From: an uncultured Gammaproteobacteria bacterium
GTDB lineage: Bacteria; Patescibacteriota; Patescibacteriia; Patescibacteriales; UBA12075
Length of the DNA: 64,000 nt
Assembly (NCBI GenBank): GCA_964459725.1
Contig: CAYWNT010000001.1
Span: 155,529 to 219,528 of the forward strand
Reading direction: 5' to 3'
Part shown: positions 1-64,000 of the stretch, one piece after another
How positions within the stretch are numbered: position 1 is the stretch's first letter
Layout: every line of letters starts with the position of its first letter
Translations under genes and position numbers: made by a program
Notes under the pieces: model-generated
What the model saw: only the letters and a program-made list of their open reading frames with translations
Told to the model about the DNA's origin: nothing
The model's database searches: none

Positions 1-683
1 GCATATCCAGGCATAAGTACCTTGTAGCTCATTGGAATTCTATTGGGAGTGATTGTATTTACGTGCTTCATTATGTTGGTGGTGCAAGTACTGGTTAGGG
101 TGTTATAAAACTTGGGATTATTTTTTAATTTATTTATTTCATTAAGCATGTCTAGGAAAAGGGCTTGCTTTTTTTCTTTTGTTGTTTTGACAGGATAGAT
201 ATAAACCTTGTCTTTTCTGTAGTTTGATCTGAGTTTTACCGCATCACGTTCATCTGCCACAACGTACATAATTTCGTATTTATTAAAGAGTCCTTTAAGT
301 GCTGAGAATTCCTCTCCGATTTCCTTTCTTATTTCAATTGAAATTGATACATATTCGTCATTTTCAAAGCCAAAGCTTAGAAAGGTGTGAGCCGCTCCTG
401 CAAAGTCAGAAAAAGGCTCCAGGATAAAATCAACTGATTTTATTTTTTCCAAGTCAAAAGTTTTATTGTAATAATCTGGGGTGTATTCGTCTACTGATTT
501 ATATTTGAAATTTCTAATATTATTAATAGTAACTAGATTGTCTTTTATTTCTACTTGTGGAAGAATCTTCTGATCCAGTGTCCAGTTTCTGTTGTTTGAG
601 GGTTTAATAAGTATTAAAATAATTCCATAAATAAAAAAGAGCCCAATTAGTACAAATAGTAGGAATTTCAAAATATTTTTCAT
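1..683 (-). CDS. DUF4105-like membrane-anchored protein, partial (C-terminus beyond window edge)
   Basis: Absent from the ORF track because there is no in-window stop. The reverse complement from ATG at 683..681 reads without stops by eye: MKNILKFLLFVLIGLFFIYGIILILIKPSNNRNWTLDQ...FILEPFSDFAGAAHTFLSFGFENDEYVSISIEIRKE...YEIMYVVADERDAVKLR. It has an N-terminal TM helix, and the blocks recall DUF4105 (Lnb N-terminal domain) proteins, from memory. Confidence 0.55.
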   Translation of the reverse strand, partial: MKNILKFLLFVLIGLFFIYGIILILIKPSNNRNWTLDQKILPQVEIKDNLVTINNIRNFKYKSVDEYTPDYYNKTFDLEKIKSVDFILEPFSDFAGAAHTFLSFGFENDEYVSISIEIRKEIGEEFSALKGLFNKYEIMYVVADERDAVKLRSNYRKDKVYIYPVKTTKEKKQALFLDMLNEINKLKNNPKFYNTLTSTCTTNIMKHVNTITPNRIPMSYKVLMPGY

Positions 684-825
684 ATATTTATTATAGCATA
701 TATTGTTTTAGATTTTGAAGTTCTATCTCCAGTGCTTAATATTGACAAAGATAAATAGTAATGCTATATTTTACAATCGCACAATAAAAATGATATTTTT
801 TTGAACATAGAAAAAGGAGTAAAGA

Positions 826-1377
826 ATGAAAGAAACAAACTTCAAAGAAAGAGTTGGCAGCGTAGTGGTTTTAAATGGCGGTTATGTGCTAATTGATCAT
901 TCTGATGAAGAAAGCCAGGAAGGCCAATCGACCATTATTTATATCTGGTCGAAAGACGAGGAAACTCGTGAGAAAGAAATAGAGGTCGCAGTTAAACTTG
1001 TACATTCTGGAAACGGTTCCAAAACAAATGTCTCAAATACAATTTTTCAGTCAAGTTATATTTTAAAGTATGGCAATGATAAAGTGTTTGAAAATCATAT
1101 TGGTCTAGCCAGAAAGGTTGTTGTTTTCAATAAAGAAGCTCGTGAATTTTTCTTGATCATGGATGAGAATGAGTCTCTTGCGAAAGTGGAAGATTTTTTG
1201 GATGAAGCTAATGAAAAATATAGCGATTTAATTGAGGAGCTTGGATATTATCGCTTCCAACTACCTCGCCCTCACGGACTTGGTGAGCTTAAAGTAGATG
1301 GGGAGCCAACCTTTGAAGTGGTTATGCATAGTCGTTTGGTTTTCATAAAACTTGAAGCTATGGTGGTTAGTAAATAA
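826..1377 (+). CDS. hypothetical protein (183 aa)
   Basis: Long ORF with AAGGAG 6 nt upstream of the ATG. I recognise no motif. Confidence 0.6.
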   Translation: MKETNFKERVGSVVVLNGGYVLIDHSDEESQEGQSTIIYIWSKDEETREKEIEVAVKLVHSGNGSKTNVSNTIFQSSYILKYGNDKVFENHIGLARKVVVFNKEAREFFLIMDENESLAKVEDFLDEANEKYSDLIEELGYYRFQLPRPHGLGELKVDGEPTFEVVMHSRLVFIKLEAMVVSK

Positions 1378-1472
1378 TGCCAAATTTCCACAAAACAAAA
1401 AAAACAATACAAAGCGGAGAATCTTTTGATTACTTCGCTTTTTTATTTTATTAAATTAATGTAGTTTAAATC

Positions 1473-1501
1473 TTGACATATTATTATAAATAATATACAA
1501 T
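1473..1501 (+). promoter_or_regulatory. sigma70-like promoter (TTGACA-17-TACAAT) for the SDR/MBL/NAD-binding/TetR cluster
   Basis: TTGACA at 1473..1478, a 17-nt spacer, then TACAAT at 1496..1501, about 50 nt upstream of the 1551 start. Confidence 0.5.
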
Positions 1502-1507
1502 TCTAAT

Positions 1508-1519
1508 GTGAGTACTCAC
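1508..1519. promoter_or_regulatory. perfect 12-bp palindrome GTGAGTACTCAC, candidate TetR operator
   Basis: The palindrome lies immediately downstream of the -10 box. A TetR-family gene closes the same cluster at 4153..4698. Confidence 0.35.
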
Positions 1520-1550
1520 TCATTTTTACAACTAATAATTATAGATAAGT

Positions 1551-2330
1551 ATGAATAAAAAAACAGCCTTAATAACTGGTGCTAGCTCAGGAATTGGTAA
1601 GGAGTTGGCAATAATACATGCTGAGCATGGAGGAGATTTAGTTATTGTAGCTCGCGGCAAAGAAAAGCTAGAAGAAATAAAAAAAGAGCTAACCGAAAAA
1701 CACAAAGTCAAAGTGATGATAATTGATAAGGATCTGGCTTTACCGAATGCCTCTAAGGAAGTATATAGTGAGGTGAAAAATGCTGGAATCGAGATTGATT
1801 ACTTGGTAAATAATGCTGGTTTTGGAGGAAGGGGAAAATTTCACAAAAGAGACTGGGAGAAAGATAAAGCAATGATCAATTTGAACGTCTTAGCCCTTAC
1901 TGAGCTTACCCGGCTGTATTTACCAGACATGGTAAAAAGAAACAATGGCAGAATACTGAATACATCCTCTACTGCCTCTTTTGTGCCTGGGCCACTCCAA
2001 GCGGTATATTATGCAACCAAGGCCTATGTTACATTTTTTAGTAACGCTATAGCAGAGGAGCTTAGTGATACGAGTATAACTGTGACCAATCTAATGCCAG
2101 GAGCAACTGAAACAGATTTTGCTAAAGTGGCAAATTTAGAGAACACAAATTTATTCAAGAAAACAGCATCTGCCCGAAGTGTGGCTGAGGATGGTTATAA
2201 TGGGATGTTGAAGGGCAAGCTCGATGTTGTGTCTGGCCTTTCTTTTGTTAATAAATTGCTGATTAAGCTTATGCCCTTTGCGCCAAAAAGGTTTGCCCTA
2301 AAAACAGTTCGAAAAATGCAAGAAGCATAA
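1551..2330 (+). CDS. short-chain dehydrogenase/reductase (SDR) family oxidoreductase
   Basis: TGASSGIGKELA cofactor motif, NNAG, and the catalytic S...YxxxK pattern (STAS...YYATKAYV). Confidence 0.9.
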   Translation: MNKKTALITGASSGIGKELAIIHAEHGGDLVIVARGKEKLEEIKKELTEKHKVKVMIIDKDLALPNASKEVYSEVKNAGIEIDYLVNNAGFGGRGKFHKRDWEKDKAMINLNVLALTELTRLYLPDMVKRNNGRILNTSSTASFVPGPLQAVYYATKAYVTFFSNAIAEELSDTSITVTNLMPGATETDFAKVANLENTNLFKKTASARSVAEDGYNGMLKGKLDVVSGLSFVNKLLIKLMPFAPKRFALKTVRKMQEA

Positions 2331-2334
2331 AAAT

Positions 2335-3453
2335 ATGAAAAGAATAAAAAAGTTTATAAAAATAATTATGTATATAATATTTGTTTTTATTGTTGGGGTA
2401 ATAATTCTTGCCACTCTATATCTAAACTTTAATCCGCAAAGCGGGGGGAAGGTTATAGACATTGTTTCTGGAAATTTTAATAACGGAAGATTTCAAAATT
2501 TGGTAGATACACCGTTATCAACCGGAGATAAATCCATGATGGTTTCAATGTATGAGTTTTTCTTCCAGAAGCATCCAGAAGCATTTCCATTAAGAGCAAT
2601 AAAAACAGAAAAAATAGATAGAGAATTACTGGAAAATCTTTCTGATGACGATATTGCAATTAGCTGGCTAGGGCATTCTACAGCGCTTATAAAAACAAAA
2701 GACGTGACCATCGTCACTGATCCTTTGTTTAATGGCAAGAATTTACCTCCAATGTATATGGGGCCAAAGAAGTTTCCATATACGAATGATTATGATGTGA
2801 GCGATCTTTCAAAAATTGATGTAGTACTCATTTCACATGATCATTATGATCATCTTGATATGGGGTCAGTTTTAAAACTAAAAGATTCACGCTTTTATGT
2901 GCCACTTGGTGTTAAATATCATTTACTTAGATGGGGAATTGAGGAATCTAATATTACTGAACTAGATTGGTATAGTGGAGCAGAATATAAAGAAAATATT
3001 AAGTTTACCCTAGCCCCAACCAGGCATTTCAGCGGCAGAGGGCTATTTAATAGAAATAAAACTCTTTGGGGATCTTGGGTGATAAAGGCTGGAGATAGAA
3101 GTATTTATTTCGGTGGTGACTCAGGATATTTTGAAGAGTTTAAGAAAATTGGAGAAGAGTATGGCCCTTTTGACTTAGCCCTGCTTGATGTTGGTCAGTA
3201 TGATTTGTCTTGGCAAGGGGTACACATGTTACCAAGTGAAGCTGCTCAAGCTGGAGTGGATCTTGGGGCAAAGAGTATTTTGCCAATTCACAATTCAAAA
3301 TATATCCTAGCTAAACATTCTTGGTATGAGCCGCTTGAAAAGGCGACCGAAGAAGCAAACAAACAAAATATAAATATAACCACTCCGCGTATTGGTCAGA
3401 CTTTTTTAGTAGATGATGATATGCCAAATGAGCGTTGGTGGGAGAATAGATAA
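2335..3453 (+). CDS. MBL-fold metallo-hydrolase with N-terminal TM anchor
   Basis: N-terminal hydrophobic helix, WLGHSTALIK, and the HDHYDHLD metal-binding motif. Confidence 0.8.
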   Translation: MKRIKKFIKIIMYIIFVFIVGVIILATLYLNFNPQSGGKVIDIVSGNFNNGRFQNLVDTPLSTGDKSMMVSMYEFFFQKHPEAFPLRAIKTEKIDRELLENLSDDDIAISWLGHSTALIKTKDVTIVTDPLFNGKNLPPMYMGPKKFPYTNDYDVSDLSKIDVVLISHDHYDHLDMGSVLKLKDSRFYVPLGVKYHLLRWGIEESNITELDWYSGAEYKENIKFTLAPTRHFSGRGLFNRNKTLWGSWVIKAGDRSIYFGGDSGYFEEFKKIGEEYGPFDLALLDVGQYDLSWQGVHMLPSEAAQAGVDLGAKSILPIHNSKYILAKHSWYEPLEKATEEANKQNINITTPRIGQTFLVDDDMPNERWWENR

Positions 3454-3478
3454 TATTTAATAAATTGATTATAAACAT

Positions 3479-4138
3479 ATGAGTAAAAACGTAATAATAA
3501 CAGGTGGCACAGGGATGGTTGGTTTACTAGTTTTAAAAGAGTGTTTAGAGAATGACAACATCTCAAGTGTTACCTCGCTAGTTCGAGAAAAATCAAATAT
3601 CACTCATCCAAAACTTAAGGAGGTGGTCATAGAAGATTTTTGTGATTATAGCAATCATGGTGATCTGTTTAGAAACAAGGACATAGCTTATTATTGTCTT
3701 GGAGTATACACTGGAGCAGTTCCAAGGGATGAGTTTCGAAAAATTACAGTTGATTTTACCATTGCTTTTGCTGACAAGCTTAGAGAGCAAAGCCCAAATG
3801 CAGGCTTTGTATTTCTAAGTGGAGCTGGAGCTGACAGGGCTGAAAAGAGTAGGATGATGTTTGCCAAAGACAAAGGGGCAGCTGAAAATTATTTATTAAA
3901 AAAGGATTTTAAAGCACTTCATATATTTCGACCAGGATATATTTATCCAGTTACACCTCGTAAGGAGCCAAATTTTTCCTATATATTATCAAGAAAATTA
4001 TATCCAATTTTAAAAGTATTTATTCCTGGTAGTGTAATTGAGTCAGTAGACTTGGCTCATGCTATGTTTTCGGTTGGAGTGAATGGAGGCAAGATGGATA
4101 CATATGAAAACAAAGATATTAGAAATTTAATTCAATAA
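3479..4138 (+). CDS. NAD(P)H-binding (atypical SDR / epimerase-like) protein
   Basis: N-terminal Rossmann motif ITGGTGMVG. Size and layout fit the NAD(P)-binding domain family. Confidence 0.7.
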   Translation: MSKNVIITGGTGMVGLLVLKECLENDNISSVTSLVREKSNITHPKLKEVVIEDFCDYSNHGDLFRNKDIAYYCLGVYTGAVPRDEFRKITVDFTIAFADKLREQSPNAGFVFLSGAGADRAEKSRMMFAKDKGAAENYLLKKDFKALHIFRPGYIYPVTPRKEPNFSYILSRKLYPILKVFIPGSVIESVDLAHAMFSVGVNGGKMDTYENKDIRNLIQ

Positions 4139-4152
4139 TTAATTCTTGTTGT

Positions 4153-4698
4153 ATGACTACAAAAGATAAAATACTAAAAAGCGCTTTAAAACTTTTCGCG
4201 CGTCAGGGCATAGACAAGACATCAACTCGAGAGATTACCAAAGATGTTGGTATTGCAGAGGGGACTCTTTTTGTGCACTTCAAAACTAAGCAAGAATTAA
4301 TCGACTCTCTTTATTTGGATATAAAGAAAGGATTGGTAGGAAATTTATCAGATTTAGTTGACACTAAAGTATCTACCGAAAAGAATATAAAATCAATGTC
4401 AGAATACATGATTAAGTATTTGATAAAGAATTATAATGAATTGATTTTTATGGAGATAATGGAAAAAGATCCAAAAATTAGTCAAAGGGCAAAAAATGAA
4501 GGAAGAAAGATGTATTTAGTTGTGTTAAAGCAGATAGGTGAATGGATAAAAAAGGGAGAGCTGAAAAAATTAGACAGAGAATTCATTGGTGGAATTGTGT
4601 GGGGTAATGTTGTGAGCATTGCCAAGTATTGTAAGGAATCACGAAAAAAAGTAAGCAAATCCATGCTTGATATAATTTGGGATTCTGTTAAAGGGTGA
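4153..4698 (+). CDS. TetR/AcrR family transcriptional regulator
   Basis: N-terminal HTH: ILKSALKLFARQGIDKTSTREITKDVGIAEGTLFVHF. Confidence 0.85.
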   Translation: MTTKDKILKSALKLFARQGIDKTSTREITKDVGIAEGTLFVHFKTKQELIDSLYLDIKKGLVGNLSDLVDTKVSTEKNIKSMSEYMIKYLIKNYNELIFMEIMEKDPKISQRAKNEGRKMYLVVLKQIGEWIKKGELKKLDREFIGGIVWGNVVSIAKYCKESRKKVSKSMLDIIWDSVKG

Positions 4699-4800
4699 TT
4701 GAGAGCTAGGTTGGGCGTTACTATTGATTTTTAATTATTTTAATGCTAGGATAAATTATTACAAAAATTTATAAGTCCATTTTTTAACAAGGAGGATGAT

Positions 4801-5487
4801 ATGGCATGTAACGCGTGTGAAAATAAGGATTGGGATGGAGATAGAGATGTTCCTGTAGGAGAGGAGCAATATGTTTGTTGGTGTTGCCAACAGCGTTGGT
4901 GGAGCTATAATACTCACTATAATCTTTGGACAACAGTGGATGATGATTTTACCTGGGATGTTTTAAGGCATGGTGTAGATATACCGATATCTATTGGTAA
5001 GCCAGCTTCTGTATTGCCTGGCTATGAAGACTATGCAGTTAAGCCCACACATAAAATTTGTGAAGAACGTTCTCCATATCCAAAGCTAGTTCTGATGGAT
5101 GGTCCGAGTGATATGCCAACAGCCGCAATACAGTGTGTGGGCGATTGGGAAAGGGGCAACATTTTTCAACATCAATTTTTATTTCCCTTGGGTGGTAGAT
5201 TGCCAGATGAAGATTGGATGGCCAAGGAAAAATTGGACACTTTTCATGTTCCCTTCGTTGGGACTGTGTCACATTGGCCATATGAAGACCGGCCAGAAGG
5301 ACTTTTTGAAGACGCAGGCGAAAAAGCATTTGCTCATTTAATTTCTGATCGGTTAAGAATAAACGGTAATCAAGCCTCATTCATCGTGCCTCTTGTATTT
5401 TTGGGTGATCCGAGTGTTGGAGTAATCACTGCTCGGCACTTTTTCGATGATTATATTCGAGAGGTAGCTGTAGAAAAATTCCAATAG
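4801..5487 (+). CDS. hypothetical Cys/Trp-rich protein (228 aa)
   Basis: AAGGAGG SD 6 nt upstream and its own terminator at 5507..5541. The N-terminus is CNAC...CWCC. No family recognised. Confidence 0.65.
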   Translation: MACNACENKDWDGDRDVPVGEEQYVCWCCQQRWWSYNTHYNLWTTVDDDFTWDVLRHGVDIPISIGKPASVLPGYEDYAVKPTHKICEERSPYPKLVLMDGPSDMPTAAIQCVGDWERGNIFQHQFLFPLGGRLPDEDWMAKEKLDTFHVPFVGTVSHWPYEDRPEGLFEDAGEKAFAHLISDRLRINGNQASFIVPLVFLGDPSVGVITARHFFDDYIREVAVEKFQ

Positions 5488-5506
5488 TATTAGTTGGTAA
5501 AAATAC

Positions 5507-5541
5507 ACGGTAGCAAGTCGAGAGATTTGCTACCGTTTTTT
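5507..5541 (+). terminator. rho-independent terminator
   Basis: ACGGTAGCAA / TTGCTACCGT 10-bp stem, 10-nt loop, T-run. Confidence 0.75.
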
Positions 5542-5659
5542 ATTATGATTGCATTGATAGAGATCGAATTACACCTTGAAACCAGAGAGGTAGATCCTTT
5601 TTCTGGTAAAATAAATTGCCCAGTTTTAGCTAAATATAGAAATATTTAAGCATAAATAC

Positions 5660-5688
5660 TTGACATTTTTTATAAAATATGCTATATT
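5660..5688 (+). promoter_or_regulatory. sigma70-like promoter (TTGACA-17-TATATT)
   Basis: TTGACA at 5660..5665 and TATATT at 5683..5688, upstream of the 5763 ORF. Confidence 0.5.
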
Positions 5689-5762
5689 AATATATCAAGA
5701 AGTGTTCTTTGATACTAACAAAAACAAAAAACAATTAACAATACATCAAAAGGAGGAGTGCT

Positions 5763-6926
5763 ATGCAGTCATCTGTATTGCTTAAAACTGGACAAGAGAT
5801 ATCAACCCCAATGGTTAAAGTTGTGCATATGGCCCTTGGTCGATTGTTCGAATCAAAGCCTGCTGTTTTTTTTGATTTCGTGTCAGCCTTACGTAATCCG
5901 AAAGAGTGGATACTTAGACCTGAAACCGTTGAAATTCTTAATCAGTATAGCCTGATGGAGGGAGAGAGCATTCGTAGCGAGGTGAGGTTAATCGCTCTGG
6001 CCTCAGTGGAGGGTGAAGGGCTGGAAATGAAATTGGTTTCGCCGGTTGCTGAAAAGCAATTTAACGACGGAAAGTCTGAGGAGAAAATTTGTCCGCTTGA
6101 TAATTACGAACTTTATGTTTTGGTTCGCAAAATAGCAGATATTATTTTTGAGGTAAAAGAATCGTCCGAAGATTCATTTTCAAGAGAAGATCGGCGCGAG
6201 CAGAGTTCGAATCCATATTACAGTCAGTCTGCCGATGGAGTTTTTCTTGAATTTTACTACAGCTCACCGAGTAAGCTTTGGACACCGTGGGGACAATGGA
6301 ATTTTATGGGTGGAGGAACTTGTTGGCCACAAGAATTGTTGCCGGAAATTTTTGAGAGGCTTGGTGCAAGAGAGTATATGCCGGAGCGTCATAGTCAAAT
6401 GGGGACATTTGGTCCGGTTTACTCACTCCACAAGGTTGATGATACTTCCTTGCCCATTCCTGTCGACTTGGAAAACGGGGCATACAGTTCCTACGAAGAT
6501 GTTACAAAGGCTTGGGCAGATTTGACCGAGAAATATTATAAATCTCAAGGAATAGAGATGCCTTTGTCTTACGAGGAGAGGTCGGCTCTGGATGATGTTA
6601 TTTTGAAAGAGCGAGGAGAAAAAGAGCCTCGATTGACCGATTCCGATATTCATTCGGTAGAGGGATTAATTTCGTTTGCAGGACAGGCTGTAAAGTTTTC
6701 CAAGAATGGCGGTGATACCTGGAAATATGCACTTCTCTGGAGGCAATCTGAACATTTCAGAGAAGGCGGATATGGTTTCGCAATGTATGAAGAGGTTATG
6801 CCAAACGTTGATGTTCATTGCCGAGGGTCTTTTACTGATAAAGACTTTGGAAGGGGCCTGATCGTTCGTCCTGTAGCTAATGAGTCAGAACTTGAAGGTG
6901 TCAGGTTCTCGTACGATCGTTGTTAG
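5763..6926 (+). CDS. hypothetical protein (387 aa)
   Basis: AAAGGAGG SD, its own promoter and terminator. No motif recognised. Confidence 0.7.
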   Translation: MQSSVLLKTGQEISTPMVKVVHMALGRLFESKPAVFFDFVSALRNPKEWILRPETVEILNQYSLMEGESIRSEVRLIALASVEGEGLEMKLVSPVAEKQFNDGKSEEKICPLDNYELYVLVRKIADIIFEVKESSEDSFSREDRREQSSNPYYSQSADGVFLEFYYSSPSKLWTPWGQWNFMGGGTCWPQELLPEIFERLGAREYMPERHSQMGTFGPVYSLHKVDDTSLPIPVDLENGAYSSYEDVTKAWADLTEKYYKSQGIEMPLSYEERSALDDVILKERGEKEPRLTDSDIHSVEGLISFAGQAVKFSKNGGDTWKYALLWRQSEHFREGGYGFAMYEEVMPNVDVHCRGSFTDKDFGRGLIVRPVANESELEGVRFSYDRC

Positions 6927-6945
6927 GTTGTTTTTAAAAAATTTA

Positions 6946-6977
6946 CCCCGAGGAATTCGTTTCTCGGGGTTTCTTTT
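6946..6977 (+). terminator. rho-independent terminator
   Basis: CCCCGAG / CTCGGGG stem followed by TTTCTTTT. Confidence 0.8.
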
Positions 6978-7078
6978 ATAATAAACTATTGACTTTCGTT
7001 TTTTGTTCGTGTATAATTATAATTAGTTGTTAATAAAAAAGTATTAAAATAAATAATTATAATTAACCAACAAAAATT

Positions 7079-7555
7079 ATGGAAATTTCAATTAAAAATT
7101 TAAACGAAAGAGAGGTTGCTTATGTTTCATTTACTGGAAACTACATTGGCAATACAAAGGTCTTTAAAGATTTGTTTACAAAGCTTGGCAATTGGGCAGG
7201 GCCTAAGAATCTAATTAATTCTGACACCGTGTTCTTGTCATCCTACCAAGATGATCCAAATGTTACTCCTCCAGATGAGTTAGTCTTGGATGTGTGTATG
7301 AGCATACCTGAAAACACTGAGGTGGAGGGAGAGATTAAGAAAAAAGTTTTACCAGGAGGGCAGTATGCGGTTATGCATGCAGAATTAGTAAATCCAGAGG
7401 ATTACGGACCGGCTTGGGAAAAGGTAGTAGAATGGAGTAAGGAAAATAAGTATGAGCTAGACATGTCTCGACCAAGCTATGAGTTATATTTAAATAATCC
7501 AGAAGAACACCCAGAGAAGCATCATATTATTGAAATTTGCTTGAGTGTGAAATAG
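7079..7555 (+). CDS. GyrI-like small-molecule-binding domain protein
   Basis: About 158 aa. It shows the pattern EREVAYVSFTGNY...LPGGQYAVMHAE...PSYELYLNNPEE, typical of GyrI-like/AraC effector-binding domains (from memory). Confidence 0.65.
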   Translation: MEISIKNLNEREVAYVSFTGNYIGNTKVFKDLFTKLGNWAGPKNLINSDTVFLSSYQDDPNVTPPDELVLDVCMSIPENTEVEGEIKKKVLPGGQYAVMHAELVNPEDYGPAWEKVVEWSKENKYELDMSRPSYELYLNNPEEHPEKHHIIEICLSVK

Positions 7556-7709
7556 AATATTGGGTAGCATTGGGTTGTTGTAAATTAATTAATTTATATT
7601 TTTATAAGTATTGGGCTCTAGACTTTTTTTATCAAAGAGGTATTATAATAGTAGGTGACTATATAATTAATTAATACACCCAAGAGCATTTCTTTTGGGG
7701 CGAAAAAAT

Positions 7710-8396
7710 ATGGGAAGATTTAATCGAGGAGATAATTTTGGCGGAAGAAAAAGGTTTGACAATGACCGTGGTTCCAGAGGGGGAGGAAGGCCCTCAATGC
7801 ATCAGGCCGTTTGTGATGAATGTGGCAAGGACTGCGAGGTCCCCTTTAAACCAACTGGCGATAAACCGGTGTTTTGTAGCTATTGTTTTGATAAAAAAGA
7901 AACTTCCAATAGTAGTCGGGCCGAAAGAAGGATCGCTGCAAGACAAAATCGTGGAGATAGGCAAATGTTTAGGGCTGTTTGTGATAAATGTGGCAAGGAT
8001 TGCGAAGTTCCTTTTAAGCCGTCTAGTGATAAGCCAATATTTTGTAGTGAGTGTTTTGGAAAGGGTGAAAAAGGTGCTAACAGGAATAAAAATGTTGCTA
8101 GCTCCGATCAATATAGCAAACAGTTTGAAATATTGAATAATAAGATTGATAATATTTTAGAAATGTTATCATCTGAAACTGAAGTCAAAAAAGAAAAACC
8201 CATTGCTAAAGCAATCAAAAAAACAGTTGAGAAAAAAACTGTAGCCAAGAAAGCTGCAGCTCCGAAAAAGGCTGCGAAAAAAGTTGCTGCCAAGAAGAAA
8301 GAAGTCAAGAAGAAGGTTGCTCCGAAAAAAGTTGTGAAGAAAGCTGTTGCCAAGAAGAAAGTTGTGAAAAAGACCGCAACTAAGAAAAAGAAATAA
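7710..8396 (+). CDS. tandem CxxC-x17-CxxC zinc-ribbon protein with Lys/Ala-rich histone-H1-like tail
   Basis: Two copies of CDxCGKDCEVPFKPxxDKPxFCSxCF, with exactly 17 residues between the CxxC pairs. The C-terminal roughly 70 aa is AKKAAAPKKAAKKVAAKKK... The start is moved to ATG 7710; the track uses an upstream TTG at 7695. Confidence 0.75.
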   Translation: MGRFNRGDNFGGRKRFDNDRGSRGGGRPSMHQAVCDECGKDCEVPFKPTGDKPVFCSYCFDKKETSNSSRAERRIAARQNRGDRQMFRAVCDKCGKDCEVPFKPSSDKPIFCSECFGKGEKGANRNKNVASSDQYSKQFEILNNKIDNILEMLSSETEVKKEKPIAKAIKKTVEKKTVAKKAAAPKKAAKKVAAKKKEVKKKVAPKKVVKKAVAKKKVVKKTATKKKK

Positions 8397-8437
8397 ATTC
8401 TTTTGACAATTTTTAATTTTACTATTATAGACAGAGA

Positions 8438-8466
8438 AGCAGACACCAAGAGTGTCTGCTTTTTTA
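8438..8466 (+). terminator. rho-independent terminator
   Basis: AGCAGACA / TGTCTGCT stem followed by a T-run. Confidence 0.75.
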
Positions 8467-8579
8467 ATATAATATATCGACCATAATAATGATGCTAAGT
8501 GTGTATTTAAAACAATATTTAATGTATTTTTAATTTATTATCTATATAATTAAAAACAAATTATAATTAAATTAAAAAT

Positions 8580-9320
8580 ATGAAAAAAGTAATTTATTTA
8601 ATTTGTGGCTTATTTTTGTTAGCTACATTTGGTGCACCCGCGCAGGCTGAGAGTTTGTCTGAGCGGTTGAGCGGGAGGATTTTACTTCAGGTTGAGGCCA
8701 ATGGTGAGGCTTGGTATGTGAATCCAAAAGATAATATGAAGTGCTTCCTCGGAACGCCAGCGGATGCTTTTCGTGTGATGCGTGAGTTGGGCTTAGGAAT
8801 TTCGGAAGGTAATTATTACAGCTATGGAGGATATGCTCCTGAGAGCCTAAAAGGGAAAATACTTCTAAGGGTTGAGAACAAAGGTGAGGCCTATTATGTA
8901 AATCCAGTGAATAGAAAGATGCACTATCTTGGTCGGCCGGCTGATGCATTTAATGTCATGCGAAATCTTGGTCTAGGAATTAGCAATCTAAATCTCGACT
9001 TAATAGAGACCAATGTGAAGTATGCACTTAGCTATGATTATTATGTAATAGAATTTGATGACGCTGGAGCATATCCGTCAACTGTAACTACCAAGAAAGG
9101 CAAAACTATAGAATTATTGTTCAAGGCAAAAGATGAGGGCTTATCAAGGGGCGGCATCTGGTTCAAGGCATCACATCACATGGGTTCGATAAACACTGTA
9201 AAAACAGGGGAGTCAAAACGAGTATCAGTTATGCCAAATGTTTCTTATAGCTATACACCATTTCACGATGGAACCAATTTGAAGTTGGGATATGTTATAG
9301 AAATTGAAGTATCGGAATAA
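8580..9320 (+). CDS. secreted protein with a duplicated ~55-aa module
   Basis: Signal peptide ending in APAQA. GRILLQVEANGEAWYVNPKDNMKCFLGTPADAFRVMRELGLGIS is repeated as GKILLRVENKGEAYYVNPVNRKMHYLGRPADAFNVMRNLGLGIS. Confidence 0.7.
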   Translation: MKKVIYLICGLFLLATFGAPAQAESLSERLSGRILLQVEANGEAWYVNPKDNMKCFLGTPADAFRVMRELGLGISEGNYYSYGGYAPESLKGKILLRVENKGEAYYVNPVNRKMHYLGRPADAFNVMRNLGLGISNLNLDLIETNVKYALSYDYYVIEFDDAGAYPSTVTTKKGKTIELLFKAKDEGLSRGGIWFKASHHMGSINTVKTGESKRVSVMPNVSYSYTPFHDGTNLKLGYVIEIEVSE

Positions 9321-9381
9321 TTTGTGGAGTTGAATTTTCGAATCTAGTAAATTGTATGTAACTATTAAATAAAATAAATGT

Positions 9382-9660
9382 ATGCAAAAACCGGCAAAAT
9401 CCAAAGAAAATCTAAAAAAATGCATCTGCATGAAGTGTCCTAGCTACACACTCGGATGTAAGATGAAAAATATACCAGGAAATATCATGGGCATGATGAG
9501 TGGTCTTGAGAACAAGGATCACTTCGAGGGTCTTTATTGTGCCTTTGAAAAAAGTAATTGCATCAAGGGTAAAAAAGGATGTGTCTGTGCCACATGTGAA
9601 GTCTATAAGGAAAATGGTCTTGAGAAACTTTATTTCTGCACCACAACTGACGGAGAATAA
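9382..9660 (+). CDS. small Cys-rich protein, DUF2769-like
   Basis: CICMKCPSY...C...YCA...C...GCVCATCEV...YFC pattern (from memory of DUF2769). Confidence 0.55.
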   Translation: MQKPAKSKENLKKCICMKCPSYTLGCKMKNIPGNIMGMMSGLENKDHFEGLYCAFEKSNCIKGKKGCVCATCEVYKENGLEKLYFCTTTDGE

Positions 9661-9699
9661 TCTTTGATTAAAATTTTGGTAAATAAATTTTGCAATTGT

Positions 9700-11184
9700 A
9701 TGAAGTATAAATGCGATGTTTGTAATGTTTATGAATATGATGATGCTCTGGGTGATGCTAGCCTGGGAGTTGCTCCTGGGGTGAGGCCAAATGATCTTCC
9801 CTCTGATTGGAAGTGTCCAATTTGCCAATCAGATAAAACACACTTGATTCCACAAGAAGGCAAAAACACACTAAAAAGAATCAGGGAGGCAATCTTTGGT
9901 ACGTGGTTGCCAAGAGAAGAGGAGGATATCCAATCCTCGACCAGGGAAAAAGATTCAGATCAGTATTTAGATGAATGGAAAAGAAGGGGCGATAAATTGG
10001 AGGGGTATATGAAGGATATTCATGAGATGTCCGTTACTGGAAAGTCCATTGTCGAGCCGATGAGGACTAAAAAGAGTGTAATATCCTGGGATAATATTTT
10101 ATTTCTTGGTGCGCAATTAGCCAAGATGCCGCTGAATGAAGATGAGGAAGTGAGCACCAAGACGATAATTGGCCCCAAAGCAAAAAAGCCGCTTGAGATA
10201 GAGGCTCCTATTTATATCACCCATATGTCTTTTGGCGCGCTGTCCAAGGAGATCAAGATTGCCTTAGCAAGAGGAAGTGCCGCGGTCAAGACTGCTATGT
10301 GCTCTGGTGAGGGAGGGATCCTGAAAGAGTCAATGAATGAGGCGTATAAATATATTTTTGAGATTGCTCCAAATAAATATAGTTTAAACGATGAGAATCT
10401 AAAAAACTCTGATGCTATAGAAATAAAGATCGGCCAATCTGCCAAGCCGGGAATGGGGGGACATTTGCCAGCAGAAAAAGTTACTCTTGAGATTGCTAAG
10501 CTAAGAGGTTATAATGAAGGTGAGGATATTGTTTCACCTGCTAGGTTTGAAGATATAAAAGACAGAAATGATTTGAAGTCTTTTGTTGGTGATCTGAGAA
10601 CTAGATCAGAAGGAAGACCGATTGGAATTAAGATAGCAGCAGGACACATTGAGGCTGACTTGGAATATGCGCTTTTCGCTGAGCCTGATTTTATTACCAT
10701 TGACGGACGACCTGGGGCCACGGCAGCTGCGCCAAAGTTTATCAAGGGCTCAACATCTGTTCCAACTTTGTTTGCGCTACACAGAGCTAGGAAGTATTTT
10801 AAAGAAAATAATGTTAAGGATGTTTCCTTGGTGATTACAGGAGGATTTCGAGTGTCATCAGACATAGCCAAGGCTCTAGCTATGGGAGCGGACGCAGTAG
10901 CTCTCGGGACTTCTGTTTTAATGGCCTGTGCCTGTCAGCAATATAGAATTTGCCAGACAGGTGATTGCCCGGTTGGTGTAACTACCCAGAAAGATGATTT
11001 GCGGAGTAGGATAAAGATAGATGCTTCAACAAAGAGACTAGAAAATTTCCTGAAAGCGACGATTGAAGAGCTAAAACAATTTGCCAGGCTAACAGGAAAT
11101 GATGATGTTCACAAAATGAGTCTTGGAGATATTTGTACTGACAATTCTGAAATTTCAGAGTTTACAGATATTAAGCATGTTTAA
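9700..11184 (+). CDS. rubredoxin domain fused to glutamate-synthase-related FMN-binding (GltB domain 2-like) protein
   Basis: The N-terminus YKCDVCNVYEYD...DWKCPICQSDK is a rubredoxin. The body has GEGG, IKIGQSAKPGMGGHLP and DFITIDGRPGATAAAP blocks, typical of GltS FMN domains. The start is moved to ATG 9700; the track starts at TTG 9664. Confidence 0.8.
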   Translation: MKYKCDVCNVYEYDDALGDASLGVAPGVRPNDLPSDWKCPICQSDKTHLIPQEGKNTLKRIREAIFGTWLPREEEDIQSSTREKDSDQYLDEWKRRGDKLEGYMKDIHEMSVTGKSIVEPMRTKKSVISWDNILFLGAQLAKMPLNEDEEVSTKTIIGPKAKKPLEIEAPIYITHMSFGALSKEIKIALARGSAAVKTAMCSGEGGILKESMNEAYKYIFEIAPNKYSLNDENLKNSDAIEIKIGQSAKPGMGGHLPAEKVTLEIAKLRGYNEGEDIVSPARFEDIKDRNDLKSFVGDLRTRSEGRPIGIKIAAGHIEADLEYALFAEPDFITIDGRPGATAAAPKFIKGSTSVPTLFALHRARKYFKENNVKDVSLVITGGFRVSSDIAKALAMGADAVALGTSVLMACACQQYRICQTGDCPVGVTTQKDDLRSRIKIDASTKRLENFLKATIEELKQFARLTGNDDVHKMSLGDICTDNSEISEFTDIKHV

Positions 11185-11206
11185 GTTCTGAAAACTAAAA
11201 ATCAAA

Positions 11207-11238
11207 GTGTACATTTTAATGTACATTAAAATGTACAC
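11207..11238. repeat. 32-nt perfect palindrome GTGTACATTTTAATGTACATTAAAATGTACAC
   Basis: Verified base by base. It lies 22 nt after the stop at 11184 and 8 nt before the GIY-YIG start. Confidence 0.95.
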
Positions 11239-11245
11239 ATAAAAT

Positions 11246-11491
11246 ATGTGGTATGTATATATTCTAAAATGCAGTGATGGTAGTTTCTATACCGGTATTA
11301 CAAAAGATCTAAAAAAACGAGTGGAAGAGCATAATAATTCCAGGTTGGGAGCGAAATATACGAGAGGGAGGAGGCCGGTGAAGCTTGTGTATTCGCAGAG
11401 AAAGAGAAATAAGTCGAACGCCCTGAAGGAGGAGTTGAGAATAAAGGGATTAAACAGGGAAGAGAAAGCTAAGATAATAAATGACCAATAA
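11246..11491 (+). CDS. GIY-YIG nuclease family protein (81 aa)
   Basis: WYVYILKCSDGSFYTGITKDLKKRVEEHN matches the GIY-YIG / UPF0213 signature. Confidence 0.85.
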   Translation: MWYVYILKCSDGSFYTGITKDLKKRVEEHNNSRLGAKYTRGRRPVKLVYSQRKRNKSNALKEELRIKGLNREEKAKIINDQ

Positions 11492-11532
11492 ATAATTTAA
11501 ATTCCTAGACATATCTGATGAATATGAAAAAT

Positions 11533-11557
11533 GCAGCTAAAATTAGCTGTATTTTTT
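11533..11557 (+). terminator. rho-independent terminator
   Basis: GCAGCT / AGCTGT stem followed by TATTTTTT. Confidence 0.6.
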
Positions 11558-11745
11558 GGTGGTTAGACTGGGGATTTGATTTGGGATTGGTATTTTGGTG
11601 CTTGGATGGCAGACTTGACAATTTGTTATTTTTGTATTAACATTCTTTATAATGAAAATTTTGTTAAAAACAAATTAGAAAAGGAGGGTTTTTTGTACCT
11701 TGAAATTTAACAGTAAATATTAATCTCAAAAAAAAGGATGTAAAG

Positions 11746-13179
11746 ATGAAAAATGGATTTTGTTTTTTGGTAATGATTGTGATGTTTTCTTTTGTGACTA
11801 GTGGGTGTATGTCAAAAATTGACAAACAAGAATTTATGGGTGTAGAGGGGCTGGATTCGAAAAGACCAGAAGAAGCATTTGTGCAACACTTCTATACTGT
11901 CGAGGCTGTCAAAACTAAGAAGTCTGCTACACAGGAAGGAGTTCAAGATTCTGTGGCCAGTGACAAGGAAGGCGAGGACGTTACAGAGGGAGGGACGGGC
12001 GGTTCTTCCATGCAGGCTGAAGTGAAAGATGTTGTCGTCAACGATGATGAAGCAAGCAAAACAAAAATTGAACATAGAAGAATGCAAACACTAGTTGCTG
12101 ATTATTTCGAAGGTCAGGCTGACGCACAAAAAGAAAGAAAAGATTTGAAAAAAGGCACATCAAACATAAAAAGGTATGTTAGTGCCGGGATTGCTCTTTC
12201 TGATGAGGCTTGTTCGAATTGGTTTCAGCGGCAATATTCAATTGCTCGAGACATGGGCTACGACCAGGGGAATCTTAATACTGTTGGTGATATGATTATG
12301 GCCGGCATGGGTCTGGCCGAATCTGACCCGACCGGCATAGGAGCTGTTGCTCTTGCATTTGGAGGTCTAAATTCTGTTTTTGAGAACACAAAGGGTTCAT
12401 TTCTTCTTACTGACACCTGGCCGAAGCTTGAGAAGAAAGTTCTTGGCGTCAGGGAGGAGCTGGCTAAGGGGCTTAAGAAAGGTGTAGATAGTTATGATTA
12501 TTTTGAGGCAAGAGGATTGCTTAGAAAATATCATGACACATGCTCATTGTCTTCTCTGGCACAGCTAATTGATGATAGTGTTGGTGTAAGTAAATATGTT
12601 CCCGCGAAGAGTGAAGTGAATATTGCAGATAGCGGAAAGGTCTTAAGGTCATCTCGGGAAATGTTTAAGATTATTTATCCCGGTGAAGAGGGATTATTTT
12701 CCTCGAGTAATCTATATGAGATGTATATTGTATTATTTGGAGGAGAAACCAAAACAGCTGCCAGTATTCTCAGTAATAATTTATACATGAAAGACCTACT
12801 TGCCAAAGATGCCAGCACTCCACATGTCCCCGATAACGATGGATTGTATTACAAGATAGCCGATGATTCTGATAGAAATAAATTTAATTTGTATTTGAAC
12901 CAAATTGGCGAAGTTCTTGGTTTTCCTGAAAGACTTCAGGAGATTAGGATGAAGGAGGCTGAAATTGAGACTGCAAAAGCTGAGACCGAGGAAGCTGAGG
13001 GGGAGTTAAGTCCTGCTCAGCCAGAAGATCTTGAAGATGGTGCACGTACCGTCACTCCCGTTTTTGCAGATCACAAAACCGCAAAAAAGGAACTCGCAAT
13101 TGCTAATGAGGCCCTAGAGAAGCTCAAAGCAATGCCAACTTCTTTTTCAGTTGGAATTAGTGTTATTCCAGGTAATTAA
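11746..13179 (+). CDS. hypothetical lipoprotein (477 aa)
   Basis: Signal peptide with lipobox-like FVTSGC. The C-terminus is acidic and coiled-coil-like. AAGGA SD. Confidence 0.7.
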   Translation: MKNGFCFLVMIVMFSFVTSGCMSKIDKQEFMGVEGLDSKRPEEAFVQHFYTVEAVKTKKSATQEGVQDSVASDKEGEDVTEGGTGGSSMQAEVKDVVVNDDEASKTKIEHRRMQTLVADYFEGQADAQKERKDLKKGTSNIKRYVSAGIALSDEACSNWFQRQYSIARDMGYDQGNLNTVGDMIMAGMGLAESDPTGIGAVALAFGGLNSVFENTKGSFLLTDTWPKLEKKVLGVREELAKGLKKGVDSYDYFEARGLLRKYHDTCSLSSLAQLIDDSVGVSKYVPAKSEVNIADSGKVLRSSREMFKIIYPGEEGLFSSSNLYEMYIVLFGGETKTAASILSNNLYMKDLLAKDASTPHVPDNDGLYYKIADDSDRNKFNLYLNQIGEVLGFPERLQEIRMKEAEIETAKAETEEAEGELSPAQPEDLEDGARTVTPVFADHKTAKKELAIANEALEKLKAMPTSFSVGISVIPGN

Positions 13180-13192
13180 AACACAGTATAGT

Positions 13193-13224
13193 GCCACCGG
13201 ACTTAGGTCTGGTGGCGTTTTTTA
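13193..13224 (+). terminator. rho-independent terminator
   Basis: GCCACC / GGTGGC-based stem followed by a T-run. Confidence 0.7.
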
Positions 13225-13301
13225 TTTGAAAAATTTTGATGAAAAAAAATTTGCAGAAATATAAATAATATGTTAAGAAGAATATAGATAAACTTCAATA
13301 T

Positions 13302-13601
13302 ATGAAATTTAATAATCATCACAAAAAATTTATATCATTCTTCAAGGCAATATGCGATGTGAATCGGCATAATATTTTGGCATTGCTGAATAAACACGGA
13401 GAAATGAACGCGAGTGACATTATTAAACACATCAAGCTTTCTCAGCCTACAGTATCGCATCACTTGAAAATCATGGTAGATTCAGGAGTGCTGGAAACTA
13501 GAAAAAAGGGGAAAGAAACATACTATAAAATAAATAAAAAACAAATTAATAATTGTTGTGGTGGATTCTCTGATCATTTTTGCCGAAAACAAGGGAAATA
13601 A
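13302..13601 (+). CDS. ArsR/SmtB family metalloregulator
   Basis: FKAICDVNRHNILALL...ASDIIKHIKLSQPTVSHHLKIMVDSGVL, a winged HTH. Confidence 0.85.
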   Translation: MKFNNHHKKFISFFKAICDVNRHNILALLNKHGEMNASDIIKHIKLSQPTVSHHLKIMVDSGVLETRKKGKETYYKINKKQINNCCGGFSDHFCRKQGK

Positions 13602-13608
13602 ATACATA

Positions 13609-13636
13609 TTGACATATTTAAATCTTTCGATATAAT
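13609..13636 (+). promoter_or_regulatory. sigma70-like promoter (TTGACA-16-TATAAT)
   Basis: TTGACA at 13609..13614 and TATAAT at 13631..13636. Confidence 0.45.
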
Positions 13637-13686
13637 AAATAGTAGGATAGGCCATCCTTTATTTATTAATTTAACTCGAAAGATTT
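13620..13686. promoter_or_regulatory. 11-bp inverted repeat AAATCTTTCGA ... TCGAAAGATTT, candidate ArsR operator or leader hairpin
   Basis: Arms at 13620..13630 and 13676..13686 bracket the -10 box and an inner AGGAT-AGGCC-ATCCT hairpin. Confidence 0.35.
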
Positions 13687-13734
13687 TTTATTTGTTTAGA
13701 CTCTCTGAATAAATATGAGACTTTCAAAAATTAT

Positions 13735-13926
13735 ATGCATCAAAAAGGATTTATGAGTCATTTCAAAAAATGGCACGAAAAATTTAAAATCTCCAAAGAG
13801 TTAAAAGGAGATAAATTAACTGTTACTTTTAGCGGTAAAAAAAATGATGTAGCAAAGCTGGATAGAAAAATCGACGCTATGCATGTCATGATGGAGGATT
13901 GCTGCGAAGAAGGGAGTTGCTGCTAA
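13735..13926 (+). CDS. small protein with C-terminal CCEEGSCC cluster (63 aa)
   Basis: The ORF is followed directly by a strong terminator. It ends in MEDCCEEGSCC. There is no clear SD, so this is uncertain. Confidence 0.45.
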   Translation: MHQKGFMSHFKKWHEKFKISKELKGDKLTVTFSGKKNDVAKLDRKIDAMHVMMEDCCEEGSCC

Positions 13927-13936
13927 GAGGATTTCC

Positions 13937-13969
13937 AAAAGGGCTGTTCATTCCTGAATAGCCCTTTTT
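13937..13969 (+). terminator. rho-independent terminator
   Basis: GGGCTGTTCA / TGAATAGCCC stem, TTCC loop, T-run. Confidence 0.8.
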
Positions 13970-14103
13970 ATATTAGTTATAACACCTGCGGTATTAAAAA
14001 ATATTTTAAAAATTTTATTATAATTTTATTTAAATTTTATTTAAATTTAACTATAAATTTATATCCGATTTGCTATAATATAAGTATAAAGTAAAAGAAT
14101 TTT

Positions 14104-14856
14104 ATGAGAAAATATATTGGTTTAATAGTAATTTTATTGGTTGCCTTTGCTGCAATAATGTTTACCAGGGGATCTGAGGATAGGTGGATATGTGATGGAG
14201 GAGTGTGGGTTGAGCATGGTAATCCGAGCGCGTCTAAGCCTGATGGGGATTGTGAAGGCGAGAGGGACTGTGCCTCACTCGATATAGATAAATGCACTGG
14301 TGAATGTGTGGTTTGTCCACCTTGTCCGGAGTGCAGCTCAATAAGCTGTCAGACAGAGGAGTTTTGCAAAGGAATAGGTTTTGACAAAGATTGGCATGAG
14401 GGAATAAAAAAGAAAATTTCCAATTTTAAAGAGTGTATTGATGCAGGAAATCCGGCCATGGAGAGCTATCCGAGGCAATGCAGGACGGGAGATGAGACGT
14501 TCACTGAGTATATCGGAAATGAGCTGGAGAAACAAGACATGATCATACTAAACCAACCTCGACCGAACCAGGAAATATCCAGTCCATTAGTCGTGGAGGG
14601 AGAAGCAAGGGGTATGTGGTTTTTCGAAGCTGATTTCCCGGTGGTGCTTACTGACTGGGATGGAAAGATTATTTCAGTCGGGATCGCCAGGGCTGAAGGG
14701 GATTGGATGACGGAAGATTTTGTGAAGTTTAGAGCCGAGTTGGAGTTTGAAAAACCAGAATATAAAAATAACGGATCACTAATTCTTCGAAAAGATAATC
14801 CATCAGATTTACCGGAAAATGATGATGCCTTGGAGATTCCGATATATTTTAAATAA
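14104..14856 (+). CDS. secreted Cys-rich protein with C-terminal Gmad2-like Ig domain
   Basis: N-terminal TM/signal segment and a Cys-rich middle region. The C-terminal PLVVEGEARGMWFFEADFPVVLTDWDGKII...FRAELEF resembles the Gmad2 Ig-like domain (from memory). Confidence 0.6.
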   Translation: MRKYIGLIVILLVAFAAIMFTRGSEDRWICDGGVWVEHGNPSASKPDGDCEGERDCASLDIDKCTGECVVCPPCPECSSISCQTEEFCKGIGFDKDWHEGIKKKISNFKECIDAGNPAMESYPRQCRTGDETFTEYIGNELEKQDMIILNQPRPNQEISSPLVVEGEARGMWFFEADFPVVLTDWDGKIISVGIARAEGDWMTEDFVKFRAELEFEKPEYKNNGSLILRKDNPSDLPENDDALEIPIYFK

Positions 14857-14861
14857 GTATT

Positions 14862-15458
14862 TTAATTATCAATCAGGGGTACAAAAACAAAGCCAAAATA
14901 ATCTTTCATTTCGATATTGTTTCCTTGTTTTATAGCTTTGACAATAGAATTTTGTACCGGACAGACCAGAATGCCGTCATCATTAAGTTGGTTGATAAGC
15001 TTGTCTGGTAATTGATCTGCAGCAGCGCTGACGAGTATACGATCAAATGGCCCTGAGTCAGGCAAGCCAAGACTAGTGGCGGTGTGAGTTATTTGAATGT
15101 TCTTTATATTAGATAGTCTCATGGTTGACATGTCGGCCAGCTCCTTGATTCTTTCGGCGCCGTAAATTTTCAGATCTTTTTCCAGCTCGTTTAATAGAGT
15201 AAGTACGTAGCCAGAACCAGATCCGACTTCTAGAATTTTTTGTCCAGGTTTTACATCAAGAAGAGATAGCATAAAAGCAATGGTAGTGGGCTGGGAAATA
15301 GTTTGGCTGTATCCGATAGACATGGCCCTATCCTCGTATGCATAGTCTTTTGATCCAGGCGGCATAAAATCTTCTCGTTTAACCTTGTAAAACGAATTTA
15401 CTATTTTTTCACTAAAACCATTAATCCTTAATTTTTCACATAGTTCATTTTTGTCCAT
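14862..15458 (-). CDS. pcm: protein-L-isoaspartate O-methyltransferase
   Basis: ISQPTTIAFMLSLLDVKPGQKILEVGSGSGY and the overall length fit. Confidence 0.9.
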   Translation of the reverse strand: MDKNELCEKLRINGFSEKIVNSFYKVKREDFMPPGSKDYAYEDRAMSIGYSQTISQPTTIAFMLSLLDVKPGQKILEVGSGSGYVLTLLNELEKDLKIYGAERIKELADMSTMRLSNIKNIQITHTATSLGLPDSGPFDRILVSAAADQLPDKLINQLNDDGILVCPVQNSIVKAIKQGNNIEMKDYFGFVFVPLIDN

Positions 15459-15674
15459 ATCTTTATAATAACGGTATTTTCTATAATATCCAATAGGGCA
15501 GAGCGAATATCTTATATCAAAAACTTAATAAATTTAAATAAGTCGCTCTTTAAAACAATTTTAATTTAATAAAATTAGGTTAAATTAAAAGTAATAAGTT
15601 TACCCGAAGGGCTAAGGTTGTAGCAGATTAAAACAAATAACTCGGTAGATTTCCAATAATTAGGAGGTGATGAC

Positions 15675-15923
15675 ATGAAAGCTTCAACACCGCAGATCAG
15701 CGATTATTTCGTAGTAGATGGACAAAGAGGCGTTATTTTGTTTGGTAATAACAGGAAAGCGCTTGTTAAAAGGTTGAGAGAAAAAGAAAAAGATATTGAT
15801 ATTAGTTCTATGGTTGTTTTAGAAGGATCTTGGGCATTGGATCCAGAAAATTTGGTATCGAATTTTTCTTATGGCAGATTATTGAAAAAGTATCTAGAGG
15901 ATCATGATTTAATTCCGAATTAA
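15675..15923 (+). CDS. small protein, paralog family member A (82 aa)
   Basis: AGGAGGTG SD. Shares P-x-I-SDYFVVD...GV-LFG and G-LLKK-L-D--LIP with 16019, 16347 and 17999. Confidence 0.7.
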   Translation: MKASTPQISDYFVVDGQRGVILFGNNRKALVKRLREKEKDIDISSMVVLEGSWALDPENLVSNFSYGRLLKKYLEDHDLIPN

Positions 15924-16018
15924 ATTAATGACTTATTTTTGTAATAACAGTGACTAAGAAATGTAAATCAATCTAGGAAAATAACTTTACTGATTTCTAA
16001 AATTCAGAGGAGGATGAT

Positions 16019-16261
16019 ATGGAAAATTTATCACCAAAAACTAGTGATTATTTCGCAGTACATGAAACGAGGGGAGTTGTTTTATTCGATTGCGATCAGG
16101 GAGAGCTTGTTAAGGAAGTAGAAGAAAAAGAAGATGATGTTGGTAGAATAGCAATTATAAAAGGGGAGTCAATTCTTAAGCCAAATATTTATTCGTCAGA
16201 ACTGTCTTATCATAAATTATTAAAACAGTTTATGCAAGATCAAGAGTTAATACCAAGATAG
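16019..16261 (+). CDS. small protein, paralog family member B (80 aa)
   Basis: GAGGAGG SD and the same conserved N- and C-terminal blocks. Confidence 0.7.
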   Translation: MENLSPKTSDYFAVHETRGVVLFDCDQGELVKEVEEKEDDVGRIAIIKGESILKPNIYSSELSYHKLLKQFMQDQELIPR

Positions 16262-16346
16262 GCAATTCATGATTCATTAAATAGAGCGATAACGAATTCA
16301 ACCAAGTTGCTCGTTGTAAGCCTGAAAAAGGGGAGGTGATTATGAT

Positions 16347-16622
16347 ATGGATTCTTTGTTGCCGCAAATTGATGATTATTTCGTGGTAGATGAGGAAGAT
16401 GGTGTTCTAATGTTTGGGCATAGCAGTAAAATGCTTCTTCTGGAGCTGGAAAAAAATTTTAATAGAAAAGAAGGATCTGATAGTATAATTATTATGAGAG
16501 GATCGAATGCATTGGACCCGAAAAGTATAATGTCAACCTTACCTCAGGGTAAATTATTAAAAAAGTTCTTGCAAGACTATGGGATAATTTCAAATTATCC
16601 AAAAATTTGCTTCAAGCATTGA
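16347..16622 (+). CDS. small protein, paralog family member C (91 aa)
   Basis: GGGGAGGTG SD and the same conserved blocks. A terminator follows at 16622..16655. Confidence 0.7.
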   Translation: MDSLLPQIDDYFVVDEEDGVLMFGHSSKMLLLELEKNFNRKEGSDSIIIMRGSNALDPKSIMSTLPQGKLLKKFLQDYGIISNYPKICFKH

Positions 16623-16655
16623 TGCCTCTACGAAAGTAGGGGCATTGTTTTATTT
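16622..16655 (+). terminator. rho-independent terminator
   Basis: ATGCCTCTAC / GTAGGGGCAT stem, GAAA loop, T-rich tail. Confidence 0.75.
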
Positions 16656-16855
16656 ATTATTTTAAATTAGTTTGATTGACAATAGATTGGAAAAATTATA
16701 AAATTCAATTAAATAAGGAAAAATTTTAAAAACCCCATGCTCATAAAAAGCGGGGTTTTGTTTGTTTAATTTTATCATTTTGAATGTTAGGTATTTTAAT
16801 TAAAAATTAACTAAATTATGGTATTATATATTAATAAAAAAATTAATAGAATTAT

Positions 16856-17734
16856 ATGAAAAAAATTATTTCAATCTTAACAATCGTCGGTTTGTTTATT
16901 TTTTCAGCAACAGTTATTGTCGCTGGAAATGATAATTTGCTACCGGCAACTTTAAAAACAAACGGAGTTGAAAAAACTCTTTCTCTTCCTGTGAGCGCGA
17001 TAGAGAATTCACCTGTGATTTATTTGGGCGAGGCTCTGGATCCACAATCCGGAGAAATGGTTCAGGGTTATGCAATTGTCCATTACGCAAAACCTGACGG
17101 CAAGGGAAATGGAAATGGCAAAGGAAACGGGGGAGGCGGAAAGGGAGAAACCAGCAGCTGTTATGAACATATGGCCAAAGGCGCTAAGTGGAAAACAGTT
17201 GAGCCGTGGATTGTGGGTGGTGCTAGCAGTAGCTTTCCTTTTACCCCCGACATTGTGCTTGATAGAATTGCGGAAGATATCTCAAAATGGGAAGATGCAG
17301 CCGATGGTAATGTGGGCGATCAGGGCATAGTTGATATTTTTGGTGACGGATCAATTACATTTGATATTTTGGAAGCAGACACGGTTGCGCCGGACGGAGC
17401 GAATGAGGTTTACTTCGGATCCATTGAGGATGAGGGGGCTATTGGTGTTACTATTGTTTGGGGAATATTTGGAGGTCCACCAAGGGACAGAGTGTTAGTA
17501 GAGTGGGATCAGGTGTATGACAGAGTCGATTATGATTGGTCACTTACCGGTGAAGCAGGCATGATGGATTTTGAGAGTATCGCCACACATGAGCTGGGAC
17601 ATAGTGCCGGCATGGGAGATCTCTACGAGTCAGCATGCGCCGAGGAAACAATGTATGGATATGCAGGTTTTGGTGAAACCAATAAGAGGGATTTGTACAT
17701 CGGAGATATTACAGGAATTAACAAGCTATACTAG
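16856..17734 (+). CDS. secreted metzincin-type zinc metalloprotease (matrixin/snapalysin-like)
   Basis: Signal peptide and a Gly/Asn/Lys-rich linker. The motif HELGHSAGMGD fits HExxHxxGxxD, followed by a Met-containing turn. Confidence 0.8.
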   Translation: MKKIISILTIVGLFIFSATVIVAGNDNLLPATLKTNGVEKTLSLPVSAIENSPVIYLGEALDPQSGEMVQGYAIVHYAKPDGKGNGNGKGNGGGGKGETSSCYEHMAKGAKWKTVEPWIVGGASSSFPFTPDIVLDRIAEDISKWEDAADGNVGDQGIVDIFGDGSITFDILEADTVAPDGANEVYFGSIEDEGAIGVTIVWGIFGGPPRDRVLVEWDQVYDRVDYDWSLTGEAGMMDFESIATHELGHSAGMGDLYESACAEETMYGYAGFGETNKRDLYIGDITGINKLY

Positions 17735-17745
17735 TTAGAAGAATG

Positions 17746-17778
17746 AAAAACTCATCTCTTGTAATGGGTGAGTTTTTT
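17746..17778 (+). terminator. rho-independent terminator
   Basis: AAAAACTCA / TGAGTTTTT stem followed by a T-run. Confidence 0.7.
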
Positions 17779-17998
17779 GTTTTTCTGATTGTTGCCATAT
17801 AAGTTTAATTTGAAATTAATTAATATTGATTTTTCTATTAAACTATGTTAATGTAGTTTTACTTTTACTAATTTTAGAAAGATGGTTCTTTTACAAATTA
17901 AGTTTGGATGGATGAGTGGTAAGAATTAAATTATATTGGGTTTTTTATTTTAAGCATCAATTTTATTTATGCTAACGAAAAAAAGAAGGGGGGGCAAG

Positions 17999-18242
17999 AT
18001 GAATACTTCATCTCCTAAAATTACTGATATATTTATTGTAGACCACAAGGATGGAGTATTAATTTTTGGTGATAATGAAAAGAAGCTTATTGAAGAATTA
18101 AAGAAAACGAAAAATTGATGTAGACGGTAGCGTAATTCTTTCCGCAGATTCTGTTATAAATCAGGAAACACCGGAAGCAAGATCAATTCATGGCAAGTTG
18201 TTAAAAAAGTTCTTACAAGATCATGGTTTGATTCCGGGTTGA
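17999..18242 (+). pseudogene. frameshifted fourth copy of the small-protein family
   Basis: ATG 17999 gives MNTSSPKITDIFIVDHKDGVLIFGDNEKKLIEELKKTKN, then TGA at 18116. The +1 frame from 18117 continues as DVDGSVILSADSVINQETPEARSIHGKLLKKFLQDHGLIPG, with a stop at 18240..18242. Deleting one T in AAAAATTGATG restores a full-length paralog. Confidence 0.65.
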
Positions 18243-18283
18243 TAATGGGTGCAAAATTAAACAAGAGATTATGGAGGTATTAA

Positions 18284-18988
18284 ATGCTCAGAGAAAATGC
18301 TTTTGACGTGGTAGACAGAATAAAGCCGGCGCATGTTTTAGTAAGCGTTTTCGCCAAAAATGGATTAGAGGTATTAGTTCCAGGACTTTTGAGGAAAAAT
18401 CCTGAAATTATGTTTTATTCCACCGGCGGGACAGAAAAAAAAATTCAGGAACTACTCGGTGAGAAATTTGAAAAAAATTACAAGTCAGTTGAGAGTTTTA
18501 CCGGTGCACCGGAAATGGAAGGTGGCCTGGTAAAAACTCTTCATCCGAAAATTCATGCTGGCTTGCTTGCTGAGAGAGGAAACCCTGCTCACATTGAGTA
18601 CCTTGAAAAAATTCTTAGTATTTTTGGAAAAGGATCAGGTGCTTATTTCGATGTTTTAGTAAGCAATCTCTATCCATTTCCCGAAGTAGTTAGCAGGGAA
18701 GATGCTACAGCAGAAATGGCCCGGATAAATATCGATATCGGAGGCCCAGGAATGACCATGGCAGGAGCCAAGAACTGGCATAGTGTTGCAGTCTTGACTG
18801 ATCCTGATCAATACGAAGGATTTCTTGATTGTTGCAATGAGCATGACGGCGCAACAACTGCTCAAATACGTTTTGCACTTGCCCAAAAGGCCTTTATGGC
18901 TGTCGGAGAATATCGCATGGCCATAGGCGAATATTTTTCTGGCTTGAATTATGACGAGGATGTTTTTCCTACGATCAATCTTGTCTAA
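18284..18988 (+). CDS. stand-alone IMP cyclohydrolase domain (PurH N-terminal MGS-like domain only)
   Basis: VLVSVFAKNGL...STGGTEKKI...TGAPEMEGGLVKTLHPKIHAGLL...VSNLYPF...NIDIGGPGMTMAGAKNWHSVAVLTDPDQY matches the PurH IMPCH half. There is no AICAR transformylase half. Confidence 0.8.
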   Translation: MLRENAFDVVDRIKPAHVLVSVFAKNGLEVLVPGLLRKNPEIMFYSTGGTEKKIQELLGEKFEKNYKSVESFTGAPEMEGGLVKTLHPKIHAGLLAERGNPAHIEYLEKILSIFGKGSGAYFDVLVSNLYPFPEVVSREDATAEMARINIDIGGPGMTMAGAKNWHSVAVLTDPDQYEGFLDCCNEHDGATTAQIRFALAQKAFMAVGEYRMAIGEYFSGLNYDEDVFPTINLV

Positions 18989-19158
18989 TCTAAAAAAAAT
19001 CTAGAACAACAAGCGTACGACCTTTTAAACAAGGAAACGGCGCTTTTTTATTTGTTTTCGTGAGTTGACTAGATAAATTGACTTTTAATTTTGTGTTTGT
19101 TAATCTAAGGCATAATAATGTTTTTTGACAATTAAGTTAATTTAAATAGGAGGAAGAC

Positions 19159-20643
19159 ATGGGAAAGCCGATCAGCGTTAAATTGGCACCAAGAGGCAAT
19201 GTGAATCCAATTAGATCAGCCTGTTTTGCGGCGTTGCTTTGCTATATGGCGAGAATTCCCAAGTGGGGGAAGCTGATAGATTGGTATAAAAAACTTTTTG
19301 GAACTGGGCACCATACAACATTTATGCACGCAGCTTCATATTTCACTTTTGTGATTGAGGGAATAAGCGTAGGGGATATTACTTTTGGTTTTCATCTGAC
19401 TTCGCCTTTTTACAACTCGAGTCAACGAAGTGGACGTTATTGTTCAGCAATGTTTGTTCGATATTTTAAAAAGGTAAGGAATACCTTAAAGATGTATTTG
19501 ATGAAACTATTCCCAGGCTATGAACCTGAGCTTGAAGCCGGAACGACACCGGATGCTTTTCCTGAAAAAAAGTTAGCAGAAATGGAGGAGTATATTAGAG
19601 CGTATTGGCCAGAGGTTGATGAAAAAGAATTATCTTCAATAATGGATTATGTCCGATTCGGTATCGGGGTGTTTCAGTCAAATATTATGGATGCCACTAA
19701 AGTGGCTACGGATTTTGCTAAAGAGGAAAGACCCTTTGTAAAAGCTGATTATTTGGCGGATACTGCTCCAAAGTTTGCCCAAGAGCAGCTTAGGAATTTT
19801 ATTCCTGTATTAGCTCCTACTGGGATGGTTCATACCGTAAATTTGATTACACTGGTTGCTCTTTATGAGTCTGCCTGGACTCCCGCTATGCGTCATGTGA
19901 CAGAGGAAATGGTGAGATTAGTTTTGGAAAAATATCCAGAATTGGCATCGATGTTTGACGAGAAAAACCGTAGAACAGATGATTGGGCTATGGAATTTGA
20001 CGGTGATGATAATTATTTAGCGAAAGCGCCTTGCGCTGTAGTTATAGATGTACGTAATGCTGATAGTCTCGTCTCTCCAAAATATTATGATCGTCATCCG
20101 GTAGATAAGTTGCATTTTAGACCAGAACTTATGGATAACGCGGTAGGACATATAATTTCAAGCGTGTCTTTGTCGGTGGCAACCATGGGTCAGGACCAGC
20201 GACATAGAACAATTCGTCGTGGTACGCCAATGTTTACAGGAGGATTTTATTTACCTCCAGTTGTCGCAGCTCTAGGTTTAGACAAGGAAGCAATGAGGAT
20301 GATTACAGAATGGCGTGCAATAGCCACTAAAGTTCCAGCATCCCTGGCTATGATATTAGCGCCTTATGGTGCTATGGCATCTTACGAAAAATCCGGATCA
20401 TTCCTTGCGGTTGATCATGAGCAGGGGAAGAGAACTTGTTGGTGTGCTCAAGAGGAGATATATTGGCTGGGAGTTCTGATTCGGAAAAAAATTGAAAACA
20501 AACTAGGCAAAGATCATTCGTTATTGCAGATTTTTGAACCACCTTGCTACAGAACGGGCAAGTGCGGTGAAGGTGATAGATATTGCGGTCGTGATTTGCG
20601 AGTAAGAGAAAAGGGAGACTATTTTCCGAGAAGAAAAATTTAA
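19159..20643 (+). CDS. ThyX-like (FAD-dependent thymidylate synthase family) protein, long and divergent
   Basis: GTGHHTTFMHAASYFTFVIEGISVGDITFGFHLTSPFYNSSQRSGRY parallels the ThyX core GHxSxxEHxxFTFxIxGxSR...RHR...SxxSxRY. The RHR is missing there; a QRHRT occurs about 250 aa later. Confidence 0.5.
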   Translation: MGKPISVKLAPRGNVNPIRSACFAALLCYMARIPKWGKLIDWYKKLFGTGHHTTFMHAASYFTFVIEGISVGDITFGFHLTSPFYNSSQRSGRYCSAMFVRYFKKVRNTLKMYLMKLFPGYEPELEAGTTPDAFPEKKLAEMEEYIRAYWPEVDEKELSSIMDYVRFGIGVFQSNIMDATKVATDFAKEERPFVKADYLADTAPKFAQEQLRNFIPVLAPTGMVHTVNLITLVALYESAWTPAMRHVTEEMVRLVLEKYPELASMFDEKNRRTDDWAMEFDGDDNYLAKAPCAVVIDVRNADSLVSPKYYDRHPVDKLHFRPELMDNAVGHIISSVSLSVATMGQDQRHRTIRRGTPMFTGGFYLPPVVAALGLDKEAMRMITEWRAIATKVPASLAMILAPYGAMASYEKSGSFLAVDHEQGKRTCWCAQEEIYWLGVLIRKKIENKLGKDHSLLQIFEPPCYRTGKCGEGDRYCGRDLRVREKGDYFPRRKI

Positions 20644-20663
20644 AAAAGGAGAAAAAACACAAC

Positions 20664-20699
20664 AAGGCTATTTGCAGTATTTTTGCAAATAGCCTTTTT
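20664..20699 (+). terminator. rho-independent terminator
   Basis: AAGGCTATTTGCA / TGCAAATAGCCTT 13-bp stem followed by a T-run. Confidence 0.85.
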
Positions 20700-20707
20700 A
20701 AATAGAG

Positions 20708-20753
20708 AATTTAATAGTACCTTTAATAGTACTATTAAAGGTACTATTAAATT
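20708..20753. repeat. 46-nt perfect palindrome AATTTAATAGTACCTTTAATAGT|ACTATTAAAGGTACTATTAAATT
   Basis: All 23 base pairs were checked individually. It lies directly after the canonical terminator. Confidence 0.95.
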
Positions 20754-20826
20754 TTGTGAAAAGATAATATTTTATATAATTATTAATTATGTTATTATTT
20801 AAATATAAAAATAAATAAAAATATAT

Positions 20827-21393
20827 ATGGAAAATGAAAAAGATAATTTAGTTTGCCAGAGCTGTGGTATGTCCATGAAAGAGGCTCGTGATTTTGGTAG
20901 TAATGAGGATGGTGGAAAAAATGAAGAATATTGTCGTCACTGCTTTCGGGCCGGGAATTTTACAGATAATGTCGGCATGGAGAAGTTCATCGACCATCAG
21001 GTTGAGTTGGCGATAAATAGGTTCGGCATGAGCGAGGAAGAAGCTCGCAAAAAGACCGAGAGCACTATCCCGAACCTTAAGAGATGGAGCCTTGTGAAAA
21101 TGCCAAACAAAATAATTGTATCTGTGCTAATTATGTCCGTACTTATTGGGCTTATTTTTGGATTAGCAACGTACCTCATAAAGGGAGGAGATTCTAGTTC
21201 TTCAAGTCGTGCTACATCAAGTGCCGCGTTAATTCCTATTTGGGTTGCTGTTTTTATTCCAATTATTGCAGCGCGACACAAGAAAGGAAAATACACAAAT
21301 GATGTGCTGAGGAAAAAAATGATAGCGCTTGCCTTGCTTTTAGGCGTGGTGTTCTTAGCCGGGGTATTTTATTTTATTGCTTTGAATAAATAA
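20827..21393 (+). CDS. zinc-ribbon (Zn_ribbon_2-like) protein with C-terminal TM helices
   Basis: CQSCGMSM...EYCRHCF followed by three hydrophobic helices. Confidence 0.6.
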   Translation: MENEKDNLVCQSCGMSMKEARDFGSNEDGGKNEEYCRHCFRAGNFTDNVGMEKFIDHQVELAINRFGMSEEEARKKTESTIPNLKRWSLVKMPNKIIVSVLIMSVLIGLIFGLATYLIKGGDSSSSSRATSSAALIPIWVAVFIPIIAARHKKGKYTNDVLRKKMIALALLLGVVFLAGVFYFIALNK

Positions 21394-21557
21394 AAAAATT
21401 AAAAAGTTATTTTTTAGTCCTTTTATAATTTAACATATAAAGGGACTTTTTGTTTAAAATTAGTTAAGAATCACTATATATAGCTAGGTACCTTGCATTA
21501 CATAGTAATATGTGCTATACTGTTTATAGGAGTAAAAAATTAATAAAATTTTTACAT

Positions 21558-21902
21558 ATGAATGATAAAATTAAAAATGATACAGAGAACACAAAAGCAC
21601 AGATGAGGAAAGGTTTTTTGGAGTTTCTGATTTTGCTTATTATCTCCAAGAAGGAAATGTATCCATCTGATATTTTAAAAAAACTGAAGGCGGCAGATTT
21701 AATTGTGGTCGAAGGGACACTTTACCCTCTCTTGATGAGATTAAAAAATTCTGGACTACTTACATATACTTGGCAAGAATCAAAGAGTGGTCCGCCAAGA
21801 AAATATTACTCAATAACTAAAGAAGGATTACTTGCTATCAAAGAACTAACTAAAACTTGGGATTCTTTGAAAAAAGCAATAAATACTTTAACTAAAAAAT
21901 AG
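21558..21902 (+). CDS. PadR family transcriptional regulator
   Basis: LEFLILLIISKKEMYPSDILKKL...GTLYPLLMRLKNSGLL...PPRKYYSITKEG. The start is placed at ATG 21558 because the track start 21510 falls inside a TTGCAT-17-TATACT promoter at 21493..21521. Confidence 0.85.
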   Translation: MNDKIKNDTENTKAQMRKGFLEFLILLIISKKEMYPSDILKKLKAADLIVVEGTLYPLLMRLKNSGLLTYTWQESKSGPPRKYYSITKEGLLAIKELTKTWDSLKKAINTLTKK

Positions 21903-21917
21903 ACAATTTTTAAATGT

Positions 21918-23726
21918 ATGGAAAAAACAATTTCTGTAACTCTAAATAATTTTGCATATACCTTGGATGAAGATGCTTATCAGAAACTTCAAGCATATTT
22001 AGAGGGTATAAAAAATTATTTTGAATCTACAGACTCAAAAGAAACAACAGAAGAAATTATTCGCGATATAGAATCGAGTATTGCTGAAAAGTTTAGTTCA
22101 AAACTGAGTGCCAAAAAGCAGGTTATTTCATCAAAAGATATTGATGAGTTAATAGAGGTAATGGGAACGGTGGCTGATATTACCAACGGAGACGGAGGAC
22201 AGACTACAGAAGAAGAAAAACATTCTACGGTTGATTCGAAACAGGCTGAGAATGAAGAAGAAGTCGTTGTGAAGAGATTGTATCGAAATACGGATGACAA
22301 GATTATAGCCGGTGTAGCCTCGGGGATTGCAAATTATTTTGGGATAGATCCTGTCATTATACGATTGATATTTGTTGTATCTGTTTTTACTTGGGGATTT
22401 GGAGTTATGGCATACCTTGTGTTGTGGTTCGTAGTGCCAAAAGCTAAAACAGTATCTCAGAAATTAGCCATGCAAGGAGAGCCTGTTACTTTAAAAAAAT
22501 TGGAGGGTTTGGCCAAGGAGAAAGCGGAAGAAATAAAAAATATAGATAAAACTAAAATCAACGGAATTTTTAAATCATTTTTTTTGTTTTTAGGAGAAGT
22601 TTTTTCTGCTTTGGGAAAGTTTGTGATGCGTTTCAGTTCAGTGATAGGTATATTGATCGGTATCCCTATCATAGTGGCCTCGGTGTTGGCTATGACTGCA
22701 GTTGGTTTTGTGGCGGCAGCAATAGTTTTTAATAAAGACCTGATAATTATAGAGCCAGGATTTCATATGCAGGCATCAGAAATAATAGGGCAAGCTATTT
22801 TGCCAATTGCGGCTATTGCTATTTTCTTTGTTGCGTTTGTGCCGCTTTTGTTCTTGATAATTACAGGGGCATCCTTGGTGGGAAGAAAGAATGCTTTTAA
22901 CACATCTTCAAGCATGTTCTTGGTCGGCGTTTGGATGGTGGCAGTAATAACTACAGGGATAATTGCACTAGACGCTGCTCCTAGAATGGAAGCTAAGATC
23001 AAGGCATTTAATGCTGACAAGAACTCTGAGCTTATTTCTCGTGAGATAGAAGTGAAGGAATTTGATAAGATTGATATAAGTCATGCCTACGAGGTCCGTG
23101 TTGCGCCGGGGGATGAGTACAAGGTGGTCGCCACAGGAAGAGAGGCGGATATGAAATTTATGGATATCAATGTTTACAATAATGAGCTTGTTGTTGGTAA
23201 GGAGACTCAGGAGATTTGTTTGTTCTGTTATACCGAGAGAATCATATTGGATATTACTGCGCCGAATTTATCTCAAGCTAAACTTGGTGGTGCTTCAAAA
23301 ATTTCTGTAAATGGATTTAGCGGAGATAAATTTGATTTAGAATTATCAGGAGCTTCGCAAGGAGAGATGAATATTGATTTTGATGTGTTCGATATTGAGA
23401 TTAGTGGCGCGTCAAATTTGAAATTAGAACTAGCCACCTCAACAAATATTGATATCGATATTAGTGGTGCATCAAAAGCAGAGCTACTTGGTGCTGCAGA
23501 TGAATTAATAGCTGATATTTCGGGAGCCTCAACATTTATAGGTATTGACCTGGAAACAAAAATTGCAGACATGGAAATAAGCGGAGCAAGTACTGCGCGT
23601 GTAAATGTGGCTGAAAAACTAGACACCGACTCTTCTGGCGCAAGTAAGGTTTACTACATTGGAGGCGTCGAAGTTGATGGAGACAATGATGTGATCAATA
23701 TCGACGATGGAGATAGAAGGGATTAA
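21918..23726 (+). CDS. PspC-domain membrane protein with C-terminal DUF2807-like beta-repeat domain
   Basis: LYRNTDDKIIAGVASGIANYFGIDPVIIRLIFVV is the PspC domain. Multiple TM helices follow, then repeated SGAS... units at the C-terminus. Confidence 0.75.
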   Translation: MEKTISVTLNNFAYTLDEDAYQKLQAYLEGIKNYFESTDSKETTEEIIRDIESSIAEKFSSKLSAKKQVISSKDIDELIEVMGTVADITNGDGGQTTEEEKHSTVDSKQAENEEEVVVKRLYRNTDDKIIAGVASGIANYFGIDPVIIRLIFVVSVFTWGFGVMAYLVLWFVVPKAKTVSQKLAMQGEPVTLKKLEGLAKEKAEEIKNIDKTKINGIFKSFFLFLGEVFSALGKFVMRFSSVIGILIGIPIIVASVLAMTAVGFVAAAIVFNKDLIIIEPGFHMQASEIIGQAILPIAAIAIFFVAFVPLLFLIITGASLVGRKNAFNTSSSMFLVGVWMVAVITTGIIALDAAPRMEAKIKAFNADKNSELISREIEVKEFDKIDISHAYEVRVAPGDEYKVVATGREADMKFMDINVYNNELVVGKETQEICLFCYTERIILDITAPNLSQAKLGGASKISVNGFSGDKFDLELSGASQGEMNIDFDVFDIEISGASNLKLELATSTNIDIDISGASKAELLGAADELIADISGASTFIGIDLETKIADMEISGASTARVNVAEKLDTDSSGASKVYYIGGVEVDGDNDVINIDDGDRRD

Positions 23727-23741
23727 TAATTAGTTTTATAT

Positions 23742-23771
23742 AAAACGCGTATAGTATGCTATACGCGTTTT
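23742..23771. terminator. bidirectional terminator between convergent genes
   Basis: AAAACGCGTATAG / CTATACGCGTTTT 13-bp stem, TATG loop, with A-run and T-run flanks. Confidence 0.85.
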
Positions 23772-25590
23772 AAGCTATTTTCTCATGGAATTCAGCTTTT
23801 ACTGAGCGCGGTGTTATGCCGTGTTTTTTATTGTAAGCGATTTGTAGCTTACGGCGTTCTTTGGTTTTCTTGATTGCTTCTCGCATGGCAGGAGTTATTT
23901 TGTCACCGTACATTATTACTTTACCATTCTCGTGCCTGGCAACTCTTCCCATGGTCTGCATGAGAGATGTTTCGGTGCGCAGGAATCCGGCAATGTCAGC
24001 GTCAAGTATTGCTACCAGAGATGCCTCAGGAAGATCGAGACCTTCTCGAAGCAGGTTGATACCGACCAGGCAATCGTACTTTCCTTCTCGTAAATCGCGC
24101 AGGATTTCGACCCGCTCCAGGGTGGCAATGTCACTGTGCATATACTGAACATTGATCTTTTGTTCAGAGAGGTATTCAGATAATTCTTCAGCCATTCTTT
24201 TGGTTAGGGTTGTTACTAGAACTCGTTGGCCCTTTTCTGTTCTATCTTTAATTTCTGAAATTAGATCCTCGATTTGTCCCTCATTTGGTCTCACTTCGAT
24301 CTCTGGATCTAGAAGTCCAGTAGGCCTGATGATCTGCTTTGCTACTTGATCTGACTTTCCAAGTTCGTATTCACTTGGAGTTGCGCTTACGTATACTGCT
24401 TGGTTTATTTTTGAATTGAACTCTTGGAAATTTAAGGGTCTATTGTCTTTCGCGCTAGGAAGTCTAAAGCCAAAGTCTACTAGGGTTTGCTTTCGAGATT
24501 GGTCGCCAGCGTACATGCCTCTGACTTGAGGGAGGGTAACATGTGACTCATCTAAAATCATGAAAAAATCTTTTGGAAAAAAGTCGATAAGAGTTTCAGG
24601 GGGGAGTCCAGTGGGCCTTTCTGATAAATGACGTGAATAATTCTCTATGCCATTACAGTATCCAACCTCTCTCATCATCTCGAGATCATAGTTTGTTTTT
24701 CTCTCCAGTCTATCCATCTCTACTATCTTTTTTTCTTTTTTTAGTGTCTTTAATCTTTGACCCAGTTCTTTCTCGATGGAGTCCATTGCTTTTCTCATTC
24801 TGTCTTCAGGAGCCATAAAGTGTTTGGCCGGCAGGATCATTATTTCTTTTAATGGAATTGCATTTTTATTTCGAAGCTCACTAAGCCAGAATGCCTTCTT
24901 GGCGTCAGGTTTTATATTGTAGATATTTATATTCTCTACGGAGTCACCAAACATTCCTATTTTTACAATAGCTTCACCAGTAGCTAGGTGAATAAATACA
25001 TCTTCGCCTTTTACTCGGAATTGACCACGCAGAAAACTAGTATCATTTCTCTCATATTGAATTTTTATTAATTTGCGAAGGAGCTCATTTCTTTTTATTT
25101 TTTCGTTTACACGAAAAGTTTCACTCATTGATTCGTAATCCTTCCTACCTCCTAGTCCATAGATACATGACACGCTAGCCACGATCAAAACATCATCTCT
25201 GTTTAGTAGGGATTGGGTGGCAGCATGACGTAGTCGATCGATCTCTTCATTGATGGTGGCCTCTTTTTCAATATAGGTATCAGTTTGAGGAATGTACGCT
25301 TCTGGTTGGTAGTAGTCATAGTAAGACACGAAGTAGTGAACTGCATTATCCGGGAAAAACTTTTTGAATTCTCCATAGAGCTGCGCTGCTAATGTTTTGT
25401 TATGAGAAATAACCAGAGTAGGCTTCTGAATTTTCTCAATAATATTGGCCATAGTAAACGTTTTACCACTACCTGTGACACCGAGGAGGGTTTGGTTTTT
25501 GTAGCCTTCCTTGATTCCTTTTGCAAGTTTGCTTATAGCTTTTGGCTGATCTCCAGTGGGTTTGAATTTTGAATGTAGCTTGAATTTCAT
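23770..25590 (-). CDS. uvrB: excinuclease ABC subunit B
   Basis: [19 protein letters not shown] Walker A, DESH, and helicase motif [10 protein letters not shown]. Only 606 aa; it ends shortly after [10 protein letters not shown]. Confidence 0.95.
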
Positions 25591-25781
25591 ATCAGTATTT
25601 TAGTATAAAATTAGCTTATTGGCAATTTTAAGTAGTTCGACATTGATATTCTAAAATTTTTTTTGCTAACAAAAATTATCACAAAAAACACAATAAAAAT
25701 CTAAATGTTGTAAAATAGTGCGACCGCACAAATCTACAACAATTCTAAATTTTTGGATTGTGTGTAATTTAGGGGAAAATT

Positions 25782-25810
25782 TTGACATTAGAGTTGTTTT
25801 GGGTTAAAAT
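25782..25810 (+). promoter_or_regulatory. sigma70-like promoter (TTGACA-17-TAAAAT) for ileS
   Basis: TTGACA at 25782..25787 and TAAAAT at 25805..25810. Confidence 0.5.
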
Positions 25811-25850
25811 TACATTACAAAATAAGAAATAAATTTAGAATATTGTAATT

Positions 25851-28800
25851 ATGAATAATCAGAAAAATCAGCAGAAAAGGAGCTCTTTTCCGGACATGGA
25901 GAAGGAGGTTTTGGCTTTTTGGCAAAAGAATAATATTTTTGAAAAATCAGTTGAAAACCCACCCCACCCTGACGGGCATCCCTCCAAGGAGGGGACTCCG
26001 GTTGAGGATTATGTTTTTTATGATGGGCCTCCTTTTGCCACCGGACTACCTCATTATGGTCATATAGTCGGAACAATAATGAAAGATGTAGTGCCAAGAT
26101 ATTGGACAATGCAAGGCAAAAGAGTTGAGCGCAAATGGGGATGGGATTGTCATGGTCTTCCTATTGAGAATATTGTTGAGAAAGAGCTTGGATCAAAGAA
26201 GAAAAAAGACATTGAAGAGGGTGTAGGTGTTGCGAAGTTCAACGAGCTTTGTAGATCAAAGGTTTTAAGCTATGTTGATGACTGGGAAAAAGTAATAAAA
26301 AAAATTGGTCGATGGGCGGATATGAAGAATGCTTACAAAACAATGGACATTGAATACATGGAATCTGTCTGGTGGGTGTTTAAGGAACTCTGGGATAAGA
26401 ACTTGATTTACAAAGATCATAGATCTATGCATGTTTGTCCTAGATGTGAGACTACCTTGTCACAGTCAGAGGTGACAGAAGGGTATGCTGATATCAAGGA
26501 TTTGTCAGCGATTGCCAAGTTTGAGTTGGAGGATGATGGCCCTTCGGCAGGCTCAGGGCAAGCTAAAACTTTCGTTTTAGCCTGGACTACTACACCTTGG
26601 ACATTGATTGGAAATGTTGCCTTGGCGGTTGGTAAAGATATAGATTATGTAAAAGCTGGAATCAAGAATCAGGAATCAGGAGTTACAGATAATTATATAA
26701 TTGCTAAAGAGTTGGCAGAAAAAGTTTTTAAGGATAGGGAGTTTGATGTTGTTGAAGAATTTAAAGGAGAGAAATTGATTGAAAAAAAATATAAACCCCT
26801 ATTTGATTATTATTCATCTGATAAAAATCTGGAAAATAGAGAAAATGGATGGCAGATTTATGGAGCTGATTTTGTAACCACTGAGGAGGGCACAGGAGTA
26901 GTTCATATTGCTCCGGCTTTTGGTGAGGATGATATGAGATTGGGTCATGAAAAGAATTTACCTTTTGTGCAGCATTTAACTATAGATGGTAATTTCAAAG
27001 AGGAAGTAGCTGACTTTAAGGGACTCAATGTGAAGCCAAAGGATAATCACATGTCGACTGATATTGAGATTATCAAATACTTAGCTCATAATGGGTTACT
27101 TTTTCACAAGGAAAAATACGAGCATAGCTACCCGCATTGTTGGCGCTGTGATACCCCGCTTATCAACTATGCAACGAGTTCTTGGTTTGTAAATATTACA
27201 AAAATAAAAGATAGAGCCCTAGAGACTGCTAAAGATGTGAATTGGTCACCAGAACATATCAAGAGAGGTCGTTTTGGTAAGTGGCTGGAGGGTGCTCGTG
27301 ATTGGTCAATTTCTCGTCAGCGTTTTTGGGCTAGCGTAATGCCTATCTGGAAATGCGATAAATGTGCTGATACTAAAGTTTTTGGATCAGTTGAGGAGTT
27401 GAGTGAGCATTTTGGAAATCCAAATAAATTATATCTAGTAAGACACGGGGAGGCGGAACAAAATGTTGCGCATATTCTAAATTCTGACTTAAATAACAAT
27501 CATTATCATTTAACAGAAAATGGGCGAGAGCAAGTTGAAAAAACAGCTAAAGAACTAAGGGATAAAAAAGTTGATTATATATTTTGTTCTCCATTTTTAA
27601 GAACAAAGGAGACGGCAGAAATCATATCAAAAGATCTAGGTGTAGAAATAATTTTTGATGATAGATTAAGTGAATTTGGTGTTGGTGATTTTGAGGGGAA
27701 AAATCAAGAAGATTTTATGAGGGTTTTTTCTAATTGGCCGGAAGAGAATATAGATTTAAGAAAAAAACATGGTGTAGAACTTGAAAAAGAGGCAGAAGAA
27801 AGATTTTCTAGTTTCTTGAATGAATTAAATGAAAAACACAAGAACAAGAATATAGTTATTGTTTCTCATGGAGATCCTCTTCAGTTTATGTATAGCCTGT
27901 TACAGGGAGTCGATAGGATAAAAACTTATAGTAGTGAGTATTACTCAGAAAAGGGAAAATCTAAGTTTTCTTATTCAAGGCTTGTCGATCTCCATAAACA
28001 TATAGTTGATGAAATTAAATTTGGGTGTGATAAGTGCGATGGCGAGATGGTTAGAGTTCCTGATGTGTTGGATACTTGGTTTGATTCTGGATCAATGCCA
28101 TATGCGCAGATGCATTATCCTTTTGAAAATAAAGAAAAGTTTGATAATAATTTCCCGGCAGAATTTATAGCTGAAGGATCTGATCAGACCAGGGCCTGGT
28201 TTTACTATATGCACATGATTGCTAATGGAATTAAGGATAAAAATGCTTATAAAAATGTGATTGTAAATGGTATAGTGCTCGCTGAAGATGGAAAAAAGAT
28301 GAGCAAAAAGCTTCAGAATTATCCGGATCCAATGGAGTTACTTGATAAATACGGGGCTGATGCACTTCGTTATTATCTCCTTACATCTCCAGTGATGTTG
28401 GCTGATAATTTGAATTTTTCTGAAGACGGAGTAAAGGAGTCTCTTAGGAAGGTAAATATGATTCTTTGGAATGTGGTGAGATTTTATGATTTATTTGAAG
28501 ATAAGTCGAAAGTTTATAAAACCGAAAGACCAAATAGTGAGAATATCTTAGATCAATGGATACTGGCAAGACTAGATGAGTTGATTGTTGAGGTGGGAGA
28601 GAATATGGAGAAATATAATTTGCCAAAAGCAACAAGGCCTATAGTTGAGTTTATTGATGATTTATCTACTTGGTATATCAGAAGAAGTCGTGACCGATTT
28701 AAATCAGAACATGAGAAGGACAAAGAAAGTGCTTTGGCGACAACCGGGCATCTGTTAGTCGAGCTTTCAAAGGTGATGGCACCATTTACACCATTTATTG

Positions 28801-29402
28801 CGGAGCAAGTATGGCAAAAAATAATTGGAAATGATTTTAAAGATGAGAATAAATCAGTTCATTTGGAAAGTTTTCCTAAGGAAGAAAAAGGACATGAAGT
28901 ATCCGAGGTGAAAATAATTGAAAGAATGAGTATGGCCCGAAAGATTGTTGAGATGGGTCTGGCAAAACGTGATGAAGTTGGAATTAAAGTAAGACAACCT
29001 CTTAACGAATTACGAATTACAAATTTCGAATTAAGGGATGAATATGTTGACTTGATTAAGGATGAAATGAATGTGAAATCCGTTGTTAGTGAAAAAGGCG
29101 AGGGTGATATGTCGGTTGAGCTGGATACTGAGATTACACCTGAACTAAAATTGGAAGGGGTGAAAAGAGAATTGGTTAGATATATTAACGCCCAGAGAAA
29201 AAAACAGGATTTGTCTATTCGTGATTTTGTGGTTATTGAATGGCAAGGAGAAAAAGAAATCAAAAAGGCGTTTGATAAATTTAGTGAAGAAATAAAGAAA
29301 GAGACTTTATCTCTGGATATTGTGGAGAAAGAAAAGGTAGATGATGGAGTGAGTGTAAAAATAGAAGGAGAAGAATTAATTTTAAAAATTAATAAAAAAT
29401 AA
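25851..29402 (+). CDS. ileS: isoleucine--tRNA ligase (type 2) with internal domain insertion
   Basis: PHYGH (HIGH), KMSKK (KMSKS), the WTTTPWTL editing-domain block, and DWSISRQRFW. 1183 aa. Confidence 0.95.
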   Translation: MNNQKNQQKRSSFPDMEKEVLAFWQKNNIFEKSVENPPHPDGHPSKEGTPVEDYVFYDGPPFATGLPHYGHIVGTIMKDVVPRYWTMQGKRVERKWGWDCHGLPIENIVEKELGSKKKKDIEEGVGVAKFNELCRSKVLSYVDDWEKVIKKIGRWADMKNAYKTMDIEYMESVWWVFKELWDKNLIYKDHRSMHVCPRCETTLSQSEVTEGYADIKDLSAIAKFELEDDGPSAGSGQAKTFVLAWTTTPWTLIGNVALAVGKDIDYVKAGIKNQESGVTDNYIIAKELAEKVFKDREFDVVEEFKGEKLIEKKYKPLFDYYSSDKNLENRENGWQIYGADFVTTEEGTGVVHIAPAFGEDDMRLGHEKNLPFVQHLTIDGNFKEEVADFKGLNVKPKDNHMSTDIEIIKYLAHNGLLFHKEKYEHSYPHCWRCDTPLINYATSSWFVNITKIKDRALETAKDVNWSPEHIKRGRFGKWLEGARDWSISRQRFWASVMPIWKCDKCADTKVFGSVEELSEHFGNPNKLYLVRHGEAEQNVAHILNSDLNNNHYHLTENGREQVEKTAKELRDKKVDYIFCSPFLRTKETAEIISKDLGVEIIFDDRLSEFGVGDFEGKNQEDFMRVFSNWPEENIDLRKKHGVELEKEAEERFSSFLNELNEKHKNKNIVIVSHGDPLQFMYSLLQGVDRIKTYSSEYYSEKGKSKFSYSRLVDLHKHIVDEIKFGCDKCDGEMVRVPDVLDTWFDSGSMPYAQMHYPFENKEKFDNNFPAEFIAEGSDQTRAWFYYMHMIANGIKDKNAYKNVIVNGIVLAEDGKKMSKKLQNYPDPMELLDKYGADALRYYLLTSPVMLADNLNFSEDGVKESLRKVNMILWNVVRFYDLFEDKSKVYKTERPNSENILDQWILARLDELIVEVGENMEKYNLPKATRPIVEFIDDLSTWYIRRSRDRFKSEHEKDKESALATTGHLLVELSKVMAPFTPFIAEQVWQKIIGNDFKDENKSVHLESFPKEEKGHEVSEVKIIERMSMARKIVEMGLAKRDEVGIKVRQPLNELRITNFELRDEYVDLIKDEMNVKSVVSEKGEGDMSVELDTEITPELKLEGVKRELVRYINAQRKKQDLSIRDFVVIEWQGEKEIKKAFDKFSEEIKKETLSLDIVEKEKVDDGVSVKIEGEELILKINKK
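25957..25995 (+). repeat. GC-rich bipartite hairpin element, copy 1 (in frame in ileS)
   Basis: ACCCACCCCACCCTGACGGGCATCCCTCCAAGGAGGGGA. Related copies lie at 46922..46960 and 59451..59495. Confidence 0.85.
27426..27986 (+). other. histidine-phosphatase (PGAM-type) domain inserted within IleRS
   Basis: LYLVRHGEAEQN...LTENGREQ...FCSPFLRTKETAEII...IVIVSHGDPLQ lies between ...SVEELSEHFGNPN and DLHKHIVDEIKFGCDKCDG. Confidence 0.8.
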
Positions 29403-29404
29403 AT

Positions 29405-29755
29405 ATGAATATTCAAGACATTAGCGCTGATGAGTTAAGAGCGCGACTCAAAGAGAATAGGGAAAATATTGAGGTGATAGATGTGCGTCAGCCAGAGGAG
29501 TATGAAATAGTTCATATCAAAGGATCAAAATTGATTCCAATGAATGAGCTTATGTCTCGTTTGAACGAGGTAGATTGGGACAAGGAGGTAGTGTTTATTT
29601 GTCGCAGTGGCTCTCGAAGCAAATTAATGGCAAGTATGGCTGCCAGTGGTGATAGAAAAATTAATAATCTTCAATACGGGATACATGAATGTTTTGCTGA
29701 TAAGAAGGGGGAAAACTTGGAAGTAGATGAAGATATGATTGATAAATATTTTTAA
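29405..29755 (+). CDS. rhodanese-like domain protein
   Basis: Active-site loop FICRSGSRS. 116 aa. Confidence 0.85.
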   Translation: MNIQDISADELRARLKENRENIEVIDVRQPEEYEIVHIKGSKLIPMNELMSRLNEVDWDKEVVFICRSGSRSKLMASMAASGDRKINNLQYGIHECFADKKGENLEVDEDMIDKYF

Positions 29756-29784
29756 TAACCTCCAGGGGTGTTAATAAAAAATAT

Positions 29785-30132
29785 ATGGAAATAAATAATA
29801 TTGACGCAAAAGGCCTTAAAGAGCTTTTGAAAAACAGAGAGAATCTCGAGTTGATCGATGTCAGAGATAAGGATGAGTATGACCTTGTTCATATTAAGGG
29901 ATCAAAGTTAATGTCCATGAGGGATATAGTGAAGCGCTCCGAGGAGATAGACTGGAGCAAGGAAGTTGTCTTCATTTGCCGTAGCGGTGAAAGGAGTATG
30001 ATGGTGGCGAATTTTCTAGCTGACTCTGGGAAGAGGATTAGCAACTTATTTGGTGGAATATTGGAGTATTGGAAGAGTGGTGAATTAGATCTAGAATTTC
30101 TAGAGGGAAAAGATGTCGAGAAATATTTTTAA
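29785..30132 (+). CDS. rhodanese-like domain protein (paralog)
   Basis: Active-site loop FICRSGERS. Collinear with the previous gene. Confidence 0.85.
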   Translation: MEINNIDAKGLKELLKNRENLELIDVRDKDEYDLVHIKGSKLMSMRDIVKRSEEIDWSKEVVFICRSGERSMMVANFLADSGKRISNLFGGILEYWKSGELDLEFLEGKDVEKYF

Positions 30133-30161
30133 AATATTTTGTAAGTTTTAATATTTAAAAC

Positions 30162-31175
30162 ATGCCAAAAGTTAAAGCCTTAGTTTTGATATCAGGCGGA
30201 CTGGACTCCATGCTTGCAGCCAAGATGCTTCAAGAGCAGGGAGTAGAAGTTGTTGGGTTAAGTTTTGTTAGTAATTTTTTTGATGCAAAAAAAGCTTACA
30301 AAACAGCACGAGATATCGGAATTGAGTTAAAAGCCATAGATTTCAGCAAGGAACATTTGGAAATGGTAAAAAATCCAAGATCTGGATATGGAAAGAATAT
30401 GAATCCTTGTATTGACTGTCATAGTCTCATGCTTCAACATGCCAAAAAAATCATGGAGGAGGATGGTTATGATTTTGTGGCGACTGGGGAAGTACTTGGC
30501 CAGAGGCCAATGTCTCAGAATAGGGAGGCTTTGAATAAGGTAGAAGAGTATTCCGGTCTTGGTGATAAGTTGTTGCGTCCGTTATCTGCGAAGTTTTTGG
30601 AAGAAACTGAACCGGAAAGGACTGGAAAGTTAAAAAGAGGGAAATTAGGAAGAATAAAAGGGCGCGGGAGAGATAGTCAGATGGAGCTAGTAAAAAAATA
30701 CAAGATAAAAGACTATGAATCACCTGGTGGTGGCTGCTTGCTAACTGATCCCGAATTTAGTCAAAGACTTTTAAAACTATTTGAAAACTGGCCAGATTGT
30801 GAAGGTAATGATATAAACCTTTTAAAGTGTGGGAGAATAATTTGGACAAAGTGCAAAAAAAATACTATAATAATTGTAATAGGGCGCCACAAGGAAGACA
30901 ATGAAAAGTTGCATTTTTTATCCTCAGAAGGAGATGTGGTTATTGAGCTAAAGGATGATAATGGTCCTACAACTCTAATTCGCTCCAGGAGTGATCAAGA
31001 TTTTTTCAATAAAGAGATTGAGGTGGAGATTCCTGAAAAATTAGATAAAAAATATAAAGACCTACAAGAAGTGGAAAGTGTTGATGACTTAATTAAAAGT
31101 GCGGCAGAGATAACTGGATATTATGCAGTTAAACTGAGAGGAGAGAAAAGAAAAATGAAAGTAAGAGTTGTATAA
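30162..31175 (+). CDS. PP-loop ATPase, MnmA/ThiI-like tRNA thiolation enzyme
   Basis: PP-loop LISGGLDS, then NPCIDCH...ATGEVLGQRPMSQ...LLRPLSAK...GGGCLLTD. Confidence 0.7.
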   Translation: MPKVKALVLISGGLDSMLAAKMLQEQGVEVVGLSFVSNFFDAKKAYKTARDIGIELKAIDFSKEHLEMVKNPRSGYGKNMNPCIDCHSLMLQHAKKIMEEDGYDFVATGEVLGQRPMSQNREALNKVEEYSGLGDKLLRPLSAKFLEETEPERTGKLKRGKLGRIKGRGRDSQMELVKKYKIKDYESPGGGCLLTDPEFSQRLLKLFENWPDCEGNDINLLKCGRIIWTKCKKNTIIIVIGRHKEDNEKLHFLSSEGDVVIELKDDNGPTTLIRSRSDQDFFNKEIEVEIPEKLDKKYKDLQEVESVDDLIKSAAEITGYYAVKLRGEKRKMKVRVV

Positions 31176-31207
31176 TAATAATCAAATAGTTAATTTTAGA
31201 TAATTTC

Positions 31208-32398
31208 ATGCCAACAAGAAATATACTTAGTTCGAAAAAGGTGATTCAGCAAGACGTTGATGCTGTGAACTTTGTAAACAAGATAATTAATACAGCTGTT
31301 TCGGAAGGGGCAAGTGATATTCATATTGAGCCAGTTGACACTGGGCTACTTGTAAGGGCCAGAGTGAATGGTGTTTTGAAGATATTTTTTGAAGCTTCAG
31401 CGGATGTGGCTCAGTCTTTGATTACCAGAATAAAAGTAATGGCTGAAATGGATGTAACAGGAAAGCCAAGACCTCAAGAGGGAAGTATAAACTTTAATCT
31501 GGGCGGAAGCAGTATTGATCTTCTTATTTCCGTATTTCCTACTAATCTAGGAGAAAATGTTGTCATGAAAATACTTGAGAGCGTAAACAAATATTCTTCA
31601 TTTGAAGACCTCGGGCTCTCAGTTGATCAAGCTGAGATTCTAAACATGGCAGTCAGTAGAACAAGCGGCCTTATTTTGGTTACTGGTCCTGCTGGGAGTG
31701 GAAAGTCTACTACCCTGTATACTATTTTAAATAAGCTGAATATTCCCGAAAAAAGTTTGGTTACACTTGAGGATCCTATAGAAAGAAAGATTAATAATGT
31801 AATGCAGTCGCAAATAAATCCTGAAACCGGACTTAGTTTTTCATCCGGTTTGAGATACCAGTTAAGGCAAGACTGTGATGTGATAATGATAGGCGAGATT
31901 CAAGACAAGGAGACTGCTCACATTGCCGCTGAGGCTGCTATTACAGGTAAGCTAGTACTGGCAACAATTCATGCCAATGATACGGCTGGAGCGATAGTTC
32001 GTCTTCAGAATATGGGGATTGAACCTTACTTAATTGCTTCTGCTTTGAAAACAGTCAGTTCACAGAGACTGGCTAGAATTAATTGTCCGCATTGTCGTGA
32101 GGAGTATGTTCCATCAGCAGAGCTTTTGAATAGACTAAGCGGAGAAAAAGATGCGAAATATTATCATTCTTCAGGTTGTGATCAGTGTGCTCAGAGTGGA
32201 ATTGTGGGAAGAGTTGGAATTCATGAGGTGTTGATGATTACTGAGAGAATGAAAGAATTAATTTATAAGAATCCTTCAGACAGAGAATTAAAGGAAGATG
32301 CACGGGCGAATGGAATGATTTCACTTCGAGATATTACCCTGCAGAGAGCCAGGGAGGGAGTGATCAGTGCTGAGGAGGCATTGAGATTAGTTGAGTAA
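31208..32398 (+). CDS. PilB/GspE-family type II/IV secretion ATPase
   Basis: ASDIHIEP, Walker A GPAGSGKSTT, and the tetracysteine motif CPHC...CDQC. Confidence 0.85.
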   Translation: MPTRNILSSKKVIQQDVDAVNFVNKIINTAVSEGASDIHIEPVDTGLLVRARVNGVLKIFFEASADVAQSLITRIKVMAEMDVTGKPRPQEGSINFNLGGSSIDLLISVFPTNLGENVVMKILESVNKYSSFEDLGLSVDQAEILNMAVSRTSGLILVTGPAGSGKSTTLYTILNKLNIPEKSLVTLEDPIERKINNVMQSQINPETGLSFSSGLRYQLRQDCDVIMIGEIQDKETAHIAAEAAITGKLVLATIHANDTAGAIVRLQNMGIEPYLIASALKTVSSQRLARINCPHCREEYVPSAELLNRLSGEKDAKYYHSSGCDQCAQSGIVGRVGIHEVLMITERMKELIYKNPSDRELKEDARANGMISLRDITLQRAREGVISAEEALRLVE

Positions 32399-32459
32399 AT
32401 AATTTTTTAGATATAATTATTAATTATTGCTTGTAGGGTGCAAGCAATACAAAAAAATT

Positions 32460-33026
32460 ATGATATCAGTACTAGGAATAGTTTTAGTTGTTATTGTTGT
32501 ATTAGCGTTAATCGTTATAGGCATGTACAACTCCTTGATTCGTTTAAAAAATCGTGTTGATGAAGCGTGGAGCGGAATCGATGTAATGCTCAAGCAGAGA
32601 TACGATACTATACCAAATTTGGTAGAGATAGTAAAAGGTTACGCTGCTCACGAAAAAGAAACACTAGAGAGCGTTGTTAAGGCCAGAACTGCCGCTATGG
32701 ATGCTCAAGCAGGAGGAGACTTGAAGGGGCAGGGACAAGCAGAAAATATGCTTTCTTCAACACTGAAATCAATTTTTGCTTTGAGTGAGAATTATCCGGA
32801 TTTGAAAGCTAACCAAAACTTCTTGGAACTTCAGAGAGACTTAATGGACCTGGAAAACAAAATTCAGGCTTCAAGACAATTCTACAATACTAATGTCCGC
32901 GATTTCAATACTAAGTTAGAAATATTTCCAACCAATATTATTGGTAACATGTTAGGATTTGACTCAAGAGAGTATTTTGAAATTGAGGATGAGAAAGAAA
33001 GAGAGAATGTAAAAGTTAAGTTCTAA
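32460..33026 (+). CDS. lemA: LemA family protein
   Basis: N-terminal TM helix, then YNSLIRLKNRVDEAWSGIDVMLKQRYDTIPNLV. The start is moved to ATG 32460. Confidence 0.85.
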   Translation: MISVLGIVLVVIVVLALIVIGMYNSLIRLKNRVDEAWSGIDVMLKQRYDTIPNLVEIVKGYAAHEKETLESVVKARTAAMDAQAGGDLKGQGQAENMLSSTLKSIFALSENYPDLKANQNFLELQRDLMDLENKIQASRQFYNTNVRDFNTKLEIFPTNIIGNMLGFDSREYFEIEDEKERENVKVKF

Positions 33027-33030
33027 CTTT

Positions 33031-33945
33031 ATGGCAACTTTGTATACACATAGTGATTCGAATAAAAGAAAAACCTGGTTTTTATTAACCGGGTTTTTGG
33101 TATTTATAATTTTAGTGGGTTATGTTTTTAGTGTTGCAATGGATAATCAGGGAGTGCTTGTTTTTGCGGTGGTGTTTAGCATAGTCTCTAGTTTTATTAG
33201 TTATTGGTATAGCGACAAGATTGTGCTAGCCATGAGTAGTGCCAAGGAGGTGAAGATGGAGGATAATAAAGAGTTGTATCGCTTGGTGGAGAATCTTTGC
33301 ATAAAAGCCGGTTTACCGCTTCCAAAGATTTATATTATAGATGATACGGCTCCGAATGCTTTTGCTACCGGGAGAGATCCGGAACACGCGGTTATTGCTA
33401 TGACCACTGGCCTGATTTCAAAGCTGGAAAAAATAGAACTCGAAGGGGTGATAGCTCATGAATTGTCGCACATTGGAAACAGAGATATTTTATTGGCGAC
33501 AATCGTTACGGTTTTGGTGGGAGTGGTAGTGCTCCTTGCAGATTGGTTTAGGCGTTGGACATTTTGGGGTGGAGGAAGGAGTAGGGATAGGAAGGGAGAT
33601 GGTAGAGTGCAGTTGATTATAATGATTATAGCAGTGGTGCTATCTATTCTTGCGCCAATATTCGCTTATATGATGCAATTTGCTATATCCAGGAAAAGAG
33701 AATTTCTAGCAGACGCTGATGGGGCGTTACTTACTCGTTATCCAGAGGGACTAGCTAAGGCTCTAGAAAAGATCTCAGCAGACAGAGAGCCTCTCGAAGT
33801 GGCCAACAGAGCAACAGCTCATCTCTATATAGCCTCACCATTTAAGTCACAGCCAGGCAAGAAAAAGGGATTTTTCGCCAAAGCTTTAATGACACATCCA
33901 CCTACTGAAGAGCGCATTGCTAATCTAAGGGGAATGGATATTTAG
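33031..33945 (+). CDS. htpX: M48 family zinc protease HtpX
   Basis: HELSHIGNRD, four TM helices, and THPPTEERI at the C-terminus. Confidence 0.9.
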   Translation: MATLYTHSDSNKRKTWFLLTGFLVFIILVGYVFSVAMDNQGVLVFAVVFSIVSSFISYWYSDKIVLAMSSAKEVKMEDNKELYRLVENLCIKAGLPLPKIYIIDDTAPNAFATGRDPEHAVIAMTTGLISKLEKIELEGVIAHELSHIGNRDILLATIVTVLVGVVVLLADWFRRWTFWGGGRSRDRKGDGRVQLIIMIIAVVLSILAPIFAYMMQFAISRKREFLADADGALLTRYPEGLAKALEKISADREPLEVANRATAHLYIASPFKSQPGKKKGFFAKALMTHPPTEERIANLRGMDI

Positions 33946-33958
33946 TGATAACAAGCCT

Positions 33959-34558
33959 ATGAAAATTTGCATATTTGGAGATAGTATTGCTCACGGTTTT
34001 CATGAATACGGCCAGGGCTCATGGGCCGCTCGATTAGAAAGGTTTTTAAATGAGGGAGAGGAATGTGAAATATATAATTACGCAGTTCCCGGAGATGACT
34101 CCAATGATTTATTAAAAATACTAGAAGCAAGTTTGATAGACAAAGAACTGGACTTGATAATTTTTGCAATAGGAATAAATGACTCTAGTTACATCAAGGC
34201 GAACAAGGATAATAGAGTTTCAGTGGTTGATTTTAAAAATAATCTAGCAAGACTGAAAGAGTATTCAGAAAAATACACAAAGAAAGTAATTTTTATTGGC
34301 CTGACAAAAGTAGACGAGTCAAAGGTAGGATCAAAAGCCTCTATTTATGCTGAGTACCTTGGTAATAGCAGCATCCAAAAGTACGACCTAGTTATTCAGG
34401 AATTTTGCAAGGAAAATAAACTTTTATACATACCGATGTTTGACACACTGGAAGACAAGGATATGAATGATGGCCTGCATCCGGATGACCAAGGACATGA
34501 GAAAATGTTTGTAAGAGTTAGGGATTTTTTGCTGGAAAATAAGATTTTTCATAAATAA
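33959..34558 (+). CDS. SGNH/GDSL hydrolase family protein
   Basis: ICIFGDSIAHG block I, GINDS block III, and DGLHP block V. Confidence 0.75.
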   Translation: MKICIFGDSIAHGFHEYGQGSWAARLERFLNEGEECEIYNYAVPGDDSNDLLKILEASLIDKELDLIIFAIGINDSSYIKANKDNRVSVVDFKNNLARLKEYSEKYTKKVIFIGLTKVDESKVGSKASIYAEYLGNSSIQKYDLVIQEFCKENKLLYIPMFDTLEDKDMNDGLHPDDQGHEKMFVRVRDFLLENKIFHK

Positions 34559-34585
34559 TTAAATATATTTGGAGGACGATATGGT

Positions 34586-35383
34586 ATGAGAAAGTATATA
34601 ACTATAATAAAAACTGAATTTCAGAGGCAACTGACTTATAGGTCTGATATTGCCTCTTTTGTTTTTGGTGATTTTGTTCATTTGTTTGGGTCAGTTGTTT
34701 TGTGGAGCATAATTTATAGTTCTAATGAGGTTGTTCGAGGTTATACTTATCCGGAAATGATGACCTATATTGTTATAGGTTGGATATTTATGTATTTAAC
34801 AGCTAATTATAATTTTGAGAATAAAGTTTCGCATGATATTCATTATGGAAGGCTTACAAATTTCTTAGTTCGTCCAATGAGCTATTTGAGGTATACTACC
34901 ACAGTGGCAAGCGGTCGTGTTGTGGTCGCTTTTTTCTTTATTGTTTTTCAAGCGGTTATTTATGTTCTATTGTTTAAAAAATATTTGATTTTTGATTTCA
35001 ATGTTGAGAAAGTTGTTATTTTATTAATGATGGCTGTTTTAGCTTTTTCGATCAAATTGTTTTTGTCTATTATTACCGGATTGATTTCATTTTGGACTAT
35101 GGAGGTAAGAGGCATTCAGGCTTTTATTGATATTTTTGTTGAATTTCTATCAGGTGCATTTTTCCCAATTATTTTACTTCCTTTAGCGTTCGTAAAGGTT
35201 AGTTATTTTTTCCCATTTATATATACTTTTTTCGTGCCTATTCAATATTATTTGGGAAAAATTAACACAAAAGAAGCAGCGATAGGAATAGGTGTTCAGT
35301 TGATTTGGTTTGTTTTGCTTTATTTAATTATTAAAATTATTTGGTGGCGAGGTCTTAAAAAATATGAAGGTTTTGGAATCTAA
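34586..35383 (+). CDS. ABC-2 family transporter permease
   Basis: Six hydrophobic helices. It is a paralog of the next gene (shared VRGYTYPEMMTY block) and the 3' end overlaps it by 20 nt. Confidence 0.7.
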   Translation: MRKYITIIKTEFQRQLTYRSDIASFVFGDFVHLFGSVVLWSIIYSSNEVVRGYTYPEMMTYIVIGWIFMYLTANYNFENKVSHDIHYGRLTNFLVRPMSYLRYTTTVASGRVVVAFFFIVFQAVIYVLLFKKYLIFDFNVEKVVILLMMAVLAFSIKLFLSIITGLISFWTMEVRGIQAFIDIFVEFLSGAFFPIILLPLAFVKVSYFFPFIYTFFVPIQYYLGKINTKEAAIGIGVQLIWFVLLYLIIKIIWWRGLKKYEGFGI

Positions 35384-36185
35384 AAGTGTAAAAAAAATAT
35401 CAGCAATTATCTCTAGTGAGTTTCAGGCGCAAACTACCCATAGGGCTGATTTTTTATTTTTTAGATTAGCAAATTTATTGGAGTTGTTGGGGTTGATTGT
35501 GATATGGTCAATCATTTATAAGACCAACGATATCGTCAGGGGCTATACTTATCCGGAGATGATGACATATGTTACGATTGGTTGGTTGATGATTTTTTTG
35601 ACAGGTAATTATGGCTTTGAGGCAAAGATTGCTAATCATATTCATGAAGGTACATTAACAAACTACCTATTAAAGCCTATCGATTTTATAAAATATATGA
35701 TTATTTTTTCTTTTGGCAGAACATCGATTGCTTTATTATCTGGATTTTTGTTACAGATTGTAGTGATAGTGTTTATGCTTGATAAAATTATATTGATAGA
35801 TAATTTTATTAATCTTTTTATTATTATTTTGATGGTGTTTTTTGGATATTTTTTAAATCTTTTTCTTTCCATCTTGATAGGCATGATTGCTTTTTGGACT
35901 ACTTATATCAGCGGAGTTAAATACTCCATTAACACAACAATTAAATTTTTATCAGGAAGATATTTTCCAATAAATATGTTGCCTTTGGTTTATTTTAAAA
36001 TTAGTTTATTTTTCCCGTTCGTTTATATATTCTTCATGCCACTTCAGCTGTACCTAGGAAAGATATCTACTGTTGAAGGCCTGAGGGCATTAGGGGTAGA
36101 GATGGTTTGGATGGTTTTACTTTATGGGTTGATTAGGGTAATATGGAAGAAAGGATTGAAGCGTTATGAGGGGGTTGGGATTTAG
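35364..36185 (+). CDS. ABC-2 family transporter permease
   Basis: Paralog of 34586..35383. An ABC ATPase follows. Confidence 0.7.
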   Translation: MKVLESKSVKKISAIISSEFQAQTTHRADFLFFRLANLLELLGLIVIWSIIYKTNDIVRGYTYPEMMTYVTIGWLMIFLTGNYGFEAKIANHIHEGTLTNYLLKPIDFIKYMIIFSFGRTSIALLSGFLLQIVVIVFMLDKIILIDNFINLFIIILMVFFGYFLNLFLSILIGMIAFWTTYISGVKYSINTTIKFLSGRYFPINMLPLVYFKISLFFPFVYIFFMPLQLYLGKISTVEGLRALGVEMVWMVLLYGLIRVIWKKGLKRYEGVGI

Positions 36186-36216
36186 TCAATTACAAATTAC
36201 AAATTAAGAATTATCA

Positions 36217-37194
36217 ATGATTATTGAGGTTAAAAATTTAAATAAAACCTACGACTTTTACAAAAAACAACCCGGCCTTCTAGCTTCCATTAAAGGTCTG
36301 TTTAAACGTGAGAAACTTTTTACTGAAGCTGTAAAAGATATTAATTTTGATATCAAGGAGGGGGAGTTGATCGGATTTCTCGGGCCGAATGGTGCTGGTA
36401 AAACTACCACTCTTAAAATGCTTTCTGGAATACTTCATCCCACCTCGGGAGAGGCTAGTGTTTTAGGTTTTGAGCCGTGGAAAAGGGAGCCTAAATATCA
36501 AAAACAATTTGCGTTAGTGATGGGGCAGAAAAATCAACTTTGGTGGGATTTGCCAGCCATGGAGAGCTTTATTCTTAACAAAGAAATTTATGAAGTATCA
36601 GATGAGGATTTCAAGAAGAATCTAGATGAGTTGGTTGAGCTTCTGGACATCGGAGATATTCTAAATATACAAGTACGAAAACTTTCACTAGGCCAAAGAA
36701 TGAAATGTGAACTTGTGGCGGCGCTTTTGCACGGGCCTAAAGTATTGTTTTTGGATGAGCCGACAATCGGCCTTGATGTTGTGGCTCAAAAAAGTATTAG
36801 AGATTTTCTAAAAAAATATAACCAAGAAAAAAACACAACTATCATACTTACTTCTCACTACATGGAGGACATTAAAGAGCTTTGCGAGAGAGTGGTTATA
36901 ATTGATCATGGGAAAATAATGTACGATGGTAAATTGAAAGCTTTGATAGACAAATATGCTGATCACAAAGAGCTGAAAATCACCTTTAATAACAATGGAG
37001 TTACCCGTGAACAGGTTGAGGGATATGGTCAGATTGATAAATTTGATAAATATAGGGTTGAGATCAAAGTGAAACGCGAAAAAGCAAAAGACATTGCTGC
37101 ACAAATTTTATCATCAGAATTACCGGTTGATGATATCCTGATTGATGAAATAGATATTGACGATATCATTAGAAAAATATTTGCGAATAATTAA
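36217..37194 (+). CDS. ABC transporter ATP-binding protein
   Basis: Walker A GPNGAGKTT, signature LSLGQRM, Walker B LFLDEPT. Confidence 0.9.
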   Translation: MIIEVKNLNKTYDFYKKQPGLLASIKGLFKREKLFTEAVKDINFDIKEGELIGFLGPNGAGKTTTLKMLSGILHPTSGEASVLGFEPWKREPKYQKQFALVMGQKNQLWWDLPAMESFILNKEIYEVSDEDFKKNLDELVELLDIGDILNIQVRKLSLGQRMKCELVAALLHGPKVLFLDEPTIGLDVVAQKSIRDFLKKYNQEKNTTIILTSHYMEDIKELCERVVIIDHGKIMYDGKLKALIDKYADHKELKITFNNNGVTREQVEGYGQIDKFDKYRVEIKVKREKAKDIAAQILSSELPVDDILIDEIDIDDIIRKIFANN

Positions 37195-37199
37195 TTTAT

Positions 37200-37227
37200 G
37201 TTACGCGTTATGAGTTGCGCGTTATGA
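37200..37227. repeat. 14-nt unit x2 (GTTACGCGTTATGA / GTTGCGCGTTATGA), GTTATGA/CACATAAC repeat family
   Basis: The tandem repeat fills the spacer between the ABC ATPase stop and the NUDIX start. Confidence 0.8.
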
Positions 37228-37234
37228 GAAATGT

Positions 37235-37663
37235 ATGACAAAAGAAAAATTGATTCCTCGTGTAGGAATAGGAGTGCTAATTCAAAACGACAAAGGTGAA
37301 GTATTGATGGGGCTTAGGCAAGGCTCTCATGGTGCGGGTGAATGGAGTTTTCCTGGAGGGCATTTGGATTTTGGTGAGACTATTTTTGAAACCGCTAAAC
37401 GTGAGACCAAGGAAGAAGTAGGGTTGGATGTTGAGGAGTTTGAGTTAATATCAGTGGCAGATGAAATGAGGTATATAAAAACGGATAATAAGCATTATTT
37501 AAATATCGGGATAAAAGCGGTATATAATGGAGGGGAGCCAAAATTAATGGAGCCAGAAAAATGTAAAGAATGGAGATGGTTTAGCCTGGAAGATTTGCCA
37601 GAAAGAATATTTGAAGGTACGGAGTTGGTAATTAATAATTTTAAAAAAGGTAAAATATATTAA
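37235..37663 (+). CDS. NUDIX hydrolase
   Basis: Nudix box GGHLDFGETIFETAKRETKEEVGL. Confidence 0.85.
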   Translation: MTKEKLIPRVGIGVLIQNDKGEVLMGLRQGSHGAGEWSFPGGHLDFGETIFETAKRETKEEVGLDVEEFELISVADEMRYIKTDNKHYLNIGIKAVYNGGEPKLMEPEKCKEWRWFSLEDLPERIFEGTELVINNFKKGKIY

Positions 37664-37668
37664 AACAT

Positions 37669-39114
37669 ATGAAATTTGAATTTCAAAATAAGAAAATGAA
37701 TCAAGTTAAGGCTGATCTAGTTTTAGTCTTGGTAATTAATAAAGATTTGAAACATAAGTCAGTTACTGACCTTAAGTTTTTAAAGGAGCAGAATTTTAAA
37801 GGTGGCCCAGAAGAGGTTTGCTTTCTGCCTCATAAAAATAAAATTTATCTAGGAGTAGAGAATCTAGAGCTTGATAACTTGCGTTCAGCTGCTGCTCGAG
37901 TTGTAAGATTTCTAAAGACAAAAAAATATAAATCACTCAAGATGGGACTTTATGGAGAGAATTTCTTAGAGACTACAGAGGCATTAGTTGAAGGATTTTT
38001 GCTTGGTGGTTATAACTTTGATAAATACAAGAGCAAGAAAAAGAAAGCTAGTTTGAGTCGCATCAAGTTTTTCGTAGAGGGAAAGGCGCAAAAAGAAATA
38101 GATATAAAAGAAATGAAAAGAGCAATACAGGAGGGTGAGATTGTTGCCCGGGCAACAAACTATACTCGTGATATGGTGAACACTATTCCAGCTGAAATTA
38201 CTCCGGTTACAATGTCGGAGATCGCCAAGGAGTTAGCAGATAGAAATGGACTTGGTATTAAAGTGCACGGAGAAAAGTATTTAGAAAAAGAAGGAATGGG
38301 GGCATTTCTGGCAGTAAGTAAGGCATCTCCTTATCCTCCACAGTTGATTCATCTAACTTACAAGGCGGAAAATCCGGTAAAGAAAATTACAATTGTTGGA
38401 AAAGGCCTTACTTATGATAGTGGCGGGCTTAGCCTGAAGCCTAGTGACTTCATGCTTACCATGAAATCTGACAAGGGTGGAGCTAGTGCCGTATTGGGTA
38501 TCATGAAAGCAGCTAGTGAGCTGAAGTTGCCGCTTGAAATTCATGGAATCATTGGAGCAGTAGAGAATATGATTGGTCAGCATGCCTATAAACCAGATGA
38601 CGTATTAATTGCAAAAAATAAAAAAACTATTGAAGTAATAAATACAGATGCGGAAGGTAGATTGGTCTTGGCGGATTGCCTTGGTTATGCGCAAGACTTG
38701 AAGCCTGACTATGTTATAGATCTAGCAACGCTTACAGGTGCTTGTGTGATTGCCCTGGGAGAGTATACAGTTGGTATCATGGGGCACAGTGATGAACTCA
38801 AGGGCGACTTTTATGAATCTTCAAAGAGCTCTGGTGAGCTTGCCGAAACTCTTGGCTTCAATAAGCATCTAGCAAAACTAATAACGAGTGAAGTAGCAGA
38901 TATTAGAAATACAGGGAAGTCTAGATATGGTGGTGCTCAAACCGCTGGGCTTTTCTTGAATGAGTTTATAGAAAAGAAGAATAAAGATAAATGGATTCAT
39001 TTAGACATCGCAGGACCTGCTTATGTTCAAAGTCCGTGGGGGGTAAATCCTTATGGCGCTAGTGGAGCTGGAGTAAGACTGGTTACTTCATGGCTTGAAA
39101 AATTGTCTGAATAA
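37669..39114 (+). CDS. pepA: leucyl aminopeptidase (M17)
   Basis: NTDAEGRLVLAD signature, VGKGLTYDSGG. Confidence 0.9.
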   Translation: MKFEFQNKKMNQVKADLVLVLVINKDLKHKSVTDLKFLKEQNFKGGPEEVCFLPHKNKIYLGVENLELDNLRSAAARVVRFLKTKKYKSLKMGLYGENFLETTEALVEGFLLGGYNFDKYKSKKKKASLSRIKFFVEGKAQKEIDIKEMKRAIQEGEIVARATNYTRDMVNTIPAEITPVTMSEIAKELADRNGLGIKVHGEKYLEKEGMGAFLAVSKASPYPPQLIHLTYKAENPVKKITIVGKGLTYDSGGLSLKPSDFMLTMKSDKGGASAVLGIMKAASELKLPLEIHGIIGAVENMIGQHAYKPDDVLIAKNKKTIEVINTDAEGRLVLADCLGYAQDLKPDYVIDLATLTGACVIALGEYTVGIMGHSDELKGDFYESSKSSGELAETLGFNKHLAKLITSEVADIRNTGKSRYGGAQTAGLFLNEFIEKKNKDKWIHLDIAGPAYVQSPWGVNPYGASGAGVRLVTSWLEKLSE

Positions 39115-39167
39115 AATTGTAATATTTTTCTCTTTCGGTTTTTGGTCGTTTATGGTATAATATTATC

Positions 39168-41048
39168 ATGAGCAATTATTTAAAAATAAAGATCAACGAA
39201 TGGATAATAGGCATTCGATGGTTTTATATAGTCGGAATTTCCTTGGTTGTTTTGCTTAGTAATTTATTGCTAGGTTATTACAGGCAAGATTTTTTATATT
39301 TAATTGCTGCGTTTATGTTTTTGGCAGTGATTAATCTCTATTATCACTCAATTTTACATAGAATCAAAAACAAGAAAAGACTAGACAAGCTCCAGATATT
39401 CAGTATTGCTCAGGTTTTAACAGATTTAATAGTATTCATTTTTTTATCCAAGATAATAAGCGTTGGTTTTTTTATAAGCGTTTTGTACATTTTGCCAATA
39501 ATTTTTGTCGCATTTATCTTCGGCACTAGGTGGGCGATAGCAGCAGCTTTTGCCTCCATAATTCTCATAAACGGTTTTGGCGTTTTTCATTATTATAATT
39601 ATCTGACTTATGGAATTTTTTCTGAAAGCTTGCCAGCGGAAAAAGCTGCAGAGCTGAGGAATCTTACTTTTTCCCTTATCGAAACCTTATCAATTTCCGG
39701 AATGTACATTGTTGTTGCTGTTTTTTTCGGGAACATTGTAAATCTGTTTTTACAAAGGGAGGAAGGGTTGATAAAAGAAAGTAAGGAATTAGAAAAAATT
39801 TCAGAATATAGAGAAAATGAATGGAAGCAGCTTGAGAAGACTACCAAGCTGTTAGTTAAAAGAGAGAACGAACTTGATAAAAAGGTCAAAGACCTGGAGA
39901 GGTCGGAGAAGTCGATGATTTCTATTTTTAGAGACCTGAGAGAAGAAAAAGAAAAAACCGTTAGAGAGAAAAACAAAACAGTTGCTATAGTATCCAATTT
40001 TGTAGATCCGATAATCGTAATCAATAGTAAAAACGAAATAGATTTGGTTAATCCTTCTGCCAAGCAAGTGTTTGGCTTAAAGGAGGATGTTTTGGGTAGG
40101 GTTGTGTCAGCAGAAAATAATTATTCAATGGATAATTTCAAGGAATTTATAAGTCATGAGTATAAAGTTGTTAAGGGCAAGGAATTAAAAAACTCCAACT
40201 CGCTAGAGGAAGAAGTGGTGATCGATTTTATGGGACATAACCATACATACAAGGTGATTACAGCAGAGGTAGTGGATAATAAAAATGCGAAAATAGGGAC
40301 AATGAAGATATTTAATAATTTGACCAGAGAGAAAATACTTGATAAATTAAAGTCAGATTTCATATCTATTGCCGCTCATCAGCTAAGAACACCTTTGTCA
40401 GCCATAAAATGGTCAATCAAAATGGTTTTAGATGGTGATTATGGAAAGTTAAATACTGAACAAGAGGGAATGCTGTTTAAGGGCTATAGAAGTAATGAGA
40501 GGATTATTGAGTTGGTAAACGACATGCTTGATGTTTCAAGGATTGAGGAAGGTAGGTTTGGTTATTCTTTTGATGATGCGGATTTCTTGAACGAATTGAA
40601 CTTTGTTATTGATAGTCTATCCCAGAAAATTAAGGAAAAGAATATTAAATTTGTCCTCGAAGCTCCGAAGAAGATTCCAAAGTTATTTATGGATAAGCAA
40701 AAAATGGTTTTGGTGTTGCAGAATTTAGTCGAAAATGCAGTGAAGTACACACCGGATCATGGTAGGGTCAGAGTGAGTGTTGAGAGGGGCAACGAATTTA
40801 TCAAGGTGATAGTAGAGGATAACGGAGTGGGCATACCGATACTAGATCAAGGAAAAATGTTTTCGAAGTTTTTCCGAGCTAGAAATGTGATGCGCATGCA
40901 GACCGAAGGATCAGGATTGGGGCTCTTTATTGTAAAAAATATTATAAAAAAACACGGCGGAGAAATAACCTTTGAGAGTAAAGAGGGAGTAGGCACAAAA
41001 TTTGTGTTTACTTTGCCGCTCAAAAAAGAGAAAATAATAAATAATTAA
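39168..41048 (+). CDS. sensor histidine kinase
   Basis: N-terminal multi-TM region, H-box AAHQLRTPLSAIKW, N-box LVENAVKYTP, G-box GSGLGL. Confidence 0.85.
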   Translation: MSNYLKIKINEWIIGIRWFYIVGISLVVLLSNLLLGYYRQDFLYLIAAFMFLAVINLYYHSILHRIKNKKRLDKLQIFSIAQVLTDLIVFIFLSKIISVGFFISVLYILPIIFVAFIFGTRWAIAAAFASIILINGFGVFHYYNYLTYGIFSESLPAEKAAELRNLTFSLIETLSISGMYIVVAVFFGNIVNLFLQREEGLIKESKELEKISEYRENEWKQLEKTTKLLVKRENELDKKVKDLERSEKSMISIFRDLREEKEKTVREKNKTVAIVSNFVDPIIVINSKNEIDLVNPSAKQVFGLKEDVLGRVVSAENNYSMDNFKEFISHEYKVVKGKELKNSNSLEEEVVIDFMGHNHTYKVITAEVVDNKNAKIGTMKIFNNLTREKILDKLKSDFISIAAHQLRTPLSAIKWSIKMVLDGDYGKLNTEQEGMLFKGYRSNERIIELVNDMLDVSRIEEGRFGYSFDDADFLNELNFVIDSLSQKIKEKNIKFVLEAPKKIPKLFMDKQKMVLVLQNLVENAVKYTPDHGRVRVSVERGNEFIKVIVEDNGVGIPILDQGKMFSKFFRARNVMRMQTEGSGLGLFIVKNIIKKHGGEITFESKEGVGTKFVFTLPLKKEKIINN

Positions 41049-41098
41049 CTTGTTGGATTGCTGGAGGATAAATTCCATAAGTTTAATATTTAAAAAAT

Positions 41099-41902
41099 AT
41101 GTCAAAAAAAAATACGAAAATTTTAATAGTAGAAGATGAGCAGCAGTTAGCAGATGTTCTAACTACGAAATTGAAAAATGAAGGCTATGATGTGAAGTGT
41201 GAATATGATGGTGAGGCAGGACTTAAGACAATTCATAGCTGGAGCCCTGATTTGATCTTGCTCGATATAATGATGCCAAAGGTTGATGGGTATGGCGTAT
41301 TGGAGGATATGAAAAAGAAAGAGCTAGAAATTCCTGTTATTATTATTTCAAATTCTGGACAACCAGTAGAAATAGAGAAGACCAAGCAGTTAGGAGCGGT
41401 TGATCATCTCATTAAGACAGACTTTAGTCCTACAGATGTAATCACTAAAGTGAAGAATCATTTAGAAGGTGACGGCAAAGGAGCTGGCAAAGAAAACATA
41501 GAGCCTGTTGATGGTGAGGGTCGACTGGGCATCAAGGTGCTTCTGGTAGAAGATGATGTTTTTTTGGGAGATATTTGTTCAAAAAAGTTGGTGAAAGAAG
41601 GTTACACTGTGTACAGGGCGATAGATGGAATGCAAGCCCTTGAAGTTGCAAAATCTATAAAGCCGAATATAATTTTATTGGATATTATCTTGCCTGCAAT
41701 TGACGGGTTTCAGATATTGAATGAAATAAGAACTTCAAAAGAAAAGGAGTTGGCAAGCACCCCTATAATCATGCTTTCAAATTTAGGACAAGATGATGAT
41801 ATCAAGAAAGCAAAAGAAATGGGAGCGAATGATTATTTGGTAAAAGCGCATTTTACCACAGAGGAAATTGCCGAGAAAATAAAATCAGTTTTAAATAGAT
41901 AG
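41099..41902 (+). CDS. response regulator with two receiver domains and no output domain
   Basis: Two REC units (ILIVEDE...DLILLDIMMP... and VLLVEDD...NIILLDIILP...) joined by a Gly/Lys linker. Confidence 0.85.
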   Translation: MSKKNTKILIVEDEQQLADVLTTKLKNEGYDVKCEYDGEAGLKTIHSWSPDLILLDIMMPKVDGYGVLEDMKKKELEIPVIIISNSGQPVEIEKTKQLGAVDHLIKTDFSPTDVITKVKNHLEGDGKGAGKENIEPVDGEGRLGIKVLLVEDDVFLGDICSKKLVKEGYTVYRAIDGMQALEVAKSIKPNIILLDIILPAIDGFQILNEIRTSKEKELASTPIIMLSNLGQDDDIKKAKEMGANDYLVKAHFTTEEIAEKIKSVLNR

Positions 41903-41987
41903 TATAAAACACTCTACAATAAATAGTATAAAAGCTCCATTTGGGGCTTTTATTGATTTATTGGGTAATTAATAGTAAGGTATTATC

Positions 41988-43349
41988 ATGACTACAGAAA
42001 AGAAGCAAAATAAAATAGAACTACTAGCTCCAGCAGGCAATCTGGAGAAGATGAAAACAGCTTTGGCCTTTGGGGCGGATGCTGTGTATGTTGGTATTCC
42101 TGATTTTTCTCTGCGAGTGCGGATTAATGATTTTGATATAGAGAAAATAAAAGAAGCGACAAAATATTGCCATGAGAAGGGTAAAAAAATATATGTAACA
42201 ATAAATATATTTGCTCATAATCGTCACATTGAAAAACTTCCAGCATACATTGAGGAGTTGAAAAAAATTGGAGTGGACGCTCTTATTATTTCTGACCCTG
42301 GTGTGATTGATGTTGTTAAAGAAGTTTGGCCAGAGGCGGCAATCCACCTCTCAACTCAGGCTAATGCCACGAATTGGAGGAGTGTTAAATTTTGGCATAG
42401 CCAGGGCGTTGAGAGAGTAATACTTGGCAGAGAAACAACTCTTGAAGAGATAAAAGAGATTCATGAGCGTGTTCCTGAAGTAGAGCTTGAAACTTTTGTG
42501 CATGGAGCAATGTGCATGGCCTATTCTGGTAGGTGTTTCTTGTCTAAGCATTTTGTAGATAGGTCTGGTAATCTGGGGGATTGTGTTCAGCCGTGTAGAT
42601 GGCGGTATAATTCTAGAAAACAGACGACAGACGACAGACGACAGGATGAGAGATTTTTTATAACTGAAGAAAGTCGTCCTGATCAGCCTTTGGAGATTGT
42701 TGAGGAGGAGCATGGGTCTTATATTTTGAATTCTAAAGATCTTAATTTACTTAAACATGTAAAAGAATTGGTTGATGCTGGTGTGGTTAGTTTGAAAATT
42801 GAGGGGCGTGCTAAGAGTGTTTATTATCAGGCAGTTGTTAATGGAATATACTCACACATAACATCCTCCTATTGCACGGCGGACAGGCATAACTCACAAC
42901 CCATAACACAAAAAGAGATTAATTATTTATATGAGGAGCTTGAAAACAAGATTACGCATAGGGGGTATACTACTGGGTTTATTCTTGGGGAGAGGGCTGA
43001 TCAGGATGTTGAAAATACACATAAGGTTATTGATTGGGAGTTTTGTGGGGTCGTCGTTGACGACGAGTCAAAAGTCCAGCCCCGTCATTCGACAGGGCAA
43101 GAGTCTATAAAGTCCAAAGTGCTTAATAATCAGATTTTAGTGAAGGTTCATAATGTTATTAAGCGAGGGGATGAGGTGGAGATTGTTGTGCCAAAATATG
43201 ATATAATAAAGATGAAGGTTGATAAGATGTATGAATTAAATGGAGAAGAAATAGATGAGGCGCATGGAGGGCAGGAGAAGATGGTTTTGCTTGAAGTAGA
43301 CGTTGATAGGGAAGTTCCTGAATATTCTGTTTTGAGACGCAAATTGTAA
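41988..43349 (+). CDS. peptidase U32 family protein
   Basis: LLAPAGN, ETFVHGAMCMAYSGRCFLS, LKIEGRAKS. Confidence 0.85.
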   Translation: MTTEKKQNKIELLAPAGNLEKMKTALAFGADAVYVGIPDFSLRVRINDFDIEKIKEATKYCHEKGKKIYVTINIFAHNRHIEKLPAYIEELKKIGVDALIISDPGVIDVVKEVWPEAAIHLSTQANATNWRSVKFWHSQGVERVILGRETTLEEIKEIHERVPEVELETFVHGAMCMAYSGRCFLSKHFVDRSGNLGDCVQPCRWRYNSRKQTTDDRRQDERFFITEESRPDQPLEIVEEEHGSYILNSKDLNLLKHVKELVDAGVVSLKIEGRAKSVYYQAVVNGIYSHITSSYCTADRHNSQPITQKEINYLYEELENKITHRGYTTGFILGERADQDVENTHKVIDWEFCGVVVDDESKVQPRHSTGQESIKSKVLNNQILVKVHNVIKRGDEVEIVVPKYDIIKMKVDKMYELNGEEIDEAHGGQEKMVLLEVDVDREVPEYSVLRRKL

Positions 43350-43355
43350 TAAATT

Positions 43356-43447
43356 CACATAACATGTAACACATAACATGCAACAAAATTCAAAAAGCGA
43401 AGCTTTTTGATGGTCATTGTTATGAGTTATGTGTTATGAGTTATGTG
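43356..43447. repeat. long composite inverted repeat: CACATAAC-type 14-mer arms around a CAAAAAGC-GAA-GCTTTTTG hairpin
   Basis: Left arm 43356..43384, core 43391..43409, right arm 43415..43447. The arms are imperfect reverse complements. Confidence 0.85.
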
Positions 43448-43451
43448 TAAA

Positions 43452-44030
43452 ATGATTTCATTTCTTAGAGGGAAAATATTAAATAAAAGTCTTAACTATA
43501 TTATAATCGATGTAAACGATATTGGTTATAAGGTTTTTGTGAATTCTTCAACCATTTCAAGCGTTCACGAGGGAGAAGAGACCGAGCTTTATATTTATCA
43601 GCATGTAAAGGAGGATATTTTAGCGCTTTATGGTTTTAATGACCTAGAAGAGCTAGAGCTCTTTGAAATGCTGTTATCTATCTCCGGAGTTGGACCGAAG
43701 TCAGCTATCGGAGTACTTACTGTCGCTGACGCTAGCGAGATTAAGAATTCTATAAGCTCTGGTGACTCATCTCTCCTTGAGAAGGTTTCAGGCATAGGCA
43801 AAAAAACAGCAGAGAGGGTAGTGCTGGAGTTGCAAGATAAAGTTGGTAAGATGACAAGCGGAAAACCAACTACAACAGGAGAAGGAAAAGTTTCTGCTGT
43901 AAGTGATGAAATTGATGCTTTGATTGCGCTTGGTTATTCAATGCAGCAAGCTCGCGAGGCATTAAGAAAAGTGGATCCAGATATTAAAGATTCAGGAGAA
44001 AGAATAAAAGAAGCTTTGAAAAATATATAA
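43452..44030 (+). CDS. ruvA: Holliday junction DNA helicase RuvA
   Basis: MISFLRGKI...GYKVFV...LISISGVGPKSA...VSGIGKKTAERV. The start is moved to ATG 43452 because 43443 lies inside the repeat arm. Confidence 0.9.
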   Translation: MISFLRGKILNKSLNYIIIDVNDIGYKVFVNSSTISSVHEGEETELYIYQHVKEDILALYGFNDLEELELFEMLLSISGVGPKSAIGVLTVADASEIKNSISSGDSSLLEKVSGIGKKTAERVVLELQDKVGKMTSGKPTTTGEGKVSAVSDEIDALIALGYSMQQAREALRKVDPDIKDSGERIKEALKNI

Positions 44031-44085
44031 TGAAGAAAATATTTTATTTTACGTATTACTTATTATAGGGCAGTAGAATATTATT

Positions 44086-45324
44086 ATGAAAAAAATTTTT
44101 AATTTACGTAGATTGTCTCAATTAGCAGTTGTTCTGCTAGTTTTTTATTTGGCTTATTCTCACCAGAAGTACGGCATAGAAAAAGCAGCTCCTATTGATT
44201 CTTATTGTCCATTTGGAGCTGTTGAGGGGCTACTAACCTATATTTTTACAGGTGAGTTTTTGAGAAGACTTTATACCAGTTCTTTTATTTTGGGTATTTT
44301 GGTTTTGTTGATAACAATATTTTTTGGCAGAGCTTTTTGTTCATTCTTTTGCCCGCTTGGAGCATTGCAAGAATGGATAAGATTATTAGGTAAAAAAATA
44401 GGAATTAAAAAAGATGTAGAATTTCCAGCGAGAATTGATAAGTATTTAAGGATGGTTAAATACTTAGTTTTGTTTATTGTTATTTATTTTACTTACCAGG
44501 TGGGTGATCTTATTTTGAGAAGTTATGGCCCCTTTAATGCACTGACTCACTTTGGAGAAGAATTTGAGGAAAAAATATTTGGCTATTCAGTCTTGATATT
44601 AACTTTAGTTGCAGCTTTGTTTTCAAAAACATGGTGGTGTAGATATTTATGTCCTTTTGGAGCCTTCTTGGGTATAGTTAAAAAAATAAGTCCATTCAAG
44701 ATATCCAGAGATGCTGAATCTTGTATAAGTTGTAGTAGTTGTAATACAGATTGTCCGGCTGGTTTAGACGTGGAAAATGCTCAGGATATTAAGTCTGCTG
44801 ATTGTGTAAGTTGCTTAAATTGTGTCGAGGTTTGCCCCAAGGGTAGCTTGAGTGCGAAAATATTTAAATATAAGATACCTAAAAAATATTATAATATAAT
44901 TGTTGTTGGGTTATTTTTTTCTTTGTTATTCATTCTGACCTTAACACCAATTTGGCAGACTAGACCCACGACTAATGTCTTGGATAGTTCTGGTAATATT
45001 AATGTAGATAACATTCGTGGGAGTAATACCCTTGGACACATTATAAAAAAAACTGGTATAGAGTATGAAGTATTTAGGAAAGAACTTGGACTACCCAGTA
45101 AAATAAACTTTAATATTAAACTCAAGGAAATTGGACCAACTTATAACATATTGGATAGCAATGGAGATTATATTCATACAGAGGTTTTTAGAGAAATAAT
45201 AAGAAAAGCGCAAGAACCAAATAAGCCAGATTGTCCTTTTGGTGAGGTCAAAGATGAGTTTCCGGGGAAGTGTGGGTTGTATATTGATAAAGACAAGAAT
45301 CATATTTGTGATTTAAGTGAGTAG
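44086..45324 (+). CDS. 4Fe-4S binding membrane protein (NapH/MauN-like)
   Basis: CPFGA / CPLGA / CPFGA membrane motifs plus CISCSSCNTDCP and CVSCLNCVEVCP ferredoxin motifs. Confidence 0.7.
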   Translation: MKKIFNLRRLSQLAVVLLVFYLAYSHQKYGIEKAAPIDSYCPFGAVEGLLTYIFTGEFLRRLYTSSFILGILVLLITIFFGRAFCSFFCPLGALQEWIRLLGKKIGIKKDVEFPARIDKYLRMVKYLVLFIVIYFTYQVGDLILRSYGPFNALTHFGEEFEEKIFGYSVLILTLVAALFSKTWWCRYLCPFGAFLGIVKKISPFKISRDAESCISCSSCNTDCPAGLDVENAQDIKSADCVSCLNCVEVCPKGSLSAKIFKYKIPKKYYNIIVVGLFFSLLFILTLTPIWQTRPTTNVLDSSGNINVDNIRGSNTLGHIIKKTGIEYEVFRKELGLPSKINFNIKLKEIGPTYNILDSNGDYIHTEVFREIIRKAQEPNKPDCPFGEVKDEFPGKCGLYIDKDKNHICDLSE

Positions 45325-45328
45325 TATT

Positions 45329-45368
45329 ATACGTATACATTAAAATATACATTTTAATGTATACGTAT
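45329..45368. repeat. 40-nt hairpin palindrome (18-bp perfect arms, ATAC loop)
   Basis: ATACGTATACATTAAAAT-ATAC-ATTTTAATGTATACGTAT. It shares TACATTTTAATGTA and its reverse complement with the palindrome at 11207..11238. Confidence 0.95.
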
Positions 45369-45406
45369 GATTTGCAATAAATTTAATTTTTATATTGTCT
45401 GGTAGT

Positions 45407-45434
45407 AAAAATAGCCGAAGTAGGCTATTTTTTT
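45407..45434 (+). terminator. rho-independent terminator
   Basis: AAAATAGCC / GGCTATTTT stem followed by a T-run. Confidence 0.75.
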
Positions 45435-45554
45435 GTTTTTTGGATTGACTTTTTGGTAAAAACGTGTAATATAAATCAATGCTAGAGTGTAACCATGGTG
45501 GCCAAGCTCGGATAGCATATCTGCTAAAGCGTTCATTGAAAAAGGAGAAATGTT

Positions 45555-46247
45555 ATGAGCGAAAAACAGATAAGTCAGATGATGGGAAGTTTGGTAGCGA
45601 ATCAGAGATTTTTTCAAAATTTAGACAAAGAAAAGCGTCAATGGATTCTTCAAAATCCAAAAGATGCGATTGCTTTGTTTTGTGAGGCGGTGAATCAAAA
45701 ATTTGATGATGAAACAAATATTGTTAAGGCTATTAATGATATATTCATCAAAAATAAAATAAATATCACTTCTTTTCCAATTTGGAAAACAATTAAGCTC
45801 GGTACAGGTCTCAAGACGGCAGGTGATTTTTGTAAGGTTCTGGAAGAAAAGAGCAATGAAGTGAGCGATTGGGCTAAGGATATTATGAATAAGCCAGCGT
45901 TTATTGTTGCAGAGGAAGAGACTGAGATCGACCTGGTTGTAGCCAGTGGAGAAGATCTTGGCTTCAACAAGGCAGTTCCCAGGAAAGAGATATTTGAACG
46001 TGCCGCAAAGCACGACCTATATCCAGTTCCAGCTGAACTTGGTCCTCAGCTTAGAGCCCAATATCAAGATCAACCCAAGGGGGAATATCTTCTAATAGCT
46101 ATGGAGCCTATTGAAGATTCCGATGGTGATCTGGACATCTTTCGCGTGATTCATGACGATGACGGTCTCTGGTTGAACACGGACTATGACGATCCTGACT
46201 ATTCCTGGGGTCCTGATAGCCGTTGGGTCTTCGCCCTTCGCAAGTAA
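45555..46247 (+). CDS. hypothetical protein (230 aa)
   Basis: AAAGGAG SD and a strong terminator at 46286..46325. The C-terminus is acidic and Trp-containing. No family recognised. Confidence 0.7.
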   Translation: MSEKQISQMMGSLVANQRFFQNLDKEKRQWILQNPKDAIALFCEAVNQKFDDETNIVKAINDIFIKNKINITSFPIWKTIKLGTGLKTAGDFCKVLEEKSNEVSDWAKDIMNKPAFIVAEEETEIDLVVASGEDLGFNKAVPRKEIFERAAKHDLYPVPAELGPQLRAQYQDQPKGEYLLIAMEPIEDSDGDLDIFRVIHDDDGLWLNTDYDDPDYSWGPDSRWVFALRK

Positions 46248-46285
46248 TCTTGATTTCTTGTGTTCTCTTTGGCACTTGAAATCTC

Positions 46286-46325
46286 AGCCCCTTTAACTCT
46301 TAAAAAAGTTGAAGGGGCTTTTTAT
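46286..46325 (+). terminator. rho-independent terminator
   Basis: AGCCCCTTTAACT / AGTTGAAGGGGCT 13-bp stem followed by a T-run. Confidence 0.85.
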
Positions 46326-46347
46326 TTTATTAAATATTTGTTAAACT

Positions 46348-47466
46348 ATGTTTATGAAATTAATCGAATTAAACAAAGAAAAATTAGATAATTTTTTAGC
46401 TAATCAGGACAAATCTCAGTTTTTGCAGTCTTTTGAGTGGGGAGAATTTCAGGAAAAGACTGGTTTGGAAGTTTTTAGATATGGCGTGGAAGAAAATGAA
46501 GAATTAGTGGCAGTTGTTTCTTTGATCAAGAAAAATCTTGGAATTGGGAAGAGTTATTTTTATGCGCCGAGAGGAGTCGTGTTTAGTCATAAAGTCATAA
46601 AGTCAAAAGTCGCCCGCCTGCCGGACGGGCAGGAAAGTGTTTATAATTTTTTATTTAATGAGATAGAAAAAATTGCTAAAAAGGAAAATTGTATATTTCT
46701 CCGTTTTGAACCGCACAGAAAGTCAAAAGTCGCCCGCCTGCCGGACGGGCAGGAAAGTCGAAAGTCGAAAGTTATTAAAACTATCGATTTGCAGCCGGCG
46801 AAAACTTTGATGTTGGATTTGGGAAAATCAGAGGAGGAACTTTTGCAAGACATGCATCAGAAGACTCGGTATAATATTCGACTTGCGGAGAAAAAGGGCG
46901 TTGAGGTGGTAGAGGTTGATTACCCACCCCGGCCTGATGGCCACCCCTCCAGAGAGGGGAATTTATTTGAGGAGTTTTGGAAATTGATGAGTCAGACTGG
47001 AGGTCGTGATGGATTTCGGCTACATTCTAAAAATTATTACAAAAAAATGCTAGATGAGTCGAAAGTCTATAAAGTCGAAAGTCGAAAGTCTGAAGTTGAT
47101 TTAAGTATAAAATTGTTTCTGGCGAAGTATCAGGGGGAGGTGATTGCTGGAAATATTATTTCTTTTTTTGGAGATACTGTGACCTATATGCATGGTGCAT
47201 CATCTAATGAGTATAGAAATGTGATGGCTCCGTATATTCTTCAATGGGAAGTGATAAAGGCGGCAAAAGAAAAGGGGTATAAATATTATGACTTTTTTGG
47301 GATTGATAAAGATAAGTGGCCGGGAGTGACTAGATTCAAAGAAGGATTTTGCGTGAAAAATCTGGAAAAATGCCAAGTGACTTATCCAGGTACATTCGAT
47401 TTGGTGTTTAGTAAAGTGTGGTATAATGCATATAACATCCTTCGAAGAATTCGAAGAGTGTTATAA
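46348..47466 (+). CDS. FemAB-family peptidoglycan interpeptide-bridge aminoacyltransferase
   Basis: FLQSFEWGEFQ, YAPRG, TRYNIRLAEKKG, YMHGASSNEYRNVMAPYILQWE, YDFFGI. It contains several in-frame repeat insertions. Confidence 0.8.
   Translation: MFMKLIELNKEKLDNFLANQDKSQFLQSFEWGEFQEKTGLEVFRYGVEENEELVAVVSLIKKNLGIGKSYFYAPRGVVFSHKVIKSKVARLPDGQESVYNFLFNEIEKIAKKENCIFLRFEPHRKSKVARLPDGQESRKSKVIKTIDLQPAKTLMLDLGKSEEELLQDMHQKTRYNIRLAEKKGVEVVEVDYPPRPDGHPSREGNLFEEFWKLMSQTGGRDGFRLHSKNYYKKMLDESKVYKVESRKSEVDLSIKLFLAKYQGEVIAGNIISFFGDTVTYMHGASSNEYRNVMAPYILQWEVIKAAKEKGYKYYDFFGIDKDKWPGVTRFKEGFCVKNLEKCQVTYPGTFDLVFSKVWYNAYNILRRIRRVL
46600..46638 (+). repeat. 39-nt AAAGTC + GC-hairpin element, copy 1
   Basis: AAGTCAAAAGTCGCCCGCCTGCCGGACGGGCAGGAAAGT, identical to 46720..46758. 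Confidence 0.95.
46720..46758 (+). repeat. 39-nt AAAGTC + GC-hairpin element, copy 2
   Basis: Exact copy, offset by exactly 120 nt (40 codons) from copy 1. Confidence 0.95.
46922..46960 (+). repeat. GC-rich bipartite hairpin element, copy 2 (in frame in the FemAB-family gene)
   Basis: ACCCACCCCGGCCTGATGGCCACCCCTCCAGAGAGGGGA. Confidence 0.85.
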
Positions 47467-47491
47467 AATCAAAAATTAAAAATTTTCAAAA

Positions 47492-48880
47492 ATGGATAAA
47501 ATATTACTTATAATAAAACGTTTAATTCCAAAAAAGATATTTAAATTACTTCAACCCATATATCATTTCATCATGGCTTGGTTTGCCGCTCTAGTTTATG
47601 GGTTTCCTAGTGAGAAGCTGGTTGTTATTGGAGTTACTGGAACTACTGGTAAAACTACCAGTGTTTTTTTGATTGCCAAGATGCTGGAAGGTCTGGGGTA
47701 TAAAGTGGGCTATACTTCTACAGCAATGTTTAATGATGGAAAAAAAGAATGGATGAATGATAAGAAGATGACAATGGTGGGAAGGTTCTTCACTCAAAAG
47801 ATGATTCGAAGTATGTATAGAAACAAATGCCAATTTGCTATTGTGGAAACCACTTCAGAGGGGATAGTGCAGTTCAGGCATCGATTTATAAATTATGACA
47901 CTGTAGTTTTTACCGGGCTATATCCAGAGCATATTGAGTCTCATGGGAGCTTTGAGAATTACAAAGAAGCAAAGGGGAGACTGTTCTCGCATCTTAAAAA
48001 ATGTAAATACAAATTCACGGATAACGAGAAAAGAGTGATAGCGGCAGACAAGGGCATGAAGAAGATAGACCTGGAAAGGGTTAAGAAGACAATTGTTGCC
48101 AATGGAGATGATGAGCATAAGGATTATTTCCTTAGCTTCCCGGCTGACAAAAAAATTATATTTACAAAAAATAGTGAGAGCAGTGGTGGAGAGACTGAGT
48201 GGAAGATTGTCCGTTACGGGGACATAGTTCCAGGAAAGAACGGAGTAAGTTTTGTGGTGGCAGGGAATAAGATTGATCTGAAGTTGCTGGGAGGGTTCAA
48301 TGCTGATAATGCCATGACGGCAGTTGGGGTTGGTGTCTCTCTGGAAGAAAAATATGACAGAATTAGAGAGGGACTGGAAAGTATAAAAGGAACACCAGGC
48401 AGACTAGAGAGAATTGACGAAGGGCAAGACTTCACAGTGATAGTTGATTATGCTTTTGAGCCTGGTGCGGTAAAAAAGCTTTATGAAACAATAAATGCGA
48501 TTCCACATAATAACATAATCCATGTTCTAGGCTCAACCGGAGGAGGAAGGGATGTGGCTAGGCGACCTGTGTTAGGAGAGATTGCAGGAGAAAAGGCCAC
48601 TTATGTGATAGTTGCCAATGAAGACCCATATGATGATGATCCTCAGACAATTATTGACCAGGTTGCGATTGGAGCAGAAAGAAAGGGTAAAAAGCAGGAT
48701 AAAGATTTATTCAAAATCATGGATCGTCGTTTAGCCATCAAAAAGGCCTTGGAATTAGCTAAAAGCGATGATGTGGTGATAATAACAGGAAAAGGCAATG
48801 AACAGGCAATTTGCATAGCCAATGGGGAGAAAATACCTTGGGATGATAGATTAGTAACTAGAGAACTATTAAAAAAATAA
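47492..48880 (+). CDS. murE: Mur ligase family, MurE-like UDP-MurNAc-tripeptide synthetase
   Basis: GVTGTTGKTT P-loop, ETTSEG, and a C-terminal Mur ligase domain with GSTGGGRD. Confidence 0.8.
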   Translation: MDKILLIIKRLIPKKIFKLLQPIYHFIMAWFAALVYGFPSEKLVVIGVTGTTGKTTSVFLIAKMLEGLGYKVGYTSTAMFNDGKKEWMNDKKMTMVGRFFTQKMIRSMYRNKCQFAIVETTSEGIVQFRHRFINYDTVVFTGLYPEHIESHGSFENYKEAKGRLFSHLKKCKYKFTDNEKRVIAADKGMKKIDLERVKKTIVANGDDEHKDYFLSFPADKKIIFTKNSESSGGETEWKIVRYGDIVPGKNGVSFVVAGNKIDLKLLGGFNADNAMTAVGVGVSLEEKYDRIREGLESIKGTPGRLERIDEGQDFTVIVDYAFEPGAVKKLYETINAIPHNNIIHVLGSTGGGRDVARRPVLGEIAGEKATYVIVANEDPYDDDPQTIIDQVAIGAERKGKKQDKDLFKIMDRRLAIKKALELAKSDDVVIITGKGNEQAICIANGEKIPWDDRLVTRELLKK

Positions 48881-48944
48881 AAAAAATAAGAAAAAATATA
48901 ATAAAAATTTTAATATTGAGCTAAAATTAAACAAATAATAGCTA

Positions 48945-48973
48945 TTGACTTAAATTTTGATAGGTGATAGAAT
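48945..48973 (+). promoter_or_regulatory. sigma70-like promoter (TTGACT-17-TAGAAT) upstream of rpoB
   Basis: TTGACT at 48945..48950 and TAGAAT at 48968..48973. A second TTGACA lies at 48989..48994. Confidence 0.5.
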
Positions 48974-49288
48974 AAATGGACAATTATATTGACATATTTA
49001 AAAAAATTTGTTTATATATATTAACAAATTATTTTAGATTGCTAAAAAATAGTTAATGTTTGGAGAATAAATAAAACGAGAAATCGAATTCGAGAAAATT
49101 TATGTTATGAATTCGTTTTTTTTATTTTCCCAATATTGGCACAATATCCTCATGCAACTTGGAATTAATTGATATTCGAGTGGTTACTATTTTTAATTAA
49201 ACTTACTCCCCGGGAACGGGGCACGACTCAAGCCGCATAGGCGTTGAGATTTTTTTATTTTCAAATATTTAATAATTTTAATATAAAT

Positions 49289-52200
49289 ATGTTTTACTCA
49301 AAAATTCCTAATTATAAAGGCGCGGAAGATAGAAAGTATTTTATCGGTTCTCATGCATCTGTGCAAATGCCTGACTTGATAGAGTCCCAGAAAGATTCTT
49401 ACAAGTGGTTCCTAAAAGAAGGGCTAGCTGATTTATTCGATGAAATTTCTCCGGTTACTGATTTTATTGGACGCGACTTAGAGCTTTATTTCAAAGATTT
49501 TGTATTGGACGAACCAAAATTCAACGAAGTTGAAAGTAGAAAAAAGAACATCACTTATGAAGCACCTCTTAGAGTGAAAGTTGTGCTTACAAACAAAAGA
49601 ACAGAGCAAACTGAAGAGCAGGAAGTATTTCTGGGAGATTTTCCTTTGATGACTGATAACGGCACTTTTATTATTAATGGAATTGAGAGAGTTGTAGTTT
49701 CTCAGCTTATTAGAAGTGCTGGTGTGATTTTCTCATCTGAATTTTTGAAGGGCAAGAAATATTACGGAGCAAAAATAATTCCAAACAGAGGAGCTTGGCT
49801 TGAAATCGAGACAGATGCTAATAAAGTAATCTGGGTGAGAATAGATAGAAAGAGAAAAGTTGCTGTTACTTCTTTGCTTCGAGCATTTGGCATTAGTGAT
49901 GATGAGGAAATTATAGATCTGTTCAAGGATGTAGATGTTAAAGCAGACGGAGAGGATGGTTATATTGATGCCACTATTGCAAAAGATATTGCTAAAAACG
50001 AAGCAGAAGGTCTAAAGGAGGTTTACAAGAGAATTAGACCAGGGGACTTAGCGACTACAGAAAATGCGCGTCAGTTAATTTACTCCATGTTTTTCAGGTT
50101 CGACAGATATGATTTTGACCGTGTAGGTAGATATAAGCTAAATAGAAAATTCGGATTTGATATCCCAAATAACAAAGAAACAAGAATTTTAAGAAAAGAA
50201 GATCTGATTTCAATTATCAAGGAAGTTATCAGACTAAATATCACCCAGGAAGATGAAGATGATATCGATCATCTGGGAAATAGAAGGGTGAGAGCAATTG
50301 GTGAATTGATCCAAAATAAATTTAGAGTCGGTTTGGCTAGAATGGAAAGAATTATCAAGGATAGGATGAGTACAGCCGATATAAATGAAATAAATCCGGG
50401 CAAGCTGATTAATGCTAGGCCGGTTATTAGTGTTGTGAAAGAATTTTTTATGTCATCACAGCTATCACAGTTCATGGACCAGATTAATCCTCTGGCTGAG
50501 CTAGAACATAAGAGACGTTTGTCTGCTATGGGACCAGGTGGTCTGACTCGTGAAAGAGCAGGCTTTGATGTTCGTGATGTGCATACTACTCATTATGGAA
50601 GAATTTGTCCTATCGCAACTCCTGAGGGACCAAATATTGGTTTGATTGGTCATTTGGCAAGTCATGCCAAATTGAATAAGTATGGCTTTCTAGAGGCACC
50701 GTATAGAAAGGTTATAAATAGTGTTCCAAACAAAAAAGAGGAAACAGAAGGACATGTTGCCAGTGAAGATGTTTGTATAATTAAAAATGATAAAAAAGGA
50801 AAGGTAATTGTAAAGGGTGGAGAAACTATCAATAAGAAAAAAGCAAGTGAAATAGAAGACAAGATTGATGTCGACACTATGATTCCGGTTAAGCCTGTTG
50901 TTACTTCGGAGATTCACTATCTTGATGCTTTTGAAGATGAGAAGTTTGTTACAACCGCTTTCACTACTCCGATTGATGAAGATGGACATTTCCTTGTAAA
51001 TAAATGTGAGGGAAGAGTGCAGGGAACACCAGGTACTGTTGAGGTTAATAAAGTTGATTATTTAGGGGTGGCTGCAAATCAAATTATTTCTATTGCTACA
51101 TCACTTATTCCATTCATGGAACACGATGATGGTCAGAGAGCTCTGATGGGAACAAACATGCAACGTCAGGCTGTGCCTTTGGTTTCGCCTGATTCTCCAA
51201 TTGTAGGTACTGGTATGGAGGGAAATGCTGCAGTTAATTCTGGACATGTAATCGTGGCAGAGGATAACGGAGAAGTGACTGTGGTAGATGGAGACAATAT
51301 TGAAGTTAAATATAAAGGAGATAAAACTGTGAAATATGAGCTAACGAAATTTCTTCGATCAAATGCTTCAACATGTATTAATCAAAAGCCAATCATAGAT
51401 GTTGGTGATAAAATAAAAAAAGGTCAGAGTTTGACCGATGGACCTTCAATTGATAATGGAGAGCTTGCTCTAGGAAAAAATGTTTTGGTAGCATTTATGA
51501 CCTGGGAAGGGTACAACTTTGAGGATGCTATTATCGTATCTGAGAGAATGGTAAGTGATGATGTTTTCTCTTCTATTCATATTGAAGATTATACTATTGA
51601 TATCCGAGATACAAAACTTGGCGAAGAAATGATTACTAGTGATATTCCCAACATCAGTGAGGAGAAATTAAAAAACCTTGACGATAGAGGTATTATTAGA
51701 ATCGGTGCGGAAGTGTCATCTGGTGATATATTGGTTGGTAAGATTACTCCGAAAGGTGAAACAGAATTGTCAGCTGAAGAAAAGCTTCTTCGAGCTATTT
51801 TTGGAGAAAAGGCAAAAGATGTTAGAGATTCTTCACTGTATCTAGAGCATGGTGAGCATGGTAAGGTAGTTGATGTTAAAATATTTTCAAGAGAAGATGG
51901 TGATAAATTGTCAGCTGGAGTTTTACAGTCTGTTCAAGTCACAGTCGCTAATTTGAGAAAAATTCAGGTTGGAGACAAGATGGCGGGTCGTCATGGAAAT
52001 AAAGGTGTTATTTCAAAGATAGTTCCAGTTGAAGACATGCCGCACATGGAAGATGGAACACCAATTGATGTGATTCTTTCTCCTCTTGGTATTATTTCTC
52101 GTATGAACCTGGGTCAACTTCTTGAAACACACCTAGGATTTGCTGCAAAAAAACTTGGTTACAAGGCAGCAACACCTGTTTTAAATGGTATTTCCGAAGA

Positions 52201-52774
52201 AGAGATAAAAGAAGAGCTTATAAAAGCAGGCCTATCAGAAGATGGAAAGGTGGCCTTGATTGACGGTAAGACAGGGGAAAAATTTGATAACAAAGTTACT
52301 GTGGGATACAAGTACATGTTAAAACTGAACCACATGATTGAAGATAAGATTCACCAGAGATCAATTGGACCATACTCACTTATTACTCAACAGCCTTTGG
52401 GTGGTAAAGCTCAGTTTGGTGGACAGAGATTTGGAGAAATGGAAGTGTGGGCATTGGAGGCTTATGGAGCTGCCCATTGTTTGCAGGAAATTCTAACTAT
52501 TAAATCTGATGATGTGCCAGGAAGAAGCAAGGCTTATGAATCAATTATTAAGGGAGAGGAGATTAGAAAGTTAAACGTACCTGAATCATTTAACGTTTTG
52601 GTTAGAGAAATGAAAGGTCTTTGTTTGGATGTTGAATTACTTGGAGGAGATGATCAACCGGTAAATCTGGAGTTAGACGAGGAAGATGTTGAAACTGTTC
52701 CGGCTGAAAATGATGACAAAGGAGATAATGATGAAAAAAAGGAAGAAGAGAGCAGTGAAGACTCTGAAAAATAA
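49289..52774 (+). CDS. rpoB: DNA-directed RNA polymerase subunit beta
   Basis: Collinear conserved RpoB blocks, for example GRHGNKGVISKI and QRFGEMEVWALEAYGAA. The start is moved to ATG 49289; the track TTG 49244 lies inside a leader hairpin. Confidence 0.95.
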   Translation: MFYSKIPNYKGAEDRKYFIGSHASVQMPDLIESQKDSYKWFLKEGLADLFDEISPVTDFIGRDLELYFKDFVLDEPKFNEVESRKKNITYEAPLRVKVVLTNKRTEQTEEQEVFLGDFPLMTDNGTFIINGIERVVVSQLIRSAGVIFSSEFLKGKKYYGAKIIPNRGAWLEIETDANKVIWVRIDRKRKVAVTSLLRAFGISDDEEIIDLFKDVDVKADGEDGYIDATIAKDIAKNEAEGLKEVYKRIRPGDLATTENARQLIYSMFFRFDRYDFDRVGRYKLNRKFGFDIPNNKETRILRKEDLISIIKEVIRLNITQEDEDDIDHLGNRRVRAIGELIQNKFRVGLARMERIIKDRMSTADINEINPGKLINARPVISVVKEFFMSSQLSQFMDQINPLAELEHKRRLSAMGPGGLTRERAGFDVRDVHTTHYGRICPIATPEGPNIGLIGHLASHAKLNKYGFLEAPYRKVINSVPNKKEETEGHVASEDVCIIKNDKKGKVIVKGGETINKKKASEIEDKIDVDTMIPVKPVVTSEIHYLDAFEDEKFVTTAFTTPIDEDGHFLVNKCEGRVQGTPGTVEVNKVDYLGVAANQIISIATSLIPFMEHDDGQRALMGTNMQRQAVPLVSPDSPIVGTGMEGNAAVNSGHVIVAEDNGEVTVVDGDNIEVKYKGDKTVKYELTKFLRSNASTCINQKPIIDVGDKIKKGQSLTDGPSIDNGELALGKNVLVAFMTWEGYNFEDAIIVSERMVSDDVFSSIHIEDYTIDIRDTKLGEEMITSDIPNISEEKLKNLDDRGIIRIGAEVSSGDILVGKITPKGETELSAEEKLLRAIFGEKAKDVRDSSLYLEHGEHGKVVDVKIFSREDGDKLSAGVLQSVQVTVANLRKIQVGDKMAGRHGNKGVISKIVPVEDMPHMEDGTPIDVILSPLGIISRMNLGQLLETHLGFAAKKLGYKAATPVLNGISEEEIKEELIKAGLSEDGKVALIDGKTGEKFDNKVTVGYKYMLKLNHMIEDKIHQRSIGPYSLITQQPLGGKAQFGGQRFGEMEVWALEAYGAAHCLQEILTIKSDDVPGRSKAYESIIKGEEIRKLNVPESFNVLVREMKGLCLDVELLGGDDQPVNLELDEEDVETVPAENDDKGDNDEKKEEESSEDSEK

Positions 52775-52785
52775 TTCTTAAATTA

Positions 52786-52878
52786 TAATTACTAATTTCT
52801 AACATAAATCCTAATTTCTAATTACTAATTTCTAAAATATTTAGAAATTGAAATTTAGAAACTTAGAAATTTAATTAC
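52786..52878. repeat. rpoB-rpoC spacer built from 3 direct TAATTTCTA and 3 inverted TAGAAAYT units
   Basis: Direct copies start at 52793, 52812 and 52826. Inverted copies start at 52842, 52856 and 52864. The central 10-bp hairpin is at 52827..52849. Confidence 0.9.
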
Positions 52879-52880
52879 AT

Positions 52881-55800
52881 ATGCTTAATCCAATAAAAAC
52901 AACGGACTTTGATGCTATTAGGCTCAAATTAGCTTCTCCGGGAGAGATTGAAAAATGGTCTTATGGTGAAGTAGTTAGGCCCGAAACAATTAATTACAGA
53001 ACTCAGAAACCTGAGAAAGGTGGTTTATTTTGCGAAAAGATATTCGGCCCTTCAAAAGACTGGGAATGTTATTGTGGAAAATATAAAAAAATCAGATACA
53101 AGGGAATTGTATGTGATAAGTGTGGAGTAGAGGTTACCAGAAGTATTGTCAGAAGAGAAAGAATGGGTCATATCCACCTAGAAACTCCATGTACTCATAT
53201 TTGGTTTTTGAGAGGATTGTCTTCAAAAATCGGATTATTGCTTGGTTTGTCAATGCAGGCTCTGGAAAAGGTTGTTTATTTTGCCAATTTTATCGTAACA
53301 GATGTAAATGAAGAATTGAAAACTGCTACTCTAGATCAAATCAAAACAGAGTTTACTCAGAAGAAAAAATCAATTGAAGGCGAATACAATAATCAATGCT
53401 CACAGTTGAAAAAGAAAGCAGGTGAGGCAGATAAGGCAGACTTGGACAATAACCTCGAAGCCTTGAAAAAAGCAAAAGATGAAAAACTGGAGAATCTTCA
53501 AAGTGCTTTTGATCAGGCGCAGAAAGAGTTAAAAGATCTAGCTCCTTTGATGATTTTGTCAGAAAATGATTATCAGAATTTAAGTTTAAAATATGGTCAT
53601 ATTTTTGAGGCTGGAATTGGAGCAGAGGCGGTAAGAAAACTTTTGGAAAGACTAGACCTGAAAAAAACTATAAAAACAATCGAAATCGAACTAAAAGAGG
53701 CAATAGAATCAAAGATAGAAAAACTGAACAAGAGATTAAAGCTCTACAAGAGTTTGGATGCTAGCAACATAAGGCCAGAGTGGATGATACTTGAAAATGT
53801 GCCAATTATTCCTCCAGATCTTAGACCTATGGTAGCCCTAGACGGTGGAAGATATGCTACAAGTGATTTGAATGATCTCTATAGAAGGGTGATAAATAGA
53901 AATAATAGATTGAGACAGCTCATAGAATTGAATGCGCCTGAGGTTATTTGTAGAAATGAAAAAAGAATGTTGCAAGAGGCTGTTGATGCTTTGATTGATA
54001 ATTCTGCCAGACATGGTAAAACCGTTATTGCTTCTACCGGACAAAAGAGAATGTTGAAGTCATTGGCTGACTCTCTAAAGGGTAAACAAGGAAGATTTAG
54101 ACAGAACTTGCTTGGTAAACGTATTGATTATTCTGGGCGTAGTGTAATTGTAGTGAATCCAAAATTAAAGCTGGATCAATGTGGTCTTCCTAAAACAATG
54201 GCGATCGAGCTTTTTAAGCCTTTTGTTATTAGTAAATTAATCGAAAGAGATATAGTTCATAATGTACGTAGCGCTTCACGGTTTATCGATTCTGGAGAAG
54301 ATATTGTTTGGGATATATTGGAAGAGATTATTGCCGGAGCATATGTACTATTGAATCGTGCTCCTACTTTGCATAGATTGGGTATTCAAGCCTTTAAGCC
54401 GATCCTTATTGAGGGTAAGGCTATCCAGATTCACCCATCAGTTTGTTCAGCCTTTAATGCTGACTTTGATGGTGACCAGATGGCTGTTCATGTGCCGCTT
54501 ACTAAAGAGGCAATTGACGAAGCAGCGAATATTATGATTTCCTCCAAGAACCTCTTGAAGCCAGCTACAGGAGATCCTGTGGTGGCGCCGAGTCAGGATA
54601 TCGTCTGGGGAGCTTATTATCTAACTGATGCTTTAGAAAAAAATCCAGACAAGGAAATAAAAGTGTTCTCATCAGAAAAAGAAGTTGATATTGCCTACAA
54701 GAGTAAAAAAATAAGTTTACAGGAATTGATCATGGTAAAGATTGATAAGATGGGTGTTATAGAGACTACTGCGGGCAGAGTAATATTTAATGATATATTG
54801 CCTGAAAAACTTAGATTTATAAATGAAGTAGTGAGCAAAAGCGATCTTGGGAAGCTATTTAGAAGTTGTTACAGATATTATGGTAATGACAGAACAGTAG
54901 AATTGGTTGATGAGTTGAAGGAAAAAAGTTTCCATTTCATTACTAAGAGTGGATTGTCATGGAGCATGGGGGATTTGCCTAAGTTTGATGAGAAAGATGA
55001 GCTCTTAGAAAAAACTCAAAGCGATGTAGAAAACATCCAAGAGCAATTTGATGACGGTTTATTAACAGAGAGTGAGAGATACGCAAAAATTATTGAGCTC
55101 TGGACTGCTGCCAAGGATAGGGTTACAGAAATTTGTAAAGATGGACTTACTAAGGATAGTCCGGTATTTTCGATGATTGATTCTGGCGCTAGAGGTAGTT
55201 GGGCTCAGCTTACTCAGATATTGGGCATGAAAGGTCTGGTGACTTCTCCGTCTGGAGATATTATTGAATTGCCGGTAAAGGGTAACTTCAAAAAAGGTTT
55301 TGGAGTACTAGAATATTTTATTTCTACTCATGGTGTGCGTAAAGGTTTGTCTGATACAGCGCTTAGAACTGCGAATGCTGGATATCTAACCAGACGTTTA
55401 GTGGATGTTGCGCAAGACATAATAATCGCCGAGGATGATTGTGGTGACACTGAAGGATTTGTTGTTACCAAAGAAGAGAGTGAAGAAATCGGACAAAATA
55501 TTGTAGATAAAATTCTTGGTAGATATTTGGCAGGTGATTTGAAAGACGCTAAAGGAAAAGTCCTCATAAAGAAAGGTGAGTTGGTGGATGAATCAATGGC
55601 TGAAAAGTTACAAAAGAAAGATATAAGAGAAGCCCACATAAGATCAGTGCTTAGTTGTAAGCTCTCTAGGGGTGTTTGCGCGAAGTGTTATGGATGGGAT
55701 TTGAGTCATAATGAATTGGTAAAAATTGGTACATCTGTTGGAATTATTGCTGCTCAATCTATTGGTGAGCCAGGAACTCAGCTTACTATGAGAACCTTTC

Positions 55801-56813
55801 ACACTGGTGGTATTGCTGGTGTTGAGGATATCACCCAAGGTCTTCCTAGGGTTGAAGAAATTTTTGAGTCTAGAACTCCGAAGAGAAAAGCAATATTGGC
55901 TGATGTGGCAGGCAAGGTGAAAATTGAGACAGCTCAGGTGGTAGCGGACGACGGAAGCGGAAAAGAAGTTGCTACTACTCCTCAAGGTAAGATTTTGAAG
56001 ATTTATTATGACGGCAAAGAAACAGACAAATACAGCATTACTGAAAAATTACAAAAGCATAAGCTAAAATCTGCTGCTGATGATAAAACCAAGAAAGCAA
56101 CTTTGAAAGATGTGAAGATAAAGGTTAAGGATGGACAGGAGATTTCAAAAAATGATGTTTTGTTTGTTATCAAAACAGATAAAGTGAAGGCAGATAGAGG
56201 CGGGGTAGTTCACGTTGATGGAAAAAACATTAAAGTGGAGGCAGATGCTAAGAAGGTGAAAGAGTTTGTCATTTCAAAGGGAACCTCTTTGCTGGTCAAT
56301 GATGGAGATGTTGTAAACATGGGTGATCAGCTAACTGACGGTAGTTTGGATCTTAAACATTTTTATTCACTCAGAGATAGATTGGCCACACAGAAATATA
56401 TTATCAAGGAAATTCAAAATGTATACTCATCTCAGGGTCAGCCATTGAATGATAAGCATATCGAGGTTGTAGCAAAACAGATGTTCTCACGTTTCTTGGT
56501 TAAAAATCCAGGAGATACTACTCTCTTGTCAGGGGAGGTTGTGGAGAGTGGAGTGGTTGATAGAGCGAATAAGGAGGTTGAAGACAAGAAGGGCGAGAAG
56601 GCAACAACCGAAAGACTGCTAATGGGCATTACTAAGGCTTCATTAACCACTGATAGTTTCTTATCTGCTGCTTCATTTCAGGAAACGGCTAGAGTTCTTA
56701 TCGACTCTGCCGTAAGCGGTAAGATTGACTACCTAGAAGGTTTAAAAGAGAATGTTATTATCGGTCGTTTGATTCCTTCAGGAACGGGTTATAGAAAGAA
56801 GGAGAAGAAATAG
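52881..56813 (+). CDS. rpoC: DNA-directed RNA polymerase subunit beta'
   Basis: Zn-binding CYCGKYK...CDKCGVEV, the catalytic NADFDGDQM motif, and the RpoC C-terminal blocks. Confidence 0.95.
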   Translation: MLNPIKTTDFDAIRLKLASPGEIEKWSYGEVVRPETINYRTQKPEKGGLFCEKIFGPSKDWECYCGKYKKIRYKGIVCDKCGVEVTRSIVRRERMGHIHLETPCTHIWFLRGLSSKIGLLLGLSMQALEKVVYFANFIVTDVNEELKTATLDQIKTEFTQKKKSIEGEYNNQCSQLKKKAGEADKADLDNNLEALKKAKDEKLENLQSAFDQAQKELKDLAPLMILSENDYQNLSLKYGHIFEAGIGAEAVRKLLERLDLKKTIKTIEIELKEAIESKIEKLNKRLKLYKSLDASNIRPEWMILENVPIIPPDLRPMVALDGGRYATSDLNDLYRRVINRNNRLRQLIELNAPEVICRNEKRMLQEAVDALIDNSARHGKTVIASTGQKRMLKSLADSLKGKQGRFRQNLLGKRIDYSGRSVIVVNPKLKLDQCGLPKTMAIELFKPFVISKLIERDIVHNVRSASRFIDSGEDIVWDILEEIIAGAYVLLNRAPTLHRLGIQAFKPILIEGKAIQIHPSVCSAFNADFDGDQMAVHVPLTKEAIDEAANIMISSKNLLKPATGDPVVAPSQDIVWGAYYLTDALEKNPDKEIKVFSSEKEVDIAYKSKKISLQELIMVKIDKMGVIETTAGRVIFNDILPEKLRFINEVVSKSDLGKLFRSCYRYYGNDRTVELVDELKEKSFHFITKSGLSWSMGDLPKFDEKDELLEKTQSDVENIQEQFDDGLLTESERYAKIIELWTAAKDRVTEICKDGLTKDSPVFSMIDSGARGSWAQLTQILGMKGLVTSPSGDIIELPVKGNFKKGFGVLEYFISTHGVRKGLSDTALRTANAGYLTRRLVDVAQDIIIAEDDCGDTEGFVVTKEESEEIGQNIVDKILGRYLAGDLKDAKGKVLIKKGELVDESMAEKLQKKDIREAHIRSVLSCKLSRGVCAKCYGWDLSHNELVKIGTSVGIIAAQSIGEPGTQLTMRTFHTGGIAGVEDITQGLPRVEEIFESRTPKRKAILADVAGKVKIETAQVVADDGSGKEVATTPQGKILKIYYDGKETDKYSITEKLQKHKLKSAADDKTKKATLKDVKIKVKDGQEISKNDVLFVIKTDKVKADRGGVVHVDGKNIKVEADAKKVKEFVISKGTSLLVNDGDVVNMGDQLTDGSLDLKHFYSLRDRLATQKYIIKEIQNVYSSQGQPLNDKHIEVVAKQMFSRFLVKNPGDTTLLSGEVVESGVVDRANKEVEDKKGEKATTERLLMGITKASLTTDSFLSAASFQETARVLIDSAVSGKIDYLEGLKENVIIGRLIPSGTGYRKKEKK

Positions 56814-56847
56814 TTTGATAACTTAGAATAATTGAACTCATATAAAA

Positions 56848-56880
56848 AAATCGCCATCCAATTGGATGGCGATTTTATTT
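56848..56880 (+). terminator. rho-independent terminator (usable from both strands)
   Basis: AAATCGCCATCCAA / TTGGATGGCGATTT perfect palindrome flanked by A-run and T-run. Confidence 0.85.
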
Positions 56881-57043
56881 TAGTGTAATTTGTATAGTAT
56901 TAAAAACTCTAAGCACTAAATTATAAACTCTAAACAAAACTTAAATTCAAATTTTCAAAACTGGAAATTGTAAACAAATTTTAAACATTTGGATTTTTGG
57001 TATTGGTATTTGTTTGTAATTTCGGCATTAGAATTTGGGATTT

Positions 57044-57982
57044 TTATCTACTTAGTCCATATTTCTCAATATTCTTGTCTGCCTGTTCTTGGATGAGTTT
57101 TATTTGTTTTTTTCCTTGTGTGGTTTTGAAGAGGTGGGAAAATCTTCCTTGTGCTTTCAGATAGTCGTCTACTTTTACTTTTTTGGCTGGCACGTTTAGT
57201 TTTTTTGTTAGCTCACCGTTTACATATTCAAGTAACGGGTAGAGACCAGTTTGAGCTGCTAGTTTTCCAATACCTACTGAGCTGTCTGATTTTACTCGCC
57301 ATCCAGGGATGCAAGGTGATAGGATTTGGATATAAGCAGGTCCTGGAGTTTCGATTGCTTTCTTTACTTTTGCTTCAATATCGCCTAGGTATCCGGTTGT
57401 GGATTGGGCGACATAATTTACTCCGTGAGCCAGGGCAATAGCGATCATATCTTTCTTTGGTTGGTGTGAGCCTATAGCATCAATTTGCTTACCCTTTCCT
57501 GATGGGGTAGTAGTGGTTGATGATCCCCATGGAGTAGCACCACTAGCTTGCATACCAGTATTGGAGTAAGCTTCATTGTCATAGCAGACGTAGAGGATAT
57601 CTTCTCCTCTTTCCCACATCCCACTGATAAGTCCGAAACCGATATCAAAAGTACTGCCGTCTCCTCCTTGAGCGACGACTTTTACTTTTTTGTCCTTTTT
57701 CTTCTGTTTTTGAGCAGCGAGTATTCCAGAGGCAACACCGGCAGCGTTTTCAAAAAGTGAATGAATCCAAGGCATGCCCCAAGCAGATTCAGGGTAAGGG
57801 GTGGTGGTTACTTCTAGACATCCTGTCCCATTGGCGATAATTGTGTCAGGTCCAAGTACATTGGCCACAGTTCGAGCAGCAATCAGCTGCCCACAACCAG
57901 CACAAGCCCTATGTCCATAGGATAGGAGGGGTTTTTGTTTTTTGACTGTAGTTTTCTTCTTCATTTTTGTTTTTGTTGTCAT
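57044..57982 (-). CDS. porB: 2-oxoacid (pyruvate):ferredoxin oxidoreductase beta subunit
   Basis: CAGCGQ, and the GGDGSTFDIGF ThDP-binding motif. Confidence 0.9.
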   Translation of the reverse strand: MTTKTKMKKKTTVKKQKPLLSYGHRACAGCGQLIAARTVANVLGPDTIIANGTGCLEVTTTPYPESAWGMPWIHSLFENAAGVASGILAAQKQKKKDKKVKVVAQGGDGSTFDIGFGLISGMWERGEDILYVCYDNEAYSNTGMQASGATPWGSSTTTTPSGKGKQIDAIGSHQPKKDMIAIALAHGVNYVAQSTTGYLGDIEAKVKKAIETPGPAYIQILSPCIPGWRVKSDSSVGIGKLAAQTGLYPLLEYVNGELTKKLNVPAKKVKVDDYLKAQGRFSHLFKTTQGKKQIKLIQEQADKNIEKYGLSR

Positions 57983-57995
57983 ATAATTATTAATT

Positions 57996-58211
57996 TTATA
58001 TTAAATTAGCTGGTATTATTTTTTTAATTTCTTTTATATTTTTAACGTTTTCTATCTGACCAATGAACTTTGATGCATCCAGAATTTCAATTAGAATTGG
58101 TTTACCGGTGGGGGATAGATGAATCAGAAAATTACCAAATTCTTTGGTATTGACTATCTCTCCTTTGGCTACTTCTATTGATAAAATGTTTGACTCAATA
58201 TCGTAAATCAT
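57996..58211 (-). CDS. DUF2283-like small protein (putative antitoxin partner)
   Basis: YDIESNILSIEV...GKPILIEILDAS pattern (from memory of DUF2283). Confidence 0.65.
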   Translation of the reverse strand: MIYDIESNILSIEVAKGEIVNTKEFGNFLIHLSPTGKPILIEILDASKFIGQIENVKNIKEIKKIIPANLI

Positions 58212-58268
58212 AATAAAATTTTTATATAAACTTTCAACTTTACGGACTTTACAGACTTTCGACTATTT

Positions 58269-58487
58269 TTATTTCTTAACAGGATAAAAGGTGCAAATTT
58301 TAGAAACTTTTCCTTCTTTTTTGTAAAGCACCTTAATCCCATCTTTTTCTGCAGTTAGGTATTTCTCCTTCTTGTCAGTTTTGTCAGGCAACTTAACCGT
58401 ATCTTCAATCTGCTCACGCGTAAAAAAGACCTTATGTTTATTTAATATATCAAATTTTTGTTCTGCGTATTTTGTGAAGTGGAGCAT
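58269..58487 (-). CDS. DUF4258-like small protein (putative toxin partner)
   Basis: 72 aa. H-x-x-x-A-x-x-(K/R) start (HFTKYAEQKFDI) and a C-terminal TFYP. Pairing with DUF2283 is a common arrangement (from memory). Confidence 0.55.
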   Translation of the reverse strand: MLHFTKYAEQKFDILNKHKVFFTREQIEDTVKLPDKTDKKEKYLTAEKDGIKVLYKKEGKVSKICTFYPVKK

Positions 58488-58492
58488 ATCGA

Positions 58493-59296
58493 TTATTGTG
58501 GGTTAATTCCGATACATGTATTACCATTCCATTCGCAACACGGAGTAAGTTCGCACACTTGTTGCGTGTTATTAACAATTGGCTGACTACAATTTTGTTG
58601 ATTTATAAATTGGTTTGAACATCCAGTTTCTATTGTGTGACATTCACAGCAAATTTCGGAATTGTCTGTTGAAACATTATAATTCCGGAGACCAAATTGG
58701 TTACACTGTGCATTGCAGAATTGTTCTTGTATTTCAGCGATATCACTGGGGCTAGGTAAACAATTAGATGTTGCTTCGTTGCTATCCGATATTGGTATAC
58801 ATTTATACTTTGGGTCACCATTTGTTTTACTTATTTCACATTTTTCTGCACTATTACAATTCTCTGTGCCACAATTTTTAATCTCAATCTTTTTAAAAAC
58901 AGTCAAATCAGGATTTACTGTGTATAGAATTAAATATGAACAGGTGACAAGCACCATTCCACTTAGGGCGCCGCCTATCCATTTCTTCGCTTCTCCTACA
59001 GCCTCGGCGTTCCCTCCTGCTGTAATCCATCTCACACCTCCAAACATCATTATTATAGCCGCCAGTATTCCCACAACACCAGTAGCGTAGTTGTAAATTC
59101 CGCTAATATATTCTCCAATTGCTTTTCCACTCTTTATGTCCATTTTGTTTCCTCCAGGAATTGGCACTTGAAGCTCAAAATTATCGATTGCATCTCCTTC
59201 AGCCAGACCTATTTCAGGCAGAAAAATAAATAATCCAAAAAGCAAAACAATAAGAAAAGACAGTGAGAATATTTTTTTGTGAAGCCCTTGATTCAT
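58493..59296 (-). CDS. TrbC/VirB2-type (T4SS pilin-like) protein with Cys-rich C-terminal extension
   Basis: Signal/TM segment, then ILAAIIMMFGGVRWITAGGNAEAVGEAKKWIGGALSGMVLVTCSYLILY (pilin-like hairpin). A roughly 130-aa tail with about 16 Cys follows. Confidence 0.6.
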   Translation of the reverse strand: MNQGLHKKIFSLSFLIVLLFGLFIFLPEIGLAEGDAIDNFELQVPIPGGNKMDIKSGKAIGEYISGIYNYATGVVGILAAIIMMFGGVRWITAGGNAEAVGEAKKWIGGALSGMVLVTCSYLILYTVNPDLTVFKKIEIKNCGTENCNSAEKCEISKTNGDPKYKCIPISDSNEATSNCLPSPSDIAEIQEQFCNAQCNQFGLRNYNVSTDNSEICCECHTIETGCSNQFINQQNCSQPIVNNTQQVCELTPCCEWNGNTCIGINPQ

Positions 59297-59450
59297 ATTT
59301 TTATTTTAAACTAATAATATAAGAGATTCGATAAATTAATTTGGATAATTCCCATCCTTGGAGGGGAATGTTTATTTTTTGCCCAAAGGGCTGAGAAAAA
59401 TAGACTCGGGGTGGGTCAAGGATCGTTGAATTTTAACTATTTTATTGTTA

Positions 59451-59495
59451 ACCCACCCCGCCAGGCTTCGCCTGCCCGCCCCTCCGAGGAGGGGA
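59451..59495. repeat. GC-rich bipartite hairpin element, copy 3 (intergenic)
   Basis: ACCCACCCCGCCAGGCTTCGCCTGCCCGCCCCTCCGAGGAGGGGA. Its ACCCACCCC also pairs with GGGGTGGGT at 59408..59416. Confidence 0.85.
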
Positions 59496-59510
59496 CTTTC
59501 TTGGTGGTTC

Positions 59511-60728
59511 TTATCTTCCGATGAATTTAAGTTTATCGTCTTTTTGTCTCACAGTCTTGATTACCTTTTTAATCATGTTTCCTGTGATATCTCTTCCTCC
59601 TAGTCCTACAACAAATCCTTGTATCTTAGTCAGTGCTTTATTCTTGATGGCGGATTTAACGTCTAGGGTGAGTGGCCCATCAGTGGCGCCTAGAGAGACT
59701 GCTTTTTCTATAACTGCAACTTCTTTAGCATTTTTTACAATCTTTAGAACTTCTTCAGCTGGGAATGGGCGATAGGTTTTTATTTTTATAATTCCGGTGC
59801 CTGAGGTGATAAATTTCAGCTCGCCTGTCTTTGTGCTGTGTTCGTCAATGACATCCTTTATAGTTCCTGCAACAGATCCCATAGCGATCAATACCGTCTT
59901 TGGATTCTTTGGTCCATAGTATTCTATGAGGCCGTTGTTTACTTGAGATCTTTTTTCTTGTTTTTTTATGGCAGACGGCACTAGTTTTTTTAGATTTTCG
60001 TATTCTTTTAGAATTACTTTTTGACTATCTCTAAGGTCATTGTGTAGCTCTTCTCTGATTTCCATGTAGTGTGCCGGAGGGGCAAAGCAGCCAAAGGTAA
60101 CCGGGTTTTTCGGATCTAGATAATCTCCTTTTTTAGGCTTGTAGTCTGGAAGAAATTTTTTAATTTCTTTTTGAGTTGGAATAGAAACTCCTTCATAGGT
60201 ATGAGTGAGAACAAAGCCATCAATATTTATCATGACAGGAATTTTCAAACTCTCTGCAATTTTATAGGCTAAGATATGCTGCTCTATTGCTTCTTGGTGA
60301 TTCTCTGCAAAGAAATGAATCCAGCCGGCATCACGAATTGTCATAGAGTCTTGGTGATCATTCCAGATGGTGATTGGTGCTGATACGCCGCGATTGGCGC
60401 AAGTCACCACAATAGGGAGTCTCATGCCGGCGATGTTGAAAAGCACTTCTGTCATTAGAAGTATTCCTTGGGAACTGGTAGCTGTATAGGTTCGCACTCC
60501 GGAAGCGCTAGCTCCGGTAACGATAGAGGCAGCAGCAAACTCTGACTCTGCTCTTACGTATTCATAGCTAGCCTCCCCATCAGCCTTCAGTTTCGCCAAG
60601 TCCTCTACAATGTGAGTCTGAGGTGTAATAGGGTAGGCTGATATTACGGCTGGCTTGATGTTGTTTACTGTTTGGGCTATCGCCTGGGAACCCTCTAGGA
60701 TTTGAGATCGTTGGGTTTTTTTTGTCAT
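59511..60728 (-). CDS. porA: 2-oxoacid (pyruvate):ferredoxin oxidoreductase alpha subunit
   Basis: The N-terminal block GSQAIAQTV...ISAYPITPQT and a size of 405 aa fit PorA. Confidence 0.9.
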   Translation of the reverse strand: MTKKTQRSQILEGSQAIAQTVNNIKPAVISAYPITPQTHIVEDLAKLKADGEASYEYVRAESEFAAASIVTGASASGVRTYTATSSQGILLMTEVLFNIAGMRLPIVVTCANRGVSAPITIWNDHQDSMTIRDAGWIHFFAENHQEAIEQHILAYKIAESLKIPVMINIDGFVLTHTYEGVSIPTQKEIKKFLPDYKPKKGDYLDPKNPVTFGCFAPPAHYMEIREELHNDLRDSQKVILKEYENLKKLVPSAIKKQEKRSQVNNGLIEYYGPKNPKTVLIAMGSVAGTIKDVIDEHSTKTGELKFITSGTGIIKIKTYRPFPAEEVLKIVKNAKEVAVIEKAVSLGATDGPLTLDVKSAIKNKALTKIQGFVVGLGGRDITGNMIKKVIKTVRQKDDKLKFIGR

Positions 60729-60831
60729 ATTTTCTTTATTTAAGTTTAGTTTTTTTAATTAATTTAATTTAGAAATTTTCAATTACCAAATAACAATATT
60801 CAAACAATTTTCAATAATCAATTTTTTAAAA

Positions 60832-61224
60832 TTACTCCTTGGAGTTTTTATCAATTATTGATGAAAATATTTTTACCAGTTCGAATGATTCTTGAATTAA
60901 TGGTTGGATATCTTGTGAAAAATTTTGGTTTCCATGTAGTAATAATTCAAGCCAATACTTACTCTCTTTCGATTCTTTTCTTGAGATTCTAAGTCTGTGT
61001 AAAAAATCTTTTTTGCTAATTGCTTCGTTTGCCTCTCTGTAGTTTGCTCCTACGGAGCCTGTTGATCTTATAAATTGTTTTTTGTATTCAATGGTTTCGA
61101 TCGTATTGGGAATAATTTTTGACAAATTGAAACAATTCTTTGCAAAATTCAAAGTTCTTTCTTCGAGATCAAAAACTTTATTATTTGAATTATTGGTCAT
61201 TGCTTGGTGATTAATATTTGGCAA
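60832..61224 (-). CDS. four-helix-bundle protein (23S rRNA intervening-sequence protein family)
   Basis: Pattern QFIRSTGSVGANYREANEAISKKDFLHRLRISRKESKESKYWLELL. Confidence 0.8.
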   Translation of the reverse strand: MPNINHQAMTNNSNNKVFDLEERTLNFAKNCFNLSKIIPNTIETIEYKKQFIRSTGSVGANYREANEAISKKDFLHRLRISRKESKESKYWLELLLHGNQNFSQDIQPLIQESFELVKIFSSIIDKNSKE

Positions 61225-61235
61225 TTGATGATTAT

Positions 61236-61499
61236 TTATTTAGCTTCAAGCTTCATTTCAATGCATTTCACAGGGCATTCTGCGGCGCAAACTCCGCAGC
61301 CTTTGCAGTAATCATAATCAGTAATTGGTTTTTGTTTATCTTTGCCCTTTTTCATGGTTATGCATCCTTCAGGACATACCTTGGAGCATGTCCCGCAACC
61401 GATGCATTTATCAAAATTTGTTGATGGTATATAGGTGCGCCACCCGCCGGTTTTGTTATTTTTTGTAGAACCGGGTTTGGCTGTAACAGAAATTTTCAT
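61236..61499 (-). CDS. porD: 2-oxoacid:ferredoxin oxidoreductase delta subunit (2x[4Fe-4S] ferredoxin)
   Basis: CIGCGTCSKVCP and CKGCGVCAAECP. Confidence 0.85.
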   Translation of the reverse strand: MKISVTAKPGSTKNNKTGGWRTYIPSTNFDKCIGCGTCSKVCPEGCITMKKGKDKQKPITDYDYCKGCGVCAAECPVKCIEMKLEAK

Positions 61500-61570
61500 A
61501 TTTTTGTATTTTTTAAATAATATTGTATAAAATAATTCGAAGTGACTATAATTTATTTCAAGTGAATATG

Positions 61571-61618
61571 AAGTCAGAAAACTTTTGACTTTATGGACTT
61601 TATAGACTTTGGACTGTC
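61571..61618. repeat. GACTTT (reverse complement AAAGTC) repeat tract with leading hairpin
   Basis: AAGTCAGAAAACTTTTGACTT hairpin, then GACTTTATG, GACTTTATA, GACTTTG, GACTGTC. Confidence 0.85.
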
Positions 61619-61624
61619 AAATAA

Positions 61625-62167
61625 TTATAGTTTGTAGGCTGTTTCTATGGCTTTGATATTTTTGTTCACAATATCTAGTCCTTTGCTTTGGAATTTTTGT
61701 TTTATCGCTTTTTTTAGAGCATCCAGACCTACTAATTTTGTTCCACGAGCAAAAGCTCCGAGTATTATGGTGTTTACAATGTTTCTGCCCAAGATATCTA
61801 GAGCGATCTTGGTTGCATCAATAACATGAATATTTTCTTTTGGTAGTTTTAGGTTTAGTTCTTCTTTTGATTTGGCTGAATTTACTATGACAATTGTTTT
61901 GTCGTCACATCCCTTGGTCACATCTACAGTGTCTATTAATGTTGGATCTTGTATGATCAGAATATCGGGGGAGAGGACATGCTCTCTGGTGCGGATTGGG
62001 CTTTTGTCAATTCGAGCAAATGCTTCAATCGGAGCACCTGTTCGCTCAACGCCAAAAGATGGAAAAGCTTGAGCTTCCCAGTTGTCGTTAAAAGCTGAGA
62101 TAGCGATTAATTCTGCTGCGGTAACAACGCCTTGTCCTCCGCGGCCGTGTATTCGTATTTGGTACAT
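61625..62167 (-). CDS. porG: 2-oxoacid:ferredoxin oxidoreductase gamma subunit
   Basis: IRIHGRGGQGVVTAAELIA. Confidence 0.9.
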   Translation of the reverse strand: MYQIRIHGRGGQGVVTAAELIAISAFNDNWEAQAFPSFGVERTGAPIEAFARIDKSPIRTREHVLSPDILIIQDPTLIDTVDVTKGCDDKTIVIVNSAKSKEELNLKLPKENIHVIDATKIALDILGRNIVNTIILGAFARGTKLVGLDALKKAIKQKFQSKGLDIVNKNIKAIETAYKL

Positions 62168-62183
62168 ATTTTATTAAATTTTC

Positions 62184-62252
62184 AATTACGAATTATTAAT
62201 TACGGAATATAAAATTAATATTTTTTTGTATCGTAATTCGTAATTATTAATT
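62184..62252. repeat. AATTACG heptamer inverted repeat
   Basis: AATTACGAATTATTAATTACG (62184..62204) faces CGTAATTCGTAATTATTAATT (62232..62252). Confidence 0.85.
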
Positions 62253-62930
62253 TTTAATTGTTTTATTGATTATTTCTTCAAAGGCGGAAAGTGGTAAACT
62301 TCCCTTTACTTTATGTCCGTTAATGAACCAAGTTGGCGTCCCTGTGATGCCAAGTTCTTGTCCGTCAGAAAAATCTTTCTGTATTTTGCTTAAATATTTT
62401 TTACTATCAAAGCATTTAGTAAATCTCTCAACGTCAGTTCCGACCTGCATAGCCAGATTTATAATTTCTTTTCTTTCTGCCACTCCTTGGTTTATAAATA
62501 ACTTATCGTGCATTGGCCAGAAAAGACCTTGCTCACCAGCGCACCTGCCGGCCATTGCCAGATCTCCTGACTGCTCTGTAATTATTGGGTAATCTCGGAA
62601 TATTATTTTTACATTTTTTTTATATTTACGGCTTAATTCTCTGATTACGGGAAATGAATTTTTGCAGTAAGGACAAGAGAAGTCGCTAAATTCAACTATG
62701 GTAATTTTAGGGTTCGTAGCTCCGATTGAGAAATTGTCACCCGGGCCTGTAATTATTTTAGATATTTCTGTGCCTCCTGAGGTTGGGTTAGGGACCAATT
62801 GGCCCTGATTGCTTTTTTTAATAACATTTAATACCAAAAATACAAATGCTATCAAAAATATTAGAGCAATCGTAAAAAGGGCAATAAACAAAATGCCCCA
62901 TTTTTTTTTATACCAACGCTTGTTGTCCAT
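62247..62930 (-). CDS. DsbA-family thioredoxin-fold protein with N-terminal TM anchor
   Basis: TM helix, and the FSCPYCK active site. Confidence 0.8.
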   Translation of the reverse strand: MDNKRWYKKKWGILFIALFTIALIFLIAFVFLVLNVIKKSNQGQLVPNPTSGGTEISKIITGPGDNFSIGATNPKITIVEFSDFSCPYCKNSFPVIRELSRKYKKNVKIIFRDYPIITEQSGDLAMAGRCAGEQGLFWPMHDKLFINQGVAERKEIINLAMQVGTDVERFTKCFDSKKYLSKIQKDFSDGQELGITGTPTWFINGHKVKGSLPLSAFEEIINKTIKN

Positions 62931-63226
62931 TGACCAAAATGCTACAATAGACTTGGGTATGCAATCAGCCGTTATAATGATTCTTGTTTTTTTATCCTGA
63001 TCATTTGTGAGGAAAGGGCTAATTATCTCCTTGGGTCTAAAGATCTAGCTTGATTAACTTTTTATAATTATAACATATTTCTATGAATTCGCAAAATTTA
63101 AAAAATTCATATAAGTTGGATGATGCTGAAAAGAAATATTCAAAAAAAGACAAGAGAAAAAGAAAGGCGATGAAGGTGAATGGCGCTGGTGTAAAAAGGT
63201 TAAGTAAGATAATAAAAGATAAATAA

Positions 63227-64000
63227 ATGAAAATTATATCTTGGAATATAAATGGAATAAGAGCGGTGATCAAAAAAGGATTTCTTGATTTTTTAAAAAA
63301 AGAAAAGCCTGATATTTTGTGTTTGCAGGAGATAAAAATTTGCGAAAAGGCAAGAGAGAAAGAAAATATATCATTCCCAGGCTATGAAGTGTTTTGGAAT
63401 AGTGCTACAAGACCCGGCTATAGCGGAACGGCAATACTTATTAAGAGCACTACACAAAAGAAAAATAAATTTACAATTGAAAATGGGTTGGGGATTGAGA
63501 AATTTGATACCGAGGGCAGAACTCAGGTTCTTGAGGCCGGAGATTTTTATCTGATTAATAATTATTTTCCAAATGCGAATCATGAACTATCTAGGCTTTC
63601 ATACAGACTAGAGTTCAATAACGCCTTACTTAAAAAGGCAAAAAAAATGGAAAACCCTTCGACTGGCTCACGACAGGGAAAACCAGTTATCGTCTGCGGA
63701 GATTTCAATGTAGCTCATGAGGAGATTGATTTAGCTAGACCGAAAGACAATGTCGGTAATCCTGGGTTTACTTATGAGGAACGAGACTGGATGACGAAAT
63801 TTCTGAGCCAAGGCTTTGTTGACACTTATAGGCACTTTTTTCCTGATGGCAGGGATTACACCTGGTGGAGTTATAGGTTTGGGGCTAGGGCCAGAGACAT
63901 TGGCTGGAGGATTGACTATTTCTGTGCTTCTGATAAGATAATAAGAAGGATAAATAAGCCGTTTATAAAAAAAGATATACTCGGTTCTGATCATTGTCCA
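63227..64000 (+). CDS. xth: exodeoxyribonuclease III, partial (C-terminus beyond window edge)
   Basis: Not in the ORF track because there is no stop. ATG 63227 gives MKIISWNINGIRA...DILCLQEIK...VIVCGDFNVAH...WWSYRFGARARDIGWRIDYF...GSDHCP. Confidence 0.9.
   Translation, partial: MKIISWNINGIRAVIKKGFLDFLKKEKPDILCLQEIKICEKAREKENISFPGYEVFWNSATRPGYSGTAILIKSTTQKKNKFTIENGLGIEKFDTEGRTQVLEAGDFYLINNYFPNANHELSRLSYRLEFNNALLKKAKKMENPSTGSRQGKPVIVCGDFNVAHEEIDLARPKDNVGNPGFTYEERDWMTKFLSQGFVDTYRHFFPDGRDYTWWSYRFGARARDIGWRIDYFCASDKIIRRINKPFIKKDILGSDHCP

Follow-up and report, generated by a model that had tools for sequence, protein, structure and literature searches.

An in-frame insert of heptamer repeats and a dispersed 20-nt hairpin in a U32-family gene of a Patescibacteria bacterium

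The locus described here lies in a 64-kb stretch of DNA (hereafter the window, meaning the whole stretch that was analyzed) from an ultra-small Patescibacteria bacterium, and consists of a U32-family gene that carries several short repeats within its reading frame. The encoded protein was matched by Pfam Peptidase_U32 (PF01136) over residues 81-336 and by U32_C (PF16325) over residues 380-450. With the NCBIfam TrhP model NF011996 it scored 404 bits, aligned over 8-451, against a curated cut-off of 534; since this score lies under the cut-off, the protein is TrhP-like and no certified TrhP equivalog. Foldseek returned 5d88 and 4he5/4he6, and a search of solved structures by sequence with the U32 protein returned no match. 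The features of the gene are listed below, where L001 is a syntenic homologous locus used for comparison.

41988..43349, + strand: U32-family TrhP-like host gene (ORF; 453 aa; TIM-barrel domain and C-terminal beta-barrel)
42620..42644, + strand: third repeat site in the U32 gene, ACAGACG x3.6 tandem heptamers, core-less; encodes QTTDDRRQ
42853..42911, + strand: second composite in the U32 gene, CATAAC-type heptamers around a 24-nt core (42864-42887, TCCTCCTATTGCACGGCGGACAGG); peptide SHIT-SSYCTADR-HNSQPITQ
43050..43064, + strand: GTCGTC/GACGAC palindrome GTCGTCGTTGACGAC, native coding sequence at the end of the beta-strand WEFCGVVVDD
43065-43076, + strand: GAGTCAAAAGTC, 5' half of an AAAGTC-type 7-9 nt array (GAGTC AAAAGTC), encodes ESKV; aligns to AAGTTGAAAGTT of L001
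43077-43101, + strand: CAGCCCCGTCATTCGACAGGGCAAG, the core as delimited in the original prediction
43078..43098, + strand: 21-nt insertion, one A plus the 20-nt hairpin GCCCCGTCATTCGACAGGGC (43079-43098); with flanking bases encodes QPRHSTGQ
43099..43121, + strand: 3' half of the AAAGTC-type array (AAGAGTC TATAAAGTC CAAAGTG), encodes (Q)ESIKSKV; aligns to GAAAGTCCATAAAGTTAAAAGTC of L001
43102-43121, + strand: AGTCTATAAAGTCCAAAGTG, segment 3' of the core

The insert itself spans 43065-43121 (57 nt), lies in frame within the ORF 41988..43349 and corresponds to residues E360-V378, ESKVQPRHSTGQESIKSKV, written out as ESKV-QPRHSTGQ-ESIKSKV; the edge of the 21-nt insertion inside it is ambiguous by one base. 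An identical insert sequence was found in three separately deposited assemblies, namely that of the window, ENA L003 and JGI L004. The original prediction had described 43050-43121 as a GC-rich core between AAAGTC flanks, preceded by inverted GACGA units, and everything it stated about the sequence holds, including the inverted units, which form a 6-bp palindrome in GTCGTCGTTGACGAC. This palindrome is real (fold z only -2.55) but lies outside the insert in native coding sequence (GVVVDD): the residues it encodes are kept as VV(V/I)DD in the closest homologs and belong to strand E350-357 of the structural model. It was rejected as part of the element because Val and Asp codons are mutually reverse-complementary and the sequence is conserved.

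The insert site is a length-variable loop at the start of the C-terminal beta-barrel of the U32 protein, bounded by strand WEFCGVVV before it and strand ILVKVH after it. In the AF2 model residues 362-378 are coil with pLDDT <50, flanked by strands E350-357 and E382-387, and the inserted loop is Lys/Ser-rich and exposed; the U32_C profile match resumes no earlier than residue 380. Across 114 homologs the linker measures 10-55 aa (median 19; 30 in the window protein) and its contents are unrelated in sequence. When U32 homologs were aligned, as had been proposed with the original prediction, the insert region was gapped in nearly all of 30 and no gap-free match to conserved U32 sequence was obtained; the insert peptide was found in the window protein alone among 120 homologs, and the nearest relatives have no U32 copy of the core. 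The segment is thus an insertion and not conserved U32 sequence.

AAAGTC arrays with a spacing of 7-9 nt occur at six sites in the window, four of them within ORFs and translated. Those outside the U32 gene include the following, two of which carry a GC-rich core in a FemAB gene.

46585..46638, + strand: FemAB site 1, AAAGTC array with the 21-nt core GCCCGCCTGCCGGACGGGCAG (46612-46632)
46716..46772, + strand: FemAB site 2, the core GCCCGCCTGCCGGACGGGCAG again (46732-46752), inside an AAAGTC array
47057..47095, + strand: FemAB site 4, core-less AAAGTC array (TRF)
58225..58263, - strand: core-less AAAGTC array, intergenic
61580..61614, - strand: core-less AAAGTC array, intergenic, directly downstream of the POR gene

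Exact GTCAAAAGTC was found three times in the window against 0.13 expected from base composition, each time directly followed by a GC core; with one mismatch allowed there were 12 matches against 5.2 expected, a number reached in 2 of 100 shuffles. All AAAGTY tandem pairs are in one orientation relative to local genes. The parallel that had been drawn between the U32 and FemAB peptides is borne out, KSKV-ARLPDGQ-ES being encoded twice in FemAB (46596-46638 and 46716-46758; 43-nt copies, 98% identical, of which the first 16 nt and the last 6 nt are flank), and the claim that the copies share a phase is correct, as all three read (G/A)AG TCA AAA GTC. Other unit families (CATAAC, AATTACG, ACAGACG) occur together with AAAGTC in the window, and CATAAC and ACAGACG arrays are likewise found within ORFs and translated. 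A first detector, using one criterion, returned three period-7 arrays against 0 or 1 for other periods in 4-12; it was too strict, the 7-9 nt spacing having let the U32 and FemAB arrays escape. TRF placed period-7 arrays at about 15 window sites.

The other two repeat sites of the U32 gene are also absent from relatives. The eight codons of the composite at 42853..42911 are missing from L001, L031, L032 and L033, and its 24-nt core (42864-42887) shows no significant folding; the core-less array at 42620..42644 (TRF score 50, 100% matches) is missing from L001 and L033.

L001 has the same gene order as the window (HisKA-RR-U32-RuvA-FemAB) at 73% amino acid identity. In its U32 gene an AAAGT array is present at the matching site and exactly the 21 nt of the core are missing. 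At FemAB site 1 the array is again present and exactly the 21-nt core is missing; at FemAB site 2 another repeat, of the AATTTCCC type, is found. The empty sites of L001 show no target duplication apart from a single ambiguous base. Because the L001 array is core-less and the window contains core-less arrays of its own, the AAAGTC array appears to be older than or independent of the core. Array-type peptides recur among the homologs: about 13 of 114 linkers have AAAGT-type peptides (for example KKLKVKS), which L097 bears out at the DNA level.

Composites of heptamers and cores were found at the U32 linker in two other lineages, L095 and L096, with other heptamers and other cores, so that cores lie within arrays in three independent U32 linkers with three different heptamers. 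FemAB-like cores stand next to heptamers other than AAAGTC (CACCAAAA in L095, GCGCAAC in L096), and cores within arrays were also seen at L033:7895 and L063:3893. GC hairpins with flank repeats scoring >=4 numbered 4 of 148, compared with 0.24% of control positions; two of the four are the window's own, and the enrichment outside the window comes from few cases.

The core hairpin GCCCCGTCATTCGACAGGGC has an 8-bp stem and a 4-nt loop; the mismatch in its stem is C-A on the + strand and G-T on the - strand. It folds with z = -4.3 (+ strand) and z = -6.4 (- strand), better than 200 of 200 shuffles on both. Even when three mismatches are allowed it is single-copy in the 64 kb of the window; the exact 20-mer, for which about one match was expected (596 Gb x 2 / 4^20), was found in 26 GTDB genome stretches, 14 of them in records titled as Patescibacteria lineages, with one exact match at most per genome record. 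A further 48 metagenome stretches carry it exactly, and most matches overall are to diverse Patescibacteria; they include a complete Nealsonbacteria chromosome and come from many independent projects. A scan of viral sequences for the U32 20-mer gave zero matches. It occurs in 23S rRNA, 16S leaders, T-box leaders, tRNA-like T-loops or next to tRNAs, terminator loops and other coding genes, in both orientations (coding sense SPRHSTG, antisense ALSNDGA, also APSFDR-type frames) and with flanks that vary between contexts; in none of the 74 other stretches that carry it are there AAAGTC flanks. More broadly, a hairpin family GCCnnnTC-ATTC-GAnnnGGC, with identical or compensated sequence, is found in many Patescibacteria. 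In other genomes the 20-mer often stands head to head with a second hairpin. In L013, L023, L055/L068 and L091 an inverse-type partner follows it directly; paired partners of this type show compensatory stem changes, such as GCCATATCGAATGATATGGC, and many of the second hairpins are unique, site-specific palindromes. No such head-to-head pair was seen in the window. A DNA-uptake-sequence or dif-like role for the hairpin was rejected on copy number and varied contexts.

Between flanks that have diverged by some 15-25%, the 20-mer is letter-perfect at corresponding places in T-box leaders, in 16S leaders and in a Mur-ligase gene. Such invariance between orthologs was considered as a sign of function and rejected: it is apparent because the scan took exact matches, and Mur-ligase orthologs that were retrieved independently show decay. 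Among 120 of these, eight have ALSNDG, about 16 have decayed forms (ALSHDGA, ALSADGA, ALLHNGA, ALSDDEA and others), and the remainder are without the 20-mer peptide or have heptamer-type peptides at the same site. The Mur-ligase 20-mer is thus inherited and decays by point mutation, which points to neutral rather than functional DNA.

The FemAB 21-mer belongs to a separate family with its own distribution (13 of 21 positions shared with the U32 core when aligned by hand). A Bacillota MAG has it at least 10 times on prophage-like contigs, in frame, in either orientation and free of AAAGTC flanks; megablast and tblastn of these contigs against phages gave no match, nor did an exact cluster look-up. 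It is a second core family with like behavior. The proposal of a single element family with related cores is not supported, since arrays exist without cores (in the U32 and FemAB genes of L001 and at 47057-47095, 58225-58263 and 61580-61614), the U32 20-mer is free of AAAGTC flanks in the 74 other stretches that have it, and the FemAB core is of another family. The description as modular is fair: flank plus GC core recurs twice in FemAB, at the second U32 site (42853-42911) and in L095/L096.

Taken together, these observations make it most likely that the insert is repeat DNA of very small size, probably mobile, and does not belong to the enzyme proper, and we favor, with moderate confidence, its being a REP/SDR-like mini-palindrome that entered a heptamer microsatellite and was tolerated in a permissive loop. 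The loop is a hot spot for 7-9 nt tandem repeats across Patescibacteria, occupied by an AAAGTC-type array in the window lineage, and inside that array lies a discrete 21-nt piece that contains the 20-nt hairpin of a dispersed family. The hairpin would be a non-autonomous mini-palindrome of the REP/SDR kind, copied by a trans-acting activity encoded outside the window, and its preferred targets would be slippage-prone arrays and hairpin loops that expose single strands. Events that survive within genes would be those that add 3n bases, miss the single stop-containing frame and hit tolerant loops. A fixed insert would then be translated into a disordered surface loop, rich in Lys and Ser and without a function of its own, pass on vertically and decay by point mutation. 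As regards the source of mobility, the 30 window ORFs gave no Pfam match to transposase, reverse transcriptase or integrase, tblastn with approximate IS200 TnpA and E. coli RAYT queries, a weak test, gave no IS200/RAYT-like match in 712 kb, and the core shows neither an evident target-site duplication nor a terminal tag. The copy number of the core, one in 64 kb and at most one exact match per genome record, appears low for a classical REP. Instead of a gain in the window lineage, slippage between the direct repeats on either side could have removed the cores from L001, and both repeat types might simply have accumulated independently at the same permissive loops. RNA-level excision in the manner of archaeal BHB introns, raised by the tRNA T-loop and rRNA contexts, was rejected for the coding copies because every genic insert here adds 3n bases (21, 21, 21, 24 and 36 nt) without a stop, a pattern to be expected only under translation.

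Arrays and cores may instead move together, as a composite unit [AAAGTC]n-core-[AAAGTC]n, with core-less arrays being remnants left by slippage deletion of the hairpin; we regard this as rather unlikely. The 43 nt common to FemAB sites 1 and 2 (98%) do take in the flanks, the AAAGTC array at FemAB site 2 looks newly arrived with its core given that L001 has another repeat there, and the AAAGTY tandem pairs are uniformly oriented relative to local genes. It is also well established that a palindrome placed between direct repeats is readily deleted. Against movement as a whole, one flank type accompanies two unrelated cores and FemAB-like cores stand beside other heptamers in L095 and L096, the U32 20-mer in its 74 other stretches and the FemAB 21-mer in the Bacillota contigs are without AAAGTC flanks, and core-less AAAGT arrays are widespread among U32 homologs.

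That the hairpin is a selected nucleic-acid signal (an RNA-protein binding or processing site, an mRNA stabilizer or a DNA site) recruited into the U32 mRNA seems quite improbable. The hairpin is strong, most of its contexts are structured, transcribed RNAs, and it is perfect at matching positions of T-box leaders, 16S leaders and Mur-ligase between diverged flanks; but this perfection stems from exact-match scanning, the Mur-ligase orthologs decaying freely, and the U32 copy is unique in 120 homologs and missing from the nearest relatives. Both orientations are used, the stem has its C-A mismatch on the U32 sense strand, and no Rfam family matches the element (over the whole window nothing reached gathering thresholds, the one chance match being of mir-944 to the inverted heptamer hairpin downstream). 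Selection of the loop ESKVQPRHSTGQESIKSKV for a role at the protein level, in interaction, localization or regulation of the U32 enzyme, is less probable still: the frame is intact in an otherwise conserved gene and the loop is Lys/Ser-rich and exposed, but its peptide is unique to the window protein among 120 homologs, the same DNA is translated elsewhere in different frames and from the opposite strand (SPRHSTG, ALSNDGA, APSFDR-type), and the loop, filled over 10-55 aa by unrelated sequences in other proteins, is modeled here at pLDDT <50. The insert is probably of no consequence to the U32 enzyme.

A purely local origin, in which replication slippage lengthened a native low-complexity linker and template switching created the hairpin on the spot, with no transfer between loci, we consider slightly less credible again. 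The site is slippage-prone and hypervariable, and many of the second hairpins beside the 20-mer are unique to their site, but such a process cannot yield the same 20 letters, stem mismatch included, in 74 other stretches (about one being expected in the genome scan) or two identical FemAB 21-mers that recur in a Bacillota MAG. An assembly or sequencing artefact in this metagenome-derived genome can practically be dismissed, since the three separate assemblies agree exactly, the insert is in frame and stop-free, and the motif is also present in the complete Nealsonbacteria chromosome and many independent projects.

The favored reading, of a mini-palindrome within a microsatellite, bears on a broader puzzle: despite the very small genomes of Patescibacteria, unexplained insertions abound in the proteins and rRNAs of these bacteria. 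The locus offers a concrete source for some of these, interchangeable 7-nt arrays and 20-21-nt hairpins that enter loops in frame, and translated micro-repeats of this sort give odd peptides across homologs (KSKV, IKNYELRITN, ARLPDGQ, PRHSTG). Recognizing them would help gene annotation and alignment, in which they inflate divergence and create spurious low-complexity regions. A 20-mer identical across classes and a 21-mer in common with Bacillota prophage imply horizontal spread far under the size thought to be needed for mobility, and how DNA so small moves is a directly testable question. Speculatively, and with considerable doubt, there may exist in Patescibacteria, some Bacillota and phages a class of non-coding hairpin "nano-transposons" of about 20 nt that spread between deeply diverged lineages, target 7-nt arrays and structured-RNA loops (tRNA T-loop TTC|GAA, 23S, T-box and 16S leaders) via a trans-acting single-strand DNA activity, and perhaps leave heptamer arrays as 7-nt duplication footprints of repeated insertion and excision; if so, they would be a major source of length variation in Patescibacteria proteins and rRNAs.

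No description of such elements was found in the literature on Patescibacteria/CPR, and the nearest likenesses are to small repeats of other bacteria. The SDRs of Nostoc/Anabaena are said to be hairpin-forming dispersed repeats of 21-27 nt with high copy number (Elhai et al. 2008), their mobility reportedly having been inferred from presence or absence between related genomes, with no transposase known. Like these, the U32 core is 21 nt long, dispersed, present or absent between relatives (in comparison with L001) and inserted in other short repeats; it differs in phylum and in sequence. PMC5861425 names HIP1 as an SDR5 insertion site and reports SDRs from Nostocaceae only. REPs are GC-rich imperfect palindromes of 20-40 bp, frequently in head-to-head dimers and occasionally within coding regions, among which the CGTC families have 8-bp stems, 4-nt loops and no associated transposase (Di Nocera et al. 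2013, PMC3733652). The U32 core is likewise a short GC-rich imperfect palindrome with an 8-bp stem and a 4-nt loop, but it lacks the conserved unpaired GTAG/CGTC tag (CGTC lies inside the stem only), has a very low copy number in the genomes scanned for exact matches, lies within heptamer arrays with no RAYT gene found among the 30 window ORFs, and belongs to Patescibacteria, a phylum outside the list in PMC3733652. It resembles MITEs in being short, non-coding, dispersed and presumably mobilized in trans, but is an order of magnitude smaller, with no terminal inverted repeats beyond the hairpin and no target-site duplication.

Heptamer repeats are represented by GGGNATC in Xanthomonas/Nostoc (PMC4692102) and TAACTGA in Beggiatoaceae, Cyanobacteria and Bacteroidetes (PMC4679880); together with the cyanobacterial STRR they are mainly intergenic and have been proposed to be regulatory or G4-forming (PMC4692102, PMC4679880). 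The window arrays share with the STRR/TAACTGA type the dispersed head-to-tail 7-nt units (2-6 or more copies), the single orientation relative to genes and the patchy phylogeny, but they comprise several unit families with 7-9 nt spacing, and many are genic, translated and broken by GC hairpins. Rickettsia palindromic elements (RPE; Ogata et al. 2000, cited in PMC3184786) are selfish palindromes in a bacterium with a small genome, where they interrupt RNA genes and, in frame, genes for proteins; their size is about 105-146 bp (PMC3184786). RPEs are without tandem heptamer flanks and are larger than the 21-nt core or 57-nt composite described here, but as with RPEs the U32 insert lies in frame in a conserved gene and is tolerated at a permissive site.

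The window has a low GC content (31-40% in 2-kb windows), and its U32-family protein gene, which carries the insert, has three repeat-bearing variable sites, listed here with the FemAB gene and the arrays considered below.

Genes, repeat sites and arrays of the window
41988..43349: U32-family protein gene, 453 aa (Pfam Peptidase_U32 at residues 81-336, U32_C at residues 380-450)
42620-42644: repeat site in the U32 gene, ACAGACG x3.6
42853-42911: repeat site in the U32 gene, CATAAC heptamers with a 24-nt core
43065-43121: repeat site in the U32 gene, AAAGTC-type array with the 20-mer core
46348..47466: FemAB gene, two copies of AAAGTCAAAAGTC-GCCCGCCTGCCGGACGGGCAG-GAAAGT
47057-47095: core-less AAAGTC array
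58225-58263, minus strand: core-less AAAGTC array
61580-61614, minus strand: core-less AAAGTC array

The nearest NCBIfam family for the U32 protein is TrhP (a score of 404 bits, below the cut-off of 534), Patescibacteria account for all of its nearest relatives (Falkowbacteria, Parcubacteria and others), and the identical gene sequence was found in two further assemblies (L003 and L004). The AlphaFold model of the protein matched U32 structures 5d88 and 4he5/4he6. Intergenic DNA 3' of the gene (43355-43450) contains heptamers of the CACATAAC type together with their reverse-complement unit (GTTATGA x3.9); they surround an AT-rich 9-bp hairpin and so make up a composite hairpin ~95 nt long, which may be a terminator. 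This heptamer family also flanks the 24-nt core at 42853-42911.

Every string on which the original prediction was built was found where it had been placed, and the feature is real. Positions 43065-43121 translate to ESKVQPRHSTGQESIKSKV (residues 360-378), and the core folds into a hairpin of 8 bp with a 4-nt loop that beat all 200 shuffles on both strands and is stabler on the minus strand, where a C-A mismatch becomes G-T. The segment is foreign to conserved U32 sequence, as had been proposed, and has no gap-free alignment to distant homologs, because the stretch from WEFCG(V/Q)V to I-VKVHN was gapped and unalignable among 31 homologs, the linker varied from 10 to 55 residues (median 19 in 114 homologs; 30 in the window protein), and residues 362-378 were modelled with pLDDT below 50 (mean of the model, 80) and without secondary structure, between C-terminal barrel strands E350-357 and E382-387. 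The segment is inserted in a loop that tolerates it and is probably functionally irrelevant to the U32 enzyme. AAAGT-type peptides (KKLKVKS and similar) fill this linker in ~13 other homologs, with the underlying DNA periodicity confirmed in one retrieved stretch (L097), and further homologs have peptides of different heptamer families there, among them IKNYELRITN, THNTQH, NANAAN and (GEFRMSN)n. IKNYELRITN, the translation of the AATTACG unit, fills the linker in ~11 homologs; within the window, intergenic arrays of other families were located at 29005-29033, 36188-36206, 52786-52873 and 62184-62274, with units AATTACG/AATTACA, TAATTTC and ATTTAGAA.

The parallel drawn with FemAB was borne out, both copies there reading KSKV-ARLPDGQ-ES in the same phase, and exact GTCAAAAGTC is present three times in the 64 kb, where 0.13 occurrences are expected, with a GC-rich core directly after each. 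The proposal of flank and core modules survived in part. Their separability is supported by L001, a relative with the syntenic locus HisKA-RR-U32-RuvA-FemAB and a 73% identical U32, in which the U32 site (GAC AAG TTG AAA GTT GGA AAG TCC ATA AAG TTA AAA GTC) is an AAAGT array exactly 21 nt shorter than in the window and FemAB site 1 (...TCAAAAGTT|GAAAGCG...) also lacks exactly the 21-nt core, and by the three core-less arrays, which are always oriented as the local genes are. A single family with related cores was not upheld: the FemAB core belongs to another family, with 13 of 21 positions in common with the U32 core when aligned by hand. FemAB orthologs in L031 and L095 have neither array nor core at site 1, and L031 lacks both in the U32 linker as well. 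The main rival to insertion of the core runs in the opposite direction, a composite element having lost its core through slippage between its direct repeats; it is favoured by the identity of FemAB sites 1 and 2 over 43 nt, flanks included.

Where cores do occur, two further lineages have variants of the FemAB core in their U32 linker, inside heptamer arrays of other types (units CACCAAAA in L095 and GCGCA(TA)AC in L096), and a core thus tends to lie inside an array. This holds for all four small cores of the window, for those of three independent U32 linkers and for those of L033:7895 and L063:3893, and across low-GC loci totalling 448 kb strongly repeated flanks accompany 2.7% of GC hairpins versus 0.24% of control positions. 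Heptamers and cores of any type can combine.

A third repeat family, ACCCACCCC...(GC hairpin)...CCCCTCCnnnGGAGGGGA, is present at 25957-25998, 46922-46959 and 59451-59497 as two adjacent hairpins (z = -3.2) with no heptamer flanks. One copy lies in frame in FemAB (YPPRPDGHPSREGN) and is absent from three orthologs, another is close to the N-terminus of a class I tRNA synthetase, and another is intergenic, 3' of a POR_N gene. The 1183-aa class I aminoacyl-tRNA synthetase at 25851-29402 (+; tRNA-synt_1 and Anticodon_1) holds a complete histidine-phosphatase domain (His_Phos_1, residues 527-688) within its catalytic domain. Elsewhere in the window, 3-4 direct repeats at ~340-nt spacing (15670-18246; families D1 and D2, 62-74% identity) point to small paralogous ORFs arranged as a tandem family, a 95-nt internal duplication with 77% identity (7796-8058) lies in a protein with two treble-clef zinc-finger (zf_Tbcl_2) repeats, and a ThyX-like ORF of 494 aa (19159-20643) has a Thy1 match stretched by insertions (residues 17-261), followed by a long C-terminal half with no assigned domain.

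A scan of 185,579 species genomes returned the exact U32 20-mer in 26 stretches against ~1 expected by our own calculation. Fourteen of these records were titled Nealson-, Sacchari-, Buchanan-, Magasanik-, Berkel-, Moran- or Staskawiczbacteria, Paceibacterales or Parcubacteria, and ~10 matches outside the Patescibacteria, with A/T runs on their flanks, look like chance terminator hairpins. A metagenome scan supplied 48 further stretches. Copies from both scans were seen in both orientations and none had AAAGTC flanks; the 64-kb window has one copy of the hairpin. The 20-mer was located within the 5' variable region of 23S rRNA (L005, L020), immediately 5' of the 16S start, in a T-box leader, in terminator loops, beside real tRNA genes where it splits a tRNA-like T-loop (GGTTC|..|GAATCC), and in coding sequence, as SPRHSTG in sense and ALSNDGA in antisense in Mur ligase. 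Often the 20 nt directly after it form another hairpin, which is of inverse type and has compensated stems (GCCATATCGAATGATATGGC, ACCCTATCGAATGATAGGGT, GCCCCATCGAATGATGGGGC), and these pairs define a family, GCCnnnTC-ATTC-GAnnnGGC. The tRNA 3'-half look-alikes beside genuine tRNA genes (L006:7532-7620, L013:~3990-4080, which resembles a second tRNA-Ser(GGA), and L017:~4840-4910) have their T-loop GGTTC|GAATCC split by the 20-mer together with a second hairpin of 17-20 nt. Counted by eye in L005-L094, TC directly precedes the 20-mer in ~9 of ~25 distinct contexts (GGTTC|, xxTTC|, AATTC|, GAGTC|, AGGTC|); the empty sites of L001 read GTT|G(G)AAAG, and the two together hint at a target (G/T)T(C)|GAA.

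The exact FemAB 21-mer, GCCCGCCTGCCGGACGGGCAG, was found in 13 stretches of the viral collection, and at least 10 copies lie in ~80 kb of low-GC prophage-like contigs from one Bacillota MAG (L034-L046, IMG 2820306284). Its copies there lie in frame in structural proteins, the tape-measure protein among them, and have both orientations (ARLPDGQ, LPVRQAG, PPAGRAG); they are mostly without heptamer flanks and in some cases nested or tandem. An exact micro-repeat is thus common to two phyla.

Perfect 20-mers were recovered at apparently orthologous sites despite diverged flanks, which suggested selection, but in an exact-match scan that could return perfect copies only. Among independently retrieved Mur-ligase orthologs, most had a short native loop (..NQVAETAGPKAKK..), and one clade had ALSNDGA in eight proteins together with many decayed forms (ALSHDGA, ALSADGA, ALSDDGA, ALLHNGA, ALSDDEA and others); further clades had heptamer-type peptides at that site. 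The decayed versions and the bias of the scan make selection on the perfect copies unlikely. The Mur-ligase sequences fit an old, inherited, drifting insertion and not a conserved signal. The loop after EDPYDExP is another insertion hot spot (orthologs P0129-P0248): in one clade a 10-bp palindrome encoding PLSIxKEIES precedes the 20-mer (ALSNDGA), the heptamer-type peptides of other clades include SQIRNQKSEILNYK and ISNSKFPISNFHE, and the local ortholog (47492-48880) has no insert.

We consider the structural and evolutionary reading of the U32 insert moderately probable and the mode of mobilisation far more speculative. To account for the observed anatomy, presence or absence of exactly 21 nt, dispersal and decay, the hairpin may be a non-autonomous REP/SDR-like mini-palindrome, copied by an activity encoded elsewhere into single-stranded regions (slippage-prone arrays and hairpin loops), after which selection would retain only stop-free insertions of 3n in tolerant loops. 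Coding inserts add 21, 21, 21, 24 or 36 nt, all 3n, and are therefore translated, not removed. The 30 window ORFs included no transposase, reverse transcriptase or integrase, a weak tblastn test gave no match to a mobilising enzyme, and no Rfam family matched the hairpin element.

The literature searched gave no account of elements like these in Patescibacteria, and the interest of the insert is as an example of a widespread, apparently undescribed micro-repeat system shaping genes of this group. Cyanobacterial SDRs, said to have been put at 21-27 nt by Elhai in 2008, are by description nearest to the U32 hairpin in size and inferred behaviour. SDRs are described as inserting into other short repeats (PMC5861425). 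Rickettsia RPEs follow the same logic of in-frame selfish DNA at five times the size (PMC3184786). Heptamer arrays are also on record for cyanobacteria, Xanthomonas and Beggiatoaceae, mostly between genes and without an explanation (PMC4692102, PMC4679880). The U32 hairpin was not classed as a REP because it lacks the defining terminal tag and seems to have a low copy number, but in form REPs come nearest: those of the CGTC families have 8-bp stems and 4-nt loops, are occasionally intragenic, have no dedicated transposase and form head-to-head dimers (PMC3733652), which the 20-mer followed by its inverse-type partner recalls.

Follow-up and report, generated by a model that had tools for sequence, protein, structure and literature searches.

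An in-frame two-hairpin repeat in a FemAB-family gene of Patescibacteria resembles the dispersed DNA repeats of the REP and RPE kind

Rickettsia palindromic elements (RPEs) are about 100-150 bp long and confined to Rickettsia, and two of them, RPE-4 and RPE-6, carry a CGTC tag. They were reportedly found by Ogata et al. in 2000 to lie in frame in housekeeping genes, tRNA-related enzymes included. In-frame insertions in protein loops are documented for both RPEs and REPs (PMC3733652, PMC6006769), and REPs and REPINs are mobilised by RAYT (Y1 HUH) transposases (PMC3116915, PMC3733652, PMC6006769). Short GC-rich palindromic clusters are also mobile in the very AT-rich mitochondrial genome of yeast (PMC4478555), and Coxiella burnetii has MITEs inserted in ORFs (PMC5896051). 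Palindromic repeats that lie in frame in essential genes are a means by which selfish DNA can lengthen proteins. Most documented cases are from Rickettsia and a few REP-rich Proteobacteria and Verrucomicrobia. The locus described here would be an event of this known kind, extended to the Candidate Phyla Radiation (CPR).

In the window (the whole stretch of Patescibacteria DNA analysed, 64 kb), a FemAB-family gene carries an in-frame element that reads YPPRPDGHPSREGN (Table 1). Its sequence, ACCCACCCCGGCCTGATGGCCACCCCTCCAGAGAGGGGA, has a single exact match in the window (0.00 expected from shuffles), and the host ORF matches Pfam FemAB (1.5e-47) and Acetyltransf_6 (1.3e-13), which bears out the earlier note's description of a 39-nt in-frame element in a gene of this family. 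The ORF also matches PDB 6snr, a Lipid II:glycine glycyltransferase (1.5e-17), with a gap at the insert. Conceptual translation at the element gives ...VEVDYPPRPDGHPSREGNLFEEFW; the predicted peptide of the element is (Y)PPRPDGHPSREG(N), 13 residues, and the predicted protein string at the insert is VDYPPRPDGHPSREGNLFEEFWK. The repeat segment is 64% GC in a genome of 36% GC. Its predicted fold has a free energy of -18.9 kcal/mol as RNA (97% of the ensemble, z = -2.86) and -10.5 kcal/mol as DNA (z = -3.36). Hairpin 2 contains CCTCC, which is anti-SD-like, and in most of the rest of the family, the ileS and intergenic copies among them, GGAGG is found on its 3' arm. Hairpin 2 is 99.6% paired in the family alignment (A4), where the search pattern demands those bases, and the invariance of ACCCACCCC in the same alignment is by construction, since the pattern demands it too.

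Table 1. Coordinates of the element, its parts, its host genes and its other copies in the window (R1, covariance model).
Feature	Position	Strand	Description
FemAB element	46922..46960	+	39-nt GC-rich two-hairpin repeat, in frame in FemAB-family gene; R1 56.9 bits, E = 1.8e-13
Host gene of FemAB copy	46348..47466	+	FemAB-family peptidoglycan-bridge transferase, 372 aa
5' module ACCCACCCC	46922..46930	+	Conserved, single-stranded; common to all window copies and to copies in other phyla
Hairpin 1, GGCC-TGAT-GGCC	46931..46942	+	Variable covarying stem of the family; MFE fold
Hairpin 2, CCCCTC-CAGA-GAGGGG	46944..46959	+	Conserved stem; MFE fold
ileS (isoleucyl-tRNA synthetase, 1183 aa)	25851..29402	+	Pfam tRNA-synt_1 1.4e-124, Anticodon_1 2.2e-32
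ileS copy	25957..25995	+	39 nt, in frame, in the phase of the FemAB copy, partly degraded; R1 51.2 bits, E = 5.6e-12
Intergenic copy	59451..59495	+	45 nt; R1 43.9 bits, E = 4.8e-10
Degenerate expanded copy	59347..59419	-	R1 23.7 bits, E = 9.4e-05

The window was scanned with the pattern ACCCACCCC-N8-30-CCCTCC-NNN-GAGGGGA, which matches the FemAB copy, the ileS copy and the 45-nt intergenic copy, with 0.00 matches expected from shuffles. The covariance model, run with filters off, finds four copies in the 64 kb, two in genes and two intergenic. The ileS copy, with the predicted peptide PPHPDGHPSKEG, is degraded: it has ATCCCTCC in place of ACCCCTCC, and its first stem is only 3 bp. The claim that both halves of the element are hairpins holds for the FemAB copy, where the named stems are the MFE fold, but not for the ileS copy, where the two-hairpin fold is not the MFE (z = -0.6). 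The two coding copies differ at 10/39 positions, including a compensatory stem change, so that neither is recently derived from the other, and both are singlets. The 45-nt copy lies 16 nt past the stop of a minus-strand POR_N gene (59511..60728), to which it is antisense. Together with the degenerate copy, which has the layout ACCCACCCC, 16 nt, GCCCTTTGGGC, 14 nt, CCCCTCCAAGGATGGGA, it makes up a head-to-head (divergent) pair reading GGGGTGGGT, 31 nt, ACCCACCCC, the only doublet in the window. Scanning of the 10-kb flanks on either side of the window revealed no further copies.

Alignment to FemAB homologs shows that the segment is not conserved: the insert is missing in 17 of 19 homologs and from the solved FemX sequence, while all invariant FemAB columns are kept in the insert-bearing protein. 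The ileS segment is likewise missing in 15/15 ileS homologs, which have an 11-aa gap at the site, and in the solved IleRS structures (PDB 1ile, 6ldk). The reading frame is intact in both genes. The independent insertion of one element into a second housekeeping gene, as put forward in the earlier note, is thus well supported by the homologs that lack the segments, by the scores of both copies (E <= 6e-12) and by the intergenic copies nearby. That the segment is instead an ancestral lineage-specific loop, a chance result of composition or an error of assembly is effectively refuted. What favours it is that no insert-free ortholog nearer than about 60-70% identity is available. Against it stand the absence from homologs, model E-values of 1e-12 to 1e-13, an expectation of 0.00 chance matches, the contrast in GC content between segment and genome, and the identical sequence in independent ENA, JGI and Logan assemblies. 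Both inserts are kept in every contig of these three sources that carries the neighbouring genes; strains without the insert were sought in the same assemblies and none were found. A TTGA target duplication was considered and rejected. The three full copies have TTG-WWW before them and, 5-6 nt further on, TTG(A) behind them, but these motifs imply a 51-nt insertion, in conflict with the 11-aa gap in ileS homologs, and the ancestral IleRS loop would then be 6 aa shorter than in every homolog.

Mapped on the AF2 model of the FemAB protein (mean pLDDT 82.8), the insert is a coil at residues 191-203 with a block pLDDT of about 57, flanked by a strand (186-190) and a helix (204-221), in line with the surface loop anticipated from the sequence. 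As modelled, the repeat appears to occupy a permissive strand-to-helix loop that accommodates added residues. Compared with homologs of at most 70% identity, the protein is longer by a net 11-12 aa rather than 13. Two other Patescibacteria FemAB proteins have different inserts in the same loop, the one in P0013 being a different 72-nt GC palindrome, CCTCACCCC...GGAGAGGGGA.

The copies begin 106 nt (ileS) and 574 nt (FemAB) from their ORF starts, both 1 mod 3, and therefore share a codon phase, so the equality in length (39 nt) and phase noted earlier is confirmed. The further proposal, that the common phase reflects selection, is suggestive only: with five of the six frames open, two out of two copies would share a phase by chance with a probability of about 0.2. 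The frame in use is the most hydrophilic, and no other frame is free of hydrophobic residues in both copies. The genome L094, also small, has two in-frame sense copies in the same 5' phase, one in a DsbD_2 protein and one in a P-type ATPase, and one of them ends HPSQEG. Other frames are used by the in-frame copies of Ignavibacteriae T9SS-tail proteins (L074) and of Okeania TnpB (L115, L009), all of them antisense. With p = 1/6, 2/4 independent new events give P of about 0.13, and 3/5 give about 0.04 when the related P0013 element is added. These observations bear on the idea that the peptide PPxPDGHPSxEG is itself selected, as a surface motif (proline-rich interaction or linker) recruited into several proteins. 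The single phase of the window copies, the preservation of PDGHPS through three synonymous differences and the two L094 copies speak for it. However, the synonymous differences double as compensatory changes of a DNA stem (ACCC/GGGC vs GGCC/GGCC), the intergenic copy has the same modules, the segment has low pLDDT, the host proteins are unrelated (IleRS, FemAB, DsbD_2, ATPase) and other lineages use other frames. Selection of the peptide is accordingly considered very unlikely.

Judged by its sequence, the element is a member of a two-hairpin repeat family that appears to lie beyond Rfam and the two main REP/RAYT surveys. The family has the form ACCCACCCC, a variable covarying hairpin, and ACCCCTCC-N2-GGAGGGGA, and its pattern occurs at more than 120 loci, spread over more than 10 phyla. 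It is present in Cyanobacteria, Binatia, Acidobacteriota, Verrucomicrobiota, Ignavibacteriota, Bacteroidota, Nitrospira, Chloroflexota and Patescibacteria, as well as on a contig labelled Nanoarchaeia and on viral contigs. About 22 bases are near-invariant across phyla. The middle hairpin has at least 3 bp in 98 of the 121 unique copies. Among 93 copies, all five stem pairs of hairpin 1 are changed on both sides and 86.7% of cells are paired, with a covariation score of 0.220, against 0.068 in shuffles and at most 0.083 with slid partners. Its loops are mainly of the UNCG type (TTC, TAC, TGC and TCC make up 58/98). In-frame copies elsewhere fall in Por_Secre_tail (L074), DsbD_2 and P-type ATPase (L094) and TnpB (L115, L009) domains. 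In Binatia, Opitutales and cyanobacteria, copies often occur as convergent doublets with 10-60 nt between them (L005, L035, L079, L097). A metagenome scan with the pattern of the CTGAYG-loop subfamily gave five matches, mostly intergenic, on contigs of about 50% GC; none was Patescibacteria-like and no coding copies were added. Rfam had no match in the window at gathering score and, at E-value thresholds, only chance-level matches to unrelated families in the window copies and seven loci; a weak 'Acido-Lenti-1' match in L097 was dismissed, as it sits elsewhere in that locus. Literature searches with ACCCACCCC, GGAGGGGA and CCCCTCC as motif strings returned only unrelated eukaryotic papers, and the motif is not present in the supplements of the two main REP/RAYT surveys.

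The structure could also have been kept for a role as RNA in the mRNA, as a translational pause, a hairpin mimicking SD/anti-SD pairing or an mRNA-stability element. The RNA fold of the FemAB copy, the mostly UNC(G) loops of hairpin 1, the pairing of CCUCC with GGAGG in the hairpin 2 consensus and the sense orientation of both coding copies to their host genes are all consistent with such a role. It is nevertheless unlikely: behind genes, sense and antisense copies are equally frequent (34 vs 33), the intergenic copy in the window runs antisense to the gene upstream of it, the two-hairpin MFE is lost in the ileS copy, the in-frame copies in L074 and Okeania are antisense, and there is no Rfam match. 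A terminator or 3'-UTR function was rejected, given the lack of orientation bias behind genes and of a T-run after the window hairpins.

Like RPEs, the element is a palindromic dispersed repeat that would add a surface segment in frame and leave the protein undisrupted, in a host with a small AT-rich genome and a host-dependent lifestyle. It differs in its 39-45 nt, its two short hairpins after a C-rich leader and a core common to many phyla; size and Patescibacteria host do not fit RPE-1 to RPE-8, and its sequence has no apparent resemblance to theirs. Its likeness to REPs lies in the GC-rich imperfect-palindrome hairpin of 20-40 nt, in the many dispersed copies (four in 64 kb, >120 loci elsewhere) found as singlets and, in some other lineages, as inverted doublets, mostly just downstream of genes, in the occasional in-frame intragenic copies, tRNA synthetase genes included, and in stems whose sequence varies while the structure is kept. 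However, the 5' GT[AG]G foot of REPs is lacking, the 5' flank being ACCCACCCC in all copies and GTGG being confined to the opposite strand, on the 3' side of hairpin 1 and 3 nt away from it. A long invariant flank and a second invariant hairpin also set the element apart from REPs. No cognate RAYT was found in the window and its 10-kb flanks. REP families usually share only a tetranucleotide tag, in contrast to the roughly 22 bases shared across phyla here. Yeast mitochondrial GC clusters include var1 insertions, and Magnusiomyces has the 'byp' elements. Some GC clusters also lie inside protein-coding genes, but they belong to eukaryotic organelles and their sequences are unrelated. Byps are skipped by the ribosome, whereas the insert here keeps an open reading frame and is by default taken to be translated in the ordinary way. 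The Coxiella MITEs are likewise small and non-autonomous, and in a reduced genome they too extend proteins by peptide segments; however, MITEs have terminal inverted repeats, target duplications and lengths of 70-300 bp, and the element here has 39 nt, no terminal inverted repeats and no clear duplication.

The best explanation, with a probability of roughly 0.8, is a REP- or RPE-like selfish dispersed DNA repeat, tolerated in a permissive surface loop of the FemAB protein. A small GC-rich two-hairpin repeat would have landed in the FemAB coding sequence of a low-GC Patescibacteria genome, and the same family would independently have struck ileS and an intergenic spacer in the window. The FemAB copy probably survived because its length is a multiple of three, its frame is stop-free and its Pro-, Gly- and charge-rich, non-hydrophobic peptide sits in a tolerant loop. 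Rather than a functional addition, the encoded segment is most probably a passenger that is neutral or carries a slight cost. A selfish nature at the DNA level fits the lack of orientation bias, the frequent inverted doublets in the four loci named above and the lack of an Rfam family. The analysis establishes what the repeat is, that it was inserted, that it sits in a loop, that it belongs to a widespread family and that one of its hairpins covaries. Several observations weigh against the explanation: no mobilising function was linked to the element, the GT[AG]G foot is lacking, no empty site is near enough in sequence to fix the limits of the insert or a target duplication, the net gain in length falls short of 13 aa, and the UNCG-type loops of hairpin 1 would suit a role as RNA.

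How the repeat spreads is inferred; a tentative best guess is that an HUH/Y1 (RAYT-like) transposase mobilises it in trans, in the form of a hairpin of single-stranded DNA. A regular expression for HUH/Y motifs found no ORF in the window and its 10-kb flanks, and at other loci only the one in L114. The Y1_Tnp gene there (Pfam 2.1e-06) lies near a copy but is flanked by unrelated inverted repeats, TTCTGGAGTGCGGACGCAA; it is the sole Y1_Tnp near a copy, and does not tie the family to a RAYT. TIRYTs carry a GGGGWSAS motif in their TIRs (PMC3733652), which does not fit GGGGTGGG but fits the related P0013 element (GGGGTGAG). The chief competing route is copying by recombination or template switching between copies. 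A reading in which recombination, gene conversion, template switching or imported DNA accounts for the element, with no dedicated transposase, is doubtful. No transposase is linked to the element, the FemAB gene has a recombination-like junction at its repeat 46575-46640, and a core near-identical across phyla and present in viral contigs suggests horizontal movement. However, recombination alone fails to explain new insertions in unrelated, previously copy-free loops of ileS and FemAB, and conserved flanks around a covarying hairpin mark a structure that a protein recognises.

The presence of one 40-nt two-hairpin element in more than 10 phyla, on a DPANN-labelled contig and on viral contigs might, more speculatively, imply a conserved and hitherto unrecognised trans-acting partner. 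Such a partner would be either a hairpin-specific enzyme that has been widely transferred or a host factor of universal occurrence, for example the anti-SD end of 16S rRNA, mimicked by hairpin 2. In reduced, gene-dense genomes the element would then persist mainly as protein loops in one preferred, fully hydrophilic frame, and would repeatedly supply essential genes with new protein segments. CPR genomes, about 1 Mb in size, consist almost wholly of coding sequence and thus offer the element few refuges except permissive protein loops. The core is conserved across phyla and is found neither in Rfam nor in the REP surveys searched, and therefore offers a concrete sequence with which to seek the mobiliser. 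Repeat-derived loops would affect annotation, alignment and structure prediction in Patescibacteria, and break metagenome assemblies at such sites.

The FemAB gene carries three more repeat-derived loops, and with the different elements in the same loop elsewhere these suggest that protein length variation in Patescibacteria may largely originate in this way. At the repeat 46575-46640, two strains that are 99.8% identical downstream have different repeat sequences, and upstream of it their identity falls to 87.7%, a pattern that resembles a recombination junction.

The 39-nt copy ACCCACCCCGGCCTGATGGCCACCCCTCCAGAGAGGGGA has one exact match in the window (0 expected, from 100 shuffles) and lies within an ORF for a FemAB-family protein, the best solved relative of which is a Lipid II:glycine glycyltransferase (6snr). 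The translation across the element reads ...VEVVEVDYPPRPDGHPSREGNLFEEFW, which bears out an in-frame copy in this gene. The FemAB and ileS copies were also said to be alike in length and codon phase, and both are indeed 39 nt long, at offset 1 mod 3 from the ORF start. The element has a GC content of 64%, versus ~36% for the window, and is among only ~20 GC-rich islands there. Of the two hairpins named in the earlier note, exactly those two are recovered by folding the FemAB copy (RNA: -18.9 kcal/mol, 97% of the ensemble, z = -2.86; DNA: z = -3.36), but in the ileS copy, which is partly degraded, the minimum free energy structure differs from the two-hairpin fold.

The FemAB segment has been inserted into a permissive loop, with approximate boundaries, rather than being an ancestral part of the protein. 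In an alignment with 19 homologs (52-91% identity), DYPPRPDGHPSREGN has no counterpart in 17, and the site of the ileS copy is an 11-residue gap in 15 of 15 homologs, the copy also being absent from the solved IleRS structures 1ile and 6ldk. An identical FemAB insert is found in a protein of the same species, P0002, whose contig (L121) aligns without gaps across 10.8 kb at 99.78% identity. Two further homologs, P0013 and P0064, carry different inserts in the same loop, and thus at least three lineages have been hit independently there, which goes beyond expectation. The P0013 insert, in short CCTCACCCC...GGAGAGGGGA, has the form ACCTCACCCC...CTCCCTCC-TTCGTAA-GGAGGGAG...GGAGAGGGGA. Its terminus GGGGTGAG matches GGGGWSAS, a motif reported for the TIRs of TIRYT tyrosine transposases (PMC3733652). 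An AlphaFold2 model computed from this alignment (mean pLDDT 82.8, pTM 0.82) shows residues 191-203 as a coil between a strand (186-190) and a helix (204-221), with a block pLDDT of ~57. The expected surface loop is thus matched as to coil; from the coil state, the low confidence and the loop-length variation among homologs, we infer that the insert is probably solvent-exposed.

Features in the window and in comparison loci (R1, covariance model of the repeat family)
Feature	Location	Strand	Remarks
Element copy	25957-25995	+	39 nt; inside ileS ORF 25851..29402; R1 51.2 bits
Element copy	46922-46960	+	39 nt; inside FemAB gene; R1 56.9 bits
Element copy	59451-59495	+	45 nt; intergenic; R1 43.9 bits
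Degenerate element copy	59347-59419	-	R1 23.7 bits; AT-rich spacers separate modules
FemAB-family ORF	46348..47466	+	372 aa; Pfam FemAB 1.5e-47 + Acetyltransf_6
Second-family copies	46596-46638 and 46716-46758		FemAB gene; 98% identical; read KSKVARLPDGQES
GAAAGTC heptamer runs	46753-46772 and 47057-47090 (segment to 47095)		FemAB gene; heptamer-only run reads ESKVYKVESRKSEV
Other 7-nt tandem runs	29005-29033, 36188-36206, 42620-42644, 43356-43448, 52768-52873, 62184-62274		ACGAATT, AATTACA, ACAGACG, GTTATGA, TAATTTC and other units
P0013 FemAB insert (GCA_028707515.1)	L151, about 2000-2075		72-nt GC-rich palindrome distinct from element
In-frame copies, contig L094	1915-1958, 4844-4891	sense	One in DsbD_2 domain; other in Hydrolase domain of P-type ATPase, ending HPSQEG
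L074 paralogs (Ignavibacteriae MAG)	1306-5915		4 in tandem; BNR repeats + T9SS Por_Secre_tail
Okeania TnpB loci	L115, 6566-7801; L009, 938-1642		Element in frame between OrfB_IS605 and Cas12f1-like TNB domains

Three copies in the window fit a general pattern, ACCCACCCC-N8-30-CCCTCC-NNN-GAGGGGA, against 0.00 expected, and R1, built from 93 copies and run with filters off, finds four in total, the degenerate copy forming a head-to-head pair with the intergenic one. There are no further copies in the 10 kb flanking either side, giving a density of ~4 per 84 kb (window plus flanks), half of them inside essential genes. Both coding inserts are kept in all strain-level contigs with the neighbouring genes from ENA, JGI and Logan, which rules out an assembly artefact and indicates that the inserts are fixed in the population.

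At least 120 stretches match the same pattern in collections with one genome per species. Hosts, named by record title, include Cyanobacteria (Okeania, Chamaesiphon, Nodosilinea, Prochloron and Spirulina), Candidatus Binatia, Acidobacteriota and Terriglobia, Verrucomicrobiota, Opitutales, Kiritimatiellia, Lentisphaerota, Ignavibacteriota, Bacteroidota (Mucilaginibacter), Nitrospira, Chloroflexota, a Candidatus Falkowbacteria MAG (L108) and a contig labelled Candidatus Nanoarchaeia (L094), a label that comes from one 5.3-kb binned contig. Hairpin 1 is near-identical in L094 and in L108 (5522-5618; GCCTCGCCGAGCTCGGC vs ACCTCGCCGGGCTCGGC), reflecting either a wrong bin label or transfer of the element between domains. 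The element is also present in 11 IMG/VR viral contigs (L127-L137), making viruses a possible vehicle for its spread; viral copies often lie a few bases from a stop codon (e.g. L128, ...TAAgcACCCACCCC). In-frame repeat insertion is a known phenomenon, seen here in a new host group; a core conserved across many phyla, two domains by label and viral contigs is beyond expectation.

While 22 bases of the search pattern are invariant by construction, the A/C before CCCTCC is conserved without being required by it, and neither the middle hairpin, its covariation nor the inverted doublets were demanded by the pattern. Among the matches listed, 98 of 121 unique copies have a middle hairpin of at least 3 bp; its stem sequence differs widely between copies, and its loops are mostly TTC, TAC, TGC or TCC. 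Both sides vary at every one of the five stem pairs (paired cells 86.7%), and the stem covariation score is 0.220, compared with 0.068 for shuffles (0/500 reach it) and at most 0.083 for slid partners. Inverted doublets 10-60 nt apart are frequent among the matches listed, and the same 8-kb loci hold additional unselected copies (~22 exact pattern matches and only 15 more at ≤3 substitutions).

It had been proposed that the phase shared by the two coding copies may reflect selection for a tolerated hydrophilic loop. In both copies every frame but the third sense one, which has TGA, is open (five of six), so agreement by chance has P ~0.2. The frame used is the only one without a hydrophobic residue in both (PPHPDGHPSKEG, PPRPDGHPSREG), the other open frames holding L, M, I, V, W or C. 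Contig L094 (45% GC) adds two in-frame sense copies with the same 5' phase, and the P0013 element has an equivalent phase at both ends. Against a preference, the four L074 paralogs carry the element antisense, as IPSLEGYAQRGVG, and the Okeania TnpB genes carry it antisense in a different frame (SPPGRGARGVG). Family-wide, the phase read in the window has the lowest mean hydropathy (-1.29), by a small margin over other frames. Nor does the family favour lengths divisible by three (40 of 136 unique copies). At p = 1/6, P is ~0.13 for two out of four independent new events and ~0.04 for three out of five, with P0013 counted. A real phase preference is mildly supported, being reasonable but short of established. 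In each L074 paralog the element lies in frame within the C-terminal sorting domain (IRFG[IPSLEGYAQRGVG]MVTFKVYD). The Okeania TnpB variant is short and without hairpin 1 (ACCCACCCC-TCTTGCT-CCCCTCCCGGGAGGGGA-TGGGGGTGGGT), and the element also occurs in Okeania as tandem CCCACCCCTAACCCCTCCCAA arrays.

Copies are found singly or as inverted doublets, mostly shortly after stop codons. Relative to the upstream gene, 34 are sense and 33 antisense by crude ORF-based calls (plain stop-to-stop ORFs in other genomes, with Pfam checks for cited cases only), and in the window the intergenic copy runs antisense to its gene, two observations that favour a DNA-level element over a strand-specific RNA. The anatomy, a GC-rich hairpin with conserved flanks and a variable stem that keeps its structure, is that of REP-type selfish DNA. 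Rickettsia palindromic elements (RPEs) are the classic in-frame case; their behaviour in surface loops fits, but the size and host of the present element do not. Repeat size and hairpin fit REPs and REPINs, but the element lacks the canonical GT[AG]G foot, and doublets are found elsewhere but not at the coding copies. The element does not qualify as a MITE. No Rfam family matches it, the motif does not occur in the two broad REP/RAYT surveys searched, and a full-text search for motif strings returned nothing relevant within the literature searched. From these comparisons of foot, doublets, size and host, the element is apparently a REP-like but distinct, uncatalogued family, neither REPIN nor RPE. 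In-frame REPs within genes, including tRNA synthetase genes, are documented, and a case has been made that they are neutral in loops (PMC3733652, PMC6006769). The FemAB segment is likewise probably a tolerated passenger, kept for its 39-nt length, open frame and hydrophilic peptide.

No HUH/Y-motif ORF is present in the window or its flanks, and the Y1_Tnp gene at L114 (Pfam), the only one near a copy, is flanked by repeats unrelated to the element. Mobilisation in trans by a hairpin-specific single-strand DNA enzyme would be our leading, if doubtful, guess. The main alternative, that copies are moved by recombination or template switching, is hinted at by a strain difference in a second repeat family, to which the other repeat-derived segments of the FemAB gene belong. 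This family, separate from the element, consists of AAAGTC/GAAAGTC heptamer runs around a GC hairpin, GCCTGCCGGACGGGCAGG, in frame, and coincides with low-pLDDT coils (residues 86-92, 126-137 and 240-248). FemAB homologs have analogous heptamer-plus-hairpin inserts with other heptamers (e.g. NFQFPCLAGRQAISNSQ, ITNYQPCLPAGRLRITNS). At window 46575-46640, L121 (879-956) has AATTTTC runs, with NFQFSISNFQTISNDQNSKIKK replacing the KSKVARLPDGQES element; identity is 99.78% from 46641 on but only 87.7% upstream. Either recombination with its junction at the repeat, or a chimeric assembly, explains this switch.

In two independent assemblies, L149 and L150, contigs break inside the FemAB gene at the GAAAGTC run (~window 47037-47060), so repeats of this type evidently fragment metagenome assemblies. 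Other 7-nt tandem runs are found across the window, both in spacers and within ORFs (the 3' part of ileS among them). Residues 527-688 of the ileS ORF form a complete His_Phos_1 domain (1.4e-36) between the class I catalytic halves, an architecture repeated in strain contigs. Many Patescibacteria IleRS homologs are 250-520 aa long or 'partial', though their contigs reach 385 kb, a sign that the Patescibacteria ileS gene may frequently be split or interrupted.

Follow-up and report, generated by a model that had tools for sequence, protein, structure and literature searches.

Short GC-hairpin cassettes set in heptamer arrays inside a FemAB-family gene of a Patescibacteria genome

The stretch of DNA analysed here (64 kb, hereafter the window) comes from a Patescibacteria (CPR) genome and carries a gene for a FemAB/FemX-family enzyme that contains several short repeat-derived inserts. 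The gene, its inserts and the related arrays found elsewhere in the window are as follows.

46348..47466, plus strand: FemAB/FemX-family peptidoglycan bridge-forming aminoacyl transferase, intact ORF of 372 aa.
46585..46611, plus strand: left arm of site a, an AAAGTC-type array (AGTCATAA x3.5, then AAAGTCA AAAGTC; TRF period 8, 95% matches).
46612..46632, plus strand: cassette copy 1, the 21-nt GC hairpin GCCCGCCTGCCGGACGGGCAG (7 codons, ARLPDGQ), with junction AAAAGTC^GAAAGT.
46719..46731, plus strand: left arm of site b, AAAGTCA AAAGTC, read from the sequence.
46732..46752, plus strand: cassette copy 2, the identical 21 nt, with the same junction as copy 1 (AAAAGTC^GAAAGT).
46753..46773, plus strand: right arm of site b, GAAAGTC GAAAGTC GAAAGTT (TRF period 7, 100% matches).
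46922..46960, plus strand: third insert, member of another GC-rich family (CCCACCCC-GGCCTGATGGCC-A-CCCCTCCAGAGAGGGG; peptide YPPRPDGHPSREG), found by a GC-island scan.
47057..47097, plus strand: fourth insert, a cassette-free AAAGTC array (ESKVYKVESRKSEV), found by TRF and by a cluster scan (5 units).
43065..43120, plus strand: AAAGTC array in the neighbouring U32 peptidase gene, holding a different 21-nt hairpin cassette (43077-43097, CAGCCCCGTCATTCGACAGGG).
42863..42886, plus strand: 24-nt GC-richer cassette in a CATAAC-type array of the same U32 peptidase gene, missing from the L265 orthologue.
58229..58258, minus strand: intergenic, cassette-free AAAGTC array with units of 7-9 nt, found by the cluster scan.
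61580..61609, minus strand: intergenic AAAGTC array directly past the stop codon of a POR gamma-type gene, found by the cluster scan.

The true start of the FemAB gene is likely the ATG at 46354. The ORF matched the Pfam FemAB profile at 1.5e-47 (162.8 bits against a cut-off of 24) and Acetyltransf_6 at 1.3e-13, and the Pfam profile, two GNAT-like halves and conserved core expected of the FemAB/FemX family were all found. A homologue search returned 6093 matches, the best named being the FemA/FemB family of Patescibacteria, and structure-database matches included PDB 6SNR (1.4e-17) and 1LRZ. The AlphaFold2 model of the protein was confident (pLDDT 81.9).

The 39-mer AAGTCAAAAGTCGCCCGCCTGCCGGACGGGCAGGAAAGT occurs at 46600-46638 and 46720-46758 on the plus strand without a mismatch between the copies, as the original prediction had claimed, and the identity runs one base further to the left (46599/46719), giving a repeat of 40 nt instead of 39. 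No third match was found in the window even when 3 mismatches were allowed, and the expected count in 100 dinucleotide shuffles was 0.00. The spacing of 120 nt equals 40 codons, with both copies in frame; sequence and translation agreed with the prediction that each copy encodes the same peptide (KSKVARLPDGQES) and that 81 nt, read as VYNFLFNEIEKIAKKENCIFLRFEPHR, separate them. A tandem duplication of a 120-nt block is ruled out, as the sequences 3' of the two copies differ. The 39/40-mer is a composite and not one unit, consisting of a 21-nt cassette set in phase within AAAGTCN arrays; when copy 2 is cut out in silico, the in-phase array AAAGTCA AAAGTCG AAAGTCG AAAGTCG AAAGTT is left. The flanking AAAGTC units had been described as 7-nt-periodic on both sides, which holds to the right of copy 2 (GAAAGTC x2.9), whereas to the left of copy 1 the period is 8. 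Only two copies of the cassette lie in the window, which is part of the genome, and both are in the FemAB gene; this density (2 per 64 kb) is far too low for a DNA-uptake sequence.

The core had also been called a hairpin, and a CCTGCC/GGCAGG stem with a 5-nt loop was indeed recovered, of modest stability (about -14 kcal/mol, z -1.0 to -1.4 against shuffles). The stability of the cassette hairpin exceeds that of shuffles only weakly. Two pairing registers are possible because of the tetranucleotide periodicity (CCTG CCTG); hairpin variants differ at positions that are paired in one of them. The GC hairpin is free of stop codons in all six frames. Folding was also computed for two other inserts: the third insert of the FemAB gene, which aligns to a gap in homologues and has relatives at 25958 and 59451, forms two hairpins (-18.9 kcal/mol, z -2.9), and the 21-nt cassette of the U32 peptidase gene has an RNA fold z of -3.4. 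The latter cassette had no match in viral contigs and, among the loci fetched, was found only in the same genome. Head-to-tail 7-nt units occur above chance at several loci of the window, with 5 AAAGTC clusters of at least 3 units against 0.38 per shuffled window, and TRF detected additional period-7 arrays. A string nearly identical to the array at 61580..61609 is present in a Patescibacteria MAG (L013) and in a gammaproteobacterial MAG (L007).

Both copies are present in four independent assemblies from different samples. Two JGI contigs from different samples encode the identical 372-aa protein and align to the window without gaps at 99.92% and 99.95% identity over 14.5 and 12.8 kb, respectively, while on a 204-kb ENA contig, where both copies are again present, the left heptamer of copy 1 differs by one SNP, which gives K-A-K for K-S-K. 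The repeat pair is evidently not an assembly artefact. A repeat-induced duplication or chimera is extremely improbable, since the two copies recur in the four assemblies together with the unique sequence between and around them, the ORF remains open and the 81-nt stretch between the copies codes for conserved residues of the core. The one observation resembling a repeat-induced chimera comes from a related contig, L001, which at the left arm of site b reads AAAGTCG AAAGTC and in which, at the precise point of cassette b, identity jumps from about 85-88% to about 99.9%; the oddity, however, concerns L001 and not the window. L001 was abandoned as a means of dating copy 2, since its lineage changes, or a chimeric joint lies, exactly at cassette b.

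At the protein level, both cassette copies appear as extra sequence in the alignments with FemAB homologues (A1 and A4) and against PDB 6SNR, which bears out their identification as inserts. Their predicted placement in surface loops agrees with the AlphaFold2 model, in which pLDDT falls below 50 at residues 87-91 (copy 1), 129-138 (copy 2) and 243-248 (the third AAAGTC array) and averages 59 at residues 191-200 (the second GC element), so that all four repeat-derived inserts are predicted to lie in low-confidence loops. All inserts found are stop-free and multiples of 3 in length, which makes translational bypass unneeded. The invariant columns of the 21-sequence alignment A1 are present in the window protein (by definition, as A1 includes it), and synteny with RuvA, Mur ligase, rpoB and rpoC is retained. 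Together with the intact ORF, this supports the presumption that the enzyme is functional; most likely, the enzyme still works and its inserts are passengers rather than functional parts.

Comparison with relatives separates the cassette from its setting. At site a, two orthologues that are 57-60% identical, L265 (P0004) and L266 (P0003), lack exactly the 21-nt cassette, with no target duplication (alignment A4), and already possess the AAAGTY array; against them, the cassette is a clean 21-nt insert with no array units lost. The site-a array is, by this comparison, older than its cassette. A 7-nt GTGTTTA that could pass for a target duplication around the whole site-a insert was taken as a coincidence, as its copies are 58 nt apart and removing the span breaks the frame. 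The same pattern was found at two further sites, making three independent empty sites: in the U32 peptidase gene, the 77%-identical L265 orthologue lacks exactly the 21 nt at 43077-43097, as well as the 24-nt cassette, and a Falkowbacteria-type FemAB pair (P0032 and P0033) differs by a 30-nt double hairpin (2x15 nt) in an ATCCATT array, again with no duplication (A3). By parsimony, we infer that the difference between empty and filled sites reflects insertion rather than precise deletion. The original prediction had proposed two recent insertions, or a gene conversion, of a composite repeat. A recent origin of the copies is likewise indicated here, because they are identical and the orthologues lack the site-a cassette, but the inserted part amounts to only 21 nt, and the clade possessed the AAAGTC units around site a beforehand. 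Other homologues fill the same loops differently. L244 carries AAAATCA arrays with CCTGCCCACCGGACAGGCAGG at site b, and in most of 120 FemAB homologues loops a and b are translations of heptamers (NFQFSIS, NYELRIT, KSKIKNQ and others), with a GC-hairpin peptide in mid-loop in about one-eighth, as judged by eye (LPAGRQG, PAGEAG, LPEADPPLAE, LPDGQAC).

The reading that best accommodates these data, to which we assign a probability of about 0.6, is that of a very small mobile or copyable cassette, similar to the small dispersed repeats (SDRs) of Nostoc considered below, which is targeted to heptamer arrays. Hairpin elements of 15-30 nt would be copied into such arrays either through a trans-acting mechanism that recognises the hairpin or through templated repair on short homology, with another cassette-bearing array as the template. 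Copy 2 would be recent and would have arisen through a second insertion into the target motif that recurs 120 nt away, or by conversion via the heptamer flank of 13 + 6 nt; the 40-nt identity does not distinguish between these routes, because it is the sum of the cassette and a similar target that was there before. Within genes, cassettes would survive when their length is a multiple of three, they are stop-free and they fall in a disordered surface loop, and the ARLPDGQ frame, with its Pro-Asp-Gly turn, would be the best tolerated.

A possible, more tentative alternative involves no mobility: one ancient cassette would have been copied between two AAAGTC arrays by intragenic ectopic gene conversion or templated repair. 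The copies are 120 nt apart in one gene, and their heptamer flanks agree over 13 nt on the left and 6 nt on the right; there is no further copy in the 64 kb and no transposase in the window. More broadly, no transposase, RAYT or reverse transcriptase was found among the 49 larger ORFs of the window, which covers part of the genome. The shared flanks at site a, however, are no evidence of co-transfer, because they predate the cassette there, and a purely local event leaves the first copy unexplained. It is also at odds with the distribution of the cassette core beyond this genome.

The element is not private to this genome but belongs to a widespread family. A metagenome search for the exact 23-mer core, which includes the leading CG and is thus biased towards the query, returned at least 120 loci, on contigs of 34-71% GC and in many flank contexts; some of the matches in high-GC contigs may be due to chance. 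Among the matches listed, 50 host ORFs with a minimum length of 600 nt represented at least 43 families with no relation to one another, among them URO-D, DAP decarboxylase, MetH and peptidase M20, and long open frames (at least 600 nt) held 60% of the listed low-GC matches against 70% of random positions. Heptamer phase spans the deleted 21-mer in 11 of the 121 matches listed (about 9%, against 0.4% of controls), and the heptamers of those arrays differ from AAAGTCN (GATTGCG, GAGTTCG, GGCAACG). This recurrence in unrelated families, and in arrays of other heptamers that offer no flank homology, argues against the local alternative. Most of the listed core occurrences adjoin other GC hairpins or sit within longer palindromes and not in heptamer arrays. 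In viral contigs, the core was found in 8 stretches, a reversed-sequence control in 0 and a close variant in 10. The AAAGTCN arrays themselves also occur in Bacteroidota, Cyanobacteria, Acidobacteria, Chloroflexi, Nitrospirae, Patescibacteria and others. Apparently, the cassette belongs to a widespread and barely described class of very small, mobile inserts that persist in working genes; a literature search found no description of such inserts in Patescibacteria/CPR.

Under a bolder and rather doubtful version of the mobile reading, the 21-nt hairpin would rank among the smallest known mobile DNA elements and would be pasted, free of duplication, into heptamer arrays by a trans-acting machine, for which an HUH enzyme specific for hairpins or a route templated by RNA would be candidates. 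It would also move horizontally between phyla, given that dozens of unrelated genes, as well as viral contigs, share the 23-mer. Heptamer arrays would then act as landing pads, and gain or loss of 7-nt units would bring inserts back into frame. If this were true, the loops of essential enzymes in streamlined CPR genomes would be a continuously rewritten substrate.

The conservation of the exact 23-mer over very different contigs could also be taken as a sign of function, through a selected ARLPDGQ peptide turn, through ribosome pausing or regulator binding by an RNA hairpin, or through an antisense terminator within the gene. The ARLPDGQ frame is strongly favoured (22 of the 43 families among the matches listed), a GGA lies in the hairpin loop, and both copies resemble terminators on the minus strand, with an 8-pair stem followed by ACTTTTGACT. 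The frame bias, however, is predicted equally by purifying selection on passengers. The families among the matches listed include 25 with the core in sense and 18 in antisense orientation, and the occurrence of both disfavours a strand-specific RNA role. The nearest orthologues keep the same gene without the cassettes, the host positions are disordered loops of unrelated enzymes, the hairpin is of modest stability, and no Rfam family reached gathering score in the window, matches around the gene being at chance level (E up to 5). We therefore consider a selected function improbable.

Arrays of 7-nt units inside a gene also bring to mind a contingency locus, in which slippage, promoted by the hairpin, would switch FemAB on and off (phase variation). 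Each unit shifts the frame by one, a cell-wall enzyme is a plausible target, and heptanucleotide repeats are described (PMC4679880, citing Mrazek 2007) as more common in prokaryotes than any other long simple repeat, and as linked to slippage. The arrays here, however, are short (2-5 units), show no length difference in the four assemblies from different samples over 12.8-14.5 kb, and have counterparts in housekeeping genes (U32 peptidase, aminoacyl-tRNA synthetase), all of which makes phase variation very improbable.

A cassette copied into heptamer arrays would, if real, provide uncultivated streamlined bacteria with a steady source of loop insertions and would explain why equivalent loops of CPR enzymes differ so wildly between lineages. 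Such loops mislead alignments and gene-calling, and where these repeats coincide with recombination breakpoints or chimeric contigs, the process may be the reason. Natural pairs of filled and empty alleles would make the mechanism inferable from metagenomes.

Several known systems invite comparison. The Rickettsia palindromic elements (RPE), attributed to Ogata et al. in 2000, reportedly measure 100-150 nt and occur only in Rickettsia. Like the cassettes, they are palindromic selfish repeats that lie in frame in protein genes and are tolerated at the surface of proteins that keep working; the differences are their size (100-150 nt against 21 nt here), their confinement to Rickettsia and the lack of a known link to heptamer arrays. 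Context on RPE is given in PMC1779305. The REP/BIME and REPIN elements, which are associated with RAYT (TnpA-REP) transposases (PMC3733652, PMC3116915, PMC6006769), are likewise GC-rich imperfect palindromes, of 20-40 nt, dispersed and clustered together, and an HUH enzyme inserting them would not duplicate the target. Some metagenome contexts of the core are GTAG-headed palindromes (L156, L159, L196), and GTAGGGAA heads occur in a few of the foreign contexts. REP elements, however, are extragenic by definition and number in the tens to hundreds, whereas the cassettes here are intragenic and few; the cassette ends, GCCC... and ...GCAG, carry neither the GTAG nor the CGTC tag (CGTC occurs nowhere but in the reverse-strand loop), and no RAYT is encoded among the 49 ORFs of the window, itself part of the genome.

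Heptanucleotide repeats comprise the cyanobacterial STRR, the 'long simple sequence repeats' and the TAACTGA repeats of Beggiatoaceae (PMC4679880). As here, they form short arrays of 7-nt units scattered in the genome, with a unit common to distant phyla and occasionally within ORFs. The TAACTGA repeats lie mainly just upstream of start codons and are peripheral when in ORFs (PMC4679880), whereas the present arrays are found in internal enzyme loops and serve as the setting for hairpin cassettes. Short GC-rich hairpins have also spread in AT-rich genomes, coding regions included, as mitochondrial elements, with repetitive hairpin elements of sponge mtDNA and mitochondrial GC clusters treated in PMC2800124 and PMC7218506. 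These differ in their organelle setting and in having no known link to heptamer arrays. The fungal mitochondrial GC clusters, double-hairpin elements and 'byp' elements are short GC-rich hairpins. Ribosomes skip byps, whereas the in-frame, stop-free cassettes need no more than ordinary translation.

The closest likeness is to SDR1-8 of Nostoc punctiforme and its relatives, which Elhai et al. are said to have described in 2008 (Genome Res 18:1484) as hairpin-forming, protein-free elements of 21-27 nt. They reportedly often lie within tandem heptameric repeats, with recent mobility deduced from filled and empty sites in close relatives. Likened by description, the cassettes are of similar size (21-30 nt against 21-27 nt), hairpin-forming and non-coding, are embedded in tandem heptamers (in phase at 46612, 46732 and 43077), show presence or absence between relatives and are nested in or adjacent to other small repeats. 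They differ in being GC-rich in an AT-rich genome and in lying in frame inside essential protein genes, and where an SDR would be expected in many dispersed copies per genome, only 2 lie in the 64 kb here, both in one gene. Nostoc SDRs are mentioned in PMC5861425, PMC3116915 and PMC2884548, the first of which confines them to a subgroup of heterocystous cyanobacteria (PMC5861425), whereas the present cassettes are found in Patescibacteria and their core on contigs that vary widely in composition. Should such hairpins of about 20 nt really be copied into tandem heptamers, the very small mobile elements described once, from Nostoc in 2008, would represent a general process and not a cyanobacterial curiosity.

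The 39-mer AAGTCAAAAGTCGCCCGCCTGCCGGACGGGCAGGAAAGT occurs exactly twice in the 64-kb window, at 46600–46638 and 46720–46758 on the + strand; no third copy appeared even with three mismatches allowed, and none was found in 100 dinucleotide-preserving shuffles. The pair had been predicted from the sequence to be identical, in frame and 40 codons apart, all of which was borne out, and the identity extends 1 base further leftward, to 40 nt. Both copies lie inside an ORF of 372 aa (46348..47466; Pfam FemAB, 1.5e-47), and both encode the same peptide, KSKVARLPDGQES, as anticipated. The predicted GC hairpin (CCTGCC-GGACG-GGCAGG) is present, with a stability slightly above that of shuffled sequence (z -1.0 to -1.4). 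The 7-nt periodicity proposed for the flanks is exact to the right of copy 2, whereas the units to the left of copy 1 have a period of 8 nt.

That assembly produced the pair is excluded for the window, as both copies recur in independent contigs. Two JGI contigs from different samples encode an identical protein and match the window at 99.92% over 14.5 kb and 99.95% over 12.8 kb, with zero gaps, and both copies are likewise present in a 204-kb ENA contig, which differs by one SNP in the heptamer to the left of copy 1. The host gene does not appear to be a pseudogene: the ORF is open, the protein has (by definition) the invariant columns of a 21-sequence FemAB alignment, and the gene order U32 peptidase, RuvA, (two extra genes), FemAB, Mur ligase, rpoB, rpoC is the same in distant relatives. 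By the names of its homologues, the organism belongs to Patescibacteria/Parcubacteria.

The FemAB neighbourhood is variable. A 230-aa ORF without a Pfam match (45555–46247, + strand), immediately upstream of FemAB, is absent from the related contig L001 and from the more distant syntenic loci L244, L245, L246, L265 and L266, in which RuvA directly precedes FemAB, and marks a variable spot beside the repeat-rich gene. L001:1–1040 is ~85–88% identical to window 46274–46730, upstream of the second cassette, and has no homology further upstream, while downstream of that cassette it is ~99.9% identical for 10.7 kb; its first site holds an unrelated AATTTTC array. The switch lies inside the array of the second cassette, and reflects either recombination at the repeat or a contig made chimeric by it.

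The DNA alignment with orthologues delimits what was inserted. At the first site, the window reads ...AAAGTCATAAAGTCAAAAGTC[GCCCGCCTGCCGGACGGGCAG]GAAAGTGTTTAT, the bracketed part being a 21-nt cassette (46612–46632), and the cassette-free orthologues P0004 (L265) and P0003 (L266) read ...AAAGTTATAAAATCAAAAGTT|GAAAGCGTTTAT and AAAAGTCAAAAGTCAAAAGTC|AAAAGTT, respectively. Since both orthologues contain the AAAGTY array, the clade had it before the cassette, and by parsimony the gain in the window lineage was of precisely 21 nt (7 codons, ARLPDGQ), with neither target duplication nor unit loss. Copy 2 (46732–46752) has the same junction, AAAAGTC^GAAAGT, and removing its 21 nt leaves a perfect array, in phase. 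The 40-nt identity thus comprises the cassette plus similar heptamer flanks already there, and, being partly pre-existing flank, it does not separate a second insertion at the same motif from short-homology gene conversion. Recent insertion or conversion of a composite repeat had been proposed; the empty orthologous sites uphold insertion at the first site, but the inserted piece is 21 nt and not composite. At the second site, the arrays differ among relatives (AAAGTC in the window, CCAATTT in P0004, TAAAATC in P0003); they turn over rapidly. Phase variation through heptamer slippage finds no support: the arrays have few units, and no length variants are seen in four assemblies.

In the alignment of FemAB homologues (21 sequences, core of ~320 residues), the window protein is longer at four places. 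In an AlphaFold2 model (pLDDT 81.9, pTM 0.81), segments with pLDDT <50 coincide with copy 1 (residues 87–91), copy 2 (129–138) and a third array; a fourth element is also modelled with low confidence:

47057–47097, FemAB gene: third AAAGTC array, residues 243–248
46922–46960, FemAB gene: a different GC-rich element, residues 191–200, mean pLDDT 59

Copy 1 and the 46922 element face alignment gaps against Staphylococcus aureus FmhB/FemX (6SNR). Given the low pLDDT and these gaps, all four repeat-derived inserts are predicted to be disordered loops between confidently modelled elements, in agreement with the surface loops expected for the two copies, and the cassette is tolerated there.

The same architecture recurs at other places in the window, and also in relatives. 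Compared with a 77%-identical orthologue, the neighbouring U32 peptidase gene contains:

42619–42644: ACAGACG array
42863–42886: 24-nt cassette inside a CATAAC-type array
43077–43097: a different 21-nt hairpin, CAGCCCCGTCATTCGACAGGG, inside an AAAGTC array

Between P0032 and P0033, two Falkowbacteria-type FemAB genes with 89% identical DNA, the sole indel at the second site is a 30-nt double hairpin (TCAGCCAAAGGCTGA+TCCGCCTCGGGCGGA) inside an ATCCATT array, without duplication; the L244 gene (P0009) has CCTGCCCACCGGACAGGCAGG there, surrounded by AAAATCA arrays. Across 120 FemAB homologues, the corresponding two loops mostly resemble translated heptamers (NFQFSIS, NYELRIT, KSKIKNQ, FKIQNSK...), with a GC-hairpin peptide mid-loop in roughly one-eighth, judged by eye (LPAGRQG, SAGRQG, PAGEAG, LPEADPPLAE, LPDGQAC). 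AAAGTC clusters of at least 3 units number five in the window, against 0.38 per shuffle, and there are several other period-7 arrays, genic and intergenic. The rpoB–rpoC spacer (52768–52873) and the region after rpoC (56904–56935) are full of period-7/8 arrays (TAATTTC x7.4, ATTTAGAA x4.6, AAACTCT x4.6). Between genes, just past the U32 peptidase gene (43356–43445), inverted CACATAAC-type heptamer arrays around an AT-rich terminator-like hairpin (AAAAAGCGAAGCTTTTT) form one long composite palindrome.

A second GC-rich repeat family occurs at 25958–25997, 46922–46960 and 59451–59498 (two in ORFs, one intergenic), and consists of CCCACCCC, a variable small hairpin and CCCCTCC-N4-GGAGGGG. SPLxxxGG-type peptides in many FemAB homologues, at the loop matching 46922–46960, suggest that it is also widespread. 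The gene at 25851–29402 (+), which contains the GC element at 25958 as well as period-7 arrays (26658, 29005), encodes a 1183-aa class-I aminoacyl-tRNA synthetase (tRNA-synt_1, Anticodon_1, DUF5915) whose catalytic domain halves are split by a histidine-phosphatase domain (His_Phos_1, residues 527–688, 1.4e-36). Elsewhere, a ThyX-like ORF of 494 aa (19159–20640, +) matches the Thy1 profile at just residues 17–261 (1e-12), and a '23S rRNA-intervening sequence protein' family gene (60835–61224, −; PF05635, 8e-17) lies between pyruvate:ferredoxin oxidoreductase subunit genes. GC skew on the + strand, where nearly all genes lie, is very strong and uniform over 1–57000 (+0.16 to +0.39 per 2-kb window), with a dip to +0.01 at 24001–26000, the location of the minus-strand uvrB, and is ~0 at 58–62 kb, where genes change strand; a comparable strand disparity is reported for a Microgenomates genome (PMC7143001).

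A scan with AAAGTCNAAAGTC...AAAGTCNAAAGT, taking one genome per species, listed AAAGTC-array matches in Bacteroidota, Cyanobacteria, Acidobacteria, Chloroflexi, Nitrospirae, Gammaproteobacteria, Verrucomicrobia, several Patescibacteria and an archaeon. Most of the matches listed are plain (AAAGTCN)n arrays, and some have central GC hairpins, such as AAAGTCC x3-CCTGCCTTGCCGGCAGGCAGG-CAAAGTCC in Nitrospirae (L065). The exact 23-mer core CGCCCGCCTGCCGGACGGGCAGG was found at at least 120 metagenome loci, in contigs of 34–71% GC, although a few matches in high-GC contigs may be due to chance. Its contexts include TCCGCC-N4-GGCGGA hairpins beside it, longer CCTGCC/GGCAGG palindromes, GTAG-headed palindromes and arrays of other heptamers, the leading CG of the query biasing which arrays become visible. 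When the 21-mer is deleted, 11 of 121 matches listed keep the heptamer phase through the junction, versus 0.4% of control positions. The core is common to many unrelated genes: 50 host ORFs among the matches listed represent 43 unrelated families, including uroporphyrinogen decarboxylase, diaminopimelate decarboxylase, methionine synthase and an M20 peptidase, and the frame used in the window FemAB gene, ARLPDGQ, occurs in 22 of the 43, counted by family. Of the matches listed from contigs of ≤50% GC, 60% have the core within a stop-free frame of 600 nt or more, compared with 70% of random positions. Searches of viral contigs gave 8 stretches for the core, 10 for a close variant and 0 for the reversed core, whose composition and fold are the same. 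Several exact cores occur in the viral or proviral contigs (~40–43% GC) of IMG/VR UViG 2820306284 (L247, L248, L250, L253), with two 40 nt apart and one within a longer CCTGCC/GGCAGG palindrome.

The original prediction is, overall, supported and sharpened: a 21-nt hairpin cassette sits, without duplication and at the same junction, in pre-existing heptamer arrays twice in one gene. We infer that this cassette is a mobile or copyable element of very small size, for which heptamer arrays would be a preferred target or a place of survival. Its second copy may have arisen by re-insertion, or by conversion via 13 + 6 nt of shared flank. Pure local conversion, copying within the FemAB gene, would account for the pair, but it leaves the first copy and the spread of the core unexplained. 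A selected function, as a peptide turn, RNA signal or antisense terminator, is weakened despite the terminator-like score of the minus strand, given that orthologues without cassettes exist, the core is found in both orientations, there is no Rfam match and hosts are varied. For a mobile or copyable element, coding copies would persist because GC hairpins are stop-free in all six frames, only multiple-of-three lengths survive (21, 24 and 30 nt were observed) and a loop readily accommodates a Pro-Asp-Gly turn. Among the window's 49 larger ORFs, none encodes a transposase, RAYT or reverse transcriptase; the lack of target duplication would be compatible with a hairpin-specific HUH enzyme that acts in trans, and an RNA intermediate was reportedly proposed by Elhai et al. 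for similar Nostoc elements.

The pair exemplifies a wider and little-described phenomenon, in which hairpin micro-cassettes occupy heptamer arrays, in this case within genes of one CPR bacterium, and the FemAB event is ordinary for its class; worth following are the class, its mechanism and the exact 23-mer shared across lineages. The literature searched gave no account of such inserts in Patescibacteria. Membership of REP/REPIN fails on two points, the cassette being intragenic and without the GTAG/CGTC tag. Rickettsia palindromic elements offer a functional likeness, as the cassettes too lie in frame in loops of enzymes that still work, but are five times longer. The closest match is the small dispersed repeats of Nostoc punctiforme, which, according to Elhai et al. 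in 2008, are reportedly 21–27 nt long, hairpin-forming, often in tandem heptamers and recently mobile. The window cassettes share their size, heptamer setting and filled/empty evidence, whereas the Nostoc repeats have many copies per genome, against two of the 39-mer in the 64-kb window. Small dispersed repeats are reported to be absent outside Nostocaceae (PMC5861425), and the heptamer arrays of the window belong with STRR/LSSR/TAACTGA-type repeats (PMC4679880).
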